DNA of 64,000 bases, taken from a virus. Every line of letters starts with the position of its first letter. Positions within the stretch are counted from its first letter, which is position 1. A program made the position numbers and the translations under genes. The notes under the pieces were generated by a model, which saw only the letters and a program-made list of their open reading frames with translations, did no database searches and had not been told where the DNA came from. Location of the stretch: positions 1 through 64,000 of the IMG/VR virus record IMGVR_UViG_3300044733_000695; one strand, written 5' to 3'. Positions 1 through 64,000 of the stretch are shown here, piece by piece.

Positions 1-108
1 CGTCGTCGGCGGGACTATCTCCGGCCCCTGCATCCGGCTTATGGGTGATGGTCAGCCTTCGTCGCTGACAGGACTAACTCCGGGCCATGCATCCGGCTTG
101 TGGCTGAA
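1..108. repeat. 108-bp exact direct repeat, copy 1
   Basis: cgtcgtcggcggg...tggctgaa is identical to 40568..40675; the copies diverge at 109/40676. Confidence 0.95.
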
Positions 109-470
109 GTGATACTACCGCCCTGGTCACGCATGGTCAACCGTTGGGCATCCTCAACGCTGCGTGCCACGCCAGCAATGCCGCCGGCAGCTTGCACCGC
201 ATCAAGCCACTGCTGCTGCTCTGGCCTGAGCCTGCCGGTGGGTGTCTTGACCTCGATGCTGAGAAACACAGCCACCTGGGTGCCGACCATCTCAGGGGTG
301 ACGGTGACCGTCCGCCAGCCGATCAGGTCAGCACTGCCCTTGGCCAGGCCAAACTGCACAGGGCGGCCATGCTGGTCGCGCAGGGTGCCGGTGTTGTTGC
401 GGAACACCTTAATATCACCGTGGCTGATGGCTAGCCGGATTTCCTGCTGGATGCGTTGCTCGCTCACCAA
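39..470 (-). CDS. VRR-NUC domain nuclease
   Basis: SEQRIQQEI...GSADLIG...IEVKTPTGRLRPEQQQWL motif; homolog at 49121..49486. Confidence 0.85.
   Translation of the reverse strand: MVSEQRIQQEIRLAISHGDIKVFRNNTGTLRDQHGRPVQFGLAKGSADLIGWRTVTVTPEMVGTQVAVFLSIEVKTPTGRLRPEQQQWLDAVQAAGGIAGVARSVEDAQRLTMRDQGGSITSATSRMHGPELVLSATKADHHP
112..140 (-). promoter_or_regulatory. Sigma70-like promoter firing into the repeat element
   Basis: Minus strand TTGACC-17 nt-TAGTAT; expected start site near 105-107. Confidence 0.7.
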
Positions 471-1024
471 TAACTCTTAAGTGCGTCTTGCAATGATAAT
501 CCTTTTTGCTTGTGCATTGTGCAAATATGATCAACAATTTCAAAGATTGCTTTAGATTCGCTTTCTATCCAACTCAAAGGCAATATAACAGACGTTCGTT
601 TTCTATTTTCTGCAATTCTAGTCAACTGACACCTGCCGTCTGGATTAAGTTTTGTTTTTGCCATTGCTCTAATAACCCAACCACGTCCATGTGCTCGTTT
701 AATTTTTAAGCGCAAATCTTCGACCCACTGCTCTTCCGTCGCAACTTGCGATTTGCGCCATTTCTGCAATTCTTCAATATCATTTTTAAGGCTGACCACA
801 AGATCAACTAAGTCAGCAAGCTCAGATGCTGGTTCACTTGGCGTTGCAGCATTGTTACTTAAAAATGCTGCTAGCGCTTCATTTACGACATCACTTGCAT
901 CAATGTTTATCCCATTTTCCTGCTGTCTGTTGACATAAGACTTTAAGCGGTTTGCTGTCTCAGGCTGCACATACCAGGCGCGATTAACCCACGAATCGCG
1001 TTTGCTAGTTGCTGCTACTGTCAT
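464..1024 (-). CDS. AT-rich inserted gene, putative DNA-binding protein (RHH-like N-terminus)
   Basis: ATG overlaps the helicase stop; visibly AT-rich; no equivalent between helicase and VRR-NUC in phage B. Confidence 0.65.
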   Translation of the reverse strand: MTVAATSKRDSWVNRAWYVQPETANRLKSYVNRQQENGINIDASDVVNEALAAFLSNNAATPSEPASELADLVDLVVSLKNDIEELQKWRKSQVATEEQWVEDLRLKIKRAHGRGWVIRAMAKTKLNPDGRCQLTRIAENRKRTSVILPLSWIESESKAIFEIVDHICTMHKQKGLSLQDALKSYW

Positions 1025-2388
1025 TTGACTTTGCTCCATTGTCCTTTGGTTTGACGGGCGGCCAGAACATGCTTTGCCCATGCCACCGGGTTTTTGTAGC
1101 CTCTTTGCTGACCTAGCGCAATGAGTTGTTGCAGAGTTTGCGCGTTGCCTTGTTCGCGGCGTTGCTGGCGTTGCAACTCCTGCAGCTCACCCTCGACCAC
1201 CTTTAGCTCCCTGGCCTCCTGCGGGGCGAACACATGCCCGCAGTCAGGGCAGACCTGTGTGGCGCTCATGCTGGTAGCGAAGCACACCGGGCACACCTTG
1301 ACGCTGGGCGCTTGCTCGCGGTCGCGCTTTTTGGCACCATCCAGTGTCCAGTCGCGGTCCTCAAGGTGATGCCCTAGCCTGAGCGTGTTGCCCACATGGT
1401 CCAGCACCACAGCGGTCTTGCCGTGGCTTGGCCTCAGGCAGCGGCCGATCATTTGCAAATGCAGGCTGACGCTCTGCGTTGGCCTGAGCAGGATGCAGCC
1501 GCCGACGCTGGGCACGTCTACGCCCTCGCCAATCAAGCTGCAACTGGTCAGCACCTTGATGCGGCCAGTGCCCAATGCTGTTAACAGGTCTCTGCGCTGG
1601 TCGGTGGTCATGGTGCCATCAATGCTGGCGGCTGGGATGCCCTGGGACATGAATAGCGCCGCAACCGCTTCGGCATGCGCCACTGAGCAGCAGAAGGCGA
1701 TAGCTGTCTGCCCTGCCAGGTGCTTGCGGTAGTGGCTAACGCAGTCGCCCATGATGGTCCCGACGCGCTCCTCTGCTTGCTTGGCGTCAAAGTCGCCCAT
1801 CTTCTTGCGCAGCCCGGCAGTGTCAAACCCCGGCGGTGCCAGCACGCGAGCATTGGCTAGGTAGCCGTTATCGGTCAGCCACGCAGCGCTGGGGCCCTGC
1901 ACCATGGCCTCATAGTGGTCACCAAGCCCACGACCGTCACCACGGCATGGCGTCGCTGTCACTCCTAAAACGTGCGCTATTTGGAAATGGCGAATGACCG
2001 TCGCCCACTGGCCTGCATTGGTGTGGTGCGCCTCGTCCACCACCAAGAGCTGAAAGAACTCCCCCGGCAGCTTGTGCAGCCTCCGGGCAAGGGTCTGCAC
2101 ACTGGCCACCTGCACCGCATGGCTTAGGTCCATGTTGCGGCCTGCTGCGATGCGGCCATGCGTCACGCCCATAGCCGTAAGGCTGCGGCTGGCCTGGTCC
2201 AGCAGCTCTGCGCGGTGGACAAGTATGCAGACGCGGTTGCCTTTTTTGGCGGCGGACTGGGCGATATAGCTGAAGCACACCGTCTTGCCGCCGCCGGTTG
2301 GCAGCACTGCTAGCACTGTGCGCTTGCCGAGCTGGTACTGCAGGCGGATATCGGTGATGAGTTGTTGCTGGTAGGGGCGGAGGTTCAT
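1021..2388 (-). CDS. Superfamily 2 DEAD/DEAH helicase with C-terminal Zn finger
   Basis: LRPYQ, PTGGGKT, DEAHH, TATP, QMIGR motifs; CPVC..CPDC. Confidence 0.93.
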   Translation of the reverse strand: MNLRPYQQQLITDIRLQYQLGKRTVLAVLPTGGGKTVCFSYIAQSAAKKGNRVCILVHRAELLDQASRSLTAMGVTHGRIAAGRNMDLSHAVQVASVQTLARRLHKLPGEFFQLLVVDEAHHTNAGQWATVIRHFQIAHVLGVTATPCRGDGRGLGDHYEAMVQGPSAAWLTDNGYLANARVLAPPGFDTAGLRKKMGDFDAKQAEERVGTIMGDCVSHYRKHLAGQTAIAFCCSVAHAEAVAALFMSQGIPAASIDGTMTTDQRRDLLTALGTGRIKVLTSCSLIGEGVDVPSVGGCILLRPTQSVSLHLQMIGRCLRPSHGKTAVVLDHVGNTLRLGHHLEDRDWTLDGAKKRDREQAPSVKVCPVCFATSMSATQVCPDCGHVFAPQEARELKVVEGELQELQRQQRREQGNAQTLQQLIALGQQRGYKNPVAWAKHVLAARQTKGQWSKVK

Positions 2389-2894
2389 AATCCTCTAGCA
2401 AAAACTCCGTGCAACTGTTGAGATGCTTTGCAATAAGCGGCGTGAGCATCCTCTGCCGTATCAAAATATCCAAGATTCTTTTTTACGCCATTTGATTGTA
2501 TTTGCGCATTCCATTTGTTTTTCGATTTTTTCCAGCTTACGCCTTTGTAGCCGCTGCTGCTATTTTTTGGAGCGCCGCGATTGCAGGCATTTTCTGTATT
2601 ACTTGCCAACCGAAGATTAACAAATGAATTGTCACTTGGATTTGAATTAATGTGGTCAACATGAAAGTCGCCAGGGTCTTCTCCTGTCGCCAATAGCCAA
2701 GCCAGTCTTTGCGCTTGATATTTGCGGCCATTAATCCTGATGCGCTTGTATCCATTGGCATCAATACAACCAGCTTCGGCTCCTGCAGTTTTTCCTCCTG
2801 CAGCCTTTTTCCAAGAAAAAAATCCGGTTTCCTGATCGTACTGAATAAGTTCTGTAATCACCTCAAGAGGTGGTAATGGGACTGATTTGGTCAT
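2385..2894 (-). CDS. HNH homing endonuclease with AP2-like DNA-binding domain
   Basis: VDHINSNPSDNSFVNLR and SSGYKGVSW...LGYFDTAEDA; AT-rich. Confidence 0.88.
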   Translation of the reverse strand: MTKSVPLPPLEVITELIQYDQETGFFSWKKAAGGKTAGAEAGCIDANGYKRIRINGRKYQAQRLAWLLATGEDPGDFHVDHINSNPSDNSFVNLRLASNTENACNRGAPKNSSSGYKGVSWKKSKNKWNAQIQSNGVKKNLGYFDTAEDAHAAYCKASQQLHGVFARGL

Positions 2895-2962
2895 TGGCAC
2901 TGCTGGTGGCCTTGCAACCTTAGCAAAAAGCGCTAGGCTGCGCAAGCCCACCGCTAAAACCC

Positions 2963-3136
2963 ATGGAGCTAGCTCACCCGCTTTCGGTCCAGTTCACGGC
3001 TGAACAGCTTGCTTGGCTTGATGCCCGTCGCGTCGCTGGCTTGTCCCGTAGTGCCGTGCTGCGACTCGTAGTCGAGCAGGCCATGCGCCTTGACAAGCAA
3101 GGCCTGCTGCCTGCTACGGGACGCCGCGAGTCATGA
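2963..3136 (+). CDS. Small ribbon-helix-helix-like regulator (57 aa)
   Basis: MELAHPLSVQFTAEQLAWLDARRVAGLSRSAVLRLVVEQAM; stop overlaps primase ATG; TTGCAA-16-TAGGCT upstream (2912..2939). Confidence 0.6.
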   Translation: MELAHPLSVQFTAEQLAWLDARRVAGLSRSAVLRLVVEQAMRLDKQGLLPATGRRES

Positions 3137-5175
3137 GCAGTGACCTGTTGGCGCAGCTCATGAAGCTGCCACGTGACTGGTCTTATGTGCCAGTTGATGG
3201 CGAAAAACGGCCATACATCAAAGATTGGCAGGATGGCCACATCACTCGCGCTCAGCTTGGCAATGAGCTGAAGTCTGGCCGCGCCAAGGCAATTGGCGTT
3301 TGTTGCGGCACCCTTAGCGGTGGCCTGCTGTTCGTTGACCATGACGGCAAGTCCGCGTCGCGGCTGTTCGATGAATGGGGCATCCCGGTCAGCTCGTTGC
3401 CGCAGTCTTGGACCGTAACCAGTGGCCGCGACGGGCGGTTTCAGATCATTTACCAAGTGCCTCAGCAGTACTGGGCAGACATCCGCACTCGTAAGTACAA
3501 AACTGGCGTCATTGACAGCGAAGGCAAGCCCGAACAGGTTGAGCTGCGCTGGGATGGCTGCCAGTCCGTCATTGCCGGTGCGCACCCGTTGACCTCTGGC
3601 TATAGCTGGGTGCCAGGTCGATCGCCAAGCGATGTGGACATTGCTGAGGCACCGGCGGATTTGTTAGCGCGGATGCTACGGCAGCCTGTGCAGGCGCCGT
3701 TGCCGTTGATGACTGCTGCCGGCAGTGACGACACAGCGCGAGCGCGGTCATACCTCGAAGCGCTGCAACCCAGCCGCGCTGATGACTATGACCAGTGGCT
3801 TGAGGTGGGCATGGCACTACACAGCGTCGACGATGCCCTGCTGGCTGACTGGATCAACTGGTCAGCGCAGTCATCCAAGTTCAAGCCCGGTGACTGCGAA
3901 CACAAGTGGCGCGGCTTCAAGTCTGGCGGTGGCATCACCCTTGGCACCCTTGGTCAACTGGCCAAGCAAGATGGTTGGCGCGGGCGGCAGCAACTTGAGC
4001 CTGTCCGCCGTGAGCGGCCTGCAAGCAAGCAGCCGCCGTCAGCGGTGAACCCGCAATTGCAGCCGATGAATGCTGCAGAGCTGCTCAACCTGCTGCGGCA
4101 CGGCGACAGCGCCTACCGCTACAACACCTTCACCCAGCGCATTGAAGTAGACGGCGCTCCCATTGAAGGCGCCGAGCGGTTTTACCTCACCCTGGCAGAG
4201 ATGGGTTACAAGGTCTCCAAGGAGGTTGCCCTGGACTGCATTGTGCAGGTGGCTAACGAGTCGCCTTATGACCCGGTTGTCGAGTACCTCGACCGCGTTG
4301 CCGCAACCGTTGCGCCTGCTTACATCGAAGCGCTGTCCACTGGCTACCTGCGACCTAGTGACACGCCAGGCACCATCTACGACGAAATGCTAAAGCGCAC
4401 GCTCATCGGTGCAGTTGCACGTGCCTACAACCCTGGTTGCAAGCACGATACCGCTTGCGTGATCATGGGCGACCAAGGCGCTTACAAGTCATCATTCTGG
4501 AACTGCCTTGCCGGTGACTTCTTCAGTGATGCCTTAGGTGACATCAGCTCAAAAGATGACCTGATGGTATTACACCGCTCTTGGATTATGGAGTGGGCAG
4601 AGCTTGACCATGTAACCAATCGCAAGCACGCCGGTCAAGTCAAAGCGTTCCTATCGCAGGCGGTTGATATGTTCCGCGTGCCTTACGGCAAGTCAACTGA
4701 AGCATTCCCTAGGCGCGGAATCATTGTTGGCACGACTAACCGAACCACCGGCTTTTTGGTGGATGAAACTGGCAACCGGCGGTTCTGGGTCATACCCACA
4801 ACCAAGACGCAGGCTGACCAAATTGACACCGCCGCGCTATTACTGGAGCGTGATGCAATATGGTCCGCCGCTGTTGCTGCATACCGCAATGGTGAGACCA
4901 GCAGGCTGCCTGCTGACATGGAACGCCTGCTTGCAAGCGAAAACGAATCTTACGTCGTGGACAATCCTTGGCAGGCTGAAATTGAAGCTTGGTTAAAGAA
5001 GAATCCACTTACGGACATTACCACTGAGAAGTTGCTCACCGATGCCATTAAAAAGCCCGTTGAACGCCAAAGCAGGGGTGATCAGATGCAAGTGGCGGAC
5101 GTGCTCAAGCGGCTGGGTTACAGGCGTTACCGAGGCAGTATCGGCGGAAGCAGGGCTTACGTCTACCGGCGGTGA
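3133..5175 (+). CDS. Primase-polymerase / PriCT-2 / VapE-type helicase replication protein
   Basis: N-terminal Prim-Pol (VDHDG), YDQWLEVGMALH PriCT motif, P-loop GDQGAYKS, DETGNRRFW. Confidence 0.9.
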   Translation: MSSDLLAQLMKLPRDWSYVPVDGEKRPYIKDWQDGHITRAQLGNELKSGRAKAIGVCCGTLSGGLLFVDHDGKSASRLFDEWGIPVSSLPQSWTVTSGRDGRFQIIYQVPQQYWADIRTRKYKTGVIDSEGKPEQVELRWDGCQSVIAGAHPLTSGYSWVPGRSPSDVDIAEAPADLLARMLRQPVQAPLPLMTAAGSDDTARARSYLEALQPSRADDYDQWLEVGMALHSVDDALLADWINWSAQSSKFKPGDCEHKWRGFKSGGGITLGTLGQLAKQDGWRGRQQLEPVRRERPASKQPPSAVNPQLQPMNAAELLNLLRHGDSAYRYNTFTQRIEVDGAPIEGAERFYLTLAEMGYKVSKEVALDCIVQVANESPYDPVVEYLDRVAATVAPAYIEALSTGYLRPSDTPGTIYDEMLKRTLIGAVARAYNPGCKHDTACVIMGDQGAYKSSFWNCLAGDFFSDALGDISSKDDLMVLHRSWIMEWAELDHVTNRKHAGQVKAFLSQAVDMFRVPYGKSTEAFPRRGIIVGTTNRTTGFLVDETGNRRFWVIPTTKTQADQIDTAALLLERDAIWSAAVAAYRNGETSRLPADMERLLASENESYVVDNPWQAEIEAWLKKNPLTDITTEKLLTDAIKKPVERQSRGDQMQVADVLKRLGYRRYRGSIGGSRAYVYRR

Positions 5176-5430
5176 TGTCCTACCTAGGTGGGGATGGTGT
5201 CCTACCTCAAAATCCCTGAGATCCTTTCTGGCGCAAGAGGTTTGGGGCAATCATCCCTACCTGCCAGTGTCCTACCTACTTCGCAGAATCCCCTACGCGC
5301 CCTTTCCTTCTCTTCTTTTTATTACTCTTTAAGAGTAGGAGAGGAAGGTAGGACGGATGCCGAGAACGCCTGCGCTGCATGGGAACTGCCCTGTCCCACT
5401 TCTGCCCTACCTGCGTTTTGGGTGGGACAT
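5176..5430. repeat. Convergent CCTACC/GGTAGG short repeats, candidate replication origin
   Basis: Several gtcctacct/ccctacct copies followed by inverted gtagga/ggtggga copies directly after the primase gene. Confidence 0.5.
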
Positions 5431-5461
5431 GCCCTAATCTGCCGCCTTTGGAGCCCGCCTG

Positions 5462-5737
5462 ATGCGTGAAGTCAAAGTCCGTTTTGAAGAGCCTGACCTG
5501 TTGGCACTAGACCAGCAGGCCGCAGCGGCTGGGCTGTCCCGTGCGGAGTTGATCCGCAGCCGGGCGTTGGTGTCGAATTGCGACAGTGGCCTTACCGTTG
5601 CTGGTTATCACCGGCTAGTGTCCGATGCGCTTACCAATGTGCGCGGGGACATCCCACGCCGCATGGTTGAGCAGCTTGTCGCTTATGTCATCACATGGAT
5701 CTCGTCAACACCTCACCCAAGCAGCAACCAGTCCTGA
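5462..5737 (+). CDS. CopG/RHH-like DNA-binding protein
   Basis: VKVRFEEPDLLALDQQAAAAGLSRAELIR. Confidence 0.6.
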   Translation: MREVKVRFEEPDLLALDQQAAAAGLSRAELIRSRALVSNCDSGLTVAGYHRLVSDALTNVRGDIPRRMVEQLVAYVITWISSTPHPSSNQS

Positions 5738-5907
5738 ATCGCCTCAGCGACACCATGGACCATGCACTTGCTTATGCCGCCGCAGTTGTGGATAATGCCA
5801 CCGATGACGGCGTGCCCATCCCTGCTGAACTGGTCGCCAGCTTTGCCGCTGATTACGACCGCATAATCCTTTACCTCACCCAAGCGGCCAGTGTCGGATC
5901 CCGTTGA
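5695..5907 (+). CDS. Hypothetical protein
   Basis: ORF overlapping both neighbours in the operon. Confidence 0.5.
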   Translation: MDLVNTSPKQQPVLNRLSDTMDHALAYAAAVVDNATDDGVPIPAELVASFAADYDRIILYLTQAASVGSR

Positions 5908-6094
5908 CCACCCAAGTCACTACACCAGCAGCAGCATTGAATGCATTGATGCAATCCGCGCAGCACTCACACCAGAGGAATGGCGCGGTTACATCAAAGG
6001 CAATGTTATGAAATACTGCTGGCGCGAGAGGCTTAAGGCTGGCGACATTGACCTAGCCAAGGCTGCTTGGTATCTCACACACCTGCACCAATGA
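5891..6094 (+). CDS. DUF3310 (SaV-like) protein
   Basis: DPVDHPSHYT..IECIDAI..KGNVMKY.WR. Confidence 0.85.
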   Translation: MSDPVDHPSHYTSSSIECIDAIRAALTPEEWRGYIKGNVMKYCWRERLKAGDIDLAKAAWYLTHLHQ

Positions 6095-7131
6095 AGCTCA
6101 TTACCACACAGGGCGACCTCGCCCATGCGCTACGCACCATTGCCCCAGCCATCAGCACCAGCAACAGCCACCCGATCTTGAGCTGCTGCCTGCTTGCTGC
6201 CGATGGCGCAACCATGACCGTCACCGGCTTCAACCTGGACCTTGGCATCAGCGTCACGGTCCCCGCAGCTGTAGAGGCACCTGGCACCGTCGCGTTGCCG
6301 CACAGGCTGCTAGCGGGGCTTGTAAGCCGCTTTGAGGATGGCGAGGTGCTCACCCTGTCAGATGGCGCTCTGACGGCCTGTGGCGCGTCCTACGGCCTTG
6401 CAGCGATGGATGCTGAGGATTTCCCCGCCATGCCCGTTGTAGAGGCACCTGGCGCTGAGCTATCGCTATCCGACGGTGTACGCGCCTGCCTGCCGTGTTG
6501 CAGTACCGACATCAGCAAGGCCATGCTCTCCGGCATTCACATGGCAGCCGGCTACATGGAGGCCACTGACGGCCACCGGCTCATGCGCATCCCCGTAGCG
6601 CTACCAGACGGCATTGACCTGGTGCTACCCGCCAGCACGATGAAGCTGCTGCAGGATCGCACCGTCACCGTGGCAGCAGCAGCCGGTCAGGCCGTCATCG
6701 ATGCCGGTGATGGCATCACCATCTACAGCCGCATCCTTGATGGCAAGTACCCCGATGTGGCAGCGCTGGTGCCCGCCAGCTTTGAGCACACCATGACCCT
6801 GGACCGGCACCGCTTTGCCCGGTGCCTGGAGCGTGTCGCGCTGATCGCAGAGGCGCACAACTCAGTTGTCAAGCTCACTGCAGTCGATGGCTATGTGGTC
6901 ATCACCGCCGAGGCTGATGCCAACAATGGCAAGGAGCGCCTTGACTACGACGGCGACGGCACCGGCGCATGGGCGTTCAATGTCCATTACCTGCTTGATG
7001 GCCTCAAAGCCATGCGCGGTAACGAAGCCGTGCTGCTTTCGGCCAATTCAGCCACGACCCCTGTAACATTGCAGCCAGCAGACAAAACTGGTATGACCTA
7101 CCTGGTCATGCCGGTGCAAATCAGAGAATGA
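6091..7131 (+). CDS. dnaN: DNA polymerase III beta sliding clamp
   Basis: HPILS, ATDGHRL, ILDGKYPD, FNVHYLLD, YLVMPV motifs. Confidence 0.92.
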   Translation: MKLITTQGDLAHALRTIAPAISTSNSHPILSCCLLAADGATMTVTGFNLDLGISVTVPAAVEAPGTVALPHRLLAGLVSRFEDGEVLTLSDGALTACGASYGLAAMDAEDFPAMPVVEAPGAELSLSDGVRACLPCCSTDISKAMLSGIHMAAGYMEATDGHRLMRIPVALPDGIDLVLPASTMKLLQDRTVTVAAAAGQAVIDAGDGITIYSRILDGKYPDVAALVPASFEHTMTLDRHRFARCLERVALIAEAHNSVVKLTAVDGYVVITAEADANNGKERLDYDGDGTGAWAFNVHYLLDGLKAMRGNEAVLLSANSATTPVTLQPADKTGMTYLVMPVQIRE

Positions 7132-8315
7132 CATCCATCAAGGATTTAAAGTCCGATCACAAAAACGCCCGCAAGCGGACAGACCGCTCAGCCAAGCTCA
7201 TTGCTGAGTCGCTGCAGCGTTTTGGTGCCGCACGCAGCATTGTCATCGACGAAGAGAACCGCATCCTTGCTGGTAACGGCACCATTGAAGGCGCCAAGGC
7301 AGCAGGCATCAAGAATGTCCGGGTCATCGAAACCGATGGCACCGAAATCATCGCTGTCAAGCGCACGGGCTTAACCGAAGACGAGAAGATCGGCCTCGCT
7401 TTGGCCGACAACCGCACCAGTGACCTGTCTGATTGGGACAAGGACATGCTGCAGCAGCTCAGCGCAGAGCATGACTTAGCGCCATGGTTTGACGCCGATG
7501 ACCTAGCCGAGATCCTTGGCACCGTTGAGGAGTTACCCGCCGAGGGTTTGACCGATGCCGATGATGTACCTGAGGCGCCAGAAGAGCCGGTCACCAAGCT
7601 TGGCGACCTCTGGATCCTTGGCGATCACCGCTTGCTTTGCGGGGATAGCACTGACGTGCTAGCTGTTGAGCGGTTGATGGATGGGCAGAAGGCCGACATG
7701 GTGTTCACTGATCCGCCTTATGGGATGAGCTATCAATCCAACATGCGAACAAAGTCAGCTAAGTTCGCAGTACTGGAAAACGATGACAAGATCATCACTG
7801 ACTGGATCCCACTCGCCACTGCCTTCTCCTCTGGCTTCTGCTTTATCTGGACAACCTGGAAAGTCCTTGATCAGTGGTTAGATGCGACTAAAGACTTTGC
7901 ACCCTTGACTAACATGGTCGTATGGGATAAAGGCGGCGGTGGCATTGGCGACCTCCAGAAAACCTATTTGACAGACCATGAGATTGCGCTGGTTTTCAAC
8001 AGGGGCGCATCCCTCACCGGAAAGCGCATCGGCTCTGTTTGGGACATTGGCAAGGACCGTGCGACGGATTACGTTCACCCAACGCAAAAGCCAGTAGCCC
8101 TCGCTGAGCTGGCACTTGATACCACCACAAAACGCGGACACGTCATCCTTGACTTTTTTGGCGGTAGTGGCAGCACGCTTATCGCCTGCGAACGCCAGCA
8201 TCGCCATGCCCGCCTCATGGAACTCGACCCCGCCTACTGCGACGTGATCGTTCAACGGTGGCAGGCATTTACCGGCAAGCTCGCTACCCTTGAGGAAACA
8301 AAGGAGGCGTTCTAA
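7128..8315 (+). CDS. ParB-like N-terminal domain fused to N4/N6 DNA methyltransferase
   Basis: ILAGNG..LADNR; DPPY, HPTQKP, DFFGGSGS. Confidence 0.9.
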   Translation: MTSIKDLKSDHKNARKRTDRSAKLIAESLQRFGAARSIVIDEENRILAGNGTIEGAKAAGIKNVRVIETDGTEIIAVKRTGLTEDEKIGLALADNRTSDLSDWDKDMLQQLSAEHDLAPWFDADDLAEILGTVEELPAEGLTDADDVPEAPEEPVTKLGDLWILGDHRLLCGDSTDVLAVERLMDGQKADMVFTDPPYGMSYQSNMRTKSAKFAVLENDDKIITDWIPLATAFSSGFCFIWTTWKVLDQWLDATKDFAPLTNMVVWDKGGGGIGDLQKTYLTDHEIALVFNRGASLTGKRIGSVWDIGKDRATDYVHPTQKPVALAELALDTTTKRGHVILDFFGGSGSTLIACERQHRHARLMELDPAYCDVIVQRWQAFTGKLATLEETKEAF

Positions 8316-8638
8316 TGGCCGCCCCCAAGGGCACACAAGCAGAAACTCAGTTACGCGCTCAACGCTTTGCTCGCATCATTGCAAGTGGTGGGCGCAGGTC
8401 TGACTGTGTTCGCTATGCTGCCGAAAATTGGGGGGTTGGTGAACGGTCTTGCGATAAATACCTCGCAATGGCCCGCGACCAGCTCAAGGCTGATTGGGAC
8501 ATTGAACGCCCGCAAATGGTGGCTGATCTGCTGAGCCAGTGCAGCACTTTGCAGATGGAAGCTAGGCGGGCTGGGCAGTATCACATTGCCCTTGGTGCGA
8601 TCAATACCGCAGCCAAACTGGCGCAGCTCTGCTCATGA
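8315..8638 (+). CDS. Putative terminase small subunit
   Basis: Small HTH-like ORF directly upstream of the large terminase. Confidence 0.6.
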   Translation: MAAPKGTQAETQLRAQRFARIIASGGRRSDCVRYAAENWGVGERSCDKYLAMARDQLKADWDIERPQMVADLLSQCSTLQMEARRAGQYHIALGAINTAAKLAQLCS

Positions 8639-9984
8639 GCATTCTTGCTGCAGCCCGTGAAGGGCATGTGCTCATGCAGCTCAACCACGGCGGTGAGCTG
8701 ACTGATGTAGATGCCCTGCTTGCGCGTATCAGAAGCGACCTGCACCCCGGCCAGCTTGCGTTTGTCGATGACACCGCAACGCAGATCCTTGGCATCAGCG
8801 CGGGGTATGGCGCTGGCAAGACCAGGGCGCTATGCGCCAAAGCGGTGATGCTGGCGGCGGTCAATCAGGGCTTTATCGGCTGCGTCATGGAGCCGACCGG
8901 ACCGCTGATCCGCGACATCTGGCAGACGGACTTCGAGGCGTTTCTAGAGGCGTACGACATCCCGTACACCTTCAGGGCTAGCCCGCTGCCGGAGTACATG
9001 CTGCACCTGCCGGGCGGTGACACCAAGATCCTGTGCCGCAGCTTTGAGAACTGGAGCCGCATCATCGGTTTAAACCTTGCCTGGGTGCTGGCTGATGAGA
9101 TTGATACGGTGACGCCCAGCATTGCTAATAAGGCATTCCCCAAAATCCTTGGCCGACTCCGCAGCGGCAATGTCCGGCAGTTTGGCGCGGCATCGACGCC
9201 AGAGGGCTTCCGGTGGATGTGGAACACCTTCGGCAGCGACGAGGCCAAGGCAAGGCCTGACCGGCATCTGATCAAGATGCGCACCGTTGACAATCCGCAC
9301 CTACCACCGGATTTCATCGAGCGGCTGGAAGCCAACTACGACCCAAGCCTGCTGCGGGCGTACCTAGACGGAGAGTTTGTCAACCTGACAACCGGGCAGG
9401 TCTATGACCGTTTCGACCGGGCGAAGCATGTGGTCAGCGAGCTGCCGGATACTGACCGCGAACCCCTAAGGGTTGGCGTTGACTTTAACGTTGGCAACAT
9501 GTCGGCGGTGATCGCTATCAGGATTGGCAGCAGCCTGCTGGTGATTGATGAGATCAGCGGCGCCCACGACACCGACGCACTGGCGCAGGAGGTGATCAGG
9601 CGCTACCCCGATAGGCGGATGTACGCCTACCCAGATGCCAGCGGCGGCAACCGCAGCACCAACGCAAGCCAGACCGATGTGCAGATCCTTGAGAGCTATG
9701 GCATGTCCAACCAGTCACCGCGAGCAAATCCTCCCGTTCGTGATCGGGTGGCTGCTGTTCAGGCTTTGCTGGAAAACGGCAAAGGGCAGGTCAGGTTGCA
9801 GGTGTCAGAAACTTGCAAGCGGGTCATCGAATGCTTAGAGCTGCAGTGCTACACCGACAAGGGCGAGCCGGACAAGGACGCGGGCTTTGACCACATGAAC
9901 GACGCGCTCGGCTACCTGGTGTGGCGCGAGTTCAACCCGCTGCACGCTGGCGCTGGCCGGAGCACGGGCATTCGGCTTTACTAG
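8635..9984 (+). CDS. terL: Terminase large subunit
   Basis: AGYGAGKT Walker A, LADE Walker B, STPEG, GVDFN and DHMNDALGY nuclease motifs. Confidence 0.93.
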   Translation: MSILAAAREGHVLMQLNHGGELTDVDALLARIRSDLHPGQLAFVDDTATQILGISAGYGAGKTRALCAKAVMLAAVNQGFIGCVMEPTGPLIRDIWQTDFEAFLEAYDIPYTFRASPLPEYMLHLPGGDTKILCRSFENWSRIIGLNLAWVLADEIDTVTPSIANKAFPKILGRLRSGNVRQFGAASTPEGFRWMWNTFGSDEAKARPDRHLIKMRTVDNPHLPPDFIERLEANYDPSLLRAYLDGEFVNLTTGQVYDRFDRAKHVVSELPDTDREPLRVGVDFNVGNMSAVIAIRIGSSLLVIDEISGAHDTDALAQEVIRRYPDRRMYAYPDASGGNRSTNASQTDVQILESYGMSNQSPRANPPVRDRVAAVQALLENGKGQVRLQVSETCKRVIECLELQCYTDKGEPDKDAGFDHMNDALGYLVWREFNPLHAGAGRSTGIRLY

Positions 9985-9986
9985 GG

Positions 9987-10015
9987 TTGACCACGGCGGC
10001 AAACGCTGGTATCTT
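9987..10015 (+). promoter_or_regulatory. Sigma70-like promoter
   Basis: TTGACC-17-TATCTT with TGn extension; first 15 nt identical to the promoter at 40494..40508 (-). Confidence 0.7.
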
Positions 10016-10055
10016 TTGCTCACGGCCAGTCGGCCGCCCACCTACCATCCCAACC

Positions 10056-10199
10056 ATGACCACCAACCCCTGGCTCAATCGCTTTGCAGCCCTGACGCTG
10101 CTGTTCATGATGTACGGCGTTGGCATCAGCGTCGGCCGTGACCAGGCCGTGCAAGCGCATCACAACCACCCGGCCTGCCATCAGGGGCTGAAGCCGTAA
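10056..10199 (+). CDS. 47-aa membrane peptide (moron-like)
   Basis: MTTNPWLNRFAALTLLFMMYGVGISVGRDQ...; same-length homolog at 44278..44421. Confidence 0.75.
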   Translation: MTTNPWLNRFAALTLLFMMYGVGISVGRDQAVQAHHNHPACHQGLKP

Positions 10200-10228
10200 A
10201 CTGACATCATTGTCAGCAGTTAGCGGTC

Positions 10229-11668
10229 GTGTATACAGGCTTTAATGCGTATGACCGGCCGCTAGCGCAGCGCACCGTATCGAAGGTCAATGACCCTAAT
10301 ACAAGCTGGTACGCGCAAGAGCCACACTGGATCCTGATCGAGGATCTGCTGCAGGGCACCTACGGCATGCGCAAGAAGCATCGCCGTTACCTGCCGCAAG
10401 AACCACGCGAGCTAGACGAGTCCTACGACAACCGCCTAGCTCGTAGCGTCTGCCCGCCGTATTACATCCGCCTAGAGCGCATGTTGGCCGGCATGCTGAC
10501 CCGCAAGCCCGTCCGACTGGATGACACCGCCGACGCAATCCGCGAGCAACTATTCGACGTAGACCTGCAAGGCAATGACCTCAATGTCTGGACCTATGAA
10601 GCAGCCCGCAAAATGGTCCGTTATGGCCACATTGGTACATTGGTGGATGCACCGGCTAATGGGGGTCGACCCTATTGGGTGACCTACACGCCCCGGCAGA
10701 TCCTTGGCTGGCGCACCGAGACGCAAGAGGGCAAGCAAGTGCTGACCCAGTTGCGGCTATCGGAAGTGGTCACAGTGCCAGATGGCGAGTTTGGCGAGAA
10801 AGCCGTCGAGCAGGTTCGTGTCCTAACGCCTGGCGAGTACCGCATCCACCGCAAGCAGGACAGCGGTGAGTTCACCGTTGTCGATGAAGGCCGCACCAGC
10901 CTTAGCCAAATCCCGTTCAGCATTGCCTACGCGCAACGGCATGGTTTTATGGAGTCGCGCCCGCCGCTGGAAGACATCGCAGAGCTGAACCTAAAGACCT
11001 ATCAGATCCAGTCAGACCTCGACAATATCCTCCATGTCTCAGCGGTGCCCATGCTGGCGCTGTTCGGCTTCCCGTCAAGCGCTGAGGAAGTATCAGCCGG
11101 ACCCGGCGAGGCGATTGCATTTCCTGCTGAAGGCCGCGCTGAGTACATCGAACCAGCAGGCCGCAGCTTCGAGGCGCAGTTCCGCCGGCTTGAGCAGCTT
11201 GCGTTGCAGATCAATGAGCTTGGCCTGTCCGCAGTGCTAGGTCAGAAGCTGAGCGCCGAGACCGCTGAGGCAAAGCGCATTGACCGCAGCCAAGGCGACA
11301 GCACCATGATGGTGATTGCGCAAAACATGCAGGACATGATCGACAACTGCCTGCAGTTTCACGCGCAGTACCTCGGCAATGCCACTGCCGCCGGCAGCGC
11401 CTACGTCAACCGTGACTTCCTCGGCGCACGCCTTGAACCGCAGGACATCGCCGCGCTGCTGTCGCTGTACACCGCTGGCACCATCTCGCAGGAGACATTG
11501 CTCCGCGAGCTTGCGGAAGGCGACGTGTTGGGCGATAACTTTGATGTGGACGAGGAGCTGGAGGCCACATCCAATGCGGGGCTTGACCTATCGGATGCTG
11601 GACGTCCTGACAGACTGGTTGATAGCAGTGATGATCTGGGTGGAGCCGAAGAAACCGAGGAAACCTGA
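10229..11668 (+). CDS. Portal protein (DUF4055-like)
   Basis: YLPQEPRE..ESYDNRL, QSDLDNILH; size and position after terL. Confidence 0.88.
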   Translation: MYTGFNAYDRPLAQRTVSKVNDPNTSWYAQEPHWILIEDLLQGTYGMRKKHRRYLPQEPRELDESYDNRLARSVCPPYYIRLERMLAGMLTRKPVRLDDTADAIREQLFDVDLQGNDLNVWTYEAARKMVRYGHIGTLVDAPANGGRPYWVTYTPRQILGWRTETQEGKQVLTQLRLSEVVTVPDGEFGEKAVEQVRVLTPGEYRIHRKQDSGEFTVVDEGRTSLSQIPFSIAYAQRHGFMESRPPLEDIAELNLKTYQIQSDLDNILHVSAVPMLALFGFPSSAEEVSAGPGEAIAFPAEGRAEYIEPAGRSFEAQFRRLEQLALQINELGLSAVLGQKLSAETAEAKRIDRSQGDSTMMVIAQNMQDMIDNCLQFHAQYLGNATAAGSAYVNRDFLGARLEPQDIAALLSLYTAGTISQETLLRELAEGDVLGDNFDVDEELEATSNAGLDLSDAGRPDRLVDSSDDLGGAEETEET

Positions 11669-11891
11669 AATTGATTACACCATGTGCGAGCTGCCGGATA
11701 ACATCCTGGCCATTGTGCGCATGAAGTATTACAAAGGCGGCAAGGCTGATGAGGTAGACCAAGTGGTGCTGTACGAGGACGGCCAAAATGGCTATGAGGC
11801 CTTTGCGGCAGCGGTTAACGGCGCCCTTGCCCGTGGTGCTGATGTAAGCATCAGGTCGCAGTACCGCCCCGATCAGCTAGGCATCATCTAA
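11595..11891 (+). CDS. Hypothetical protein (start uncertain)
   Basis: Fills the gap between portal and minor head genes. Confidence 0.5.
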   Translation: MLDVLTDWLIAVMIWVEPKKPRKPEIDYTMCELPDNILAIVRMKYYKGGKADEVDQVVLYEDGQNGYEAFAAAVNGALARGADVSIRSQYRPDQLGII

Positions 11892-13114
11892 TGTCAACAC
11901 CAGAATCGCTATACCGCAACGCCATTGACCTAAACAGGTTCAGCAATAGCGTTGGCCGGCGCATCATCAATGCCTATAACGACATCATCATTGATGCGGT
12001 CAATCAGCTCCGCACTATTGATGAGCTAGCCGCTCCGGTCAAGGCTGCCAGACTGCGGGCGATCCTTGCGCAGCTAAAGGACAGCCTTGCAACCTGGGCT
12101 GGTGACGCAACCGAAATAACCGCAACCGAGCTGCAGGGCATCGCGCAGTTGCAGTCTGAGTTTGTGGCCGATCAGTTGCAACGTGCATTGCCTGCTGGTG
12201 CCCGTGATGCAGTACGCACCGTGGAGATCAGCCCGCAGTTTGCGCAGTCGGTGGTCACAACTGACCCAACCCAAATCAACGTGGTGGCGCTTAGTGATGA
12301 CCTGTTCGCCGCAGTGCAGGGCGCACCGGCAACTTTCAGCCTGACCGCTGCCCAAGGTGCCACGATCACGTTGCCCAATGGCGAGGTGGTCAGCAAGGCG
12401 TTCCGTGGCATTGCCGTTGATCAAGCCGAGCGGTTCTCGCAGGTCGTCCGCCAAGGACTGCTGACCGGCGAGCCGACTCCTGCTATTGCTAAGCGGCTGA
12501 TCGGCAGCCTGCAGTTTGGCGAGGAGGCCAAAACCGTCAAGCAGCTTATCGCCGCAGGCGGGCAGGCAACAGCCGTAGCCGACAATCAAGTCATCGCCCT
12601 CGTTCGCACGAGCATCAATCAAGTGGCCAATACCGCCAGCCAGCAGGTGTACGAGGCGAACCAGGACATCACACCGCGTTATCGGTACGTCGCTACGCTT
12701 GACACCCGCACCAGCGCGATCTGCCGGGCGCTGGATGGCCAAGAGTTTGAATACGGCAAGGGTCCAACGCCGCCGCAGCACTTCAACTGTCGCAGCACGA
12801 CCGTTCCGGTGATCGATTATGACGCCTTAGGCTTTGCCCCGCCGCCGCCGAGTAAACGCGCTGCAGCAGGCGGCATGGTGCCGGCAAACGTTAGTTACGG
12901 AGAATGGCTAAAGGCAAAGCGGCCAGGAGAAACGGACGCCGATCTACTAGCTCGCCAAGCAACCGCGCTTGGCGCGGGCAAAGTCCCTTATTTTCGCAAG
13001 CTGTCTGAAAAGTATGGACCGCAAAACGCACTCGCCAAGCTGGTCCGCGACGATGGGTCAGAGCTAACCTTGGATCAGTTGCGGGCTCGATACGGTGCCG
13101 TTAAAGCGCGGTAA
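11891..13114 (+). CDS. Minor head morphogenesis protein (SPP1 gp7/MuF-like)
   Basis: ATLDTRTSAICRALDG, PPQHFNCRS. Confidence 0.9.
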   Translation: MSTPESLYRNAIDLNRFSNSVGRRIINAYNDIIIDAVNQLRTIDELAAPVKAARLRAILAQLKDSLATWAGDATEITATELQGIAQLQSEFVADQLQRALPAGARDAVRTVEISPQFAQSVVTTDPTQINVVALSDDLFAAVQGAPATFSLTAAQGATITLPNGEVVSKAFRGIAVDQAERFSQVVRQGLLTGEPTPAIAKRLIGSLQFGEEAKTVKQLIAAGGQATAVADNQVIALVRTSINQVANTASQQVYEANQDITPRYRYVATLDTRTSAICRALDGQEFEYGKGPTPPQHFNCRSTTVPVIDYDALGFAPPPPSKRAAAGGMVPANVSYGEWLKAKRPGETDADLLARQATALGAGKVPYFRKLSEKYGPQNALAKLVRDDGSELTLDQLRARYGAVKAR

Positions 13115-13238
13115 GTCTCAGGAGGTCATCTCGGAGAACATCCGCCGCGAGATCAAGGCCGGCAAAACGCCAGCCCAAGCGGCAGCCATCGCGTACGCAA
13201 AAGCCGGCAAAAGCCGCAAACGTAAACCCAAGCGCTAA
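13095..13238 (+). CDS. Small basic protein (47 aa)
   Basis: MPLKRGKSQEVISENIRREIKAGKTPAQAAAIAYAKAGKSRKRKPKR. Confidence 0.65.
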   Translation: MPLKRGKSQEVISENIRREIKAGKTPAQAAAIAYAKAGKSRKRKPKR

Positions 13239-13307
13239 GGCCATGCCTAAGTACACCGGACCAGCCAAGCCTCAAAAGCCCATGCCTAAGAAAGGAGGCA
13301 AGAAAAA

Positions 13308-13529
13308 GTGAAACGCGGCGACCGTGTTAGCTGGAACTACCAAGGCACGCGCACCTTTGGTGTGATCACCAGCATTGGCGGCGAACGGGCGACCATACCA
13401 ACGCAAGGCGGTGGCAGCGTCACCCGCGTTGGCAGCATGGATGATCCAATCGTTCGGATCAAATCCGAGTCAACCGGCAACGCGGTCATCAAAAAGCGGT
13501 CAGAGCTGAAACCTGCACCACGGCGATGA
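13308..13529 (+). CDS. Small Tudor/SH3-like protein (DUF2945-like)
   Basis: KRGDRVSW...TRVGSMDDP..IKSESTG. Confidence 0.65.
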   Translation: MKRGDRVSWNYQGTRTFGVITSIGGERATIPTQGGGSVTRVGSMDDPIVRIKSESTGNAVIKKRSELKPAPRR

Positions 13530-13798
13530 TTACCTATCGCGGCGAGCAGTTCGAGGGTTACAACAAACCCAAGCGGACGCCTAAGCATCCGACCAAATCG
13601 CACGCGGTACTGGCCAAGGATGGCGAAACCGTCAAGTTGATCAGGTTCGGCCAGCAGGGGGTATCTGGCTCACCACCACGAACAGGAGAAACAGCAGCAG
13701 CGAAGGCCAGACGGGCATCATTTAAAGCAAGGCACGCCAGTAACATTGCTCGTGGGAAGATGTCACCGGCTTATTGGGCGGACAAGGTGAAATGGTAG
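13526..13798 (+). CDS. Conserved basic phage protein
   Basis: KLIRFGQQG...RRASFKARH...AYWADKVKW. Confidence 0.7.
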   Translation: MITYRGEQFEGYNKPKRTPKHPTKSHAVLAKDGETVKLIRFGQQGVSGSPPRTGETAAAKARRASFKARHASNIARGKMSPAYWADKVKW

Positions 13799-13985
13799 CC
13801 CGCTCCTGCTGGTGTATCCAGTCCTTTAGCTCAGTGATGTACTGCCGCAACTCATGCGCCTTTGCGGCGTGCCAGCCGTTGCCAGTTTTGCGGTACAGGT
13901 GCTCATGCCGGTCGATCGCATCTAGCGCCTGCTTGATCAGTGCATTCCACGGGCCGCGTATTGGTGTATCCCATTCGCGTGCCAT
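13722..13985 (-). CDS. Hypothetical protein, antisense within the head operon
   Basis: MAREWDTPIRGPWN...AIDRH...LKDWI, homologous to 41477..41662. Confidence 0.7.
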   Translation of the reverse strand: MAREWDTPIRGPWNALIKQALDAIDRHEHLYRKTGNGWHAAKAHELRQYITELKDWIHQQERATISPCPPNKPVTSSHEQCYWRALL

Positions 13986-14035
13986 TATCGGCATAGCTGG
14001 TACGATGACAGCGTAATTAAGCCTGCGGCTTATCC

Positions 14036-14716
14036 ATGTCCGATGAAACACAAACCCAGGAGCCTGCGGCTACCGGGGGTGACAATAACGACGCATTGCA
14101 ACGCAGTGTGGAAGCGCTTGAGCGCAAAAATAAAGAGCTGATTGCAGAATTGCGTGCTGCCAAAAAGGCGCCAGCATTGCCTGATGGGGTTGATGTCAAT
14201 GAGCTATTGGAGTTCAAGCGCAACCACGAGCAACAGCAGCTTGAATCGCAAGGCAAGTATCAAGAGGCGCGACAAGCTCTGGAGCAGCAGTTCCGTGAGG
14301 CGACGGCGGAAAAGGACCAGCGCATTGCCGCACTGGAAAGCCGCGTCCGCGAGTTGGAACTGGTCACGCCAGCAGTAACAGCACTGGCTGACATCGTGCA
14401 TGACCCCGACCTGGTGCTAAAGACCAAGCTGAGCGCTGATCAGATTGAACGCGACCCTGACGGCACCGTGGTAGTGGTTGATGGCTACCAGCGCACGCCA
14501 GTCAGCGAGTGGGCAAAGACGCTGCCGGCATGGATGCAAAAGCAACCCAAGCCGCAGGGCAGCGGCGCACCATCAGCCGGTGCTAGCACTGGCGGCATCC
14601 CAGCGGGCATGGCAAACCCATTCAGCCGCGATAGCTTCAATCTGACTGAACAGGCGCGACTGTTCCGCACTGATCGTGATTTGTACGATCGCATGAAAGC
14701 AGCAGCTAACCGTTAA
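14036..14716 (+). CDS. Capsid scaffolding protein
   Basis: Coiled-coil, NPF..FNLTEQ C-terminus, upstream of capsid gene. Confidence 0.8.
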   Translation: MSDETQTQEPAATGGDNNDALQRSVEALERKNKELIAELRAAKKAPALPDGVDVNELLEFKRNHEQQQLESQGKYQEARQALEQQFREATAEKDQRIAALESRVRELELVTPAVTALADIVHDPDLVLKTKLSADQIERDPDGTVVVVDGYQRTPVSEWAKTLPAWMQKQPKPQGSGAPSAGASTGGIPAGMANPFSRDSFNLTEQARLFRTDRDLYDRMKAAANR

Positions 14717-14787
14717 GCTATTGCCAACCGGCTGCGCTGGTGCTTTGGGCTGCGCCCACACCGTAAACCATTCCCCCGAGATGAATC

Positions 14788-15813
14788 ATGGCGACTCTTC
14801 GCTCTGACATCATCATCCCAGAGGTTTTTACGCCTTACGTCATTGAGCAAACCACGCAGCGTGATGCCTTCCTGGCTAGCGGTGTGGTGCAGCCTCTGGC
14901 GGAGCTGAATGCAACTGAGGGTGGTGACTTTATCAACGTCCCCTTCTGGAAAGCCAACCTTTCCGGTGACTTCGAGGTGCTGACCGACAGCAGCTCGCTG
15001 ACCCCCGGCAAGATCACTGCTGACAAGCAGGTCGGCGTCATCCTGCACCGTGGCCGTGCTTTTGAGGCTCGTGACCTGGCAGCCCTGGCTGCTGGTGCCG
15101 ATCCCATGGCCGCCATCGGCGCCAAGATCGCTGACTACGTTGCCAACCAGCGCCAAAAGGACCTGCTGTCCTGCCTGGCCGGCGTGTTCGGCGCCCTGGG
15201 CAATAATGCGACTGCTCCCTTTGTGGACCTGTCGATCGACGGCCTGACCGCTGACACCCCGACTGTTCTGAGCCCCCGTCACGTTGCCGAAGCCCGCAGC
15301 CTGCTGGGCGACCAAGGCGACAAGCTGACTGCCATCTGCATGCACTCCAAGGTCTACTACGACCTGGTTGAGCGTCGTGCTATTGATTACGTCAGCACTG
15401 CCGAAGCCCGTGGCAGCACCACCACCCAGTCGGGCGGTTCGATGGTTGCTGCTTACGGCGGCGAAGTGAACGTGCCGACCTACATGGGTCTGCGCGTGAT
15501 CGTGTCTGACGATGTGCAGACCGACGGCAGCGGCGCCAGCACCGAGTACGCCACCTACTTCTTCACCCAGGGCGCTGTTGCCTCCGGCGAACAGCTTGCA
15601 ATGCAGACTGAAACCGACCGTGACATCCTCGCCAAGAGCGATGCCATGTCGATCGACCTGCACTACTGCTACCACCCTGTTGGCGCTAAATGGGGCGTCA
15701 CCACGGTCAACCCGACCCGCGCTCAACTGGAGACCATCACAAACTGGTCGAAGGTGTACGAGACCAAGAACATTGGTATCGTCCGCGCCACCAACACCTC
15801 TAACTTCGATTGA
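14788..15813 (+). CDS. Major capsid protein
   Basis: DIIIPEVFTPY...INVPFW..LSGD...ETDRDIL; strongly biased codons; position. Confidence 0.9.
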   Translation: MATLRSDIIIPEVFTPYVIEQTTQRDAFLASGVVQPLAELNATEGGDFINVPFWKANLSGDFEVLTDSSSLTPGKITADKQVGVILHRGRAFEARDLAALAAGADPMAAIGAKIADYVANQRQKDLLSCLAGVFGALGNNATAPFVDLSIDGLTADTPTVLSPRHVAEARSLLGDQGDKLTAICMHSKVYYDLVERRAIDYVSTAEARGSTTTQSGGSMVAAYGGEVNVPTYMGLRVIVSDDVQTDGSGASTEYATYFFTQGAVASGEQLAMQTETDRDILAKSDAMSIDLHYCYHPVGAKWGVTTVNPTRAQLETITNWSKVYETKNIGIVRATNTSNFD

Positions 15814-15824
15814 GGTAACTAACC

Positions 15825-16244
15825 ATGGCACAACCTTCCCAGTTTGAACTGTCCACAGAGCAGTACATCGTTGCTGACCACTACATCGCCTCCTCGGTGG
15901 CTGATGTGCAGTTCTTCACCGCTCCGGTGAAGTGCGAAGTGGTCAGCATCCGCGAGGTGCATGCAGTCGCTGGCAATGATGGCTCTGATGTGACCGGCAC
16001 GATTCGTCGTTGCCAAGGCACCGAAGCTGCCACCGCTGGCGATGACCTGCTAGGCGCCACCAAGATCAACCTCAAGGGCACTGCTCTGACTGAGCAGAAG
16101 TTCGATGCTGCTGATTCTGGTGAGCTGACCAGCACCACCGCCAACCTGACCCTGGAGGCTGGCGACCGTCTGTCTCTGGACGTGACCGGCACCACCACCA
16201 CCCTGGCTGGTGTGATCCTTAGCGTGCTGCTGAAGCGCGTCTGA
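15825..16244 (+). CDS. Putative head decoration protein
   Basis: Beta-rich 139 aa directly after the capsid gene. Confidence 0.55.
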   Translation: MAQPSQFELSTEQYIVADHYIASSVADVQFFTAPVKCEVVSIREVHAVAGNDGSDVTGTIRRCQGTEAATAGDDLLGATKINLKGTALTEQKFDAADSGELTSTTANLTLEAGDRLSLDVTGTTTTLAGVILSVLLKRV

Positions 16245-16355
16245 TGGGTCTGTTCGCTTTCCGGCGACTGCGTGAAAAGGAGGCTGCTGCTAACGCGGCG
16301 GCCTCTCTTTCTATGCCAGAGCCAACTCCTACACTGACCCCAGAGGTCCAGACCG

Positions 16356-16919
16356 ATGGCAGTAGTAATCGACGCAACAGTGGGCGGCGCAAACGCCAAC
16401 AGCTACCTGACGCTGGCTGACGCTACCGCCATCATTGATGGCTTTGTCGAGAATCCAGACGTGCAGCACTGGAACAGCGGCAACACTGATAGCCGCAACC
16501 GGGCGCTGTTTACCGCAACGCAACGGCTAGACCGTGAGCGGTTTCTTGGCGCACGGGCGACTGATACCCAAGCGCTGCAGTGGCCACGCACTGGCGTGCG
16601 CAAGCCTGACACCTATATCAATACCTACGCGGTTGGGTTCCCGTTCCGCATAACGACGGACTATTTCACCGACACCGAGATCCCGACGCAGATCAAGTAT
16701 GCGCAGGTGTTGCTGGCGGTCTATCTGCACAACAACACCAGCGGCCTTGACCTGAGCGGCCTTGAGGATTACAAAAACGTCAAGATCGGCAGCCTTGACG
16801 TGACGCCTAACCTTGGCTATGGCGCTGTTGGCGCCGACCGCGTGCCGCCGTTGATGGAAAGATACCTGACTGGGCTTAGAATCAGTGGACCAGGCAACGT
16901 TTCCATCCGCCGGAGCTGA
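16356..16919 (+). CDS. Head-tail adaptor (DnaT-like family)
   Basis: ANSYLTLADA, QALQWPR, IPTQIKYAQ. Confidence 0.8.
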   Translation: MAVVIDATVGGANANSYLTLADATAIIDGFVENPDVQHWNSGNTDSRNRALFTATQRLDRERFLGARATDTQALQWPRTGVRKPDTYINTYAVGFPFRITTDYFTDTEIPTQIKYAQVLLAVYLHNNTSGLDLSGLEDYKNVKIGSLDVTPNLGYGAVGADRVPPLMERYLTGLRISGPGNVSIRRS

Positions 16920-16921
16920 TC

Positions 16922-17152
16922 ATGGGTTACAAGTACCCCGGTGCTGAATACATCAGCGACACTGTTGCTCACACTGGCCGCTTCGGCAAGATTGTATCGC
17001 TTGAGGCCAGCACTGTGATTAGCAGCCTGACCGCACTGGACTACACCGGCAACGCACTGACCTCAGTGGTGCTGGACCCTAGCTGCGAGCTGGAAGGTGT
17101 GTTTACCAGCATCACACTGGCAACTGGTTCCGTCGTCGCTTATCGCCTCTGA
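16922..17152 (+). CDS. Hypothetical virion protein
   Basis: Tightly packed ORF in the neck region. Confidence 0.6.
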   Translation: MGYKYPGAEYISDTVAHTGRFGKIVSLEASTVISSLTALDYTGNALTSVVLDPSCELEGVFTSITLATGSVVAYRL

Positions 17153-17511
17153 TGGCGCTTGCTGATTCGCTGCGATCAGTCGCCAGCAAAGTGATGGCAA
17201 GGTTTGGCGGCGATGTGACGATTCGCATCGTGACGCCTGGGACCTACAACACCACTACTGGCGCCATCACCGAGTCAGTTTCTGACACCGGCATCAAGGG
17301 CGTGCTTGAAGATGTCAGCGTGCGCGAGGTCAACGAACTGGTACAGGCAGGCGATAAACGGTTGATCGTGGCTGCGTTGGACCTAAATGGCACAGTGCCT
17401 GACACGGTTGACCGTGTGGTGATCAACAGCATCAGCCATCAAATCATTCGCGTTGACACGATCGAGCAGGACAACACCGCGATCACTTACGAACTGATCC
17501 TGAGGGCATAA
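17152..17511 (+). CDS. Head closure protein
   Basis: GTYNTTTG, VQAGDKRL; position. Confidence 0.7.
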   Translation: MALADSLRSVASKVMARFGGDVTIRIVTPGTYNTTTGAITESVSDTGIKGVLEDVSVREVNELVQAGDKRLIVAALDLNGTVPDTVDRVVINSISHQIIRVDTIEQDNTAITYELILRA

Positions 17512-17513
17512 CG

Positions 17514-17954
17514 ATGGCACGCCGCATTAACCTAGCCGACATCGGCAACTACAGTTTGCAAAAGTATGAGCAGTTGCTGCGTATCACGGTACTAGAAACT
17601 GACAGACGGCTTAAAGAGGCTAGTCCGGTTGATACCGGCAGATTGCGCCTTGCGTGGTCCATCAGCGAGCAAGGCACGCCCGGCTACGACCCTGGCCCGC
17701 AAAGTGGTGTTGCTGGCATTGCACCACCACGTCGGCTTGACTATCAAGTTGAGCGGGCAGGCAATGTGTACCACATCCATAACAGCTTGCCCTACACCGA
17801 GCCTGTGCTGTATGGCAACAATCTGCCAGCATCATGGCAAGGGCAGTGGCGATCCAAGAACAATCAAATCACCAAGGGATACCCGGACATCATCGCCCGC
17901 GAGATGACCGCATGGGCGCGGCAGCAAGCTGACCGCATCGGGAGGCAAGACTAA
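17514..17954 (+). CDS. Tail completion protein (HK97 gp10-like)
   Basis: SPVDTGRLR.AW, NSLPY. Confidence 0.8.
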   Translation: MARRINLADIGNYSLQKYEQLLRITVLETDRRLKEASPVDTGRLRLAWSISEQGTPGYDPGPQSGVAGIAPPRRLDYQVERAGNVYHIHNSLPYTEPVLYGNNLPASWQGQWRSKNNQITKGYPDIIAREMTAWARQQADRIGRQD

Positions 17955-18592
17955 TGGCAGCTGTCAACCTAAACACCGTTCGCGCCACCATTGAGGCACG
18001 ATTAACGGCTGAGCTGACCAGCCTCACGACGACATACACTCAAACCGGCACTGTCGTTACGATCAACGCCACTGCGCACGGTTACTACGTCGGCCAGTCG
18101 CTGACGTTGGACTACACATCTGGCGGCGGCGTTGACGGCACGTTCACTGTGGTCACCACAGCAACCAACTCTTTTACCGTGACTGCTGCCGGTGCGTTGA
18201 CAACCAGCGGAAATGTTACAGTGGTTAGCTCGCTGGGCAGCACCTTGCCGGTTGTCTTCCACAACCAGCCGTACATCCCAACGCCCGGTAGCTCATGGGT
18301 GCAGTGCCTGGTCAGCTTTGGCAACAACAACTACCTGACCATGGGCGGCACCACTGGCAGCAGCAACAGCGTCATTGGCGCCATCGTGGTCAATATCTTT
18401 ACCGCTAAGGGCGTTGGCCCTGGCGCTAACTACACAATTGGTAAACGCATCAGAGACCTTTACAATAGACAAGTAATCAGCGGCGTCCATTTTGACCCGC
18501 CCACTGGCCCAGAGGTGGTGGCTGCGCCAGCTCCTGAGGGTTACTTCCAAGCACAGGTCAGAATGACCTTTGAAACCTTCGAGGATCTCTAG
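17954..18592 (+). CDS. Tail terminator with an inserted Thr-rich beta domain
   Basis: VVFHNQP...VNIFTAKGVG; position before the tail tube genes. Confidence 0.7.
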   Translation: MAAVNLNTVRATIEARLTAELTSLTTTYTQTGTVVTINATAHGYYVGQSLTLDYTSGGGVDGTFTVVTTATNSFTVTAAGALTTSGNVTVVSSLGSTLPVVFHNQPYIPTPGSSWVQCLVSFGNNNYLTMGGTTGSSNSVIGAIVVNIFTAKGVGPGANYTIGKRIRDLYNRQVISGVHFDPPTGPEVVAAPAPEGYFQAQVRMTFETFEDL

Positions 18593-18594
18593 CC

Positions 18595-19011
18595 ATGGCT
18601 TTTTACCGAGGGCAGCAAGGCAGCGTCAAGTTTGACGACGGCGGCGCTACTGGCGTCACCATTGCCAGCACCCGCTCATGGTCTCTGACCGTTGAGAAGG
18701 AATCACTCGACACCACCGCGCTAGGCGCCACTTATCGCGCTAATGTCGGCGGCCTGATCAGCGGCAGCGGCACCGTCGAGGTGCTTTACACGGCCAGCAG
18801 CGCTGATGAGACGAACGCTTTTATCGAGCATGTCAACACGGCCACCGACGAAGGCGCAGCCCTGTTTGAGCTGTTCCTTGATACAAACGGCACTAAAAAG
18901 GTCAGCTTTGACGGTGTCATCACATCTGCCGAATATTCGGCTACCGTTGGCGAAATCGAAGTGATCACGGTCAACTTCGTTACCAACGGCGCCATTACCC
19001 TGGACATCTGA
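18595..19011 (+). CDS. Tail tube protein, copy 1
   Basis: RSWSLTVEKESLDTT...GLISGSGT...VNFVTNGA. Confidence 0.8.
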   Translation: MAFYRGQQGSVKFDDGGATGVTIASTRSWSLTVEKESLDTTALGATYRANVGGLISGSGTVEVLYTASSADETNAFIEHVNTATDEGAALFELFLDTNGTKKVSFDGVITSAEYSATVGEIEVITVNFVTNGAITLDI

Positions 19012-19013
19012 TC

Positions 19014-19433
19014 ATGGCTTTTTATCGCGGGCAACAGGGCACTGTCTTCTTTGATAAAGCTGGTGCAGGCGGCTTGTCTGAGATTGCTGCGGTCCGGTCT
19101 TGGACCATGACCGTCGAGAAGGAATCGCTTGACGTGACCGATCACGGCGACACCTACCGTGCCAACGTGGGTGGCTTGATCAGCGGTTCTGGCACCATTG
19201 AGCTGATGTATGACGCTCCAGGTTCTGGCGACAAGCTGGACCTGATCAAGGATGTCAATCAAGCCACCGATGAAGCTGATGCAGCGTTTGAGCTGTACCT
19301 CGATGAAACCGGCGGCAAAAAGATCACCGGCACGCTGGTGGTGACAGGTTCCGAGTATTCCGCTACTGTGGGCGAAATCGAGATTGTCTCGGTTAATTTC
19401 GTTACCTCCGGGGCACTGACCCTTAGCATCTAA
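19014..19433 (+). CDS. Tail tube protein, copy 2 (tandem paralog)
   Basis: Same MAFYRGQQG start and shared motifs with copy 1. Confidence 0.8.
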   Translation: MAFYRGQQGTVFFDKAGAGGLSEIAAVRSWTMTVEKESLDVTDHGDTYRANVGGLISGSGTIELMYDAPGSGDKLDLIKDVNQATDEADAAFELYLDETGGKKITGTLVVTGSEYSATVGEIEIVSVNFVTSGALTLSI

Positions 19434-19789
19434 TGCCTGCCGCCCAACGTCCGGTTGACCTGCTCACCGGAGCCTTTGACCTCAATCAAAGGCGCAAGTT
19501 TGAAGTGAAGACAGATGCTGGCGACGTGGTGATGGTGCTTTATTTCAAGCCCATCACCCGCGCTGACCGCAAAAAAGCATCTGCATTGACCGGCACTGAT
19601 GAAGCGCTAGACGTTAGCACGCAGCTGCTATGTCAGATTGCTGAGCTTGAAAACGGCACCAAAGCGTTTGCACCGGCTGATGCGGCCAAGCTGCAACGCG
19701 AGCTGCCTGAGCGCGTCCTGAACGACCTAGAGCTGTTCTTGTTCGGCCTTGGTGATGGCGCAGGATTTGAAGAGGCAAAAAAAGACTAG
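19433..19789 (+). CDS. Tail assembly chaperone (G-like)
   Basis: Between tube and tape measure genes; ends GCA AAA AAA GAC TAG. Confidence 0.8.
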   Translation: MPAAQRPVDLLTGAFDLNQRRKFEVKTDAGDVVMVLYFKPITRADRKKASALTGTDEALDVSTQLLCQIAELENGTKAFAPADAAKLQRELPERVLNDLELFLFGLGDGAGFEEAKKD

Positions 19790-19959
19790 AGGAAGACTCG
19801 TGGTTGTTCTTCGAGTTCTTCCTCGCAACTGAGCTAGGCATGACGGTTAGCCGTTTGCGTACCGAGCTAACCGATGCAGAATTTACGCACTTTGCCGCAT
19901 ACTATGAGGTCAAGGGCAGACGCGAAAAAGCGGAAATGGATAAGGCCCGGCGGCGGTAG
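19777..19959 (+). CDS. -1 frameshift extension of the tail chaperone (GT-like)
   Basis: Slippery A AAA AAA at 19777..19783; -1 frame open RLEEDSWLFFEFFLATELGMTVSRLR... to TAG 19959. Confidence 0.8.
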   Translation, partial: KKRLEEDSWLFFEFFLATELGMTVSRLRTELTDAEFTHFAAYYEVKGRREKAEMDKARRR

Positions 19960-19984
19960 ACTGCCGCTATAGGGAGGTGTTGCC

Positions 19985-22078
19985 GTGGCCGTTTCGGTTG
20001 TTGATATTCAGGTAAACAGCCAGAGTGCTGTAAGGAATCTTCAGCAGGTTGGCGCAGCATCTAAAGCAGCACAGGCCGGCGTCAGTGGTTTAAAGGATGC
20101 TGTAACTGGCCTGCTTGGCGCATTTACGGCTGTCACTGCTGCCAAGTTTGTATTTGCCAAGACGGCAGAACTTGAATCACAAACCCGCAGCCTGCAGGTG
20201 CTGACGGGTAGCGCACAGCAAGCAAAGCAAATCATTCAAGAGCTGCAGCAGCTTGGTGCGGTAACGCCATTTACCAGCACTGAACTGATTGATGCAGCCA
20301 AGCGTCTGCAGGCTTTTGGCGTGCAGGCCAACAATGTTGTAGAAACCACCCGCAGGCTGGCCGACGCATCAGGTGCAACTGGTGCTGAGCTGCAGGGCCT
20401 GGTGACCGCCTACGGTCAGGTCCAAGCCAAGGGCAGGCTGCAAGGCGAAGAGCTGCTGCAGTTCCAAGAGCGTGGCATCGCGCTGCAGGAAGAGCTGCGC
20501 AAGATGTATGGGATGACCGGCGAGGAGTTCCAAAAGGCTCTAAGTAAAGGTCAGATCAGCGCTAAGGCTGTTGAGGTAGCACTGCAGCGGCTGACCAGTG
20601 CCGGCGGCAAATACGCCAATGGCGCTATTGCGCAAAGCGATACGCTAAATGGCAAACTCAGCACCTTGCAAGATGGCGTCGATGCGCTAGCTCGACGGAT
20701 TGGCACAGCGCTTACCCCAGCGCTAAAGGCCATTTTCAATCAAGCGATCGCAGTTGTTGATGCGATCAATGCTGCATTGTCTGCCGGCAGGGGGGGCGGC
20801 TTTACGAGGAGCGTTGCAGGCGCCCGTCAGTTTTTGAATATCGGCGCCACATCGCAAGCAGTCGACAATATCGCCAAAGGTGTTGGTCAGGTTGGATCTC
20901 AGAAAAATAAAACAGGCATTCAGCAGAACCTGCAAGCATTGCAGCAATATCAGCGCCTGCTGCAAAGCGTTGGCCCTAATGATCCAAATGCAAATCGCGC
21001 TGTTCAGCTACAGGGCACAATTTTGCAAAAGATAAATCAGAATCTTGCGGCTCAAAAGCAACTGCAGGCAGGTGCAAAACAAACTGATAAATTATTTACC
21101 GCTCCGCCATTAGGTGCTGGCACAGGCGGCGCCGCAAAGGGTGGTGGCGGCAAGTCTGCTGACAAGCAAGCTAAAGAAATCAAAGACATCACAGCGCAAG
21201 AGCTTGAGTTGCGGTTGCGGCTTGGTATTGCCCAGCGCACCCAGAACGAGCAGCAAGAGGCTTACTATAATAAGCAGCTTGCAATCCTACAGGCCAGTCA
21301 GCAGGAGATGGGGCCTAATGAACGCAAGGCGGCAATCTTTGAAGCAGTGGTGCAATATGCAGAGCGGCTGCGCACGATTGAAGATCAGCGCAACAAGGAA
21401 ACGCTGCCTGAATACATCACCAAACTGACAACCGCAGCATCTGGCTATGCCTCAGTGCTGGAATACTCCAAGCAGCTAACCGAAGAACAAAAGCGACAGC
21501 AGGCACTGGCTGACGGGATTAGCAATACGGTTGGCCAAGGCATGACATCTGCCTTTAACGCATTGATTCAAGGCAGCCAAGATTTCAATAGCAGCCTGCG
21601 GCAGATTGCATCTGGCGTGTTGATCGACATTGCCAGCCAACTCCTGCAGGTATTTGTTATCCAAAAGGCCATCAATGCAATTAGCGGTTTGTTTGGCGGC
21701 AATCGCGGTGGCTTTGCATCAGGCGCCAGCTTCAACCCCGGCGCCTTCGGCATGGCATCAATCGTTCCTGGTCTAAGCGGCGTCGGCAATTTCTTTGGTG
21801 GCGCTAGAGCCAACGGCGGCAGCGTGATGGGCGGCAAGGGCTACCTCGTTGGCGAGCGCGGTCCTGAGCTGTTTATGCCAGGCCGCAGCGGCGGCATCGC
21901 ACCAACCGGCAGCTTTGGTGGCGGCGTTAATGTGGTAGTCAACGTAGACGCAAGCGGCACCAGCGTGGAAGGCAACGAGCCAAATTCCAATCAGATGGGT
22001 AGGATCATCGGTGCTGCAGTGCAGGCTGAGATCGTCAAGATGCAACGTCCTGGCGGTCTGCTGGCAGGTACACGCTGA
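19985..22078 (+). CDS. Tape measure protein
   Basis: TPFTSTEL, YGQVQAKGRLQGEELLQ, VGERGPELF. Confidence 0.92.
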   Translation: MAVSVVDIQVNSQSAVRNLQQVGAASKAAQAGVSGLKDAVTGLLGAFTAVTAAKFVFAKTAELESQTRSLQVLTGSAQQAKQIIQELQQLGAVTPFTSTELIDAAKRLQAFGVQANNVVETTRRLADASGATGAELQGLVTAYGQVQAKGRLQGEELLQFQERGIALQEELRKMYGMTGEEFQKALSKGQISAKAVEVALQRLTSAGGKYANGAIAQSDTLNGKLSTLQDGVDALARRIGTALTPALKAIFNQAIAVVDAINAALSAGRGGGFTRSVAGARQFLNIGATSQAVDNIAKGVGQVGSQKNKTGIQQNLQALQQYQRLLQSVGPNDPNANRAVQLQGTILQKINQNLAAQKQLQAGAKQTDKLFTAPPLGAGTGGAAKGGGGKSADKQAKEIKDITAQELELRLRLGIAQRTQNEQQEAYYNKQLAILQASQQEMGPNERKAAIFEAVVQYAERLRTIEDQRNKETLPEYITKLTTAASGYASVLEYSKQLTEEQKRQQALADGISNTVGQGMTSAFNALIQGSQDFNSSLRQIASGVLIDIASQLLQVFVIQKAINAISGLFGGNRGGFASGASFNPGAFGMASIVPGLSGVGNFFGGARANGGSVMGGKGYLVGERGPELFMPGRSGGIAPTGSFGGGVNVVVNVDASGTSVEGNEPNSNQMGRIIGAAVQAEIVKMQRPGGLLAGTR

Positions 22079-22422
22079 TGGCTACGTTCCCTGCGATCAC
22101 TGCAAGCTACGGCGCCGAAAAGCGCAGCGCTCCAACCGTGCGCACCGTGCAGTTTGGCGATGGCTACCAGCAGCGGCTGACCTACGGCCTGAACCAAAAC
22201 CCTAAGGAGTGGTCCTTGACATGGAACAACATCAGCGAGGCCAATGCGGATACTATTGAAGCCTTCCTTGATGCTCGCGCTGCTGATAGCGCTTCCTTTG
22301 ACTGGACGCCGCCTGATGAGGTGACAGCATACAAATGGATTTGTCCATCATGGAGCAAGTCCATAACGTACGCAGGACGGGCGACCATCAGTGCCACATT
22401 TCAGCAAGTGTTTGAGCCCTAA
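22078..22422 (+). CDS. Distal tail protein (lambda gpM-like)
   Basis: VQFGDGYQQR..GLN, FDWTPP, ATFQQVFEP. Confidence 0.88.
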   Translation: MATFPAITASYGAEKRSAPTVRTVQFGDGYQQRLTYGLNQNPKEWSLTWNNISEANADTIEAFLDARAADSASFDWTPPDEVTAYKWICPSWSKSITYAGRATISATFQQVFEP

Positions 22423-23315
22423 TGGCATACGCAGCTTGGGCTAGCAGCACCGCCTACAGCGTTGGCGCAATTGTCCGCGCAACGTCCGTACAGGCCACAG
22501 GGCTTGTCTTTCGCTGCACTGTTGCAGGCACATCAGCTAGCACACAGCCTGCCTGGCCTACCGATATCGGCAGCACCATTGCAGATGGTGGCGTCACATG
22601 GGCAGCGATCAGTAGCGTCTACGAAGAACTGTCGGTACTGGCGCCGAATGCCATCATCGAGCTGTTTGAGCTGCAGCTTGACACCACGTTGCATGGTGCA
22701 AGCACGACGTACTACTGGCATAACGGCGTCAATGCCAACGTGACTGGCGACATCGTTTTCAACAGCAATACCTACGTCAGGCTTCCGGTCAAGGCGGAGG
22801 GTTTTGACTACAGCAACACTGGCAGCCTGCCACGGCCAACGCTGACGATCAGCAACCTGACTGGTGATATCACAGCAATTCTGCTGCTGGTCAATGCGAC
22901 GACGCCCGGCAATGACCTTGGTGGCGCCACTGTCCGCAGGATCCGCACGCTGAAGAAGTTTCTAGACGGCGAGACCAATGCAGACCCCAATGCACGGTTT
23001 CCGACAGAGATCTGGTACGTCGATCGGAAGTCCAGCGAGAACCGCGATCTGGTGCAATTTGAGCTGGCTAGTAAGTTTGACCTTGCAGGCGTGATGCTGC
23101 CAAGGCGTCAGATCATTGCCAACGTGTGCCAGTGGCAGTACAGATCGGCAGAATGCGGCTACACCGGCAGCAACTACTGGAATGTCAACGATCAGGTGGT
23201 CGGCACCTTGGCGCAGGATGTATGCGGTAAGCGGCTTGGTAGCTGCCGATTGCGGTTTGGCTCCACTGCAGAACTGCCGTTCGGCTCATTCCCTGGTGCT
23301 GGTCTAACGCAATGA
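22422..23315 (+). CDS. Tail tip protein (lambda gpL-like) with an extra N-terminal WxxSTAY module
   Basis: PRPTLTISN, CQWQYRSAECGY, CGKRLGSC, PFGSFPG. Confidence 0.88.
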   Translation: MAYAAWASSTAYSVGAIVRATSVQATGLVFRCTVAGTSASTQPAWPTDIGSTIADGGVTWAAISSVYEELSVLAPNAIIELFELQLDTTLHGASTTYYWHNGVNANVTGDIVFNSNTYVRLPVKAEGFDYSNTGSLPRPTLTISNLTGDITAILLLVNATTPGNDLGGATVRRIRTLKKFLDGETNADPNARFPTEIWYVDRKSSENRDLVQFELASKFDLAGVMLPRRQIIANVCQWQYRSAECGYTGSNYWNVNDQVVGTLAQDVCGKRLGSCRLRFGSTAELPFGSFPGAGLTQ

Positions 23316-24025
23316 AGCTAGGCACAACGCTGCAAACCGAGATCCTTGCCTACGCGCAGGCATGCGACCCCAAGGAAATGTGCGGGGTTGTTCATGTGGT
23401 CAAGGGCCGGAAGCGGTTTTACGCCTGCAGCAACATCGCCGCAACGCCTGATGAGCACTTCGTGTTGGACCCCGCCGACTATGCAGCGGCTGAAGATTTG
23501 GGCGAGGTCGTGGCGATCGTTCACAGCCACCCTGTCACCAAGCCTGAGCCGTCAGATGCGGACCGTATCGGTTGCAATAGCAGCGGCCTGCCATGGGTGA
23601 TCGTCAACCCCAAGACTGAGGAATGGGGCCAGTGCGAGCCGTCTGACTTTGAGCTGCCATATGTCGGGCGTGAGTTTGTCTTTGGCGTGGTGGATTGCTA
23701 CAGCCTGTGCCGTGACTGGTATCAGCGTGAATGGGGTTTGGAGCTGGCTGACTTCCCGAGGCGTGATGGTTTCTGGGAGCGTGGTGAAAACCTGTACGTC
23801 GATGGGTACAAGTCTCAAGGCTTCCGGCGCGTGCCGTTTGATGAGTTGCGGTACGGCGACGCGATCTTGATGCAGCTTGGCGCTGACCTGCCTAATCACG
23901 GCGCCATTTACCTTGGTGACCAGCAGATTTTGCATCATGTGCAGGGGCGGCTATCTAGTCGAGACGTGTACGGCGGCTACTATGTAAAGAGCACTGCCAT
24001 GGTCCTGCGGCATGAAAGTCGTTAA
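23312..24025 (+). CDS. Tail assembly protein (lambda gpK-like; JAB + NlpC/P60)
   Basis: VHSHP...SDAD and GVVDCY...NHGAIY...HH. Confidence 0.9.
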   Translation: MKLGTTLQTEILAYAQACDPKEMCGVVHVVKGRKRFYACSNIAATPDEHFVLDPADYAAAEDLGEVVAIVHSHPVTKPEPSDADRIGCNSSGLPWVIVNPKTEEWGQCEPSDFELPYVGREFVFGVVDCYSLCRDWYQREWGLELADFPRRDGFWERGENLYVDGYKSQGFRRVPFDELRYGDAILMQLGADLPNHGAIYLGDQQILHHVQGRLSSRDVYGGYYVKSTAMVLRHESR

Positions 24026-24652
24026 GGTCTACGGCGCCCTCCGCAAGTTCCTAGGTGGCCGCTGCCGTTTCGAGTTTGAAGTAGACACACCAGCGCAAGC
24101 AATTAAAGCGTTGTGTGTGAACTTTCCTGATCTTGAGCAGTGGCTGATTAAAAGCGATTGGGGTTATCGCGTCACGGTTGGCAAGGAGCGCATTGGGCCA
24201 GAGAATGCAGAGCTGGTCTGCCTGCCTTGGTCAGAGCGTGAGGTGTTCAGCATTGCTCCGGTAATCGCAGGTGCTGGTCAAGGTGTCGGGCAGGTTTTTG
24301 CAGGCATCGGTCTTGTCTTGGCTGCCATTGTCCTTGGCCCTGCGGCTGGAGGTTTTCTAGGCTTGGGTGCAGGATTGGCTGGGGCTGGAGCCGGAATTAT
24401 TGGTGGTGCTGCAGCCACGGCAATTGGCGGACTTGGTGCTGCGCTGTTACTTGGCGGCATCTCGCAGATGATTTCGCCGCAGCCCAACATCTCGCCGTTA
24501 GTGCGCGGCAAGGAAGCAGCCAGGCTTGAAAGCTTCAGCTTCAGCGGCATCAACAACACCAGCCAGCAGGGATTGCCGGTTCCGATCGCTTACGGTCGGG
24601 TCTTTGCTGGCTCAGCAGTCCTAAGCGCTGGCCTTGACGTTGATCAACTGAG

Positions 24653-24656
<4 letters not shown>
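24012..24656 (+). CDS. Tail assembly protein (lambda gpI-like, ubiquitin-like fold)
   Basis: VKVYGALRK, IAPVIAGAG, NTSQQGLPVPIAYG. Confidence 0.88.
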
Positions 24657-28468
<3,812 letters not shown>

Positions 28469-28496
28469 AGTGTAGACACTGCCTGTCTTGTAAGTT

Positions 28497-30212
28497 GTGG
28501 CTCAACACGATTACGTCATCGCGAACGGCACTGGTGCTGCTGTCCGCTCTGACCTGAACAACGCGCTGGCCGCGATCGTCAGCAACAACAGCGGCGCGAC
28601 AGAGCCAGCAACGATGTATGCCTACCAGTGGTGGGCTGATACCAGCACCGGGCTGCTCAAGCTACGCAATGCTGCCAACAACGCTTGGATCACACTGAGA
28701 GAACTGGATGGCACGCTAACCATTGAGGCAGGTACGGTCTCGGCCCCTGGCTTGGCGTTCGCGTCGGACCTGAATACGGGCATCTATAGCCCAAGCGCTG
28801 ATCAGCTTGCAATCGCAACCAACGGCGTCGAGCGCGTCGAATGGGGCACCAGCGAGGTGGTGTTCAACGATGGCGGCGCTAATTATGATTTCCGCATTGA
28901 AGGCGATACAAACTCTTCGCTTTTCTTTGTTGATGCGTCAGCAGAAGCGGTAGGGATTGGCACTGCTGCGCCTAGCTCCTTGGGAAGTAATGTAACAACG
29001 GTTGAAATCCAAGGACCTACAACTACAAGAAGTGGCGGGATTCGGCTGTCCTCTAGTGACAGTTCGCAGAAAAGCGCCTTTTATGTTTACGATGGCGCCG
29101 CAGTTCTTGGCACAGAAACTGCTCATCCTTTGGGTCTATACGTCAGCAACACTGAAAGATGCAGGGTCGATACATCAGGTCGTTTTTTAGTTAACACGTC
29201 TTCTAGCGTTCCGGTCCTTTCAACGGTCACCGGAGCAGCAGTACAGGTCAATTCAAGTGCATTCGGATCTTACGCGCAAACTTGGTTTTATGGCGCAAAT
29301 AACGAGTTTGCTCCAGTAATTATGCTGGCAAAAAGCAGAAATACCACCTACGGAAGTTATACAGTTGTCCAGAATAATGACCAGCTTGGAGGGCTTTGGT
29401 TTGCCGGTGATGACGGAACTGACTTAAACCAGTCCGGCGCAAAAATTGAAGCCTTTGTAGACGGCACGCCCGGCAATAACGACATGCCGGGCAGGCTGGT
29501 CTTCAGCACTACCGCCGCCGGAGCGAGCAGCCCGACGGAGCGGATGAGGATAAACTCGTTTGGATCTATTGGTTTTGGATGTACTCCAGATGGTTCGGCG
29601 AGTACACTTGGCGTTCAAACAGGCGGCAGTGCTGGATGGTTAATAACAAAAAGAAATAGCAATCCTGCGTTGTTTGTCAACAGAGGCGTGGATGATGGTG
29701 ACCTTGTATTGTTCTATCAAGCTGATGTTTCAGAAGGGTCTATCTCCGTCTCTGGCACCACCGTTAGCTACAACGGTGCTCACCTTTCCCGCTGGTCGCA
29801 GCTGCCTGGCGGCGCAACCCGCGAAGAAATCTTACGCGGCACCGTGCTGAGCAACATCGACGAGATGTGCGCCTGGGGCGAGGAAGAAAACGAACAGCTC
29901 AACCGCATGAAAGTCTCAGATGTGGAAGGCGACCCCAACGTGGCCGGCGTGTTCCAAGCCTGGGATGACGACGACGACACCTACACCGACGACTTCTATT
30001 GCGCGATGACGGGTGACTTCATCATCCGCATTGCCGATGGCGTCACGGTGCAACGCGGTGATCTACTCATGTCCGCTGGTGATGGAACGGCCAAGCCCCA
30101 AGATGATGACATCATCCGCAGCAAGACCGTCGCCAAGGTGACTTCAACTCACGTCACCTGCACTTATGACGATGGCAGCTACTGCGTGCCCTGCGTGCTG
30201 ATGGCTTGCTAA
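28497..30212 (+). CDS. Side tail fibre protein
   Basis: VRSDLNNALAAI N-terminus, ERMRI-type repeats, mosaic composition. Confidence 0.85.
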   Translation: MAQHDYVIANGTGAAVRSDLNNALAAIVSNNSGATEPATMYAYQWWADTSTGLLKLRNAANNAWITLRELDGTLTIEAGTVSAPGLAFASDLNTGIYSPSADQLAIATNGVERVEWGTSEVVFNDGGANYDFRIEGDTNSSLFFVDASAEAVGIGTAAPSSLGSNVTTVEIQGPTTTRSGGIRLSSSDSSQKSAFYVYDGAAVLGTETAHPLGLYVSNTERCRVDTSGRFLVNTSSSVPVLSTVTGAAVQVNSSAFGSYAQTWFYGANNEFAPVIMLAKSRNTTYGSYTVVQNNDQLGGLWFAGDDGTDLNQSGAKIEAFVDGTPGNNDMPGRLVFSTTAAGASSPTERMRINSFGSIGFGCTPDGSASTLGVQTGGSAGWLITKRNSNPALFVNRGVDDGDLVLFYQADVSEGSISVSGTTVSYNGAHLSRWSQLPGGATREEILRGTVLSNIDEMCAWGEEENEQLNRMKVSDVEGDPNVAGVFQAWDDDDDTYTDDFYCAMTGDFIIRIADGVTVQRGDLLMSAGDGTAKPQDDDIIRSKTVAKVTSTHVTCTYDDGSYCVPCVLMAC

Positions 30213-30314
30213 GCCTCGTAGTCCTACTCACTAACGCAGATAGCCAGCCCAGCTTTATAGTGGTGGGGCAGCGAGTTTGCGGCTCCTGCCCCTGGCCACA
30301 GTTCCCTAGAAACC

Positions 30315-30671
30315 ATGACCCAAGAAGACTACAGGTATCCCATTGCCCCGCCGCCGGAGCTGGTGCAGCAGTGGTACGACCAAGCCAAACAAGACCCATG
30401 TGGTCCAATTAACTGGGTTGCTGTCCGCGCCGCCCAATGGGGCGCCGACCAGGAGCTGGAGGTGTGCTGTGAGGCACTGGACAATTTGAATGATGGGTTC
30501 TGGAGTGAAAAACTCCGCGCCGCCCGCCGCCCCAAGCCGCAGAGCTTGAAGGAGCAGGCGTTACAAGCACTTTCTGAAGCCGTCAAAATGGCCGATGACG
30601 TCCCGCCAGAGGGGATTTGCTCAGGCCAAGCAGACATTATCCGCCACGCACTGGAGCAACTTGATGACTGA
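30315..30671 (+). CDS. Hypothetical accessory protein
   Basis: PPPELVQQW...QWGADQELE...RRPKPQSLKEQAL. Confidence 0.7.
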   Translation: MTQEDYRYPIAPPPELVQQWYDQAKQDPCGPINWVAVRAAQWGADQELEVCCEALDNLNDGFWSEKLRAARRPKPQSLKEQALQALSEAVKMADDVPPEGICSGQADIIRHALEQLDD

Positions 30672-30737
30672 TTACCAGTCCACGGTACTTTCTGCCGTCT
30701 TGATTATTTTCATCATTATCGTTGATTGGCACTTCAA

Positions 30738-31058
30738 ATGACTGACTTCCGAGAGCTGTGCGCCTGCATGGCTGACGAGCTTGATCATTACCGCCAGCTC
30801 CTAATGGATGATCGCCGCGAAACTCATGCGTTGGCGACCAAAGCCCGAGCCGCCCTAGCCCAGCCCGAGCCGGTGGCGCCTACGGATGAGGAGCTACTGG
30901 AGCTGATGCCTGAGACCATGCGGGATGAGTTTTCCTACGCGGCCAAGGTCTGCTCTGACGCAACCGGCGGCAAAGTCGAACCCGGCATCTTTCGCGTGGC
31001 GCTCAACACCGCTGCGCTGGAGTACGCCCAAGCTGTTTTGGCTCGTTACGCCCATTAG
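30738..31058 (+). CDS. Hypothetical accessory protein
   Basis: MTDFRELCA...PTDEELL; its stop is the TAG of motif copy 2. Confidence 0.7.
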   Translation: MTDFRELCACMADELDHYRQLLMDDRRETHALATKARAALAQPEPVAPTDEELLELMPETMRDEFSYAAKVCSDATGGKVEPGIFRVALNTAALEYAQAVLARYAH

Positions 31059-31095
31059 TCATTCCCACTAAAACCTTTTTGTTGATGTCACCAAA

Positions 31096-31389
31096 ATGGT
31101 CCGAATCATTCGACAATGGTTATCGAACCGCCGTGCTAGGCGTGTCCTGAATCAGCCCGCCCCGTGGGAACGGCAGCTCATCCCAAACATGGGTATGAGA
31201 TACCGGCATGACTACGGGCTGCTGAATGAAGACGAACGCGCTGCCGTGGATCAGCAGATGCTTCAGCTTGCAGAGGAGGTGGTGACGTGGTTCCGTCGTG
31301 AGGCTGATAACCACCATCTCAGCGTTGGCGGCGCGATCCTGCGGTTCAAGGCATCCAACATCCTTGAAGACCACATCAAAGCCTCGTAG
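31096..31389 (+). CDS. Hypothetical accessory protein
   Basis: 97-aa ORF; its stop is the TAG of motif copy 3. Confidence 0.6.
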   Translation: MVRIIRQWLSNRRARRVLNQPAPWERQLIPNMGMRYRHDYGLLNEDERAAVDQQMLQLAEEVVTWFRREADNHHLSVGGAILRFKASNILEDHIKAS

Positions 31390-31438
31390 TCACCTTCACT
31401 AGACACCCGTCTTAGACTCCCACCAACCACACAGCATC

Positions 31439-31768
31439 ATGAGCATCACCTACAACTGGGCCATCGCCAACCTAGAACGCGAGGTTTCGGACGGTTACGT
31501 CTTTACCGCGCACTGGACGGTGGTGGGCATCTCTGATGACGTTGACCCCGAAGGCAATCCCTACAACTCCGGTGCCTATGGCTCCATGGGTCTGGAGCGT
31601 CCTGAGGGCAGCATGATCCCGTTCAGCCAGCTCACCCAAGAGCTTTGCGTTCAGTGGGTCAAGGACAAGTTTGGCCCGGATAAGGTCACCGAGATCGAGG
31701 AAGCGCTCGCTGCACGGATCGTAGACCAGCAGTTTCCGACCGTTGAAGCTGGCGTCCCGTGGCAGTAA
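31439..31768 (+). CDS. Conserved tail-fibre-associated protein
   Basis: YNWAIANLER..DGYVFTAHW...IPFSQLT...GVPW. Confidence 0.7.
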   Translation: MSITYNWAIANLEREVSDGYVFTAHWTVVGISDDVDPEGNPYNSGAYGSMGLERPEGSMIPFSQLTQELCVQWVKDKFGPDKVTEIEEALAARIVDQQFPTVEAGVPWQ

Positions 31769-31896
31769 AAGCAAAGGCTGGTCTAAGCGGCACCGTCCGC
31801 AAGGATCCTGTCCCCAAGACAACCAGCCAAGGGCAAGGGCAGCGCTCCAGGCCGCGACGTCGTGGCCGCAAAAAGCTGCGCGGGCAGGGTCGTTAA
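31759..31896 (+). CDS. Small basic protein (45 aa)
   Basis: MAVKAKAG...PKTTSQGQG...RKKLRGQGR. Confidence 0.55.
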   Translation: MAVKAKAGLSGTVRKDPVPKTTSQGQGQRSRPRRRGRKKLRGQGR

Positions 31897-31905
31897 ACTG
31901 ATTAC

Positions 31906-32154
31906 ATGATCGAGGTCATCGCTGCTATTGCTGGAGCGTCGATCTCCGTTGCCGCGATGGGCGCGATGGGCTTTAGCCGTCGCAACGATGAAGCACGCGA
32001 AGCTGTAATTAGACTGACCGCTGCCGTAGAGCATATTGCCACACAGCTAGAGGTGCTGCATAAGGACATCAAGGAGGACCGTAAGGAAACTTTTTCACGT
32101 CTTAATGGCGTTGAGCAGCGCGTGACTATGCTTGAGGCACGGCCTACACGCTAA
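31906..32154 (+). CDS. Membrane-anchored coiled-coil protein (holin/lysis-associated candidate)
   Basis: N-terminal hydrophobic helix; upstream of endolysin. Confidence 0.55.
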   Translation: MIEVIAAIAGASISVAAMGAMGFSRRNDEAREAVIRLTAAVEHIATQLEVLHKDIKEDRKETFSRLNGVEQRVTMLEARPTR

Positions 32155-32158
32155 CCCA

Positions 32159-32299
32159 GTGGACTTCCTTTCTCATCCCGCCTTCTGGATCATCGTCGCT
32201 GCTGCTAGCGAGCTGATCGCGATTAGCCCACTGAAGAGCAACAGCATTGTGCAGCTGGTGTTTCAGGTGCTGAACCTGTTGAAGGCAAAAAAGCGCTGA
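32159..32299 (+). CDS. 46-aa membrane protein (holin-like) ending in a slippery site
   Basis: MDFLSHPAFWIIVAAASELIAISPLKSNSIVQLVFQVLNLLKAKKR; A AAA AAG at 32287..32293. Confidence 0.7.
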   Translation: MDFLSHPAFWIIVAAASELIAISPLKSNSIVQLVFQVLNLLKAKKR

Positions 32300-32486
32300 C
32301 CTCGTTCGCTATTCGCAAACAGCGATTCGAGGCCCAGTTGCCGGCCAAGCTAGACCAAGCCGAAGCGGACTGGCACGCAGCGCAGCCCGTAGGCCCTGAG
32401 CCGGTGATTACGCATCACCCGGTAGACGACACACTGCAAACCGGAGATAGCCGCCTACTTGGCGGTGCAATGGAGATCAAGTCACC

Positions 32487-33545
32487 ATGGTCAAACTGAG
32501 CGACCTGTTCCGGTACTACAAGCACGGCACGCCGCATCAGATGGCGGCCATCTCTGAATTGGAAGCAGAGCTGTTAAAGGTTGCGCCTGCAATCTTGAAT
32601 AGGGACCAAGCCTGGTACAAAACCTGGCAGCAAGGCGGCAAGCTGCATAATTATGGGCCAGCGATAAAGCTGATAAAAGAGTTTGAGGGCTGCCACCTAA
32701 GCGCTTACCCTGATCCGCTTAGCGGCGGCGACCCGTGGACCATCGGCTATGGCACCACCAGGTACAGCGATGGCCGCAAGGTGCAACGCGGCGACAAGAT
32801 TACAGTTATTGAAGCCAGCAGCCTGCTTGAACTTGAGATAGACCGCATTGCCGCCAAGCTGCGTGCGACGGTGCCGTTTTGGAATGCCATGAGCGGCAAC
32901 CAGCAATGTGCGCTGATTAGCTTTGCCTACAACCTGGGCAGCGGGTTCTACGGATCCGAAGGATTCGAGACGATCAGCAAGCGCCTGAAAGAGAAGGACT
33001 GGGCAGGGGTGCCAGCAGCGATGCTGTTGTATCGCAACCCCGGCACCAGCGTCGAGGCTGGTTTGCTACGTCGCCGGCAGGCAGAAGGCAGACTGTGGGT
33101 TGGCGATCAGCAGCAGGGAGCAGCCAAACTGACGCCTAGCAGTCCGTTCAGCGCACGGATCACGCCGCACATCCGAATCGGTGAGTTTGCGCTAGACCAA
33201 GAGGCACGGCGCTTTGATCACCAGTACCAAGTAGATACCGCAGCTGAGCTGGCAGCATTCCTAGAACGCGCTCGTGGTGCATTTGGCAACAAGCCGCTCA
33301 TCATCACGTCGGGTTACAGACCAGCAATCATCAATCGGCAGGTAGGTGGTGCCAGCGGCAGCGAGCACCTATTTAATGCGCCTGGCGTGGGTGCAGTTGA
33401 CTGGTATATCAACGGCGTGGACATCTACAAGCTGCAGGACTGGTGCGTCAAGCATTGGCCATACAGCACTGGACTAGGCGCACCCAAGGGCTTTATCCAT
33501 ACCGGCATCCGTCAAGGCAGGCCGCGTCTCACTTGGCCTTATTAG
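32487..33545 (+). CDS. Endolysin: GH24 lysozyme plus C-terminal M15-type peptidase
   Basis: IKEFEG..AYPD..WTIGYGTT, GLLRRRQAE; ITSGYR..N..VGGASGSEH, FIH. Confidence 0.9.
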   Translation: MVKLSDLFRYYKHGTPHQMAAISELEAELLKVAPAILNRDQAWYKTWQQGGKLHNYGPAIKLIKEFEGCHLSAYPDPLSGGDPWTIGYGTTRYSDGRKVQRGDKITVIEASSLLELEIDRIAAKLRATVPFWNAMSGNQQCALISFAYNLGSGFYGSEGFETISKRLKEKDWAGVPAAMLLYRNPGTSVEAGLLRRRQAEGRLWVGDQQQGAAKLTPSSPFSARITPHIRIGEFALDQEARRFDHQYQVDTAAELAAFLERARGAFGNKPLIITSGYRPAIINRQVGGASGSEHLFNAPGVGAVDWYINGVDIYKLQDWCVKHWPYSTGLGAPKGFIHTGIRQGRPRLTWPY

Positions 33546-33573
33546 ACTGCCTGTGTAAGCCGCTACCAACGGC

Positions 33574-34425
33574 ATGGCGATCACGTCTACGCGAGTATCG
33601 CCAGAGCTTTTGGAGATACGGATACCGTACAACAGCACCAAGGAAGAAGCAACCTTTCTACTGCTGTCGGACATCCACCTAGATAACCCAAAGTGCAACC
33701 GCAAGCTGCTGCTGCAGCACTTGGATGAGTGCAAGGCGATTGGCGGCCATGCTTTGATGTTTGGCGACGTGCTTTGCCTGATGCAAGGCAAAAAGGATCG
33801 GCGCGGCAGCAAGGGCGACATCAGGCCAGAGCATCTTGGCGGCAACTATTTTGATCTGGTGTTCCGCGAGTCAGCCGACCTGCTCCGGCCATACGGTGAC
33901 ATGATCCTGATGATGGGCGACGGCAACCACGAGACTGCCGTGCTCAACAATCAAGAGATCGACCCGCTAGAGAACGTGGTCAGGCTCATGCGCAACGATG
34001 GCGCGGTTACCGAACACATGGGATACCAGGGCTTTGTGCGGTTTGCGTTCCGGCAGTCAGCCGGCCGTACACGCCGCTGCACATTGTTCTTCCACCACGG
34101 CGCATGGGGCGGCATCGTCACCAAAGGCACCATGGGTGGCGGCCGCTACGCGCAGATCGCACCTGATGCAGACATCATGCTTAACGGCCACAACCACGAG
34201 CGCAGCATTGTGGCACACCCGTGCTACCGCATCGCAGAAAACGGCAAGGCATGGATTGAGCAGCGCTGGCACCTGCAAACCGGCACCTACAAGCAGGAGT
34301 TTGGCGCTACTGGTGGCTGGGCGATTGAGCGCATCGTAATGCCTAAGTCACTTGGCGGGATATGGCTAACGCTGCGGCCACGAGAGCGCGGCGGCGTTGA
34401 CATCTCCTGCAGGCCAACCGTATGA
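33574..34425 (+). CDS. Calcineurin-like metallophosphoesterase
   Basis: SDIH, GD, GNHE, HHG, GHNH. Confidence 0.85.
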   Translation: MAITSTRVSPELLEIRIPYNSTKEEATFLLLSDIHLDNPKCNRKLLLQHLDECKAIGGHALMFGDVLCLMQGKKDRRGSKGDIRPEHLGGNYFDLVFRESADLLRPYGDMILMMGDGNHETAVLNNQEIDPLENVVRLMRNDGAVTEHMGYQGFVRFAFRQSAGRTRRCTLFFHHGAWGGIVTKGTMGGGRYAQIAPDADIMLNGHNHERSIVAHPCYRIAENGKAWIEQRWHLQTGTYKQEFGATGGWAIERIVMPKSLGGIWLTLRPRERGGVDISCRPTV

Positions 34426-34604
34426 GACAGTACGTCCTTGAGATTGAGTACACCATTGTGGTGGAATCTGAAGACGACGACCCAGAAGAGGTATCGGACA
34501 ATTTCGTGGCGCGGCTCACTGAGCTAGCGCCGTCCAACGATCACGTCCTGGGCCTCACGGTTCAGGTGTTACCCATCCCGGAACTGCGTGGATCATTTGA
34601 TTGA
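34422..34604 (+). CDS. Small acidic hypothetical protein
   Basis: Homologous to 40754..40939. Confidence 0.65.
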   Translation: MRQYVLEIEYTIVVESEDDDPEEVSDNFVARLTELAPSNDHVLGLTVQVLPIPELRGSFD

Positions 34605-34887
34605 TGGCTCCAACCTCGTATCAAAACGCAGCGCAAAGCATCAATTTAGACAGCAAATTTTTGAAGCATGGGGCCATACATGCGCGTATTGCGGCGCCCC
34701 GGCTGACACGCTAGACCATGTGAAGCCACGTCATAAAGGTGGCGCTACTGTTGCTTGCAATCTTGTACCGGCGTGCAAGAATTGCAACCGTAAGAAAGGC
34801 AGCGAGGAATGGCGCGAATGGTTTAGCCGTCAAGATTCGTGGTCTGTTGATCGCGTTCTAAAGATTCAGGATTGGTTGGTTGATTGA
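34588..34887 (+). CDS. HNH endonuclease
   Basis: CAYCG..TLDHVKP..KGG...NLVPACKNCN..K. Confidence 0.9.
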   Translation: MDHLIDGSNLVSKRSAKHQFRQQIFEAWGHTCAYCGAPADTLDHVKPRHKGGATVACNLVPACKNCNRKKGSEEWREWFSRQDSWSVDRVLKIQDWLVD

Positions 34888-34999
34888 GCATCTGATGGTA
34901 AAAAATCAGTGCTTGCCACTGCTGCCTGTGCTCTCGGCACATACCGTTGAAGCAAACCCTCCATACATCCTGATAGCGGCTGATTGTTGGTTTCGACAT
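34823..34999 (-). CDS. Hypothetical protein
   Basis: CFNGMCR..WQA motif shared with 41311..41484. Confidence 0.55.
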   Translation of the reverse strand: MSKPTISRYQDVWRVCFNGMCREHRQQWQALIFYHQMLNQPTNPESLERDQQTTNLDG

Positions 35000-35879
35000 G
35001 GCCAAGCGGGGTATTGCTTAATGGGTTGCTCATCAGCATACGAAGGCGGCTAATGCCACGACGCTCTAGGTTTTGCAGCTTGGTGCGGCTGACGCCTGTT
35101 TGTTGTTCAAGTTGCGCCCAGGTGACAGGCCGCGCAAGGTTTCTGGCATGGATTACCTGTTTGGTCAACGGGTCTAAGTATTTGTTAAAACAATCCATCA
35201 ATTCGCGTATCTCTTGCCGGGTTTCTATCAGGTCATTGTCGTAGTTAGGGTCAGCAATGTTGTCACCGATGCATGTGGTCTCGGTGTCAGCAACACGCTG
35301 GTCTAGGCTTGTCACTTTATAGGTTTGCTTTAACAAGTATGACAGTTCTTCTACATCCATATCCAGTGCGTTAGATATTTCGCTCATGGTTGGCTGTCTG
35401 CCGATCTTATGGCTTAGATCCTGCATGGTGCGGTTTATCTTGTACAGCATCTCATGCAAACTGGTTGGCAGGCGAATTATGGAGTCATGCTGGATCAATG
35501 CCCGCGTAATGCCTTGCCTGATCCACCAATAGGCATAAGTTGAAAACTTGTAACCGCGTGACGGGTCGAATAGCTCAACCGCACGCGCAAGGCCGATATT
35601 GCCCTCTTGGATCAAGTCCATCAACTCAAGCGTCTTATTGCTGCGCTTGTCGTACTTGCGGGCTACATGGACTACAAGCTGCAGGTTGGACTTAATAAAC
35701 CGTTGCCTAGCGCGTTCACCGCTTCGCAACTCGCGTTGCTCATCACGGGTTAGCTCCCTGTCGCATTGTCTTAATTCTTGCCATCTAATGACACGCCTGC
35801 CGAGTTGTATCTCTTGTTGCGGTGTCAGTAGTGGATATTTGGCGATACTGTTGAGGTAGTCTTTGATGCTGTCGGCCAT
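34866..35879 (-). CDS. RpoD/SigA-family RNA polymerase sigma factor
   Basis: YPLLTPQQEIQL, NLQLVVHVARKY, DLIQEGNIGL, GYKFSTYAYWWIRQGITRA. Confidence 0.95.
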   Translation of the reverse strand: MADSIKDYLNSIAKYPLLTPQQEIQLGRRVIRWQELRQCDRELTRDEQRELRSGERARQRFIKSNLQLVVHVARKYDKRSNKTLELMDLIQEGNIGLARAVELFDPSRGYKFSTYAYWWIRQGITRALIQHDSIIRLPTSLHEMLYKINRTMQDLSHKIGRQPTMSEISNALDMDVEELSYLLKQTYKVTSLDQRVADTETTCIGDNIADPNYDNDLIETRQEIRELMDCFNKYLDPLTKQVIHARNLARPVTWAQLEQQTGVSRTKLQNLERRGISRLRMLMSNPLSNTPLGHVETNNQPLSGCMEGLLQRYVPRAQAAVASTDFLPSDAQSTNQS

Positions 35880-36123
35880 GATGAATCCATTAGTTCACAC
35901 AATGGAAGCACAGTTCCACGGCGCTGCCAACGCTAACATGTTGCGCCAGCTACATGCAGCAAAAGATTGGAATGCGTTACTTGAGTACAGCTTGCTACTG
36001 GCTGAGCAGGAGGCTAGCCAGCGCTCGCAGATTAAGTGGCTAGCTGCCGAGGCGATGCGCTCATGCAGCATCGAGCCTTGGCATTTGGCTGCGGCCGAGG
36101 AACTGCTTGGAGGCAGCCACTAG
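35878..36123 (+). CDS. Hypothetical protein divergent from the sigma gene
   Basis: ORF filling the gap between sigma and dcd. Confidence 0.5.
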   Translation: MMNPLVHTMEAQFHGAANANMLRQLHAAKDWNALLEYSLLLAEQEASQRSQIKWLAAEAMRSCSIEPWHLAAAEELLGGSH

Positions 36124-36615
36124 CTTGTCATTGTTGTAGTGCCCAACCTGCGCATAGCTCAGCGCTGGCTGCTGGCTCATGCGGAAAAACACCATCTGAC
36201 CAATCTTGAGCCCTGGGTAAATGGGCAGCGGCTGCAGCTGACGGGCGTTTTTCAGCTCTAGCGTTAGCGTGCTGCCATTCCAGCCGGGATCGGCATAGCC
36301 GGCGTGGAGGTTCTCATAGCCCTCCCTAGCGCGGCTTGACTTCAGGAAGAACAGGCCGGCGATATCTTCCGGCATGTAAAAGGTCTCCACCGTCTGGGCC
36401 AGCACAAACTGACCAGGCACCAACTCGTATGGATGCTCCACGGTGTAACCGCTGATGTCAAGCGGAATCATCTGGTGCCCTTGGACCGATTCGAGCATGA
36501 TCAGGTTGCCAAGCCGCAGGTCCAAGCTGGCAGGATTGATCAGCTCTGGGTCATGGCCCTGCACCATCCCCTGAGTGACGATCAGGTCTTCGATTTCGGT
36601 GTCAGATAGGATCAT
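36061..36615 (-). CDS. dcd: dCTP deaminase
   Basis: INPASLDLRLG, KSSRAREG, AGYADPGW.G..TLEL, IGQMVF. Confidence 0.92.
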   Translation of the reverse strand: MILSDTEIEDLIVTQGMVQGHDPELINPASLDLRLGNLIMLESVQGHQMIPLDISGYTVEHPYELVPGQFVLAQTVETFYMPEDIAGLFFLKSSRAREGYENLHAGYADPGWNGSTLTLELKNARQLQPLPIYPGLKIGQMVFFRMSQQPALSYAQVGHYNNDKLVAASKQFLGRSQMPRLDAA

Positions 36616-36835
36616 TGATGTCGATAACGTGTTTACCAGTGCAGTGCTTAGATGCTGACCATTTCAGGTCATACTTTGAAATTTGAATTTCTGCCGGTTG
36701 CTTGGTGTACCAGCGGTGATTACACCCATCGCAGCGGCGACGCCTAACAATCGTACCGTCAGCCAATTGATTGGTCATAACGACATACGTCTGCTGGCAT
36801 GAGCAGCTAGGGCATCGGACTTGAACTGCTGGCAC
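36602..36835 (-). CDS. Zn-ribbon protein (NrdR N-terminal-like)
   Basis: CPSC...VRRRRCDGCNHRWYT. Confidence 0.7.
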   Translation of the reverse strand: MPAVQVRCPSCSCQQTYVVMTNQLADGTIVRRRRCDGCNHRWYTKQPAEIQISKYDLKWSASKHCTGKHVIDINDPI

Positions 36836-37097
36836 GTCTAACTCGGCTCATAGCATCGGACCTGAATTGCTTGCATGTATCTTCTAAATCTTGGGCAAGG
36901 ACGGCAGCCGAACGCAGCAGCGTTGTAAGCGTCACCGGCTTCATGTCACGATCCGTCGCATAGCGAATGGCGTGCCTGAAGCCTTGACTGATGTTGCCGC
37001 CGCCGAGTTTGCGGGCAGCTTCAATCTCCTCGCGGCTCATGCGAATGTTCACCGTGTAGTTGCGACCGCGCTGCGTTGGTATGCGCGGGCTAGGCAT
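36807..37097 (-). CDS. RHH-like hypothetical protein
   Basis: Near-identical homolog at 42951..43232. Confidence 0.7.
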   Translation of the reverse strand: MPSPRIPTQRGRNYTVNIRMSREEIEAARKLGGGNISQGFRHAIRYATDRDMKPVTLTTLLRSAAVLAQDLEDTCKQFRSDAMSRVRRASSSSPMP

Positions 37098-37332
37098 TGC
37101 CCTCTAGCTCGGCAGCGATGGCGAGAAAATGAGCGCGAATGGCGTGATGTGCGGCGAACACGCCTGCATCAGCGTCGGTGTCACCTAATGGCGTGTTCAT
37201 CTGCACCTGATCCGCAGCAGCTCGCAGAGCGGCGGCAATCGCGGGCAGGTAATGCCAGTCATCCGGCTTGCCGCTGGCGGCGCGGTTGAACTCCCAGAAC
37301 ACTTGTTGCGCGGCAGGGGAGAGGTTAGTCAT
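37090..37332 (-). CDS. Hypothetical protein
   Basis: MTNLSPAAQ...IAAALRAAADQV...LAIAAELE. Confidence 0.6.
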   Translation of the reverse strand: MTNLSPAAQQVFWEFNRAASGKPDDWHYLPAIAAALRAAADQVQMNTPLGDTDADAGVFAAHHAIRAHFLAIAAELEGNA

Positions 37333-37477
37333 CCAAGGCCTCCTCCATGTCGCGCTTTACCAAATCAGCAATGCGCTGCTGATACAGCCCGGTGTAGGTT
37401 TCGCAGGTGCGGCCATAGTGGTGATACAACCACTCCAAGTAGTCCTGCCGTTGCTGGTCAGCTATTGGGTTGTTCAC
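37325..37477 (-). CDS. Hypothetical protein
   Basis: DQQRQDYLEWLY..GRTCETYTGLY, homologous to 43225..43494. Confidence 0.6.
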   Translation of the reverse strand: MNNPIADQQRQDYLEWLYHHYGRTCETYTGLYQQRIADLVKRDMEEALDD

Positions 37478-37609
37478 TGATAAGCTCCATCAACTCAAGG
37501 ACATGGGCCGCAAAGGCGGCATGGGTCATCACTGCATGGGTGCCAGGAGGGCGCCCGTAGGACGCCTCCCACCACTCCTTGAATGCAGCTTCAAGGCTGG
37601 TTTGGTTCA

Positions 37610-37960
37610 TCAGAATGCAGACTCCTCGCTAGCAGCAGCAGCAGCACGCGGCAGGTATTCAAACCGGGTGACGTTCAGCACATGCTTAGAGCGCTTAGCG
37701 CCGCTCTCCTTATCCTGCCAGTCCTGACGGCGAATGCCGCCGGTAACCATGATGCTGTCGCCTTTTTTGCAGTTGTCGGCAATCATTTGACCGCCTTTAC
37801 CCCAGACCTCTACGTCAATTGCATTGTTGATGTAGTTGCCATCTTTATCTTTGCCTTCCTGAATGCCTGCACCAAAGTTGCAAACACAAGTACCGGAATC
37901 AAAAAACTTAATTTGCGGCTCGCTAATAATGCGCACGACGCCGGAAGCATACAAACTCAT
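37610..37960 (-). CDS. ssb: Single-stranded DNA-binding protein
   Basis: VEVWGK...KKGDSIMVTG.IR...WQDKESGAKRSK; acidic/Phe C-terminus. Confidence 0.88.
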   Translation of the reverse strand: MSLYASGVVRIISEPQIKFFDSGTCVCNFGAGIQEGKDKDGNYINNAIDVEVWGKGGQMIADNCKKGDSIMVTGGIRRQDWQDKESGAKRSKHVLNVTRFEYLPRAAAAASEESAF

Positions 37961-38163
37961 GGGTTGATTGGTGTAATGGAATGGGTCTCTTCAAAGGCCA
38001 GTACATCAGGCAGGTTGTACCTGACGCGGGACTGGCCGAGTGGACATCCTAGCCTCGGGACTGTGTAATAGCTAGGTCCTTGGCCGCGTAATCGTTGAGA
38101 CTTAATGCTGGACGGCTTGAGGCCCCAACGCTCGGCTAGTTGCTCAGTTGTCAGATAACTCAT
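37957..38163 (-). CDS. Excisionase-like HTH protein
   Basis: [11 protein letters not shown]...GQGPSY...VRY...VLAFE. Confidence 0.75.
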
Positions 38164-38890
38164 TCTCTTTTTCAAGCATTAGTTGCAAAAGTTGATCGTG
38201 CTGCTCTTGGCTGATCTCACCGGCTTCTAGCCGTGCCGCCATACGCGGTTGCAGGTCTTCTAGATCCTGCAGGGTTTTGGCCTTAGCGATGGCCGCCTTA
38301 CCAGCGGTGAACGTCTTGCTGCTGTCTACCTTGGTGGTAGCAGGCAGCTTGACCTGCTCAGCTGGCGTGACCGTAACAGTCTCGGCTTGGTCCATTTCGT
38401 CGGTGCTGTACACACCAGACATGTCGGCAGGGAATGCCTTACGAAGCGCCAGCGCCTCAGAGCATTTGGCAATCATGGCGGCTGGCATTTTGGACCACAG
38501 CCCTTGGCCGGCGTTGTAGTCAGCAAAGCGGGCAACACCAATAAAAGGGTGTTGGCTGCCTTTGCGATGCACGATGGTCTTAGCTGCAGCGGGCGGCTTG
38601 CTGGAGAGCCATACGTCGCGCCATTCGCCTTCATCACCACACCAGTACGTCTCGCTGCCGTCTAGTTGTCCGGTGCGTTCGGCAATGGCACGCAAACCGT
38701 CAATGCCGGCCTGAATGGTCATCTTGCCGCCACGCTTGATGGCGTAAATCTGCTTGCTGAATGGGTCAAGGCCAGTGCGCTGGCACGCATAGGCGAACAG
38801 CCGCAGCTCATCATTGCTGCAGCCTGGCGCAATGGTGCTGCTAATAAGCTGCGTTTGCTCTGGGGTCCAAAGGGTGATAGCGGTTGACAT
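38144..38890 (-). CDS. bet: ssDNA annealing recombinase (Bet/RecT family)
   Basis: [38 protein letters not shown]. Confidence 0.9.
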
Positions 38891-39684
38891 CAGAACTCGA
38901 TGGGTGATTGCTGGTTGGCATTAAGTGCCCAGCCGGGCAGGCTGAGCGTTTGGACTGAGGTGTCGCCGTAGCCGGGCCACATGTCAGCGGCCTTGCAGGT
39001 GGCGATCACGTCCAGTGCATTATCGCGCATGGTCCGCCCTAGTGCCATAGCGGCATGGTCCAGTTCGTAAACGGCGACCGCATACGGCGCAGTCTTTTCC
39101 ACTGCGATAAACACAAACCGGCCAGCACCGTGCAAACCAGCGAGGTAATGCGCTGCCTGGACGTGGTAGGCGAAGGTCGCCACGCTACGCGCAAACGCTG
39201 CAGGGCTGGCGTCTTGGCATGTCTTCAGGTCAACGATGGTGCTGCCTTGATACCAGTCTGGGCGGCATTTGCAGCGCAGTCCTGTTGGCAGGTCATCCCA
39301 CCAGAACGACTGCTCAGCCTTGCCATGAGCGAGCAGCGCTGATGCAGCAGGATGCCGTCGGACGCTATCGGCCATGCAGTTAGCGGTCAGCATGTCGCCG
39401 GCCGTTACGGCTTCGATGCCAGCAGTAGCCATCTGCTCAGCCTGTTCCTTGCCTGCTTTGGTGTTGCGTGGCCCGCAGACGCCATAGCGGGATGACAGCT
39501 CATCAGGCTCCAGCACGGCGCAATGCACCAAGCTGCCTAGCTTCATCGCTGCTGTCGGTTCAACCGGCAAGCGATGCGGGTCCAGATATCGCGCCCAATA
39601 GTGGTAAGGCGATTGCATTACCGCTTTGAGGTGACTGGCGCTGACGGCTGGGTCGGCGTGATAGTCGGCACTAGAGATGGTCAT
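38890..39684 (-). CDS. PD-(D/E)xK exonuclease (RecE/ExoVIII-like)
   Basis: YHA..AVSAS, GSLVH..LEP, KCRPD, VDLKT, YHVQAA.Y. Confidence 0.9.
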
Positions 39685-39881
39685 GCTTCCACCCCCTCGC
39701 GCAGTTTGCGGTGCAGCCGGCTGCTAGGGCCATAGGTTGCGTAAATCTCCGGGAATGCCAGCAGCAGGCGCTCGCGGTTGATCGGGTCAGCCTTGAGGCC
39801 GGCTTCAGCCAAGGCGGTAAAGAAGTTACCGGCATACTGCGCTGCAGTGATGAAAGTCCAGTAGCGGTCTGAGTCGGTCAT
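39681..39881 (-). CDS. Hypothetical protein
   Basis: GNFFTALAEA..KADPINRERL..AFPE. Confidence 0.6.
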   Translation of the reverse strand: MTDSDRYWTFITAAQYAGNFFTALAEAGLKADPINRERLLLAFPEIYATYGPSSRLHRKLREGVEA

Positions 39882-39935
39882 AGAATTAACGCGGTGTGTT
39901 GAGGTGGGGCGGTTGGTGTGGCCGCCCCGTTTTCT

Positions 39936-40115
39936 TTACGCCAGTGCTAGACGGACGCGGTAACGGCTGATGTGCATGTGCTCCGCAATGCGGCGCTGCG
40001 TCCAGCCGTAGCCGCGCAGTCGCTTGGCGCGTTGCTCGGTTGACTCCGTTGCCCAGAGCAGAACCAGCAGTGGTAGCAGCAGCAAGGCGGTCAACAGGGC
40101 AATTGTGGTTGTCAT
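39936..40115 (-). CDS. Transmembrane + HTH small protein
   Basis: LLLLPLLVLLWATES...GWTQRRIAEHMHISRYRVRLALA; homolog at 44418..44612. Confidence 0.65.
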   Translation of the reverse strand: MTTTIALLTALLLLPLLVLLWATESTEQRAKRLRGYGWTQRRIAEHMHISRYRVRLALA

Positions 40116-40175
40116 GGTGTTAAAGCGGGTGGAATGGTGCCGGGATTGGGTGCGGCTCCCGGTTGGCCGCGTGGG

Positions 40176-40427
40176 TCAAGCCCCGGCAGGTCCCAGTCGA
40201 TAGCCCGGAGAAAAGATCATGAACTCGTCATTCCAGCCCAGATCCTTCACCGTGACAGGCGCAGCGGTGTAGTAACCGATTGCAGAAACGGTGACGTGCA
40301 CTTCGTCCCGGTCAACAACTGCGTAGTTGATGGGATTGCGCCAATCGGCAGGATCGGCAACCTTGGCAAAAGCAGCATCAAGCTGTGCCTCAGTAAACGG
40401 AGTACCAGTTTCCTGAAGGATCAGCAT
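40176..40427 (-). CDS. Hypothetical early protein
   Basis: First ORF downstream of the promoter at 40481..40508. Confidence 0.6.
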   Translation of the reverse strand: MLILQETGTPFTEAQLDAAFAKVADPADWRNPINYAVVDRDEVHVTVSAIGYYTAAPVTVKDLGWNDEFMIFSPGYRLGPAGA

Positions 40428-40480
40428 CTGAAGCGCAGCCTCCGGGCTGCCGAGTGGGGGTCTTGCCCCCTGATGCACAT

Positions 40481-40508
40481 ATCCTACACCATGTGCCGCC
40501 GTGGTCAA
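40481..40508 (-). promoter_or_regulatory. Sigma70-like early promoter
   Basis: TTGACC-16-TAGGAT on the minus strand, followed by a GGGGGC-AAG-ACCCCC-type hairpin. Confidence 0.65.
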
Positions 40509-40524
40509 GCGTGGTGAGGGGAAT

Positions 40525-40675
40525 GGATGAGGTCAGGTAACGCCCGACCCCCGAGGCGGCCGACCTGCGTCGTCGGCGGGACTATCTCCGGCCCCTGCAT
40601 CCGGCTTATGGGTGATGGTCAGCCTTCGTCGCTGACAGGACTAACTCCGGGCCATGCATCCGGCTTGTGGCTGAA
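40525..40675 (-). ncRNA. Candidate structured non-coding RNA (~150 nt) with two tandem units
   Basis: Promoter upstream, no credible ORF, ~59-nt tandem units with compensatory hairpins UCAGC-GACGAAG-GCUGA / CCGAC-GACGCAG-GUCGG. Confidence 0.55.
40568..40675. repeat. 108-bp exact direct repeat, copy 2; junction between phages A and B
   Basis: Identical to 1..108. Confidence 0.95.
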
Positions 40676-40753
40676 AACAATATACACCGTGCGCAGCGTT
40701 ATCGGGGTTGATCCGGTCGCAGCGGTTACCGTTGGCCAAGCAGCAGCCAGCCC

Positions 40754-40939
40754 ATGCGGGCGTTCCTGATCGAGATCACCGCGAAGGTGGTGCTCCGCTC
40801 CGACACTGACCCCGACGAGCTGCCAGCCAACCTCTACAGCCGCCTTTCGGAACACTTCGGCAACGACGACGACATCCTCGATCTTTGCATCGAGGCGATG
40901 CCCCTGCCGCTTGATCTCAGTGGACAAGGCGCACATTGA
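40754..40939 (+). CDS. Small acidic hypothetical protein
   Basis: Homologous and syntenic (before HNH) with 34422..34604. Confidence 0.65.
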   Translation: MRAFLIEITAKVVLRSDTDPDELPANLYSRLSEHFGNDDDILDLCIEAMPLPLDLSGQGAH

Positions 40940-41225
40940 TGAGACGCGGCTGGTCACAAGGCGCCACGCGCGCGATCAGATCCATCTGGCATGGGACTAT
41001 CGCTGCGCCTACTGCGACGATCCGCTTGGGCGATCGCCCACTCTGGACCATGTCATCCCCAAGGTCCATGGCGGCCTGACCGTCCGCGAGAACCTGATCA
41101 GCTGCTGCCTTAGCTGCAACAGCCGCAAGGGCCACAAGGCGTGGCTCGACTGGTATCGCCAGCAAGAGTTCTGGTCAGCATCCCGTGAGTGGGCCATCGC
41201 CATGTGGGTGGCGGGTGAAAACTAG
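40911..41225 (+). CDS. HNH endonuclease (start uncertain)
   Basis: CAYC..TLDHVIPK.HGG...NL..CCLSCNSRKG. Confidence 0.88.
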   Translation: MISVDKAHIDETRLVTRRHARDQIHLAWDYRCAYCDDPLGRSPTLDHVIPKVHGGLTVRENLISCCLSCNSRKGHKAWLDWYRQQEFWSASREWAIAMWVAGEN

Positions 41226-41310
41226 GGCAGGATCTTCTTCAGCAGGCAGATCACCAGCGCGCAGATCACCCAGTACATCACCGCCAGGTAGGCAATCACG
41301 GCAAGACTGC

Positions 41311-41484
41311 TCATCGGGCCAGCAGATGATCAAGGTACAGCTCAGCCTGCCAGAGGTCGCTTGAGTATCGGCACATGCCGTGCGCGCAGCTGCGGTAGTA
41401 CAGCTCTCCGCCGCCAGCAGGTTCCAGCGTTTCGATCCAGCCGCCGTCGCGATCCATGCGGCTCACGCAAACCGGCTCACTCAT
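41311..41484 (-). CDS. Hypothetical protein
   Basis: YYRSCAHGMCRYSSDLWQAELY. Confidence 0.6.
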   Translation of the reverse strand: MSEPVCVSRMDRDGGWIETLEPAGGGELYYRSCAHGMCRYSSDLWQAELYLDHLLAR

Positions 41485-41662
41485 GGCGGCGAATCCAGTC
41501 CTTCAGGCTGATCACATACTGACGCAGGTCTTGGGCCCGCTCGAGGTGCCACCGGTCACCCGTCGCGAAATACAGACCGTTATGCCGGTCGATCGCGTGC
41601 AGCAGATCACGGATCAACGGGCACCACGGCTCACGGGTTGGCGTCAACCATTCGCGCGGCAT
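41477..41662 (-). CDS. Hypothetical protein
   Basis: Homologous to 13722..13985. Confidence 0.7.
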   Translation of the reverse strand: MPREWLTPTREPWCPLIRDLLHAIDRHNGLYFATGDRWHLERAQDLRQYVISLKDWIRRHE

Positions 41663-41665
41663 GGT

Positions 41666-41992
41666 TCACCGATCAGGCGTGAACATGGCGCAGCGTGCCG
41701 CAAATCGACCGCCAGTCTGCCGCGCTTCAGGAAACTGCAGGTTGCAGCGATTCCGCGTCGCTTCCCATTGCACGCAGTCCCAACACATCGGCACCGCCCC
41801 GGCTGGTCGGATGTTGGCGCACGCCATCTGATAGATGGACTGCGCACGCAGCATCGCATCCTGCAGCCGGATGGCGCCGGTGTCGGCTTCGAGCTGATGC
41901 TCAGGCTTGGGCCCTAACACCACACGCGCGTGCCAGGTACGGTCGGCGCGATCGCAGAAGAGAAGCAACCGGCCGCCGTAGAACGTGATCAT
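41666..41992 (-). CDS. Hypothetical Cys-rich protein
   Basis: CWDCVQW...C...FPE...AARC. Confidence 0.6.
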   Translation of the reverse strand: MITFYGGRLLLFCDRADRTWHARVVLGPKPEHQLEADTGAIRLQDAMLRAQSIYQMACANIRPAGAVPMCWDCVQWEATRNRCNLQFPEARQTGGRFAARCAMFTPDR

Positions 41993-42225
41993 TCCGGCTC
42001 GCCGTAGCTGGGCGCGTGATACAACCGCTCAAGCAGCATCGAGGCCGGTTCACCGTCGCCGCTCATGATGGCCCGCGCTACCGGATCCGATTGATCCGCT
42101 GCGACGAACACTTCAAGGGCGTCATGCTCCTTCACCATCACCAAGCTGGTGCGAGGGCTGCGGACCAGCATCGCGACCGCCAGCCGCTCGAGGAAGGTCA
42201 GACCTGGCAGGTGGTGGTCGTTCAT
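41989..42225 (-). CDS. Hypothetical protein
   Basis: Overlapping start/stop coupling with neighbours. Confidence 0.55.
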   Translation of the reverse strand: MNDHHLPGLTFLERLAVAMLVRSPRTSLVMVKEHDALEVFVAADQSDPVARAIMSGDGEPASMLLERLYHAPSYGEPE

Positions 42226-42437
42226 TGGCTCATGGTGCCAAGCAAACGGGTTAGGTACCACTGGGCCTTCATTAAGGATTCCTTGCCTCCTTTGTGCCGT
42301 TCACGCCAGGCGTACTTCATCAAGTTCCCCTTACAAAACCCGCGGAACTCCTCAGCCGTTAGCGCCGCTTGGATCGCGTCGATGCATTCAATCTCGCCCT
42401 GCCGGTAGTGGCCGGGCTGGTTGACGGGATCAGACAT
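42222..42437 (-). CDS. DUF3310 (SaV-like) protein
   Basis: DPVNQPGHY..GEIECIDAI..KGNLMKY.WR. Confidence 0.85.
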   Translation of the reverse strand: MSDPVNQPGHYRQGEIECIDAIQAALTAEEFRGFCKGNLMKYAWRERHKGGKESLMKAQWYLTRLLGTMSQ

Positions 42438-42954
42438 TGAACTGCCTCGAGGCGGTGGCAAGCTGGTCGTTGTTGTAGTGGCCAGTGACGGCATAGCTAA
42501 CTGCTGGCCGCTGACTCATGCGGAAGAACACCATCTGGCCAATCTTCAGACCGGGCCAGATCGGCAGCGATTGCAGCTGGCGCGCGTTCTTCAGCTCAAG
42601 CGTGAGCGTGCTGTCATGCCAGCCAGGATCGGCATATCCAGCGTGCAGGTTCTCATAGCCCTCCCTGGCGCGGCTCGACTTCAGAAAGAACAGGCCGGCC
42701 ACATCTTCGGGCATGTTGAAGGTCTCGACCGTTTGGGCCAGTACAAACTGACCAGGCACCAACTGATAAGGATGCTCTGGCGTGTACCGGCTGATCTCGA
42801 GCGGGATCATCTGGTGGTTCTGGACCGATTCAAGCATGATCAGGTTGCCAAGCCGCAGGTCCAAGCTGGCTGGATTGATCAGGTCTGGGTCATGGCCCTG
42901 CACCATCCCTTGAGTGGCGATCAGGTCTTCGATTTCGGTGTCGGAGAGAATCAT
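42430..42954 (-). CDS. dcd: dCTP deaminase
   Basis: Highly similar to 36061..36615. Confidence 0.92.
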   Translation of the reverse strand: MILSDTEIEDLIATQGMVQGHDPDLINPASLDLRLGNLIMLESVQNHQMIPLEISRYTPEHPYQLVPGQFVLAQTVETFNMPEDVAGLFFLKSSRAREGYENLHAGYADPGWHDSTLTLELKNARQLQSLPIWPGLKIGQMVFFRMSQRPAVSYAVTGHYNNDQLATASRQFNV

Positions 42955-43232
42955 GGTTTGGTGGTAGCGCGTCTGACGCGGCTCATGGCGTCAGACTTGA
43001 ACTGTTGACAGGCATCTTCAAGGTCCTGCGCCAGCACAGCGGCTGAGCGGAGCATGGTGGCCAGCTTCACCGGCTTAAGGTCGCGCTCGGTCGCGTAACG
43101 GATCGCCTGCCGAAAACCTTGGCTGATGTTGCCGCCGCCAAGTTTGCGGGCAGCTTCGATCTCCTCGCGGCTCATGCGGATGTTGACCGTGAAGTTGCGA
43201 CCGCGCTGCGTTGGTATGCGCGGGCTAGGCAT
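42951..43232 (-). CDS. RHH-like hypothetical protein
   Basis: MPSPRIPTQRGRNFTVNIRMSREEIEAARKLG. Confidence 0.7.
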   Translation of the reverse strand: MPSPRIPTQRGRNFTVNIRMSREEIEAARKLGGGNISQGFRQAIRYATERDLKPVKLATMLRSAAVLAQDLEDACQQFKSDAMSRVRRATTKP

Positions 43233-44281
43233 TGCCCCACTTGCCAAGCAAGAACTGCCGGCACACATGGATGCACTGCTGCGCGTGTTTGTCAGCCAGA
43301 TGGCTCTCGGTTTCGCCAATCGCCAGCACACACGCGGCATGGAGTTCGGCGTAATCGGTGTCGCGGAAGTTGGCGCCCAGGTCCATGCTGAACTCCTCCC
43401 ACAGGCCGGTATAGGTGCAGCAGGTGCGGCCACTGGCTTGGTAAAGCGCCTCGAGCATGTCGGCGCGTTGCTGATCGAGTTGAACCCGGTTCATTGGTGT
43501 GGGTGCATGGCTTGGCGGATCGTAAGCAGTTCTTCCCGGCGTGCCGAGATGTGCGGGTGACTGGGCAGCCCAGCCAGCTGGTCGAGCCGTGCATCGATCA
43601 AGGCGCACAGCCGCAGCCGTTCTTCGACCTGGCCGGCGTTGAACATGCCCGAATCGCTGATGAGCGCTTCAAGTTTGGCGCGAATGTGGTCGGTCATCGC
43701 AGGCTCGGGTTCCGCTCTGCAGCGGTCAGTGATGGGTGGTCATCGTCATCGTCTTCCCAGTCGGGCTGAAGCAGCACGCTCAGCACCTGCTGGCCTGGGT
43801 ACAGCTCCATCGCGCTCAGCGCAGCGGTGGCCGCGTTCGGTGCCAGCAGCTCAACCTGATCGATCGCGAGGGTGACGCGGTAGCAGTTCATGCCACCTCC
43901 ACCTCAGAGCCGGGCCAGCGAGCCTGCGCGTATTTGATCGCGTGCCGTTTCGTCTCGGCGCGGGTGATCCATGTCATCGGCTGAGAGCCGGGCTTGAACA
44001 CCAGCAGCCTGAACTCGCGTGTCCGGGCCTTGGGCTTCGGGCGGCTGATGCCGTCGCCGTAGCGGCCCTGCTGCTGGTCATCCCACTGAAGGCAGACGTT
44101 ATCCATCGATGGTGCGGGCGATGTGTTGCGGGTCGATCCATTCCATCTCGTCCCAGAACGGCAACCAGTCAGTGGCTGCTTTGGCCTTGGCATCCGTCAG
44201 GCTGTACGCCCAGATGCATTCGATCACGTTGGCGTCGCGGATAGTGAAGTAAAAGCGGCGCAGCTCAGGGGCGTCAGTCAT
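43225..44281 (-). other. Run of five small coupled early ORFs (43225..43494, 43491..43697, 43694..43891, 43888..44106, 44099..44281)
   Basis: Overlapping start/stop codons on the minus strand. Confidence 0.6.
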
Positions 44282-44421
44282 GGCTTCAACCCCGGATGGC
44301 ACGCAGGGTGTTGGTGGTGGGCCAGCGTGGCCTGATCGCGGCCGGCAGCGATGCCGATGCCGTAGAGCATGAACATCAGCACAAGCAGGCCGACGCGATT
44401 CCAGAAGCGGTTGGTGATCAT
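44278..44421 (-). CDS. 47-aa membrane peptide
   Basis: MITNRFWNRVGLLVLMFMLYGIGIAAGRDQATLAHHQHPACHPGLKP; homolog of 10056..10199. Confidence 0.75.
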   Translation of the reverse strand: MITNRFWNRVGLLVLMFMLYGIGIAAGRDQATLAHHQHPACHPGLKP

Positions 44422-44612
44422 GATGCGAGCGCCCGGCGGACGCGGTAGCGGGTGAGGTTGAGGCGATCTGCGATCTGCTGCTGGGTGAGACCAGCGCGAC
44501 GCAGGATGAGAACACGGCGATCGGTGGAAGCCGTCAGCCAGTCGATCAGAGCGACCAGCACTAGCAGCGGCAGGATCAGCTTCCAGATCACCAGAGCAGT
44601 GGCGGTGAACAT
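44418..44612 (-). CDS. Transmembrane + HTH small protein
   Basis: GLTQQQIADRLNLTRYRVRRALA. Confidence 0.65.
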   Translation of the reverse strand: MFTATALVIWKLILPLLVLVALIDWLTASTDRRVLILRRAGLTQQQIADRLNLTRYRVRRALAS

Positions 44613-44646
44613 GGCGTGGTGGGGTGGGTGAAGAGCCCCGGAGGGC

Positions 44647-44871
44647 TCAGACGACGGCAACCAGGCGGTCCTTGCCCATGCGCTTCTCCCAAGTGGTGCC
44701 GTCGTTGTTGGCGAATTGTGCGATCACCTGAGCCTTTGTCTCCTTGACAAAACCAACGAAGGCGTGGGTGTAACCAAAGTTCCAAATAGTCACGTCGCCG
44801 GCTTGAAGCTGACCGGCGGGTTTGCCTTTGCAGCGGCCGACGGACTGGATCTGAACGGTGGCGGTGGTCAT
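44647..44871 (-). CDS. Hypothetical early protein
   Basis: ORF after a hairpin and C-rich leader. Confidence 0.55.
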   Translation of the reverse strand: MTTATVQIQSVGRCKGKPAGQLQAGDVTIWNFGYTHAFVGFVKETKAQVIAQFANNDGTTWEKRMGKDRLVAVV

Positions 44872-44958
44872 GGTTGGCGGGGTGGGTAGTGGCCTCGTCG
44901 GCCGTGCACACAGTATGGGACACCGCCGGCAGTGCACGCTAGGGGGCTGTAACAGTTC

Positions 44959-45204
44959 TTAATCCGGCGAGTCGGCAAGGCCGCCTGGCGTCACCTCAGC
45001 AGCAAGCTCCACCGGCACCCGCAACACTGGCTTGTTCATGTGATCGTGGCTGTAACCGATGGCGTACCGGCTCACTGGCAGCTCGACCGTGAACCACACA
45101 TGCTTGCACTGGCGGCATTGCCGTTTACGCACCGTCTGGTTCTCATACACGTTGTTGGTGATCACCGCATAGAAGCGGCCGGCACCGCATTGGGGGCATT
45201 TCAT
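44959..45204 (-). CDS. Zn-ribbon protein (NrdR N-terminal-like)
   Basis: MKCPQC...VRKRQCRQCKHVWFTVE. Confidence 0.7.
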   Translation of the reverse strand: MKCPQCGAGRFYAVITNNVYENQTVRKRQCRQCKHVWFTVELPVSRYAIGYSHDHMNKPVLRVPVELAAEVTPGGLADSPD

Positions 45205-45233
45205 GGGCAACATGGGGCAACTGCCCCGATTCG

Positions 45234-45449
45234 ATGGACTTCGGAAAATGGCTGCAAGTCGAGATCGCCCCTGAGAAGCTGTTCAAGCTGGAAGGCGACT
45301 GCCGGATGCTTGAAGCCAATGGCAAAGCCGGGCAGCTTGCCGCCCAGCTCCTTAGGCAGACCTACCGCCAGCAGGAAATGCTCCAGGCGGCGGTCCATGA
45401 GATCGCACGCCTGGAGCTGATGCTGCTGCATCAGAACACGTCAGCCTGA
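45234..45449 (+). CDS. Hypothetical protein
   Basis: Lone plus-strand ORF filling the gap. Confidence 0.5.
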   Translation: MDFGKWLQVEIAPEKLFKLEGDCRMLEANGKAGQLAAQLLRQTYRQQEMLQAAVHEIARLELMLLHQNTSA

Positions 45450-45796
45450 ACCACCACGCCGCCGGTAGCAGCCGCCAGGCTCTCAGCCGCAGCAGGTGCC
45501 GACTCCTCGATCGCCTTTTGCGTCTTGTAGTCGGGCTCGATCGCCATCGATACATAGGCATCGCCGCCGCTGGCAGGTTCCTTCCGCCAGCCGCTGATCC
45601 GCATCGGGATCTGATCGCGTTCGTTCGGCTTTGCATCCATCAAGTACTTAGCCATCGCATACGCCTGATCGGCCGGCACGCTGATTACGCCGTCATACAT
45701 CGGATAGTTCTTGGACGGGTCGAACCGATCCTTCAGCCGCGCGCGCAGCTTTTCCTCGGTGTTTCTGAACAATGCGCCGTTTGCTTTGAAGGTCAT
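45431..45796 (-). CDS. Putative ssDNA-binding protein
   Basis: GALFRN...PMYDG...ISGWRK..YVS; DVF C-terminus; syntenic with ssb of phage A. Confidence 0.6.
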   Translation of the reverse strand: MTFKANGALFRNTEEKLRARLKDRFDPSKNYPMYDGVISVPADQAYAMAKYLMDAKPNERDQIPMRISGWRKEPASGGDAYVSMAIEPDYKTQKAIEESAPAAAESLAAATGGVVVQADVF

Positions 45797-45799
45797 GGG

Positions 45800-45985
45800 T
45801 TAGTCGTGAGTGATGGTGTTGGCCTGTTCGTAACGCTCCACCTCGGCCAATGGGTAGAGCACGCGCCCTTCGATGCGCGCATAGGCTGGCCCAGTTGCCT
45901 GCCGGCGCCACCTAAGCAGCGTCTGCCGGTGAACTTGCCATCGTGCAGCCAACTGCACATCAGTCAAAAAATCAGAAGAGTTCAT
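45800..45985 (-). CDS. Excisionase-like HTH protein
   Basis: LTDVQLAARW...TLLRWR...GPAY..IEGRVLY. Confidence 0.78.
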   Translation of the reverse strand: MNSSDFLTDVQLAARWQVHRQTLLRWRRQATGPAYARIEGRVLYPLAEVERYEQANTITHD

Positions 45986-46640
45986 CAGTCACCACCTCCA
46001 CGGGTTCGGGCTCAGGCTGAGCGATCGCAGCGTTCAACTGATCCAGGCTGGTCTTCGGCAATTCAGGCTTGACCGTCACCGGCTCAATGTCAACTACTTC
46101 CTCCTGCGTCTGGATGCCGACCAACAACTCAGGGATGTAAAGCCGCCCCCAGAAAGCCGCGGCCCTGTACCTGATCATCAGATCCGGCATGGTCTGCCAC
46201 TTGCTGCCTGATTTCGTTGCCCATCCTTCCTTCTTGGCCATCGCCATCGTGACGGTTGGCCCGCGCAAATCTTTGCCACTGGCCAGCTCGGTGGCGACAC
46301 AGGTGCAGGCCAAAGAGTCGCCCTGACCTGTCACCTCATACTGCAGCGGGCTGAAGCGGCCGCAGCCGTTGATCAGGCCGATGATGAACTGGCTGCTCCA
46401 CGATGGGCGCCCATGGATGATGTGCAGGTTCTGCATCACCTGGAAGGGTGACATCCGCATCCGGTTCGCAATCTCAAGCGCAACCAGGCAATTGGCGAAC
46501 CCTTGCTGTCCTTGAAATTGCGGCGGGATCAACGTGCTGCTAGCCAATGCCTTGGCGATCCGTTGAGCGTCCTCGAAGGCTTGAATGCCCGAGAACACCG
46601 AACCTGCTGGCTGGGTGGTGATCGCTGTGGATTCGGTCAT
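45972..46640 (-). CDS. RecT-like ssDNA annealing protein
   Basis: VMQNLHIIHGRPSW, SKWQTMPDLMIRYRAA; next to exonuclease. Confidence 0.8.
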   Translation of the reverse strand: MTESTAITTQPAGSVFSGIQAFEDAQRIAKALASSTLIPPQFQGQQGFANCLVALEIANRMRMSPFQVMQNLHIIHGRPSWSSQFIIGLINGCGRFSPLQYEVTGQGDSLACTCVATELASGKDLRGPTVTMAMAKKEGWATKSGSKWQTMPDLMIRYRAAAFWGRLYIPELLVGIQTQEEVVDIEPVTVKPELPKTSLDQLNAAIAQPEPEPVEVVTDELF

Positions 46641-46642
46641 GA

Positions 46643-47485
46643 TCAGTAGGTTTCGATTTCAGTGGGTGGTTGCATCGTCGATCCATCCGGCCGCGGCAGC
46701 ATCCATGGCGGCAGGCTGATCGGCTCGATCTGGTCGCTGTAACCAGGCCAGACGTTGCCAGCCTTGCAAGTGGCAAGCACATCCAGATCGCGGGCAGCAG
46801 TCTCGGCGCCGATCGTCACCATTACCGGCGACGCGGCATAAACCGCCACGCAATAGGGCGGACGCTTTTCAACGCAGATAAACAAGAACTGATCAGGTCG
46901 GTGGCCGGTTGCGTGCTCGATGCCGTCCAGATACCAGCTGGCTTGGACGTGATACCGATAAGCGCCGATCGACTTGCGAAACCCTTCGGGGCTGGCATCC
47001 TCGGTCGTCTTCAGGTCAACGATCAGGTTGCCGTCATTGGTCAGCCAGTCGGGGCGGCACTTACAGGCCAGACCCGTCGCCTGATCAGTCCACATGTGGG
47101 TGGTCTCCGCCTTGCCCTGCCAATGAAGCAGCGCCGCTGCTGCTGGATGCGACCACACAGCTTCAGCCATGCGGCTGATCTGCGCGCGATCGTCGGCCGC
47201 GATCAGCTCACGACCGCCAGCTTCAGCCTCGAACTCTGCCCAGGCTTCTTTGCCCGCCTTGGTACGGCGATCGACCTGCGGCGCCGTGACGTAGCGGCTT
47301 TCGAATTGATCCTGCTCGAGCACCAGCGTGTGGATCGCGGTGCCGATACGCATCGCTGCGGTCGGCTCTGGCACCTCCCGCTTTGGGTCGAGGTAGCGCG
47401 CCCAGTAATGCAGCGGGCTGCGGGCCACCAGGTCGAGGTGCGACTTGCTGACCGCTGGGTGGGCGTGATAGGTGGCGTTGTCCAT
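46643..47485 (-). CDS. PD-(D/E)xK exonuclease (RecE/ExoVIII-like)
   Basis: YHAHPAVSKSHL, KCRPDW, VDLKTT, YHVQASWY. Confidence 0.9.
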   Translation of the reverse strand: MDNATYHAHPAVSKSHLDLVARSPLHYWARYLDPKREVPEPTAAMRIGTAIHTLVLEQDQFESRYVTAPQVDRRTKAGKEAWAEFEAEAGGRELIAADDRAQISRMAEAVWSHPAAAALLHWQGKAETTHMWTDQATGLACKCRPDWLTNDGNLIVDLKTTEDASPEGFRKSIGAYRYHVQASWYLDGIEHATGHRPDQFLFICVEKRPPYCVAVYAASPVMVTIGAETAARDLDVLATCKAGNVWPGYSDQIEPISLPPWMLPRPDGSTMQPPTEIETY

Positions 47486-47538
47486 GGCGTGACGCAACAA
47501 GCCACATCGTATAGCATCAGCACACACGCTGCAACAGC

Positions 47539-49182
47539 TTGAACCTCCGCCCCTACCAACACCGCGCGATCGATGATCTCCGCAATGCCTACCGCTCAGG
47601 CGCGCGCGCGCCCCTGCTGGTGGCTCCAACTGGGGCAGGCAAGACCGTCATCTTGGCCGCCATCACCGCGAGTGCCACAGCCCGCGGCCGCAAGGTGCTC
47701 ATCCTTGTGCATCGACGTGAGCTGATCCATCAAGCCAGCAGCAAACTCACAGCCGCCGGCGTCGAGCACGGCATTATCGCCGCTGGCGTTCAACGTGCAG
47801 ATGCAACAGTCCAGGTCGCATCCGTGCAAACGCTCGTCCGCCGGCTCGCCACCACCGACTGGGAGCCGTGCCTGATCATCATCGATGAAGCACACCACGC
47901 CGCGGCTGGCTCCTGGTCGCAGATCATCAGCCACTGGCCTGGTGCGTTGCGCCTGGGCGTCACGGCCACACCTTGCCGCCTTGATGGCCGCGGCCTTGGC
48001 GACACCTTCGATGCGCTCATCGAAGGCCCATCGGTCCAGATGCTCACTTCGGCCGGCTACCTGTCACCCGCGCGGATCTTTGCGCCGCCCATCGTGGCCG
48101 ATCTGTCGCAGCTGCGCCGCCGTGCTGGCGATTACGCCATCGACCAAGCTGCAGACGCCATGACCCGGCCAACGGTGACCGGTGACGCCATCCACCACTA
48201 CCGCAAGCTGGGCGGCGCTCAGCAGGCGATCGCGTTCTGCTGCAATGTCAACCACGCCGTCTCAGTTCGGGACTCATTTGAGACGGCAGGGATCAGCTCA
48301 GCTCTGCTGCTGGGCGAGACAGCCGATCGGGATGCGGTGGTTGCCGCGTTTGCGGCTGGCACCATCCGCGTGCTGGTGACGGTCGACGTCGTCTCAGAGG
48401 GATTCGACATCCCCGCCGCCAGCGTCGCCATCCTGCTAAGGCCGACCCAGTCGCTCGGCCTGTACCTGCAGCAGGTTGGTCGCGTGCTCAGGCCCGCACC
48501 AGGCAAGGACGCCGCGTTGATCCTCGATCACGTCGGTAACGTCACCCGGCACGGCTTTCCTGATGACATCCGCCAGTGGTCGCTCGAGCATGGCGCCAAG
48601 CGCGCAGGTGGCAACGAGCAAGCGCCATCAGTGCGGACATGTTCGCAATGCTTCGCGGCATTCAAGCCGGCACCAATCTGTCCATGCTGTGGCTTTAACT
48701 GTGTGCCTGATACCCACGAAATCCGCGTGGTAGACGGGGAATTAGTAGAAGTCGAAAAACCATGGAAACCTCGCCTAGGAGAAGAAGTGATATGTAATCT
48801 TTTTAGACAACGATATTACTTCGCAGGTATAACCTCAACAGGTCAAGCAAGATTGTCGCTAGATCGCCTTTTCGCTGAAAAAGGAGAGTGTTCAATTCTT
48901 GAGGCAAAATCAGTGATAGACAGGCTTGGACATTTTGCAATTGTTAACGCAGACTTAGAAACATTGAAGCAAGTTGAACCAAGCCATGCGTTAAAAGCCG
49001 CTCGCCGCGAACAAGGCAAAGCCCAAACCCTCCAGCAGCTCATCGCCATCGGCCATGCCCGCAACATGCGCAACCCCGTAGCGTGGGCCAAGCATGTGCT
49101 TTATGCCAGGTCGCTGAAGGATGGCCAACGCCGAAACCACCCTGCAGCAGCAGATACGCCTGGCGGTCGGTTCCCGATCTGA
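47539..49182 (+). CDS. Superfamily 2 helicase with AT-rich in-frame insertion
   Basis: PTGAGKT, DEAHH, TATP, QQVGR. Confidence 0.92.
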   Translation: MNLRPYQHRAIDDLRNAYRSGARAPLLVAPTGAGKTVILAAITASATARGRKVLILVHRRELIHQASSKLTAAGVEHGIIAAGVQRADATVQVASVQTLVRRLATTDWEPCLIIIDEAHHAAAGSWSQIISHWPGALRLGVTATPCRLDGRGLGDTFDALIEGPSVQMLTSAGYLSPARIFAPPIVADLSQLRRRAGDYAIDQAADAMTRPTVTGDAIHHYRKLGGAQQAIAFCCNVNHAVSVRDSFETAGISSALLLGETADRDAVVAAFAAGTIRVLVTVDVVSEGFDIPAASVAILLRPTQSLGLYLQQVGRVLRPAPGKDAALILDHVGNVTRHGFPDDIRQWSLEHGAKRAGGNEQAPSVRTCSQCFAAFKPAPICPCCGFNCVPDTHEIRVVDGELVEVEKPWKPRLGEEVICNLFRQRYYFAGITSTGQARLSLDRLFAEKGECSILEAKSVIDRLGHFAIVNADLETLKQVEPSHALKAARREQGKAQTLQQLIAIGHARNMRNPVAWAKHVLYARSLKDGQRRNHPAAADTPGGRFPI

Positions 49183-49486
49183 CCTGCGCCTGTTCCGCAA
49201 TCAGGTGGGCAGCCTGCCTGACCCGCGCACCGGCAGGCTGGTGACGTTCGGCCTTGCCCGTGGTTCTGCTGATCTGATCGGCTGGCGCACGGTGGTGGTG
49301 ACCCCTGAGATGGTCGGCCAGCGCATCGCCGTGTTCACCAGCATCGAGGTCAAGACTCCCACCGGCCGGCTCAGACCAGAGCAGCAGGCCTGGCTGGGCG
49401 TGGTGCGCGGTGCTGGCGGAATCGCCGGGGTGGCCCGCTCTGTTTCAGATGTTGAAGATCTACTCTCCAACCTGCCAACCTGCTAG
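49121..49486 (+). CDS. VRR-NUC domain nuclease
   Basis: GSADLIG...IEVKTPTGRLRPEQ. Confidence 0.85.
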   Translation: MANAETTLQQQIRLAVGSRSDLRLFRNQVGSLPDPRTGRLVTFGLARGSADLIGWRTVVVTPEMVGQRIAVFTSIEVKTPTGRLRPEQQAWLGVVRGAGGIAGVARSVSDVEDLLSNLPTC

Positions 49487-49513
49487 CTAAACTTCGGGAC
49501 CCCACAGGTCAGC

Positions 49514-51604
49514 ATGGACCCGATCACTCTCGCCGCTCAGCTCGAGCGGCTCCCATCCGCCTGGGCGCTTGTAGCCGTCGGCAACGACAAGCGTCCCTAT
49601 CAGCCTGAATGGCAGAAGAATCCCATCTCGCGCGATCAACTCGCCGCTGAGATCACAGCCGGCCGTGCCGTTGCGATCGGTGTCCTTGCAGGTCCCCAAT
49701 CTGGTGGTCTGCTGTTCGTCGATCACGACGGCCTCGGCGCGTCCGAAGTCCTCGAGCAGATCGGCGCACCCCTTCGTGATCTCCCCAAATCCTGGGCGGT
49801 AACCTCTGGCCGCGATGGCCGGTTGCAGATCATCTACCAGGTCCCCGAACCGTTCTGGGCGACTATCAAGACAACTAAGCTCCGCAGCTCCATCAAAGGC
49901 GAGCAGCTCGAACTTCGCTGGTCCGGCTGTCAGTCCGTCGTGGCCGGCACCCATCCCATGACCGGCGCCTACCGCTGGCTCAAGGATCGATCACCTGATG
50001 ATCTGCCCATCGCAGAAGCGCCATCGGTCCTGCTGCAGCAGATGCAGCGCAAGCAGCCAGACCCAGCGCCCTTGCTGCAGCTTCCACAGCTACAGACACA
50101 AGCCGATCGGACCGATGAAGAGTGGGCGCGCATCTGGCTCGATGCGCTCAACTCATCACGCGCTGATGATTACGACTATTGGATCGAGGTCGGTCAATGC
50201 CTCCATTCAGTCGGTGATCACATGCTCGCGGACTGGGATGCCTGGTCCCGGCAATCCCCAAAGTGGGAAGCCAATGCCTGCGCCTATCACTGGGGCACTT
50301 TTAAGGCCGGCGGCAATCGCGACATTCGGCACCTCTGCAACCTCGCTAAGGAAGACGGCTGGCAGCCAAAATCACGCCATGAAAAAAGCCGCCCAGTCGC
50401 ACCGACCAAGCGGCTAAAGGCTGCATCCCACCCACAGGAGCATGACGCCAACAAGCCTACAGCGGCAGATGGCAAGCTCCTGAAGCTCGAATCGAACGAG
50501 CTGCTTGAACTGCTGCGTCAGCAACTCGGCGCTGCACTCCGCTGGAACCTGTTCACTTCAGCCATCGAACTCGATCAGAAGCCGGTCGAGCACATCGATC
50601 ACTTCTACCTGCAGCTTGCACAGCAGGGCGTCAAGGTATCCAAAGAACTCGCAGCAGACGCGATCCATGTCGTCGCGCTTGAGAACCCCTACGACCCCGT
50701 TCGCGAATATCTCGAGCACGTTGCCGATCACGTTCCCGCCACGTCGATCGAAAACCTCGCAACCGCTTACCTACGCCCCAAAGACGAACCAGGCAGTCTT
50801 TATGACGCCATGATCAAGGCGACCCTGATAGCCGCGGTCCGACGCATCTTTGAGCCCGGCTGCAAGCATGACTCGGCCTGCGTGCTCATGGGTCCGCAAG
50901 GCTGCGGCAAATCAACCTTCTGGCGCAACCTCGGCGGCCTCTGGTTCAGCGATGCTCTCCGCGACATCGGATCTAAGGATGACCTGATGGTCCTGCACCG
51001 CTCCTGGATCATGGAGTGGGCCGAGCTGGATCACATCACTGGCCGCAAGCACGCCGGGCAGATCAAGGCGTTCCTCACCCAGCAGACCGACATGTTCCGC
51101 GCGCCATACCAACGCGCAACTGAGTCGTTCCCACGCCGATCCATCATCGTCGGCTCCACCAACCGGGACACCGGCTTTTTGGTCGATGACACCGGCAACC
51201 GCCGCTTCTGGGTGATCCCTGTCACGGCCGCGCCGCACATTCCCGTCGATGGCCTGCTGCTCGAGCGCGATGCCATCTGGTCCGCAGCCGTCGCCGCCTA
51301 TCGCAACGGCGACCCCAACCACCTCAGCCGCGAGCACGCCCAGCAGGTGGACACCGAAAACGAAACCTATCTCGTTGACAGCCCATGGAAGGCGGCCATC
51401 CAGGAGTGGCTGACCAACCGCAGAAGCGTTGAACCAATCACCAGCGAGGCCATCCTGACCCAGGCGATCAACAAGCCGGTCGAGCGCCAAGGGCGCGCCG
51501 ACCAGATGCAGGTGGCCGGGATCCTGCGTGAACTTGGTTACGAAAAGAAGCGCGCATGGTTGGGAGGTAGGAACAAATGGGTGTTTGTCCAACCTCCAGG
51601 ATGA
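49514..51604 (+). CDS. Primase-polymerase / PriCT-2 / VapE-type helicase
   Basis: VDHDG, GPQGCGKST, DDTGNRRFW. Confidence 0.9.
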   Translation: MDPITLAAQLERLPSAWALVAVGNDKRPYQPEWQKNPISRDQLAAEITAGRAVAIGVLAGPQSGGLLFVDHDGLGASEVLEQIGAPLRDLPKSWAVTSGRDGRLQIIYQVPEPFWATIKTTKLRSSIKGEQLELRWSGCQSVVAGTHPMTGAYRWLKDRSPDDLPIAEAPSVLLQQMQRKQPDPAPLLQLPQLQTQADRTDEEWARIWLDALNSSRADDYDYWIEVGQCLHSVGDHMLADWDAWSRQSPKWEANACAYHWGTFKAGGNRDIRHLCNLAKEDGWQPKSRHEKSRPVAPTKRLKAASHPQEHDANKPTAADGKLLKLESNELLELLRQQLGAALRWNLFTSAIELDQKPVEHIDHFYLQLAQQGVKVSKELAADAIHVVALENPYDPVREYLEHVADHVPATSIENLATAYLRPKDEPGSLYDAMIKATLIAAVRRIFEPGCKHDSACVLMGPQGCGKSTFWRNLGGLWFSDALRDIGSKDDLMVLHRSWIMEWAELDHITGRKHAGQIKAFLTQQTDMFRAPYQRATESFPRRSIIVGSTNRDTGFLVDDTGNRRFWVIPVTAAPHIPVDGLLLERDAIWSAAVAAYRNGDPNHLSREHAQQVDTENETYLVDSPWKAAIQEWLTNRRSVEPITSEAILTQAINKPVERQGRADQMQVAGILRELGYEKKRAWLGGRNKWVFVQPPG

Positions 51605-51752
51605 GGTTGGAGAGTCCAGATCCATTCCCCTGCAGTCCTTTTACTAACCTTACTAACCTACTAACCTAGGTAATAAACCCAGGAGAGGGAGGGAGGGTAG
51701 GGGCGTTTTCCGTCTAAGTGCACCTAGGGGGGAGGTTGGATAGGTTGGCAGG
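51586..51752. repeat. Convergent C(C/T)AACC / GGTTGG short repeats, candidate origin
   Basis: tactaacct x3 and inverted aggttgg copies after the primase gene. Confidence 0.5.
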
Positions 51753-51788
51753 TGTATTACTCTGTTGCTGTATTGCATTGGTACTTCA

Positions 51789-52070
51789 ATGGGCACCTTC
51801 CGAGAGGTTGACGGGCGGACTGTCTGGATTGGTCGCAACACCTACGAGAAGCCCACATGGCCGCTCGGCTCGTTGGCTCCTGGTGATTCGTTCTTGATCC
51901 CCATGGATGACGGCGTTGATGCCACTGGTAGGACTGAGCCCGTAATCCGCGCATACATCACCCGCTACAGCCGGATGAACTGGATCAAGCACCACGTCCA
52001 CCGCGTCGATGGGGGGCTGCTCGTAATCCGCAGCACCAAGCCACACATCCGCTTGAGCGCCCTACGTTGA
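51789..52070 (+). CDS. Hypothetical protein
   Basis: WPLGSLAPGDSFLIP...GLLVIR. Confidence 0.55.
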   Translation: MGTFREVDGRTVWIGRNTYEKPTWPLGSLAPGDSFLIPMDDGVDATGRTEPVIRAYITRYSRMNWIKHHVHRVDGGLLVIRSTKPHIRLSALR

Positions 52071-52074
52071 ACCC

Positions 52075-52743
52075 ATGGCATCCATCACCCTCGACGCTGA
52101 TCTCTCAGGTGCTGCCAACTGGTCGGCGACCATGGCGCGGCAAATGCCATTTGCCACATCGGTTGCGCTCAACCGCACAGCGTTCGACATCCGCCAGGTC
52201 TTCAACTACGAAACCCTGCGCTTCTTTGATCGCCCTGTTCCGTTCACACAGCGAGCTTTCCTTGTCGACAGGAGCACCAAGCAGAACCTGGAGGCTGTGG
52301 TCTACGCCGAGGCTCGCCGGGCTCGATACCTGCGGTTTGGCATTGATGGCGGCCTGCGTCCCCAGAAGGGCCTGGAACGCAAGTTTCTGGGCCAGCAGGT
52401 GGGGAATGTCCCACCAGGGGCTCAGCTGCGCCCTACAGGGGCTCTGAGGCGTGACTCAGGGGGCAACGTGGGTCTGGCCACCATCCGATCGATCAGCGCC
52501 AAGGTGGGGACCAGTGGGCCTAACAGCGTGATGGTGGGCAAGCCACGCGGTGGGGCGCGTCCTGCTGGCATCTATCAGCGCACCCCAGCCGGCAAGCTCC
52601 GGCCTTTGTTCATTGCCGACCCTGGCCGAGCCGCCTACCGCGCCCGCTTCCCGATCGGTCAGATCGGCACCCAGGTGGCTGAGCAGCGCTTCATGGGCTA
52701 CCTGGTCAGCAGCCTGGAGCAGGCTCTGGCCACAGCCCGCTGA
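52075..52743 (+). CDS. Basic morphogenesis-type protein (tail completion/gpZ-like)
   Basis: QMPFATSVALNRTA...FDRPVPFT; upstream of terminase. Confidence 0.6.
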   Translation: MASITLDADLSGAANWSATMARQMPFATSVALNRTAFDIRQVFNYETLRFFDRPVPFTQRAFLVDRSTKQNLEAVVYAEARRARYLRFGIDGGLRPQKGLERKFLGQQVGNVPPGAQLRPTGALRRDSGGNVGLATIRSISAKVGTSGPNSVMVGKPRGGARPAGIYQRTPAGKLRPLFIADPGRAAYRARFPIGQIGTQVAEQRFMGYLVSSLEQALATAR

Positions 52744-52744
52744 G

Positions 52745-52980
52745 ATCCCTTGCGCCGCAAGGGGTTTGGGGCATGACCCCATCGGCTATGCCTTTGAGCG
52801 CATTGGGTCCTTTCCGGGCAAACCTCCGCGGGTCGTTCGCGCGCGCACGCTTTCTCTAGCGTCAGCGTTAACAACCCCTAAACCCTTGCGCCGCAATGAG
52901 TCTCAGTGAGTCTTACTTTGAGACACCCCGAGAGCGTTAAGCGCGGTTTAGCATCAGTTAACTAAGCCTAGCCGTCATTT
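52745..52980 (+). promoter_or_regulatory. Candidate cos packaging region with lambda cosQ-like site
   Basis: GGGTCCTTTCCGG at 52805..52817; repeated cccttgcgccgcaa; directly upstream of the terminase genes. Confidence 0.55.
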
Positions 52981-52984
52981 AACT

Positions 52985-53524
52985 TTGCTGGTCACGTTCT
53001 CCGAGTTCGCGGCAATCAAGGGCTGCACCAAGGCTGCGGTGACTCATGCAACAAAGAGTCGGATCGCTGCGGCGGTGGTTGAGCAAGACGGCAAGCGCTG
53101 GCTGGATCGTGACCTGGCGTTGGAGCTGTGGCGCAAGAACACGCTGAAGAACAACGCGGCGAAGGTGGACGAACCGGACCCGATCGAACCGCCACCACCA
53201 CCACGGGATGCGCAAGAGCTGCGGCGCCGGGTGGAGGGGTTGCCTGATGATGAGATCCCGGAGCTGAACGAGAGCCGTGCGCGGCGCGAGCATTACCAGG
53301 CGGAGCTGGCCAAGCTGGAAGTGGACTTGAAGCGCCGGGAGCTGGTGCCAGCGGTGGAAGTGCAGAAGGAAGCGTTCGCGTTGGGGCGCAGCGTGCGCGA
53401 GGCACTGGCTAACTTGGCTGACCGGTTGAGCCACCAGCTGGCGGGTGAGACGGACCCGGCACGGATCCATGCGGTGCTGACGGATGAGCACCGGGCGGCG
53501 TTGGTGGAGCTGAGCAATGGCTAA
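52985..53524 (+). CDS. Terminase small subunit (Nu1-like)
   Basis: N-terminal HTH, SRARREHYQAELAKLE coiled coil. Confidence 0.8.
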   Translation: MLVTFSEFAAIKGCTKAAVTHATKSRIAAAVVEQDGKRWLDRDLALELWRKNTLKNNAAKVDEPDPIEPPPPPRDAQELRRRVEGLPDDEIPELNESRARREHYQAELAKLEVDLKRRELVPAVEVQKEAFALGRSVREALANLADRLSHQLAGETDPARIHAVLTDEHRAALVELSNG

Positions 53525-55379
53525 TCCATGGCGCGATGGGTTCTTGGATGGGCTGCGGCCTGAAGATCCGCTGACGGTGAGCGAGTGGTCTGATCGTTAT
53601 CGGAAACTGAGCAGCAAGGCGAGTGCTGAACCTGGGCCATGGCGCACCAGCCGGACGCCTTACCTGCGCGAGCCGATGGATTGCCTGAGCAGCAACAACC
53701 CGATCCAGAGGGTGGTGATGATGTTTGCTGCGCAGACGGGCAAGACGGAGGCTGGCAGCAACTGGCTGGGTTATGTGATCGACCACGCACCGGGACCGAT
53801 GCTTTGCGTGCAGCCGACGGTGGAGATGGCGAAGCGGCTTAGCAAGCAGCGGCTCGAGAGCATGATCACCGACACGCCATGTTTGGCCGCGAAGATCGCG
53901 CCCAGCCGCAGCCGCGACAGCGGGAACACGATGTTCAGCAAAGAGTATGCAGGCGGGATCATGTTGCTGACCGGGGCCAACAGCGCCACTGGTCTGCGAT
54001 CGGCGCCGTGCCGCTACCTGTTCGCTGACGAGGTGGACGCCTTTCCTAGCGATGTGGACGGCGAGGGCGACCCGGTGGCACTGGCCGAGCGGCGGACGAC
54101 GACGTTCGCGCGTCGGAAGATCCTGCTGACCAGCACGCCAACGGTGAAGGACTTCAGCCGGATTGAGGCGGAGTACCTGCGCAGCGATCAGCGGCGGTTT
54201 TATGTGCCGTGTCCGAGCTGCGGCGGAATGCAGTGGTTGCAATGGCCGCGGCTGAAGTGGGATGCGAAGCGGCCGGGTGATGTGAGGTATCAGTGCGAGC
54301 ACTGCGGCGAGCGGTTTGAGGAGAACCACAAACCGGCGATGCTCGCGGCGGGCGAGTGGCGCGCGACCGCACCAAGCGATGGCAGGACGGCTGGGTTCCA
54401 GCTCAGTGGGCTTTACAGCCCGCTCGGGTGGTGCAGCTGGGAGCAACTGGTCGATGACTTCCTGCGGGCCAAGTCAGACGCGCCAGCGCTGAAGGCGTTT
54501 GTCAACACCCGGCTGGCTGAGACCTGGGAAGAGGACTATGCCGCGGCCGTGAGTGCTGATGGCTTGATGACCAAGCGGCTGGCGTATGAGTCGGGCACCT
54601 GCCCCGATGGCGTGGTGCTGCTGACGTGTGGCGTGGACGTGCAGGACAACCGGCTGGCGGTGAGCGTGTGGGGCTGGGGCGAGGGCGAGACGGGCTGGTT
54701 GATCTGGCACCAGGAGCTGATGGGCGACCCGACGCAGGTGGAGGTGTGGGGCCAACTGGATCAGGTGCTGGTAACTGAGTGGGCCACGGCTGCGGGCAAT
54801 GCGCTGAAGGTGTCGCAGGTGGCGGTGGACAGTGGCGGCCACTGCACCCATGAGGTGTATCGGTATGTACGCGATCGCGTACGGCAAAACGTGGTGGCGA
54901 TCAAGGGCAGCAGCAGACGCAACAGCCCAGCGGTGGGCAAGGGCAGCAAAGTGGATGTGAGCTGGCAGGGCCGGGTGCTGAAGCGTGGCGTGACGCTGTA
55001 TCAGCTGGGCACTGACACGATCAAGACAACCCTGTTCGGCCGGTTGCGGCATAACGAAGTGGGCGGCGTCGGGACGCTGCACTTCGGCATGGCTGCTGAT
55101 GAGGAGTACTTCAGGCAGTTGACCAGCGAGCGGCAGGCATTGCGTTATCACCGCGGGTTTCCGATCCGTGAGTGGGTGAAGAAAGCTGGTGATCGAAACG
55201 AGGCGCTGGATTGCGTGGTCTATGCCTACGCGGCGATGCTGCTGTTCTCGCGGCGGATGAACAAGGCGACGATGTGGCAGCAGCTGGCGGATCAGTTGGA
55301 GAACGGGAAGAAGGCGCCGCTAAGATCGAAACGGCAGCCGGCCTCTGCGGCTGCCAGTGGCTTTGTTACCAACTGGTAG
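53517..55379 (+). CDS. terL: Terminase large subunit (lambda gpA family)
   Basis: TPYLRE, AQTGKT, DEVD, STPT, GVDVQ, RNEALDC. Confidence 0.95.
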   Translation: MANPWRDGFLDGLRPEDPLTVSEWSDRYRKLSSKASAEPGPWRTSRTPYLREPMDCLSSNNPIQRVVMMFAAQTGKTEAGSNWLGYVIDHAPGPMLCVQPTVEMAKRLSKQRLESMITDTPCLAAKIAPSRSRDSGNTMFSKEYAGGIMLLTGANSATGLRSAPCRYLFADEVDAFPSDVDGEGDPVALAERRTTTFARRKILLTSTPTVKDFSRIEAEYLRSDQRRFYVPCPSCGGMQWLQWPRLKWDAKRPGDVRYQCEHCGERFEENHKPAMLAAGEWRATAPSDGRTAGFQLSGLYSPLGWCSWEQLVDDFLRAKSDAPALKAFVNTRLAETWEEDYAAAVSADGLMTKRLAYESGTCPDGVVLLTCGVDVQDNRLAVSVWGWGEGETGWLIWHQELMGDPTQVEVWGQLDQVLVTEWATAAGNALKVSQVAVDSGGHCTHEVYRYVRDRVRQNVVAIKGSSRRNSPAVGKGSKVDVSWQGRVLKRGVTLYQLGTDTIKTTLFGRLRHNEVGGVGTLHFGMAADEEYFRQLTSERQALRYHRGFPIREWVKKAGDRNEALDCVVYAYAAMLLFSRRMNKATMWQQLADQLENGKKAPLRSKRQPASAAASGFVTNW

Positions 55380-55382
55380 GTC

Positions 55383-55952
55383 GTGAACATCCCCAGCGAA
55401 ATCAGGGCCGGCGACACCATCCAGTGGAGGGATGTTCCTGGCGCTGACAATTTGGGGAATGCAATTGACAGCGGAAGTTGGACGCTGACCTACTACCTGC
55501 GGACGAACACGGCCAGCGAAGGCGCGACGGTAGTGGGCACGGCCTACGGCACTGGATGGGAGTTCACGATCGCCGCGGCTACCAGCACAGGCTTCGACGC
55601 TGGGCAATGGTTTTGGCAGGCGGTCGCGACCAAGACCGGCAGCACGGTCACGATAGGCTCGGGCCAGCTGATGGTTCTGCGAAGCCTTAGCTATAGCGGC
55701 ACGCCTGGCGCGGTTGATGGCCGATCGCAAGCGCAGAAGGATCTGGACGCGGTGCAGGCGGCGATCCGCGCGATCGTGGCTGGCGGTGTTGCCAAGGAGT
55801 ACACGATCGGCAACCGCAATCTGAAGAAGTACGACATGGCGGACTTGCTTCAGCTCGAGGCTAAGCTCAAAGCCGAGGTCAAGCGTGAGCAGATGGCGGA
55901 CCTGATCGCCAACGGGCTCGGCAACCCGCACAACCTATTCGTGAGGTTCTGA
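55383..55952 (+). CDS. Head-tail joining protein (extended gpW-like)
   Basis: C-terminal EYTIGNRNL....L; between terL and portal. Confidence 0.65.
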   Translation: MNIPSEIRAGDTIQWRDVPGADNLGNAIDSGSWTLTYYLRTNTASEGATVVGTAYGTGWEFTIAAATSTGFDAGQWFWQAVATKTGSTVTIGSGQLMVLRSLSYSGTPGAVDGRSQAQKDLDAVQAAIRAIVAGGVAKEYTIGNRNLKKYDMADLLQLEAKLKAEVKREQMADLIANGLGNPHNLFVRF

Positions 55953-57496
55953 TGGGTCTGCGCACGCGGCTATTCCGGGCGATGGGTTTTGAACCAGTGC
56001 GGCCGCAGCGGCGGGCGTATCAGGGCGCGCGCGTTAGCCGGCTGACCGCTGACTGGGTGACGAGCGGCACCAGCGCTGACAGCGAGATCAAGTCCAGCTT
56101 CAAGTCACTGCGCAATCGTGCGCGGCAGCTGGTGCGTGATAACGACTACGCCCGGCAGGCGGTGCGCGCGATCCAGAACAATGTGATCGGCCACGGCATC
56201 AAGCATCAGTCGCAGGTGCGGATGCTGCGCGGCGGGCAACTGGATGAGGCGATCAACGGCCAGATCCATGAGCAGTGGGAACGGTGGATGCATAAGAGCC
56301 GCTGTGATGTGAGCGGGCTGCTGGGCTTCCATGACATCGAGCGGTTGCTGGCGCGGAGCATGGCCGAGTCGGGCGAGGTGTTCGTGCGGATGATCCGCCG
56401 ACCGTTTGGTGATTCGCGGGTGCCGTTTGCGCTGCAGATCCTCGAGGCGGATTACCTGATCGATGACGACGTGCCGCAGGCAGCGGACGGCAACACGGTT
56501 CGGATGGGCATCGAGGTGGACGGCTACCTGCGGCCCCAGGCTTATCACTTCTACGCGAACCATCCTGGCGACACCTATGCGGGCAACCCGCGGACCAATG
56601 GCCGGCGGATCCGAGTTCCTGCTGATGAGGTGATTCATCTGTTCCTGCCGGAGCGGCCGGGCCAGACCAGGGGCGTGACGTGGTTCGCGTCGGCGTTGAT
56701 GCGGCTTCACATGCTGCAAGGCTATGAGGAGGCCGAGGTGGTGCGGGCGCGAGCCAGCAGCGCGCTGATGGGCTTCATCCAATCGCCTGAGGGCGAGCTG
56801 GTTGGGGATGAGATCTACGAAGGCGAGCGAGTTAGCGAGTTCAGTCCGGGCGTGTTCAAGTACCTGGCACCGGGCGAAAGCGTGACGGTTCCGGATCTGA
56901 ATGCACCTGATGGCCAGCTTGAGCCGTTCACGCGGTCGATGCTGCGGGCCGTGGCGGCTGGTGTTGGCGTCAGCTTTGAGAGCATCAGCAAGAACTTCAG
57001 CGAGAGCAATTACAGCAGCAGCCGGCTAAGCCTGCTCGAGGAGCGCGACACGTATCGGGTGCTGCAGCGGTACATGATCGAGAACTTCCACCAACCGGTC
57101 TTTGAGGCATGGCTCGAGATGGCGGTGCTTAGCGGTGCGCTGAACCTGCCGGGCTATGAGACCAATCCTGATCGTTACCGGGCCAGCCGTTGGATCCCGA
57201 GGAGCTGGGAATGGGTGGACCCACAGCGCGAAGTGGAGGCGTACAAGACAGCCGTGCGGTGTGGCTTCAAGACACTGGGCCAGGTGATCAGCGAGCAAGG
57301 CGGCGATCTGGATGATGTGCTGATCGCACGTCAGGCCGAGCTGGCGATGTTGGATGAGATGGGTATCGTGACAGACAGCGATCCGAGCGAGGTGACCGAG
57401 AGCGGCGTGGTGCATCCGATGCCAGTGCCTGAAACTGAGCCGCCGATGGATGATGAGGAAGAAGAGGACGACGAACCCCTCGAGCTGGACGACTGA
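55952..57496 (+). CDS. Portal protein, lambda family
   Basis: LRNRARQLVRDN, RPGQTRGV, NYSSSRL, WVDPQRE. Confidence 0.93.
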   Translation: MGLRTRLFRAMGFEPVRPQRRAYQGARVSRLTADWVTSGTSADSEIKSSFKSLRNRARQLVRDNDYARQAVRAIQNNVIGHGIKHQSQVRMLRGGQLDEAINGQIHEQWERWMHKSRCDVSGLLGFHDIERLLARSMAESGEVFVRMIRRPFGDSRVPFALQILEADYLIDDDVPQAADGNTVRMGIEVDGYLRPQAYHFYANHPGDTYAGNPRTNGRRIRVPADEVIHLFLPERPGQTRGVTWFASALMRLHMLQGYEEAEVVRARASSALMGFIQSPEGELVGDEIYEGERVSEFSPGVFKYLAPGESVTVPDLNAPDGQLEPFTRSMLRAVAAGVGVSFESISKNFSESNYSSSRLSLLEERDTYRVLQRYMIENFHQPVFEAWLEMAVLSGALNLPGYETNPDRYRASRWIPRSWEWVDPQREVEAYKTAVRCGFKTLGQVISEQGGDLDDVLIARQAELAMLDEMGIVTDSDPSEVTESGVVHPMPVPETEPPMDDEEEEDDEPLELDD

Positions 57497-60132
57497 TGGC
57501 CAACGTCAACGGCACCGAGATCGACCTGATGCCGACCGATGGGATGCGCACGGAGGCGCAGCGTTATCGCGACTGGAAGAGCGAAGGCCAGCAGGGCGGC
57601 ACTGAGGTTGCTGCGACTAGGGCCAGCCAGATTTTAAGCGGTGATGAACTGTCGCCTGACACTGTCATCACAATGGCGGCGTGGTTCGCGCGGCATGAGG
57701 TGGACAAACAAGGCGAGGGCTTCAGTCCTGATCAAGATGGCTATCCGTCACCGGGCCGTGTCGCATGGGCGGCATGGGGCGGCGATGCTGGGCAGAGTTG
57801 GTCGAATGGCAAGGCAGATAGAATCAAGGCATTACAAGAGAGAAGCGCTGTGGAGATGGAGCGCCCCTATCCGAATGAGCACGCTGCGCGATTGAAAGAT
57901 CCCGGGCAGTATGACTCGCTGCGCCGTGTGAATGACGAAGGCGGCAACGGTGTGGATTTCATCTATGGGATCAAGGAAGGCGAGAGCGAGGTACAGGCGA
58001 TCCGGTTCCGCAGCTCGGTTTTTACCGTTGATGAGGCGCGCGCGTGGCTGGCTGATCATGACTTCGAGCCGATCGAGTTCGAGGAGGCCACCGGCGATGG
58101 GCAGGCTGATCGCGCCGAACCTGGCAGCCTGAGCGTTGGCGACTTCGTCCGCTGGGATTCAAGTGGCGGCACTGCTCAGGGCCAGATCGAGCGGATCGAG
58201 CGCGATGGCCAGATTGATGTGCCGAATGCTGATGTGGTCATCAACGGGACCCCGGATGATCCAGCAGCGCTGATCCAGATTTTTCGAGAGGTTGATGGCA
58301 ATTGGGAGAGCACGCCAGTCCGTGTGGCGCATCGCTTCAGCACGCTGAACAAGATCGACGCCCTGCGCTCCATGCCTGGCATCGGCAAGCACCAACGCGC
58401 CGAACTGACCACCTTCGACGAAGTGGAGGATCGGACCTATGAGTTCCCCTTCAGCTCTGAGTTCCCTGTTGCGCGCTACTTCGGCAACGAGATCCTGAGC
58501 CATGAGGCTGATGCGGCAGATCTGAGCCGTTTGAACGATGGCGCGCCGCTGCTGTTCAATCACAACCCTGACCGTGTGATCGGTGTGGTTGAGCGCGCGA
58601 GGATCGACAGCAAAGGACGGCGCGGCTATGCGCGGGTGCGGTTCAGCCGCAACCCGTTCGCTCAGGAAGTCCTAAGCGACGTGAAGGACGGCGTTCTACG
58701 GAACGTGTCCTTTGGCTACTCCATCGACAAAATGGAGGAGCGTGGCAGCGGCGACTATGTCGCTACTGCCTGGGCACCTTACGAGGTGTCGATCGTCAGC
58801 GTTCCCGCTGACAAAACCGTGGGCATCGGCCGCGCGTTGACGCCCACAGAACCCGCTGCTTCGGCAGCACCATCCCACGATCCCATTCCTTCAATGGAAA
58901 CCAACACCACCGATCTGGCCGTGGTGCGGGCCGAAGCCATCGAGGCTGAGCGCACCCGCATCGCTGAGATCTCCGCCCTGTGCGACAAGCATGGGATGGG
59001 CGATCTGGGCCGCCAGCTGGTCGAGTCTGGTCGTTCAATCGACGAGGCCCGGGCTGCTGTTCTTGACAAAATGAACATTCCCCAGGAACCCGTCACCATG
59101 AGCGCCGCCGATCTCGGCATGAGCGAGAAGGAAGCCCGCAGCTTCTCCTTCTTGCGTGCCATCAACTATCTGTCCAACCCGACCGATCGCTCGGCCCGCG
59201 AGGCTGCTGCGTTCGAGATCGAAGCATCTGAAGCCGCTGCTGCCAAGCTCGGCCGCCAGTCCCGTGGCATCACCATCCCTCAGGATGTGTTGCGTCGTGA
59301 CCTGAACGTTGGCGCTGCCACCGCCGGCGGCAACCTGGTCGAGACCATGCTCGACGCTGGCAGCTTCATCGACCTGCTGCGCAACGCTTCGGCACTGGAT
59401 CAAGCTGGCGCCACCGTGCTGACCGGCCTGACCGGCAACGTCGCCATCCCCCGCCAGTCGGGTGCTGCCACCGCCTACTGGGTGGCTGAGAGCGGCGCTC
59501 CTACCGAGTCGCAGCAGACCGTGGATCAGGTCAGCCTGACCCCCAAGACCGTGGCTGCTTACACCGACTACAGCCGCCGTCTGATGATCCAGTCCTCCAT
59601 AGACGTGGAGAACATGGTTCGCACTGATCTCGCCAGCGTTCTGGCGCTCAAGATCGACCTGGCTGGCCTGTATGGCACAGGTAGCAACAGCGAGCCCCTG
59701 GGCCTCAAGTTCACCACCGGCATCGGCACCGAGAACTTTGCAGCTGCTGCTCCCACCTTCGAGGAAGTGGTGGCACTCGAGAGCGACGTGGCAACCGCCA
59801 ACGCACTGCTCGGAAGCCCTGTCTACCTGATGAACGCTGCCATGCGCGGCGGCCTCAAGACCACCAAGAAGGACGCCGGTTCCGGCATGTTCGTCATGGA
59901 GGGCAACGAGGTCAACGGTTACCGCGGCGTGCTGTCCAACCAAGTGGCAGCCGGCGATCTGTGGTTCGGCAACTTTGCCGACCTGATCATCGGTTACTTC
60001 AGCGGCCTCGACATCATGGTTGACCCCTACAGCAACAGCACCAGCGGCACGGTTCGCGTGGTTGCTATGCAGGATGTGGACATCGCCGTCCGCCATCCTG
60101 AGTCCTTCAGCCGCGGCGCTGACACCCTCTGA
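57496..60132 (+). CDS. Fused prohead protease + HK97-fold major capsid protein with extra N-terminal domains
   Basis: PLLFNHN, VSFGY, PYEVSIVSVPAD protease motifs; AYWVAES, LTPKT, FGNF, VDPY capsid motifs. Confidence 0.92.
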   Translation: MANVNGTEIDLMPTDGMRTEAQRYRDWKSEGQQGGTEVAATRASQILSGDELSPDTVITMAAWFARHEVDKQGEGFSPDQDGYPSPGRVAWAAWGGDAGQSWSNGKADRIKALQERSAVEMERPYPNEHAARLKDPGQYDSLRRVNDEGGNGVDFIYGIKEGESEVQAIRFRSSVFTVDEARAWLADHDFEPIEFEEATGDGQADRAEPGSLSVGDFVRWDSSGGTAQGQIERIERDGQIDVPNADVVINGTPDDPAALIQIFREVDGNWESTPVRVAHRFSTLNKIDALRSMPGIGKHQRAELTTFDEVEDRTYEFPFSSEFPVARYFGNEILSHEADAADLSRLNDGAPLLFNHNPDRVIGVVERARIDSKGRRGYARVRFSRNPFAQEVLSDVKDGVLRNVSFGYSIDKMEERGSGDYVATAWAPYEVSIVSVPADKTVGIGRALTPTEPAASAAPSHDPIPSMETNTTDLAVVRAEAIEAERTRIAEISALCDKHGMGDLGRQLVESGRSIDEARAAVLDKMNIPQEPVTMSAADLGMSEKEARSFSFLRAINYLSNPTDRSAREAAAFEIEASEAAAAKLGRQSRGITIPQDVLRRDLNVGAATAGGNLVETMLDAGSFIDLLRNASALDQAGATVLTGLTGNVAIPRQSGAATAYWVAESGAPTESQQTVDQVSLTPKTVAAYTDYSRRLMIQSSIDVENMVRTDLASVLALKIDLAGLYGTGSNSEPLGLKFTTGIGTENFAAAAPTFEEVVALESDVATANALLGSPVYLMNAAMRGGLKTTKKDAGSGMFVMEGNEVNGYRGVLSNQVAAGDLWFGNFADLIIGYFSGLDIMVDPYSNSTSGTVRVVAMQDVDIAVRHPESFSRGADTL

Positions 60133-60338
60133 TGTTGATCGAGGTCCTACGGCAAACGATGCTGGCGGGCCGGGTGGTTCGTGTTGGGGATGTCATTGAG
60201 GCATCCCCTTCCGACGCCAAGCTATTGATCGGCATCGGCAAAGCAATCGAGGCCGCCGCCCAGGTGGCCGATGTGGTTGAGACTATTGCTCAGCCGCCCC
60301 GCAAACCATCATCCCCTCGACGGAGGGCGAAACCATGA
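60132..60338 (+). CDS. Small head-associated protein
   Basis: GDVIE...DAKLLIGIGKA; after capsid. Confidence 0.6.
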   Translation: MLIEVLRQTMLAGRVVRVGDVIEASPSDAKLLIGIGKAIEAAAQVADVVETIAQPPRKPSSPRRRAKP

Positions 60339-60724
60339 CCATTCACAACCTCGGATCTAAAACCGATCTGCTCGAGCTGCATAACAATGCAGTGGTCGCA
60401 TCGACCGGCGCTGGCACACCCGCCAACGTTGACCTGGTCGATTACGAAGGCGACGTTGCCTTCATCATTGACGCAGCTGCCGCTGGCTCTGGCGTCACCC
60501 TGACCGCCAAGATTCAGCACAGCAACACCACCACCGCTGGCGACTTCGTCGATGTGACCGGTGGCGGCTTCACTGCTGCTGCTGCTAACACCGCCTTCCA
60601 GGAGAAGATTTACCTGAACAGCAACGACCTGCGTCGTTATGTTCGCGTGCTCTTCACGGTGACCGGCGGCACTGGCACCGGCGCTGTTTCCGTGGTCGCT
60701 CTCGGCTCGAAGAAGTACAGCTGA
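60335..60724 (+). CDS. Putative head decoration protein
   Basis: KIQHS...FVDV...RRYVRV. Confidence 0.65.
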   Translation: MTIHNLGSKTDLLELHNNAVVASTGAGTPANVDLVDYEGDVAFIIDAAAAGSGVTLTAKIQHSNTTTAGDFVDVTGGGFTAAAANTAFQEKIYLNSNDLRRYVRVLFTVTGGTGTGAVSVVALGSKKYS

Positions 60725-61002
60725 TGGCGATCACGGAAGATCTGGACATCTTCCTGGCAGACTTCGGCGTCAGCTGCACAGCTGGCGCCGTTACTGCTAA
60801 TGGGATTTTGGACATGCCGAGCCAGATCCTGAGCGATGGCATGGTGCTCAGCACTGACTACACCTTGACGGCACGGGCATCCAACTTCGGCACCTTGATC
60901 CGCGGCAGCTCTATCACGGTTGATGGCGCGGCCTACACCGTGCGCGAGACGATGCTGATCGATGACGGCAAGTTTGTTCAGATCGCTTTGCAGAAGACAT
61001 GA
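60724..61002 (+). CDS. Head-tail joining protein (FII-like)
   Basis: FLADFG...GILD...YTVRE...DDG. Confidence 0.7.
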   Translation: MAITEDLDIFLADFGVSCTAGAVTANGILDMPSQILSDGMVLSTDYTLTARASNFGTLIRGSSITVDGAAYTVRETMLIDDGKFVQIALQKT

Positions 61003-61637
61003 GCAGCCCCTTCAAGGTCAACACACGCAGCCAGTGGGCAACGCTGAACCCGGTGCTGATGGCCGGCGAGCCTGGCCTTGAAAGTGACACCAGCAACCTA
61101 AAGATTGGCAACGGCCGGTCGCCATGGTCAAGCCTGCCGTATCACGGCTGTCCTGGCTATTGGGGCTCTTTCTGGGATGGCACATCGCAAGTGGCGGCGC
61201 TGGCTAACACGGCCTACGCAATCAAGCTGCGGCAAGCTGACAACGCCAGTCGGGCCGTAAGAATCATCTCAGACGGCCGCATCACGGTCGATCACGCTGG
61301 CGTGTACAGCCTCACGTTCTCGATCCAGTTCAGCAATACGGACAACGAAATTCACGACATCAACGTCTGGTTGCGCAAGAACAACGAAGGCAGCGCTGGT
61401 GACGTGCCGGCCAGCGACAGCCGATTTAGCATCATCGCAAGGCATGGCAACGTTGACGGCAACGTGATTGGTTGCGTTAACTTCGTCACTCCCCTGGCCG
61501 CAAACGACTACATCGAGCTGATGTGGATGACCAGCAACGTGGCGGCGTACATCCACGCGGAGCCAGCTGAAACCAGTCCGCCGCATCCCAGCATTCCTGG
61601 GATCATCTGCACTGTTGTCCAAGTCGCATCGGCTTAA
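60999..61637 (+). CDS. Virion fibre-like protein with Mtd/hyaluronidase-type N-terminal motif
   Basis: WATLNPVLMAGEPGLESDT..LKIGNG..PWSSLPY. Confidence 0.7.
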   Translation: MSSPFKVNTRSQWATLNPVLMAGEPGLESDTSNLKIGNGRSPWSSLPYHGCPGYWGSFWDGTSQVAALANTAYAIKLRQADNASRAVRIISDGRITVDHAGVYSLTFSIQFSNTDNEIHDINVWLRKNNEGSAGDVPASDSRFSIIARHGNVDGNVIGCVNFVTPLAANDYIELMWMTSNVAAYIHAEPAETSPPHPSIPGIICTVVQVASA

Positions 61638-61640
61638 GCC

Positions 61641-62072
61641 ATGGCCACCAAACGCGAGACCATCCTGGCGGCGATCCGCACGGCGTTAACCAATACAACT
61701 GGCGTCAGCACGCGGATCTACCGCAGCCGCGTCGAGCCGTTAACCAGAGGCGAGCTGCCGGCAATCGTGGTCGAACCGATCAGCGACACGGCCGAGCAGA
61801 ACACCAGCCTGCCGACGCTGGACTGGACGCTGACCGTTCGGATCTCGGTGATCGTCCGCGGTAACATCCCGGACCAAGTGGCTGATGCAACAGTCGAAAG
61901 CCTGCACGCCAAGGTGATGGCCGATCTCACCCTTGGCGGCAATGCCTACGATGTGCAGCCCGTTTCGGTTTCTTTTGATCTGGTCGAGGCTGATCAGCCA
62001 AGCGGTGTGATCAGTTGCGACTACGCTGTCAGGTATCGGACCAGAGTGGCCGATCTATCCCTCAGCCCGTAG
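61641..62072 (+). CDS. Tail terminator
   Basis: RETILAAI...RIYRSR...LPAIVV...DLTLGG; before tube gene. Confidence 0.75.
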   Translation: MATKRETILAAIRTALTNTTGVSTRIYRSRVEPLTRGELPAIVVEPISDTAEQNTSLPTLDWTLTVRISVIVRGNIPDQVADATVESLHAKVMADLTLGGNAYDVQPVSVSFDLVEADQPSGVISCDYAVRYRTRVADLSLSP

Positions 62073-62083
62073 CAGCTACGATA

Positions 62084-62245
62084 ATGGACGAACACAAAGG
62101 CCAGGGCGGCAGCTATCTGGTCGATCCCAAAACCGGCAAGCGAAAGCTCGTCGAGCGGACCCAGCCGGCCCCTCATCCAACCTCCGAGGTAGCCTCCGAT
62201 GGCATCAGTTCTGACTCGCCGACGCCTGATTCTGGCGAAGATTGA
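62084..62245 (+). CDS. Small hypothetical protein
   Basis: GQGGSYLVDPKTGKRKLVERT. Confidence 0.55.
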   Translation: MDEHKGQGGSYLVDPKTGKRKLVERTQPAPHPTSEVASDGISSDSPTPDSGED

Positions 62246-63137
62246 AAGTACATACGGGACCGACTCTTCGCCGACCGGCAGCAGCAACGCGATCCTGGTG
62301 CGCAATCTTGAGATCCAGCCGCTGGTTGCTGACACGGTGAACCGCGATCTGGTGCGGCCGTACATGGGCCAAGCCGATCAACTGCTGGCGCAGGTTCGCG
62401 TTGAAGTCAGCTTTGAGGTTGAGCTGGCCGGTTCTGGCACTGCTGGCACCGCCCCCGCTTATGGTCCGGTGCTCCGCAGCTGCGGCCTGAGCGAGACGCT
62501 GGTCACCAGCACCAGCGCCACTTACGCGCCCGAGAGCGCTGGCTTTGAGAGCTGCACCATTCACTACCACGAAGACGGCATCCGTCACAAGCTGACGGGC
62601 TGCCGCGGCACCTTTGAGATCACCGGTGAAGTTGGTCAGATCCCTGTCATCGCGTTCACGATGACCGGCATCTACAACGCCCCCACGGACGAGACTCTGC
62701 CGACCCCCACCTATGCCAACCAAGCGGCCCCGCTGCTGTTCAAGCAGGGCAACACAACCAGCTTCGATATCTTCTCCTATAGCGGCTGTATGCAGTCTTA
62801 CAGCTTCTCGATGGCGAACGATGTCATCTATCGCGAGCTGGTCGGCTGCACCAAGGAGATCCTGATCACCAACCGCGCACCTAACGGCACCGTTGTGATC
62901 GAGGCCCCAACCATCGCGGCTAAGGACTTCTTCACGGCAGCCACTGGCAGCAGCACTGGCAGCATTGACTTCCAGCACGGCACAACTGCAGGGAACATCG
63001 TCACGATCACGACCGCTCAGTCTGACCTGGGCAACCTGACCTACAGCGATCAGGACGGGATCCAGATGCTGAACATCCCCTTTATTGCGGTTCCGACCAG
63101 TGCAGGCAATGATGAGCTGTCAATCGTCTACACCTGA
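62199..63137 (+). CDS. Major tail tube protein
   Basis: LAKIESTYGTD...ELAGSG.AGTAP...GNDEL. Confidence 0.85.
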   Translation: MASVLTRRRLILAKIESTYGTDSSPTGSSNAILVRNLEIQPLVADTVNRDLVRPYMGQADQLLAQVRVEVSFEVELAGSGTAGTAPAYGPVLRSCGLSETLVTSTSATYAPESAGFESCTIHYHEDGIRHKLTGCRGTFEITGEVGQIPVIAFTMTGIYNAPTDETLPTPTYANQAAPLLFKQGNTTSFDIFSYSGCMQSYSFSMANDVIYRELVGCTKEILITNRAPNGTVVIEAPTIAAKDFFTAATGSSTGSIDFQHGTTAGNIVTITTAQSDLGNLTYSDQDGIQMLNIPFIAVPTSAGNDELSIVYT

Positions 63138-63142
63138 TCCGC

Positions 63143-63487
63143 GTGGCATTCGTCCTAAAAAAGTCTGGCTCTTACAGCTGGCCGGTCCATTTCGACATTC
63201 CAGTCGATGGCGGCCGCTTTGAGCGCCAGACCTTTGACTGTGAGTTCAAGCAGATCTCTCAGACCCGCATCCGGGAGATCAGTGAAGGCATCGGGTCCGA
63301 TGGCATGACTGATGGCGATGTGGCCGCCGAAGTCTTGGTCGGATGGTCTGGCGTTACCGATGACAACGGTAAGGACGTGCCATTCAGCCAAAGCGCTTTG
63401 GCAGATCTGCTGGAGGTTCCAATGTTGGCTGGCGCGATCGTGCTGGCTTACTTCGACAGTCTGCAGGGAGCCAAGCGAAAAAACTGA
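63143..63487 (+). CDS. Tail assembly chaperone (G-like)
   Basis: Ends CGA AAA AAC TGA. Confidence 0.8.
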   Translation: MAFVLKKSGSYSWPVHFDIPVDGGRFERQTFDCEFKQISQTRIREISEGIGSDGMTDGDVAAEVLVGWSGVTDDNGKDVPFSQSALADLLEVPMLAGAIVLAYFDSLQGAKRKN

Positions 63488-63813
63488 TAGAGGCCGCCGA
63501 GCATTGGGCAGGTGGCAGCGTCGTCGATCAAACAGCCGACGATGCGGCCGCCTTTGGCCTTGCCTTGCCTGATCCGGAGCGGCCGCAAGATCTCGACTTT
63601 GAAGTCCTGCCAGAAAACTGGCCTACGATCCAGATGTTCTTGCGCGTCCAAACTCAATGGCGCACAGCCATGAACGGCTTGGTCGGACTTGACTATGGTG
63701 CAGTTGAGTGGCTCTTTAGACTGTATGCAGTGGACGACCCACGCGCGCTGCTGGAGGGGCTGCAAGTGATGGAGGCCGCCGCCATCGTAAAACTTAACGA
63801 TCAGGGGAAATGA
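63478..63813 (+). CDS. -1 frameshift extension of the tail chaperone (GT-like)
   Basis: Slippery A AAA AAC at 63478..63484; -1 frame open through PENW...TQWR...GLDY. Confidence 0.8.
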   Translation, partial: KKLIEAAEHWAGGSVVDQTADDAAAFGLALPDPERPQDLDFEVLPENWPTIQMFLRVQTQWRTAMNGLVGLDYGAVEWLFRLYAVDDPRALLEGLQVMEAAAIVKLNDQGK

Positions 63814-63814
63814 G

Positions 63815-64000
63815 ATGGCGCTGAACCGTGACGCGGCATTTCGACTTAAGGTCAACGTTGACGGCGCCAACCAGATCAGCGCGTTCAGCCGCAGCCTGAA
63901 GGGCCTTGAAGGCACGGCTCAGTTGAGCAAGACCCAGCTGGGCCAGATGAACATCCAGATCAACCGCATGGCGCGGGAGGCTGGAAATACGACCGCAGGG
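63815..64000 (+). CDS. Tape measure protein, 5' part (cut by window end)
   Basis: MALNRDAAFRLKVNVDG... open to the end; position after chaperones. Confidence 0.7.
   Translation, partial: MALNRDAAFRLKVNVDGANQISAFSRSLKGLEGTAQLSKTQLGQMNIQINRMAREAGNTTAG

Follow-up and report, generated by a model that had tools for sequence, protein, structure and literature searches.

Several genetic systems are known in which short repeated sequences border exchangeable or regulated genes. Integrons are characterised by the integrase IntI and by attC sites, imperfect inverted repeats of roughly 57–141 nt that form hairpins as single strands, one of which follows each of the co-oriented and mostly promoterless gene cassettes. 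In shufflons, a dedicated recombinase (Rci) acts on inverted sfx repeats and inverts C-terminal gene segments, while the stoperators of cluster A mycobacteriophages, found in 20–30 genome-wide copies, bind the phage repressor. The modular theory of phage evolution proposed short conserved linkers at module borders as crossover points; to our knowledge, an exact, recurrent and classifiable motif has seldom been described for them. In T4-type phages, the promoter-early stem-loops (PeSLs) are described by Arbiol et al. 2010 (PMC2839356) and Comeau et al. 2014 (PMC4122927) as composite elements of a sigma-70 promoter and a terminator stem-loop, for which regulatory activity was shown and mini-circles were detected.

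A locus comparable in several respects to these systems was analysed in an S-LBS1/S-CBS-like Synechococcus siphovirus. The window, that is, the whole stretch of 64,000 nucleotides studied (positions 1 to 64,000 of the IMG/VR record IMGVR_UViG_3300044733_000695), carries the motif TAGTC-N5-CACTA three times on the + strand, in a slot of small genes between the tail-fibre gene and a gene for a DUF7936 protein. The features concerned are the following:

28497–30212, + strand, tail-fibre gene, 571 aa, left anchor of the variable slot (PHROG phrog_18345, 1.4e-41, and phrog_9942; ORF table), with its TAA stop at 30210–30212
30219–30233, + strand, junction site 1, class A, six bases past the fibre stop; class A follows the fibre stop in relatives
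30256–30314, + strand, conserved stem-loop and leader, the second recurrent breakpoint island (fold, stem at about 30260–30299)
30315–30671, + strand, cargo 1, 118 aa, of a very large small-gene family (phrog_32006, 1.3e-26; at least 587 IMG/VR relatives)
30664–30741, + strand, ORF for a hydrophobic 25-codon peptide (from the translation; conserved in L146, L151–L153 and L179)
30738–31058, + strand, cargo 2, 106 aa, with a single relative among the loci (L033)
31056–31070, + strand, junction site 2, class B, whose TAG is the stop of cargo 2
31096–31389, + strand, cargo 3, a 97-aa orphan ORF
31387–31401, + strand, junction site 3, class C, whose TAG is the stop of cargo 3
31413–31418, + strand, -10-like hexamer (TAnnnT type), read from upstream regions
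31439–31768, + strand, DUF7936 protein, 109 aa, right anchor of the slot (Pfam PF25590, 1.3e-27; phrog_7802)
38144–38890, − strand, Bet/RecT-family single-strand annealing protein (Pfam RecT, 1.5e-32; NCBIfam bet_lambda, 99.2 bits against a cut-off of 76.95)
38890–39684, − strand, PD-(D/E)XK exonuclease, partner of the annealing protein (Pfam DUF3799/PDDEXK_1; exodeoxyribonuclease VIII C-terminal part, 9.1e-37)

The stem-loop and leader at 30256–30314 precedes cargo genes starting MTQEDY and shares 93–98% identity with four relatives (L007, L008, L033, L034). The 25-codon ORF overlaps the stop of cargo 1 with its start and the start of cargo 2 with its stop, forming a junction that lacks the motif. 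Pfam and PHROG searches gave no match for cargo 2, and for cargo 3 neither a relative among the loci nor a Pfam or PHROG family match above cut-off was found. The hexamer at 31413–31418, which a consensus promoter scan missed, lies 11 nt past site 3, a spacing shared by several relatives, and is possibly the anchor gene's own promoter. The AF2 model of the anchor protein (pLDDT 83.7) consists of a three-strand sheet and two helices and found no PDB fold match at E≤0.001; the protein was rejected as a site-binding factor, nothing in its DUF7936 assignment or fold search pointing to DNA binding.

A previous inspection of the letters alone, hereafter the sequence-only reading, had placed the three sites exactly at gene boundaries, and this was borne out by direct reading and the ORF table; the 13-mer that it had described as common to the outer sites was likewise confirmed, with starts at 30211 and 31379. 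The centres of the three copies differ from one another. Three exact matches contrast with 0.06 on average over 100 dinucleotide-shuffled sequences, of which none (0/100) reached three, and the whole 73,028-bp record contained three forward and no reverse matches, with no copy outside the three slot sites. When up to two mismatches were allowed, 30 matches were obtained against 24.2 expected, and 15 of the 100 shuffles reached 30; since this count is near the shuffle expectation, a genome-wide family of degenerate copies is absent. The genome-wide scan suggested with the sequence-only reading, carried out with exact and degenerate matches and in relatives, revealed that the motif is not common across the genome. 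The degenerate site that it had added at 30676 was abandoned, as the weight matrix built from relatives scored it below 11 bits and it falls within the conserved 25-codon ORF and a terminator-like hairpin (30682–30698).

In 374,046 nt from 44 related loci, the weight matrix at a threshold of at least 12 bits yielded 113 matches on the + strand against 4 on the − strand. Of the 113, 102 lay no more than 2 kb ahead of the anchor gene, including 14 that correspond to a coding 15-mer inside the fibre gene, an accidental fit; this 15-mer (14 loci) was set aside, and a second coding false positive was filtered from the segment, information-content and class counts. Six discrete centre classes covered 187 of 210 unique 70-nt contexts. 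The 15-mer of site 3 recurred unchanged in 14 contexts, with nine left and eight right flank clusters, and that of site 2 in ten contexts, with eight left and seven right, and class C was found in relatives before the DUF7936 gene or the integrase. Information content dropped to background within 2–3 bases on either side of the motif. Positions 1–4 and 12–15 are symmetrically conserved, as in a dyad protein-binding site, with the spacing fixed at 5 nt, and G is scarce at positions 6–15 (29 G in 1940 bases). The near-inverted arms noticed at the outset were conserved only in part: the last 2–3 bases of the right arm vary with the right-hand neighbour in relatives.

At the three sites, RNA hairpins with stems of 4–5 bp were no better than in shuffles (fold z-scores of -0.1 to -1.0), an Rfam search returned no family and one chance-level match only, a scan for sigma-70 promoters and intrinsic terminators gave no match, and no tRNA fragment was called by ARAGORN. 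The leaders of 35 other + strand and 8 − strand genes in the window lacked the motif, and a general translation signal was rejected on these grounds. No description of the motif was found in the literature searched; the text of the S-LBS1 paper does not contain the word 'repeat', and its supplementary tables may list predicted promoters.

The content of the slot varied widely among IMG/VR relatives. Between the fibre and DUF7936 genes, 0 to 6 cargo genes were arranged in 14 architectures among 33 loci, 14 of which were empty, and the motif was present at 43 of the 63 slot junctions, its first T being the first base of a stop codon in 27 of 48 motif matches. Single-site empty alleles were also encountered: in L018, L023, L024 and L030 one site only separates fibre and anchor, and L032, like L026, is a hybrid in which the anchor leader found behind site 3 of the window is attached to a fibre-type site. 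In this way, the proposal that the sites delimit a hotspot of gene exchange stands, given the variable content, the motif-bounded units, the empty alleles and the rarity of the motif. Altogether, 92 unique motif-bounded segments and 32 cargo protein clusters (uncurated) were collected, and the slot cargo of relatives included a tyrosine integrase and one tRNA-Arg gene. The latter lies between two sites at L075 (ARAGORN) and, being non-coding cargo, indicates that the site is independent of translation of the preceding gene. At three loci (L009, L067, L080), fibre-type and integrase-type sites abut with no cargo between them and are not fused into one. The motif after the fibre stop was kept even in relatives whose anchor protein is 50–60% identical, which suggests a selected function in addition to that of a linker. 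Elsewhere, the ends of genes of the cargo-1 family (n=116) comprised 75 stop/start overlaps without the motif, 20 motif-like starts and 21 others. That the site always travels with cargo 1 was rejected, because the motif-like ends are those 20 of 116 and S-RIP1 and S-CBS2 carry the family in replication modules without the motif.

The motif was also found in the same slot in the podoviruses S-CBP4 and S-CBP3. The 25 nt at 30209–30233, which contain site 1, were 100% identical in the T7-like S-CBP4, where they follow an unrelated fibre C-terminus, and a small gene of S-CBP3 is flanked by two copies, one strong (18.1 bits) and the other weak (12.9 bits). In these podoviruses, the pyrimidine-centre motif occurs once per genome, in this slot only, and an intrinsic terminator follows it within about 15 nt in S-RIP1, at ~95 nt in S-CBP4 and after the cargo gene in S-CBP3. 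Outside the slot, G004 carries a copy at the stop codon of a gene of the cargo-1 family; the region is encoded on the minus strand, and the copy is co-oriented with its genes.

Pairwise comparisons related the motif to the limits of homology. Of 648 homology ends, 127 lay between +5 and +20 relative to the start of the motif, compared with 39 of 1928 random positions; of 931 homology starts, 139 lay between -20 and +10, compared with 86 of 1928. The pairs are not independent in either count. About four fifths of the pairwise breakpoints lay away from the motif. For the window and its relatives, breakpoints fell at 30229–30235 and 31377–31388, and breaks also occurred at other islands, namely the hairpin and leader (30256–30332), a stretch of conserved codons within cargo 1, and the ATG of the anchor (31436). 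Four lake metagenome runs, consisting of unitig-like contigs that can show variants and branch points and not events, starts or circles, contained slot variants, with branch points at positions 30256 and 30332. In one contig, 30662 is connected to 31048, so that cargo 2 is skipped. A back-joint was also seen once, leading from 31101 back to 30256 across 19 other letters; it would fit a circle, a duplication or another order of the genes.

These observations are best explained if the three sites are copies of a short, strand-specific and portable linker that marks the borders of exchangeable accessory-gene cassettes in this hyperplastic slot of picocyanobacterial phages, the cassettes being shuffled there by general recombination, an interpretation with an even chance of being correct. 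The linker occupies gene boundaries and is reused letter for letter between unrelated neighbours in a few discrete classes, and slot content differs between relatives in linker-bounded units. The linker would act as a patch of portable homology, where cassettes may be gained, lost or swapped when co-infecting relatives, or copies of the linker, undergo general recombination. The 73-kb record contained no tyrosine or serine recombinase (no PF00589 match), so that the initial statement that no recombinase is evident held for a site-specific enzyme; it failed in that the phage encodes the Bet/RecT annealing protein and the exonuclease, a pair that fits the fallback offered with it, exchange by annealing. 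The Bet/RecT protein is a candidate trans-acting recombination function, and recombination would be supplied by this protein and the exonuclease, or by the host. Being G-free, starting with TAG and usually closing on a TAA or TAG in a second frame, the linker would offer no start codon and little structure; with these stops and the G-free spacer, the joined genes would stay terminated and re-initiate at the next ATG, 0 to ~40 nt on.

The presence of the RecT and exonuclease genes, the crossing of phage families by the motif and the existence of a non-coding cargo were counted in favour of the linker. Fifteen identical bases are short for annealing-type recombination, and this was counted against it, as were the majority of breakpoints off the motif, the abutting sites at three loci, the retention of the motif in relatives with diverged anchors, the many cargo-1-family ends without it and the dyad-like symmetry. 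Nor was a recombination event at the motif observed in the metagenome data, which consisted of contigs only.

An alternative is that a site-specific recombinase acts on the sites, be it a host enzyme or the slot integrase, working in cis or provided in trans by a relative infecting the same cell. The enzyme would then bind the two arms, with the 5–7 nt centre as its overlap region, and the centre classes, as heterospecific sites, would make cassette exchange possible. This explanation was judged improbable. An integrase (Pfam PF00589, 8.5e-14) does lie between fibre and anchor in 15 relatives, as in the isolate S-LBS1, and lambdoid phages keep attP in the same slot order of tail gene end, site and int; yet the window record has three perfect sites and no such enzyme, and five integrase-less relatives carry sites and up to six cargo genes. 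Of the 47 integrase loci that extend 1.5 kb or more upstream, 39 had the motif within 1.5 kb and 8 lacked it there; some integrase genes of ~85% identity, at ten loci, lacked it within 70 nt upstream, and integrase–anchor junctions carried it in 0 of 8 cases. The symmetric conservation with a fixed 5-nt spacing, the few centre classes that account for 187 of the 210 contexts, and the fact that the integrase and the tRNA gene are themselves bounded by sites agree with an enzyme target, although 4–5 bp would make very short arms for the core of a tyrosine recombinase, and breakpoints also occur at islands other than the motif. An attP core would be expected to match a host attB, usually within a tRNA gene, and to border prophages; a search for the integrase in 185,579 species genomes recovered only short phage-like, seemingly mis-binned MAG contigs (L053–L055), with no prophage, attB or host junction. 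A tRNA-derived attP was rejected as well, since ARAGORN found no tRNA in seven integrase or slot loci and, in ten further loci, only the complete tRNA-Arg cargo of L075, and a by-eye comparison of the site with a tRNA 3′ end gave no fit. In its widest form, this explanation would make the sites a multi-site cassette-exchange platform across unrelated cyanophage families, with classes read by an integrase that is itself a cassette, which is an equally improbable proposition. If true, the platform would span S-LBS1/S-CBS-like siphoviruses to T7-like podoviruses and would permit a directed, register-preserving trade of accessory genes, tRNA genes, fibre 3′ modules and the integrase, as a phage counterpart of integrons on 15-nt sites.

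It is unlikely, if somewhat less strained, that the motif is only a cis-acting expression signal needed before or behind each slot gene, with cassette turnover by unrelated means. Such a signal might bind a dimeric protein as an operator, the alternative named in the sequence-only reading, or form a block of the stoperator kind; it might act in the mRNA as a translational operator or in re-initiation, or belong to a promoter recognised by the phage's own sigma factor. The co-orientation of the motif with genes (113 + against 4 − matches), its position tight to the upstream stop and 0–40 nt before the next ATG at most short junctions, its lack of G (the 29 in 1940 bases mentioned above) and its retention in deeply diverged single-site alleles are consistent with this. 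A general signal would be expected elsewhere in the genome, however, where the motif is absent and other late-gene leaders are dissimilar, and the distance from the motif to the next ATG ranges from 0 to >200 nt. Several relatives have a -10-like hexamer ahead of the anchor gene, 11 nt past the motif, and the phage encodes a cyanobacterial RpoD-type sigma factor; in L008, by contrast, the ATG directly follows the motif, leaving no room for a promoter, and the motif also follows a tRNA gene. Transcription systems differ too, the window having the sigma factor and no T7-type RNA polymerase whereas S-CBP3 and S-CBP4 have that polymerase. A ribbon-helix-helix protein match at 5462–5737, weak and below the Pfam cut-off, would suit an operator, but constraint alone should give a graded centre and not six exact classes reused between unrelated neighbours, and neither a significant RNA fold nor an Rfam family was detected. 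That the motif is a promoter for a T7-type single-subunit RNA polymerase, or the relic of one from podoviruses, is very hard to credit. It occurs in T7-like cyanopodoviruses, and by eye site 1 matches 12 of 15 positions of the upstream part of the T7 class III promoter consensus. A T7-type system would, however, pair such a polymerase with several copies of one promoter sequence. The phage-type RNA polymerase (PF00940) was not found in the record by a search that was positive in S-CBP4 and S-CBP3, each podovirus genome has one copy, in the slot only and followed by an intrinsic terminator, and the centre, the would-be T7 specificity region, differs between copies within one phage; on the missing polymerase, the single podovirus copy and the differing centres, this candidate was rejected.

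The portable linker, if correct, would have consequences for cyanophage evolution. The slot lies directly behind the host-recognition fibre, its genes are probably used against host or rival defences, and some members add a lysogeny integrase. A 15-nt junction common to freshwater siphoviruses and marine podoviruses would make the linker idea of modular evolution concrete and testable in cyanophages, and would account for the movement of accessory genes and fibre 3′ modules among unrelated phages that share one host guild. The motif would also be a simple marker for cataloguing the accessory-gene pool in metagenomes. Genetic tools for cyanophages now exist (PMC8776855), and the linker prediction is therefore testable at the bench.

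Compared with the known systems, the sites are neither an integron nor a shufflon, and the initial suggestion of an integron- or shufflon-like capture was not upheld: no site-specific recombinase is encoded in the record, the 15-nt sites have no significant fold, all are direct repeats, and many breakpoints lie at other islands. The slot resembles an integron in its small, co-oriented cargo, each followed by a site, in the variable number and identity of cassettes and in its empty alleles, but the record contains no IntI and the sites are not folded attC. Besides, the integrase of relatives is a co-oriented cargo bounded by sites, whereas integron integrases are divergently oriented with attI and Pc; it matched XerC/XerD models only, at E 1e-4 or weaker, and no integron-integrase model at E≤0.001. 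Short repeats adjoin a host-recognition protein gene here as in shufflons, although all copies are direct and outside the fibre ORF and no Rci-type gene is present in the record. With stoperators the sites share their shortness, their orientation with transcription and their location in very short gaps between genes, where they often overlap a stop codon; in contrast, the record has only three copies, all within 1.2 kb, relatives are equally restricted, the sites mark variable gene content, and a repressor was not identified. An accessory slot at the end of the tail genes and next to an integrase is also seen in the lambda b region, which lies between the tail fibres and attP-int. The PeSLs (PMC2839356, PMC4122927) are likewise short conserved repeats bordering small, non-essential, co-oriented genes in hyperplastic regions, where the repeats delimit the segments inserted, deleted or replaced between relatives and exchange is ascribed to homologous recombination. 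The linker differs in being 15 nt long, without promoter, terminator or significant fold, in overlapping the stop codon, and in belonging to sipho- and podoviruses of cyanobacteria. Relative to the linkers of the modular theory, what is distinctive here is an exact motif whose 210 contexts are covered, in 187 cases, by six classes that recur across virus families.

The slot, that is, the stretch between the tail fibre gene and the anchor gene in which the 15-nt motif TAGTC-N5-CACTA recurs, lies among the following genes of the window (position, strand where assigned, product):

24653-28468, J-like central fibre
28497-30212, tail fibre
between the tail fibre and the 31439 gene, small ORFs
31439-31768, conserved 109-aa gene, the anchor (Pfam DUF7936)
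between the 31439-31768 gene and the endolysin, 82-aa gene
32487-33545, endolysin
34588-34887, + strand, HNH endonuclease
2385-2951, - strand, HNH endonuclease
34866-35879, - strand, cyanobacterial RpoD-type sigma factor
38144-38890, - strand, Bet/RecT annealing protein
38890-39684, - strand, PD-(D/E)XK exonuclease

One of the two HNH genes carried an AP2 DNA-binding domain, and the anchor protein presented no recognisable fold relative. The window is part of an IMG/VR virus record of 73,028 bp, in which no phage-type RNA polymerase was found by a search that was positive in the control phages S-CBP4 and S-CBP3. Since positions 1-108 were repeated exactly and directly at 40568-40675, phage A looks like one complete unit of ~40.57 kb, to which part of a related phage is appended. 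Stretches of 81-82% identity were also observed (36100-36399 with 42439-42738, and 36827-37102 with 42962-43237), and the record may combine a terminal repeat with a chimeric or concatenated assembly. By its sequence, phage A is classed as a siphovirus of the S-LBS1/S-CBS type, and Synechococcus phages were matched in 23 of the 27 hit records for the region around the three sites. Elsewhere among the tail genes, two adjacent genes of ~138 aa each (18595-19011 and 19014-19433), whose DNA starts (18583-18635 and 19002-19054) were 74% identical, are probably a tandem duplication, and the J-like central fibre carries runs of a 9-nt glycine-codon repeat close to its N-terminus (24661-24709 and 25120-25159).

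The sequence-only reading was correct in all its statements on the three exact sites (30219, 31056 and 31387), which compared with 0.06 exact matches expected, three or more being reached in 0 of 100 shuffles; when two mismatches were allowed, the 30 matches against 24.2 expected revealed no excess. The "degenerate" fourth site that it had placed at 30676 is no member of the family, scoring below 11 bits on the matrix built from relatives. This position falls inside a conserved 25-codon hydrophobic ORF (30664-30741), which overlaps both its neighbours, its start with the stop of the gene before it and its own stop with the start of the gene after it, and a terminator-like hairpin is found at 30682-30698. 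Its product, conserved as a 23-25-aa peptide in the related loci L146, L151-L153 and L179, is probably a genuine small membrane protein.

The content of the slot was compared in 47 IMG/VR loci fetched with the 31439 gene as anchor, in which + strand ORFs were called and then clustered. The 33 loci with both fibre and anchor called displayed 14 architectures, the interval between the two genes being empty in 14 loci and occupied by one to four cargo genes in the rest; six cargo genes were found in L034 and L037, where the anchor was not called. After seven duplicate loci had been dropped, the motif (>=12 bits) was present at 43 of 63 fibre-to-anchor junctions, and the 20 junctions devoid of it included eight between integrase and anchor, several stop/start overlaps and two degenerate copies. 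The motif started at the first base of a stop codon in 27 of 48 motif hits and was separated from the next start codon by 0 to 273 nt. Empty alleles, which had been predicted from the sequence, did exist with one site each in L018, L023, L024 and L030, where the fibre stop is followed by one site of the 30219 class, ~22 nt and the anchor ATG. In L032 and L026, a site of the 30219 class was joined to the leader found 3′ of the third site in the window, and in L009, L067 and L080 two sites abutted without cargo and were not fused. The architectures, the motif at the junctions and the empty alleles altogether supported the proposal of an exchange hotspot bounded by the sites.

The motif was also local and oriented. 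In 374,046 nt from 44 loci, 113 matrix hits were observed on the + strand and four on the - strand, with 102 of the 113 lying upstream of the anchor at a distance of no more than 2 kb. Of these 102, 14 were discarded as the accidental fit, unrelated to the junction motif, of a 15-mer from the coding sequence of the fibre. This 15-mer fits TAGT-N7-ACTA, is perfectly conserved within a conserved fibre segment, and was found in L001, L002, L004, L009, L010, L012-L014, L021, L026, L027, L030, L032 and L044, as well as in the isolates S-LBS1, S-CBP3, S-CBP4 and WH11-B. Copies with a pyrimidine centre were confined to the slot in five near-complete relatives, with one exception in G004 (G004:C1:31926; L145 ~2427-2441, - strand), where a gene of the cargo 1 family carries the motif at its stop, 7 nt ahead of the next ATG, in a minus-strand region ~7 kb away, the motif being co-oriented with the genes there. 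Another copy outside the slot was noted in S-RIP1 (HQ317388, 19304, - strand). In 210 unique 70-nt contexts (>=14 bits) from all fetched loci, information was limited to the 15 motif positions and to two to three positions in the codons before them. Positions 12-15 roughly mirrored positions 1-4 in conservation, positions 6-15 were almost free of G (29 of 1940 bases), and the last two to three bases varied with the right-hand neighbour.

The centre of the motif was not freely variable, six classes accounting for 187 of the 210 contexts: class C, that of the 31387 site, with 63; class A, that of 30219, with 44; class B, that of 31056, with 33; and three further classes with 21, 17 and 9. The exact 15-mer of 31387 was found in 14 contexts, between nine left and eight right flank clusters, and that of 31056 in 10 contexts, between eight left and seven right. 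In a gene-family view of the junctions, class A always had the fibre on its left and a variable right partner, class C always had the anchor or the integrase on its right and a variable left partner, and both neighbours of class B varied. This reuse of discrete, exactly conserved classes between unrelated neighbours argues for sites that would share a common origin and have spread by recombination, rather than independent convergence on a loose signal. A general expression signal is disfavoured by the restriction of the motif to the slot and a few small-gene arrays; neither an RNA family nor an RNA fold was found at the sites.

Isolated marine phages also harboured the motif in the same slot. 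The T7-like podovirus S-CBP4 contained 25 nt identical to window 30209-30233 (E = 2e-4; no other isolate was matched by this stretch), placed 3′ of an unrelated fibre C-terminus. In S-CBP3, a small gene lay between a strong (18.1 bits) and a weak copy (12.9 bits), followed by a terminator and the anchor. These two podoviruses carried one motif per genome, and variants were found in S-RIP1, KBS-S-2A, WH11-B, S-H1 and S-LBS1.

The cargo was diverse, with at least 32 protein clusters in 92 unique motif-bounded segments, an uncurated set that includes a few segments with parts of the fibre or with longer stretches. The largest cluster was the family of cargo 1 of the window (30315-30671, phrog_32006), with at least 587 relatives in IMG/VR. 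Its gene ends (n = 116) comprised 75 stop/start overlaps, 20 with a motif-like start at the stop and 21 others, and, whether in the fibre-anchor slot or away from it, the motif accompanied one C-terminal variant of the protein. In the arrays of the cargo 1 family (L146-L225), the 75 overlaps form another conserved kind of junction, in which the ATG of the next gene lies within the last codons, five bases before the stop. Up to four paralogues occurred in tandem (e.g., L176 and L191).

A tyrosine integrase (Pfam Phage_integrase, 8.5e-14) was also carried as cargo, being the last gene before the anchor in L001-L004, L006, L007, L009, L011, L013, L014, L017 and L019-L022, and in the isolate S-LBS1 (fibre A11, integrase A12, anchor A13), whose integrase is the subject of PMC6157547. 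Among 116 relatives in IMG/VR, 80 were kept; by inspection, an anchor-like start, MxTTFTW (DUF7936), directly followed the integrase in most loci listed, and the motif was found within 1.5 kb upstream of it in 39 of 47 loci with enough upstream sequence. The integrases of the 80 loci (L065-L143, contigs of 4 to 91 kb) shared 70-100% aa identity, and an obvious TTGACA-N17 promoter was observed on the more distant copies, while close relatives were devoid of it. Between the tail fibre and the integrase of L075 lay a complete tRNA-Arg (ACG) gene (3897-3970), bounded by one site of class A and one of class C; therefore, the site is independent of translation of the preceding element. An HNH/AP2-like gene was a motif-bounded cargo in L225.

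Between window and relatives, homology ended at 30229-30235 or 30210 on the fibre side and started at 31377-31388 on the anchor side, or at 31436 in integrase-bearing alleles. When 30 unique intervals were compared all against all, in pairs that are not independent, 127 of 648 homology ends lay at +5 to +20 from a motif start, versus 39 of 1928 random positions, and 139 of 931 homology starts lay at -20 to +10 from one, versus 86 of 1928. Most breakpoints lay away from the motif, some of them at other short conserved islands, namely a stem-loop and leader (30256-30332), along with first codons that several families of cargo have in common, and two conserved segments within cargo 1. Assembled contigs of four lake metagenomes, which represent variants and not recombination events, had the same branch points, at 30233, 30256, 30332, 30473, 30511, 30560 and 31436; one joined 30662 to 31048, skipping cargo 2 (30738-31058), and one back-joint connected 31101 to 30256 across 19 nt of other sequence.

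Two features point to an exchange driven by homology and not site-specific: the breakpoints fall at conserved islands of several kinds, and the phage has a Bet/RecT-exonuclease pair. The integron- or shufflon-like mechanism of the sequence-only reading was left unsupported, as neither a tyrosine nor a serine recombinase was found in the 73,028-bp record. A search with the integrase for a prophage or attB found none. Nevertheless, site-specific recombination is still a live explanation in view of the dyad-like conservation of the motif, its six centre classes and the presence of an integrase in the slot beside a class C site. Double-strand breaks by HNH-type enzymes could drive exchange in the slot. 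That the motif persists even in single-site alleles of deep divergence suggests an additional selected function, and this persistence, like the unfused abutting sites of L009, L067 and L080, also keeps alternatives to the linker reading alive.

We see an even chance that the motif is a short portable junction linker for cassette exchange, similar to the PeSL of T4-type phages. Because the motif opens with a stop codon, usually closes with a stop in a second frame and, being without G, contains no start codon, two genes joined through it would both stay functional. No description of the motif was found in the literature, supplementary files aside. Among known kinds of element, the PeSL (PMC2839356 and PMC4122927) comes closest; the present motif differs from it in its length of only 15 nt, in being without promoter or terminator, and in being common to siphoviruses and podoviruses.

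Follow-up and report, generated by a model that had tools for sequence, protein, structure and literature searches.

Much of the mortality of picocyanobacteria is due to cyanophages, and to our knowledge little is known about the regulation of early genes by the siphoviruses of picocyanobacteria. As far as we know, cyanobacteria are also devoid of Rho. Several described systems come close to the element reported here. In type III antitoxins (ToxI, CptI, TenpI), a promoter is followed by tandem short pseudoknot repeats, near-identical to each other, and by a hairpin, and phage-borne mimics of these RNAs are known. The put RNA of phage HK022, as described in PMC9378689, is about 70 nt long and made of two stem-loops, with a triplex in stem I; putL lies directly downstream of an early phage promoter, and the nascent RNA acts on its own polymerase. 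The guanidine-III (ykkC-III) RNA of T. fusca is, according to a recent report (bioRxiv 10.1101/2025.04.15.648854), a 41-nt molecule forming an H-type pseudoknot. The family analysed here is an uncatalogued structured RNA, present in about a hundred cyanobacterial-virus contigs and in one cultured phage.

The stretch of DNA under study (the window, 64,000 nt) covers bases 1-64000 of a virus record that is 73,028 nt long. The initial annotation had described two units of ~59 nt and a third hairpin on the minus strand at 40525-40684, and both the sequence and the coordinates proved to be as described. Read in transcript sense (minus strand, 40672->40529), the element presents a -10 hexamer, two ~59-nt modules and a 9-bp hairpin. 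The hexamer, TATATT (40679..40684, read in the sequence), of sigma-70 type and 6-7 nt ahead of the RNA domain, belongs to what we call the type-B upstream flank. The predicted start, A40672, is 6 nt 3' of it, and the sequence shared with the second copy begins at 40675, that is, as had been remarked, where the promoter would start transcription. Related loci show TATACT, TATGAT or TATAGT at the position of TATATT, A2 and T6 being kept.

Unit 1 reads, in the RNA, TATATT, 6 nt, AGCC-ACAAG-CCGG-AUGCA-UGGC-CCGG-AGUUAGUCCU-H2-CAUCA. Its pseudoknot (40647..40671, minus strand) combines a helix S1, found by column pairing, between GCCA (40671-40668) and UGGC (40654-40651), and a helix S2, found by RNAalifold, between CCGG (40663-40660) and CCGG (40650-40647), with loops L1 (CAAG) and L2 (AUGCA). 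Hairpin H2 of this module, GUCAGC-GACGAAG-GCUGAC (40618..40636, minus), has six pairs that vary on both sides in homologs. A linker, CAUCA (40613..40617, minus, read in the sequence), leads to module 2; between modules, the linker differs by locus (CCAUCAC or CCACCAC). Unit 2 reads CCC-AUAAG-CCGG-AUGCAG-GGG-CCGG-AGAUAGUCCC-H2, a spacer, then GGGGUCGGG-CGUUA-CCUGACCUC. In its pseudoknot (40588..40612, minus), S1 pairs CCC (40612-40610) with GGG (40594-40592), the covarying pair described below being C-G here, S2 pairs CCGG (40604-40601) with CCGG (40591-40588), and L1 is (A)UAAG. Its H2, GCCGAC-GACGCAG-GUCGGC (40559..40577, minus), was placed from the sequence and from pairing in homologs. The two H2 stems thus differ and stay paired, as first noticed, except that they have 6 bp (GUCAGC/GCUGAC and GCCGAC/GUCGGC) rather than 5. 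The closing hairpin, GGGGUCGGG-CGUUA-CCUGACCUC (40529..40551, minus), has 9 bp in the minimum free energy (MFE) fold and is followed by AUCCAUUCC, without a U tract; it is kept in tandem high-GC loci. Further on, a promoter scan placed a second promoter, P2 (TTGACC-16-TAGGAT, 40481..40508, minus), homologous to the promoter P1 of the other copy; in relatives devoid of the element, P2 comes directly after the stop of a VRR-NUC gene. One run, probably of DNA, gave a 240-nt contig that covers 40478-40589 and diverges beyond, and is uninformative on expression.

The other copy is found at the very start of the window. Bases 1-108 and 40568-40675 form a direct repeat, 100% identical, 40,567 bp apart, and no further copy was found elsewhere in the contig. 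Because the record begins inside it, the start copy (1..108, minus) is cut within unit 2: what is left is module 1 (51-104) and the beginning of module 2, and the covariance model described below matches it at 47-105 and at 1-46, the latter match being cut at its 3' end. As annotated initially, this copy also has a -10 hexamer, TAGTAT (117-112), with TTGACC (140-135) 17 nt away, just as the copy at 40525-40684 has TATATT (40684-40679). This promoter P1, of type A (112..140, minus), lies within the 3' end of a VRR-NUC nuclease ORF (39..470, minus; Pfam VRR_NUC, E = 2.3e-11). Its hexamers are kept and its spacer varies over 14 type-A loci. The last ~25 codons of the VRR-NUC ORF enter the element, while the VRR-NUC of element-free relatives stops before the promoter. 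In the type-B context, an ORF (40619-40957) enters the element in a frame different from that of VRR-NUC.

Flanks were compared between loci to understand this repeat. The type-A upstream flank (VRR-NUC 3' end and TTGACC-17-TAGTAT) was paired with downstream flank X, the second promoter TTGACC-16-TAGGAT, in 14 of 14 related loci, and upstream flank B (TGTATAnT) with flank Y, where a gene begins ~25 nt beyond the hairpin, in 7 of 7. B+X is combined in the copy at 40675 alone, none of the 21 other complete loci showing it. The repeat spacing of 40,567 bp is about the length of the contigs of related records (40.4-42.4 kb), and a second structural gene set begins after 46.7 kb. Because of the contig start inside the repeat, the spacing, the second structural set and the unique B+X copy, the contig probably unites two phages, with the shared element as their junction. 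The simplest reading looks like a complete circular phage A (1-40567) and part of a phage B (40676-73028), in an assembly chimera or a recombinant. The initial view of an element shared by both phages, in differing gene contexts, was therefore right, but the copy on which it was based (40525-40684) is itself a hybrid, type-B upstream and type-A downstream.

The minus strand of phage A encodes, according to Pfam, HNH-AP2, helicase and VRR-NUC proteins, then comes the element, followed by a small TM-HTH protein, a PD-(D/E)XK exonuclease, RecT, a dCTP deaminase and a sigma-70 factor. Primase/VapE, beta clamp, methylase, terminase, portal, MuF, tape measure and lysozyme genes are on the plus strand. 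The terminase shares 80% identity with that of Synechococcus phages S-H1 and KBS-S-2A and 73% with that of Prochlorococcus phages MED4-117 and P-HS2; the sigma factor has ~40% identity to the S-CBS1 and S-CBS3 sigma factors. The carriers are siphoviruses related to Synechococcus and Prochlorococcus phages, and since terminase and sigma factor resemble cyanophage proteins, the host is probably a picocyanobacterium.

Homologs were collected with sequence patterns. In viral contigs, a strict pattern recovered 18 contigs, a looser one 5 additional true loci and 7 chance matches, a variant admitting an A-U pair 7 contigs, and a combined pattern 56 contigs, 44 of them new; in a metagenome scan, 31 of the 38 matches were true. 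A covariance model built from 23 modules matched all 100 collected loci (128 matches), a recurrence beyond chance, and the initial observation is confirmed. A single module was present in 74 of the 100 loci and a tandem in 25, to which the window adds its two loci; these counts include some contigs twice, as metagenome and viral records that were not de-duplicated. The ~150-nt tandem RNA first described is therefore correct for the window but is a minority form, most loci having one module followed by other hairpins. Each phage holds one element locus. Two patterns were also run against 185,579 species, each represented by a single genome, and gave no match.

Among five cultured cyanosiphoviruses searched over their whole length, only Synechococcus phage S-CBS1 has the element (26163-26233, minus strand, 30.3 bits, E = 1.3e-7 with the covariance model). 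It is placed there in the 228 nt that separate RusA (gp38) from gp37, with TACTAT 6 nt ahead of it. S-CBS3 has no element and retains the remainder of the S-CBS1-type leader, the element of S-CBS1 replacing the 5' part of this leader. In blastn searches of GenBank phages, the high-GC and low-GC forms of the element had no match, and the S-CBS1 form matched only S-CBS1 itself, together with the downstream leader of S-CBS3. Out of 80 loci found through the TM-HTH protein, 12 had the strict motif and 1 more a variant. The remaining 67 had no element within 1.5 kb, the VRR-NUC stop being followed by a single promoter, and we conclude from this single promoter that the element is an insertion bracketed by two homologous promoters. 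The promoter-element-promoter layout occurs in three lineages (type A, L028/L114 and L128/L134/L142). The core of the element is nearly invariant in phages of 42-69% GC, which suggests a partner conserved across hosts.

Comparison of these homologs allowed us to revise the fold. Each module (~55-60 nt) is, on the evidence of column pairing, a compact pseudoknot (S1 and S2) followed by the 6-bp hairpin H2, the core being a pseudoknot because S1 and S2 cross. S2 was predicted by RNAalifold and is paired in 67 of 67 distinct sequences; it is CCAG/CUGG in 10 of them (GC in 57 and AU in 10 at one pair), with no broken intermediate. This is a single kind of change and may represent one event. S1 joins the first 3-4 transcribed bases to the 3-4 bases directly before the 3' strand of S2; its 5' strand consists of the bases just ahead of A-Y/C-AAG, and the 5'-most bases adjoin S2. 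In the first alignment (23 sequences), the S1 column pair 2-24 was GC in 14, CG in 8, and other or unpaired in 1. At least 3 bp of S1 could form in 41 of 42 distinct cores, and its four triplet types each face their complement: GCC(A)/(U)GGC, GGC/GCC, CGC(C)/(G)GCG and CCC(A)/(U)GGG. By chance, tails confronted with the loops of other cores reach 3 bp in 483 of 1266 cases (38%), and given this high background the S1 test is significant but not clean. A pseudoknot had been suspected in the initial annotation, and one is indeed predicted, but it involves the 5'-terminal bases and the loop. The partner then proposed, a downstream GUCC facing the GG of the loop, was weak: 77% of the cells were paired, and 10 of 19 sequences were unpaired at one of the three pairs.

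In H2, all 6 pairs change on both sides across homologs. Its covariation score is 0.41, against 0.13 in shuffled alignments, and none of 500 shuffles reaches it; the events are few and kinship was not corrected for. The H2 loop starts with an invariant GAC followed by a purine (GACGAAG, GACGCAG, GACAAGG, GACACGG, (A/G)GACAAGAG(A) and GGACACGAGA). L2 varies from 7 to 19 nt and contains an extra small hairpin in the S-CBS1 group, while loop and junction bases of the module are invariant. A variable L2 combined with invariant loop and junction bases is a pattern typical of aptamers. The MFE stability of the element is ordinary (z = +0.36, 129 of 200 shuffles folding equally well), in a nested fold that cannot model pseudoknots. 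Two alternative helices, GCC/GGC and GGA/UCC, are invariant and thus uninformative.

Judging from the sequence comparisons, the element is expected to act as RNA, and not as coding or double-stranded DNA, because of the compensatory changes in three helices, the fixed promoter spacing, the length-variable loops and the differing frames of the upstream ORFs. The early opinion that this is not a reading frame is thus borne out, with ORFs entering in different frames, loop lengths differing by non-multiples of 3, and compensatory stems. A small peptide starting at the AUG of L2 was rejected, as this AUG is missing in several variants (L028 unit 1, L068, L126 unit 2).

Upstream of S1, a -10-like hexamer (A2, T6) was present 5-8 nt before the helix in 54 of 70 distinct contexts. 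In a first set, a TAnnnT-type hexamer lay 6-8 nt ahead of the element in 34 of 34 real contexts, many of which also had TTGAC(A/C/G) 16-18 nt from the -10. The upstream contexts with a -10 comprise about ten unrelated promoter sequences. The 16 contexts without a scored -10 were 1 unit junction, 2 mis-registered cases, which by eye display TAATAT or TATTGT, and 13 real exceptions. In these 13, all of the GGC/GCC subgroup, the element comes ~10-14 nt behind another hairpin, within a region that is leader in S-CBS1 and S-CBS3. The fixed -10 offset pointed out initially is therefore common but not universal: most copies begin at the predicted first bases of a transcript, and this position would not be obligatory.

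Downstream, the first gene begins 20-60 nt past the last hairpin in most contexts. In the high-GC tandem forms, including that of the window, a 9-bp hairpin without U tract precedes either a second copy of the promoter, in types A and L028, or a gene start. Low-GC single-module forms have an additional hairpin with a conserved loop and a covarying stem (GUCGUGA/UCACGAC versus GCCAUGA/UCAUGGC), and in roughly a third of these sequences a U run follows the last hairpin, as seen by eye on the folds. Locus L117 has a canonical terminator, GGGGGU..ACCCCC and U7. A terminator behind the module is the layout that a transcription attenuator would have. In other subgroups, a hairpin with loop GCUGCGAUC precedes a C/A/U-rich stretch and then the start codon. 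The next gene encodes the TM-HTH protein in 32 of 76 contexts, probably an undercount, the protein being so short. A scan of 34000-47000 for terminators and promoters was set aside as uninformative, terminator-like sites being fewer than in shuffled sequences.

What the RNA does can be approached by confronting several readings. Our best guess, ranked first although we would grant it somewhat less than an even chance, is an aptamer in the leader of the early operon, acting in cis. The RNA would serve, in cis, as the leader of an early operon holding recombination and nucleotide-metabolism genes; the folded module would bind a factor, either a small molecule, like a riboswitch, or else RNA polymerase or a protein, in the manner of nut or put sites. 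Binding would set transcription or translation past the following hairpin into the early genes, and tandem modules would sharpen or strengthen the response. We favour this reading because of the leader position, the 13 promoterless copies, the lack of terminator in S-CBS1, the aptamer-like conservation, the tandem modules, and the terminators of AT-richer phages. It has to face the heterogeneity of the downstream genes and the high-GC forms without U tract after the last hairpin, and no convincing alternative antiterminator pairing with covariation was found. Moreover, the second promoter after the element (type A, L028/L114, L128/L134/L142) would make the genes independent of it, and its absence from 67 of 80 TM-HTH loci and from S-CBS3 makes it dispensable and patchy, like an accessory gene. 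A bolder form of the same idea would see here a new class of riboswitch-like aptamers, small pseudoknots whose fold recalls a permuted guanidine-III, by which cyanophages make their early genes depend on a metabolite or physiological signal of the host, tandem modules sharpening the response; in this full form we consider it doubtful. The patchiness, seen as presence in 13 of 80 TM-HTH loci and in S-CBS1 but not S-CBS3, speaks for the main rival, in which the element would be a trans-acting early small RNA (a 'moron') of ~100-160 nt, abundant in the cell. This comes second in our ranking, slightly below the cis leader, the evidence between the two being split. Such an RNA might, with the same reserve, bind and titrate a conserved protein of host or phage, for example as a decoy against defence or as a pseudoknotted antitoxin mimic, or base-pair with a target. 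It would have its own promoter and terminator-like closing hairpins (canonical in L117), and the promoter-element-promoter layout of three lineages would leave the resident operon promoter intact; the near identity of the core across very different phages, in one or two modules per copy, also agrees with it. However, a stand-alone small RNA gene does not explain the 13 contexts without a promoter of their own, inside a longer leader, and S-CBS1 and many high-GC forms lack a terminator. Neither a host homolog nor a complementary site was found in the 185,579 species genomes at the stringency used, no toxin-like gene was found next to the element, and the tandem modules differ in their stems, while type III antitoxin repeats are near-identical.

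Other readings account for fewer of these observations. The start of S1 at 0-1 nt past the predicted transcription start in most contexts, the abutment of its 3' strand on that of S2, which puts the 5' end at a helical junction, and the -10 offset kept over unrelated promoters could reflect a 5'-end stabiliser, S1 stacked on S2 burying the first bases and shielding early transcripts from RNase J or RNase E decay. We find this unlikely: 13 contexts are away from a transcript start, module 2 of tandems is internal, a terminator sometimes comes after the element, and a simple hairpin would suffice, leaving the invariant loop and junction bases and the H2 loop unexplained. The perfect 108-bp direct repeat with copies 40,567 bp apart, next to replication and recombination genes, and the recurring CCGGA words call to mind a site acting as DNA, such as attP, an iteron replication origin or an operator, in which case the 100% repeat would mark prophage ends or a recombination site. 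Here the probability seems very small, as the repeat is explained by the contig start inside the element and the type-B/type-A hybrid junction, the compensatory changes in three helices, including the pseudoknot, fit an RNA, and CCAGA never replaces the first CCGGA without a matching change in the strand it pairs with. An attachment site, which would match a host attB (often the end of a tRNA gene, on its 3' side) beside an integrase gene, was specifically rejected, with no tRNA, no integrase among the 37 ORFs scanned with Pfam and no match in the 185,579 species genomes. Hardly more credit can be given to a self-cleaving ribozyme or processing signal releasing modules from a primary transcript. 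The compact 55-60-nt pseudoknotted modules with invariant junction bases, the tandem units with a short linker and the phage context would suit it, but no Rfam ribozyme family matched at E up to 10, HDV-like and hammerhead topologies have another helix order, and most loci have a single module. Last, a CsrB/RsmZ-type sponge for CsrA was rejected, both GGA triplets overlapping S2 instead of being exposed in hairpin loops; the first GGA is AGA in 10 of 67 distinct sequences, with a compensating change of the partner. Taken together, the interpretation offered by the initial annotation is partly supported.

The interest of the family lies in a compact, covariation-supported module that covers the first bases transcribed from an early operon and is absent from the genomes searched. 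It gives a concrete way into either a new mechanism of regulation in cis (by aptamer, attenuator or antiterminator), or a new RNA of phage counter-defence, or a device that protects 5' ends. As the cultured pair S-CBS1 / Synechococcus sp. CB0201 carries the element, the question is directly testable. The module adds a family to the structured RNAs missed by current Rfam models and, if the aptamer reading is true, would be the first RNA sensor heading a phage early operon in cyanobacteria.

Known families were searched for in several ways. Rfam 15 gave no match over the whole window at gathering thresholds, only chance matches (E ~5) in 40300-40900, and none in eight homologous loci at E up to 10, so the element, unrecognised at first reading, matches no curated family. 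A tRNA/tmRNA scan found none. In the literature searched, the core sequence had a chance primer match only, and nothing relevant appeared on cyanophage sRNA, riboswitches, pseudoknots or S-CBS1 transcriptomes.

Compared with type III antitoxins, the module differs by the stem sequences of its tandem copies, by being single in 74 of 100 loci and by the lack of a host counterpart in the species genomes searched. No toxin gene follows the element in any context examined. The ORFs downstream in the window (40176-40508, 39936-40115 and 39681-39881) contain no endoribonuclease-toxin domain, matching HTH or nothing, and the genes downstream differ between contexts. The lack of a conserved toxin gene weakens a reading as type III antitoxin locus, but the element may still be a mimic that stands alone.

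The guanidine-III RNA also bears comparison. We take its P2 helix to be CCGG/CCGG, with P1 enclosing the P2 3' strand; the stretch lying between the two CCGG has the 3' end as partner in guanidine-III and the 5' end in the module, as in a permuted layout. The GGACAAGA-like stretch is a hairpin loop in the module (GACGAAG and GACGCAG in the window), and the genes downstream are unrelated to guanidine. In the T. fusca RNA (bioRxiv 10.1101/2025.04.15.648854), CCGGA, CCCGG and GGACAAGA come in the same order as in single-module forms; its ACGAGG, which includes the pocket residues C6 and G7 named in that study, is absent from the module. Membership in guanidine-III was rejected on the different helix order, the missing ACGAGG and the lack of Rfam match at E up to 10. 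At the level of sequence, this likeness is a resemblance, a lead rather than membership.

As in lambda nut/boxB, the module would be a promoter-proximal RNA of an early operon, with a short hairpin of conserved loop and variable stem, which a terminator can follow. It departs from nut by its pseudoknot, by the existence of relatives without the element, and by the absence of an identified N-like gene and, by eye against the consensus, of a boxA-like sequence. The HK022 put RNA, which suppresses pausing and termination in cis by binding RNA polymerase, with no need of protein factors, differs in having two long stem-loops where the module has a pseudoknot and a hairpin. In addition, tandems of the module are frequent, close relatives do without it, a second promoter sometimes comes after it, and its host is probably cyanobacterial. 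In position and size it is similar to putL, as a short RNA (~55-60 nt) made of two helical elements and placed, in most contexts, at the predicted start of an early promoter.

Two related phages appear to be joined in the 73-kb record at a shared 108-nt element: one complete, of ~40.6 kb, and another represented by ~32 kb. Within the window, the two parts cover positions 1-40567 and 40676-64000 (the contig itself ends at 73028). Homologous genes of the two parts, for example those for dCTP deaminase (36061-36615 and 42430-42954), share ~81% identity. Imperfect, glycine-rich repeats of the GGTGGC type were also observed at 24668-25165 on the plus strand, within a 1271-aa tail-region ORF (24653-28468).

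The RNA family to which the element belongs is bigger and more ornate than the form present in the window. In many single-module loci, among them L165, L122, L166, L199 and L202, the module (a pseudoknot, then hairpin H2) is followed downstream by a third hairpin with covarying stems, whose conserved loop includes GCUGCGAUC; after this hairpin come a ACCCAUUCAC-like stretch and a start codon. The third hairpin of the low-GC group is of another kind, with the conserved loop CCAGUAGC. In loci L127, L148 and L172, a second hairpin with a UACAAGAGAC loop lies 3′ of H2, so that ACAAGAG, a motif already present in the loop of H2, recurs there. ACAAG is also read in loop L1 of the pseudoknot. These recurring motifs may be repeated contact sites for a single partner.

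The commonest gene 3′ of the RNA element (39936-40115, minus strand) encodes a protein of 59 aa that begins with a transmembrane helix and has an HTH in its C-terminal part. This protein has 203 relatives in viral contigs, and its gene is mostly found without the RNA element. Two homologous sigma-70-type promoters on the minus strand, TTGACC..TAGTAT (112-140) and TTGACC..TAGGAT (40481-40508), bracket the element here, whereas relatives without it have a single promoter only. Promoters seem to serve as recombination joints between modules.

A sigma-70 family factor (34866-35879, minus strand; regions 1.2, 2 and 3 present) is encoded by the phage itself, at the last position of the minus-strand early operon. 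Its nearest cultured-phage relatives, at ~40% identity, are rpsD4 of the Synechococcus phage S-CBS1, which carries the module, and of S-CBS3, which lacks it. Downstream leader and first gene are the same in these two phages, and at the place of the module S-CBS3 (locus L160, GU936715.1 28388-29267) has another 5′ leader segment, after the promoter TTGACC..CATAGT.
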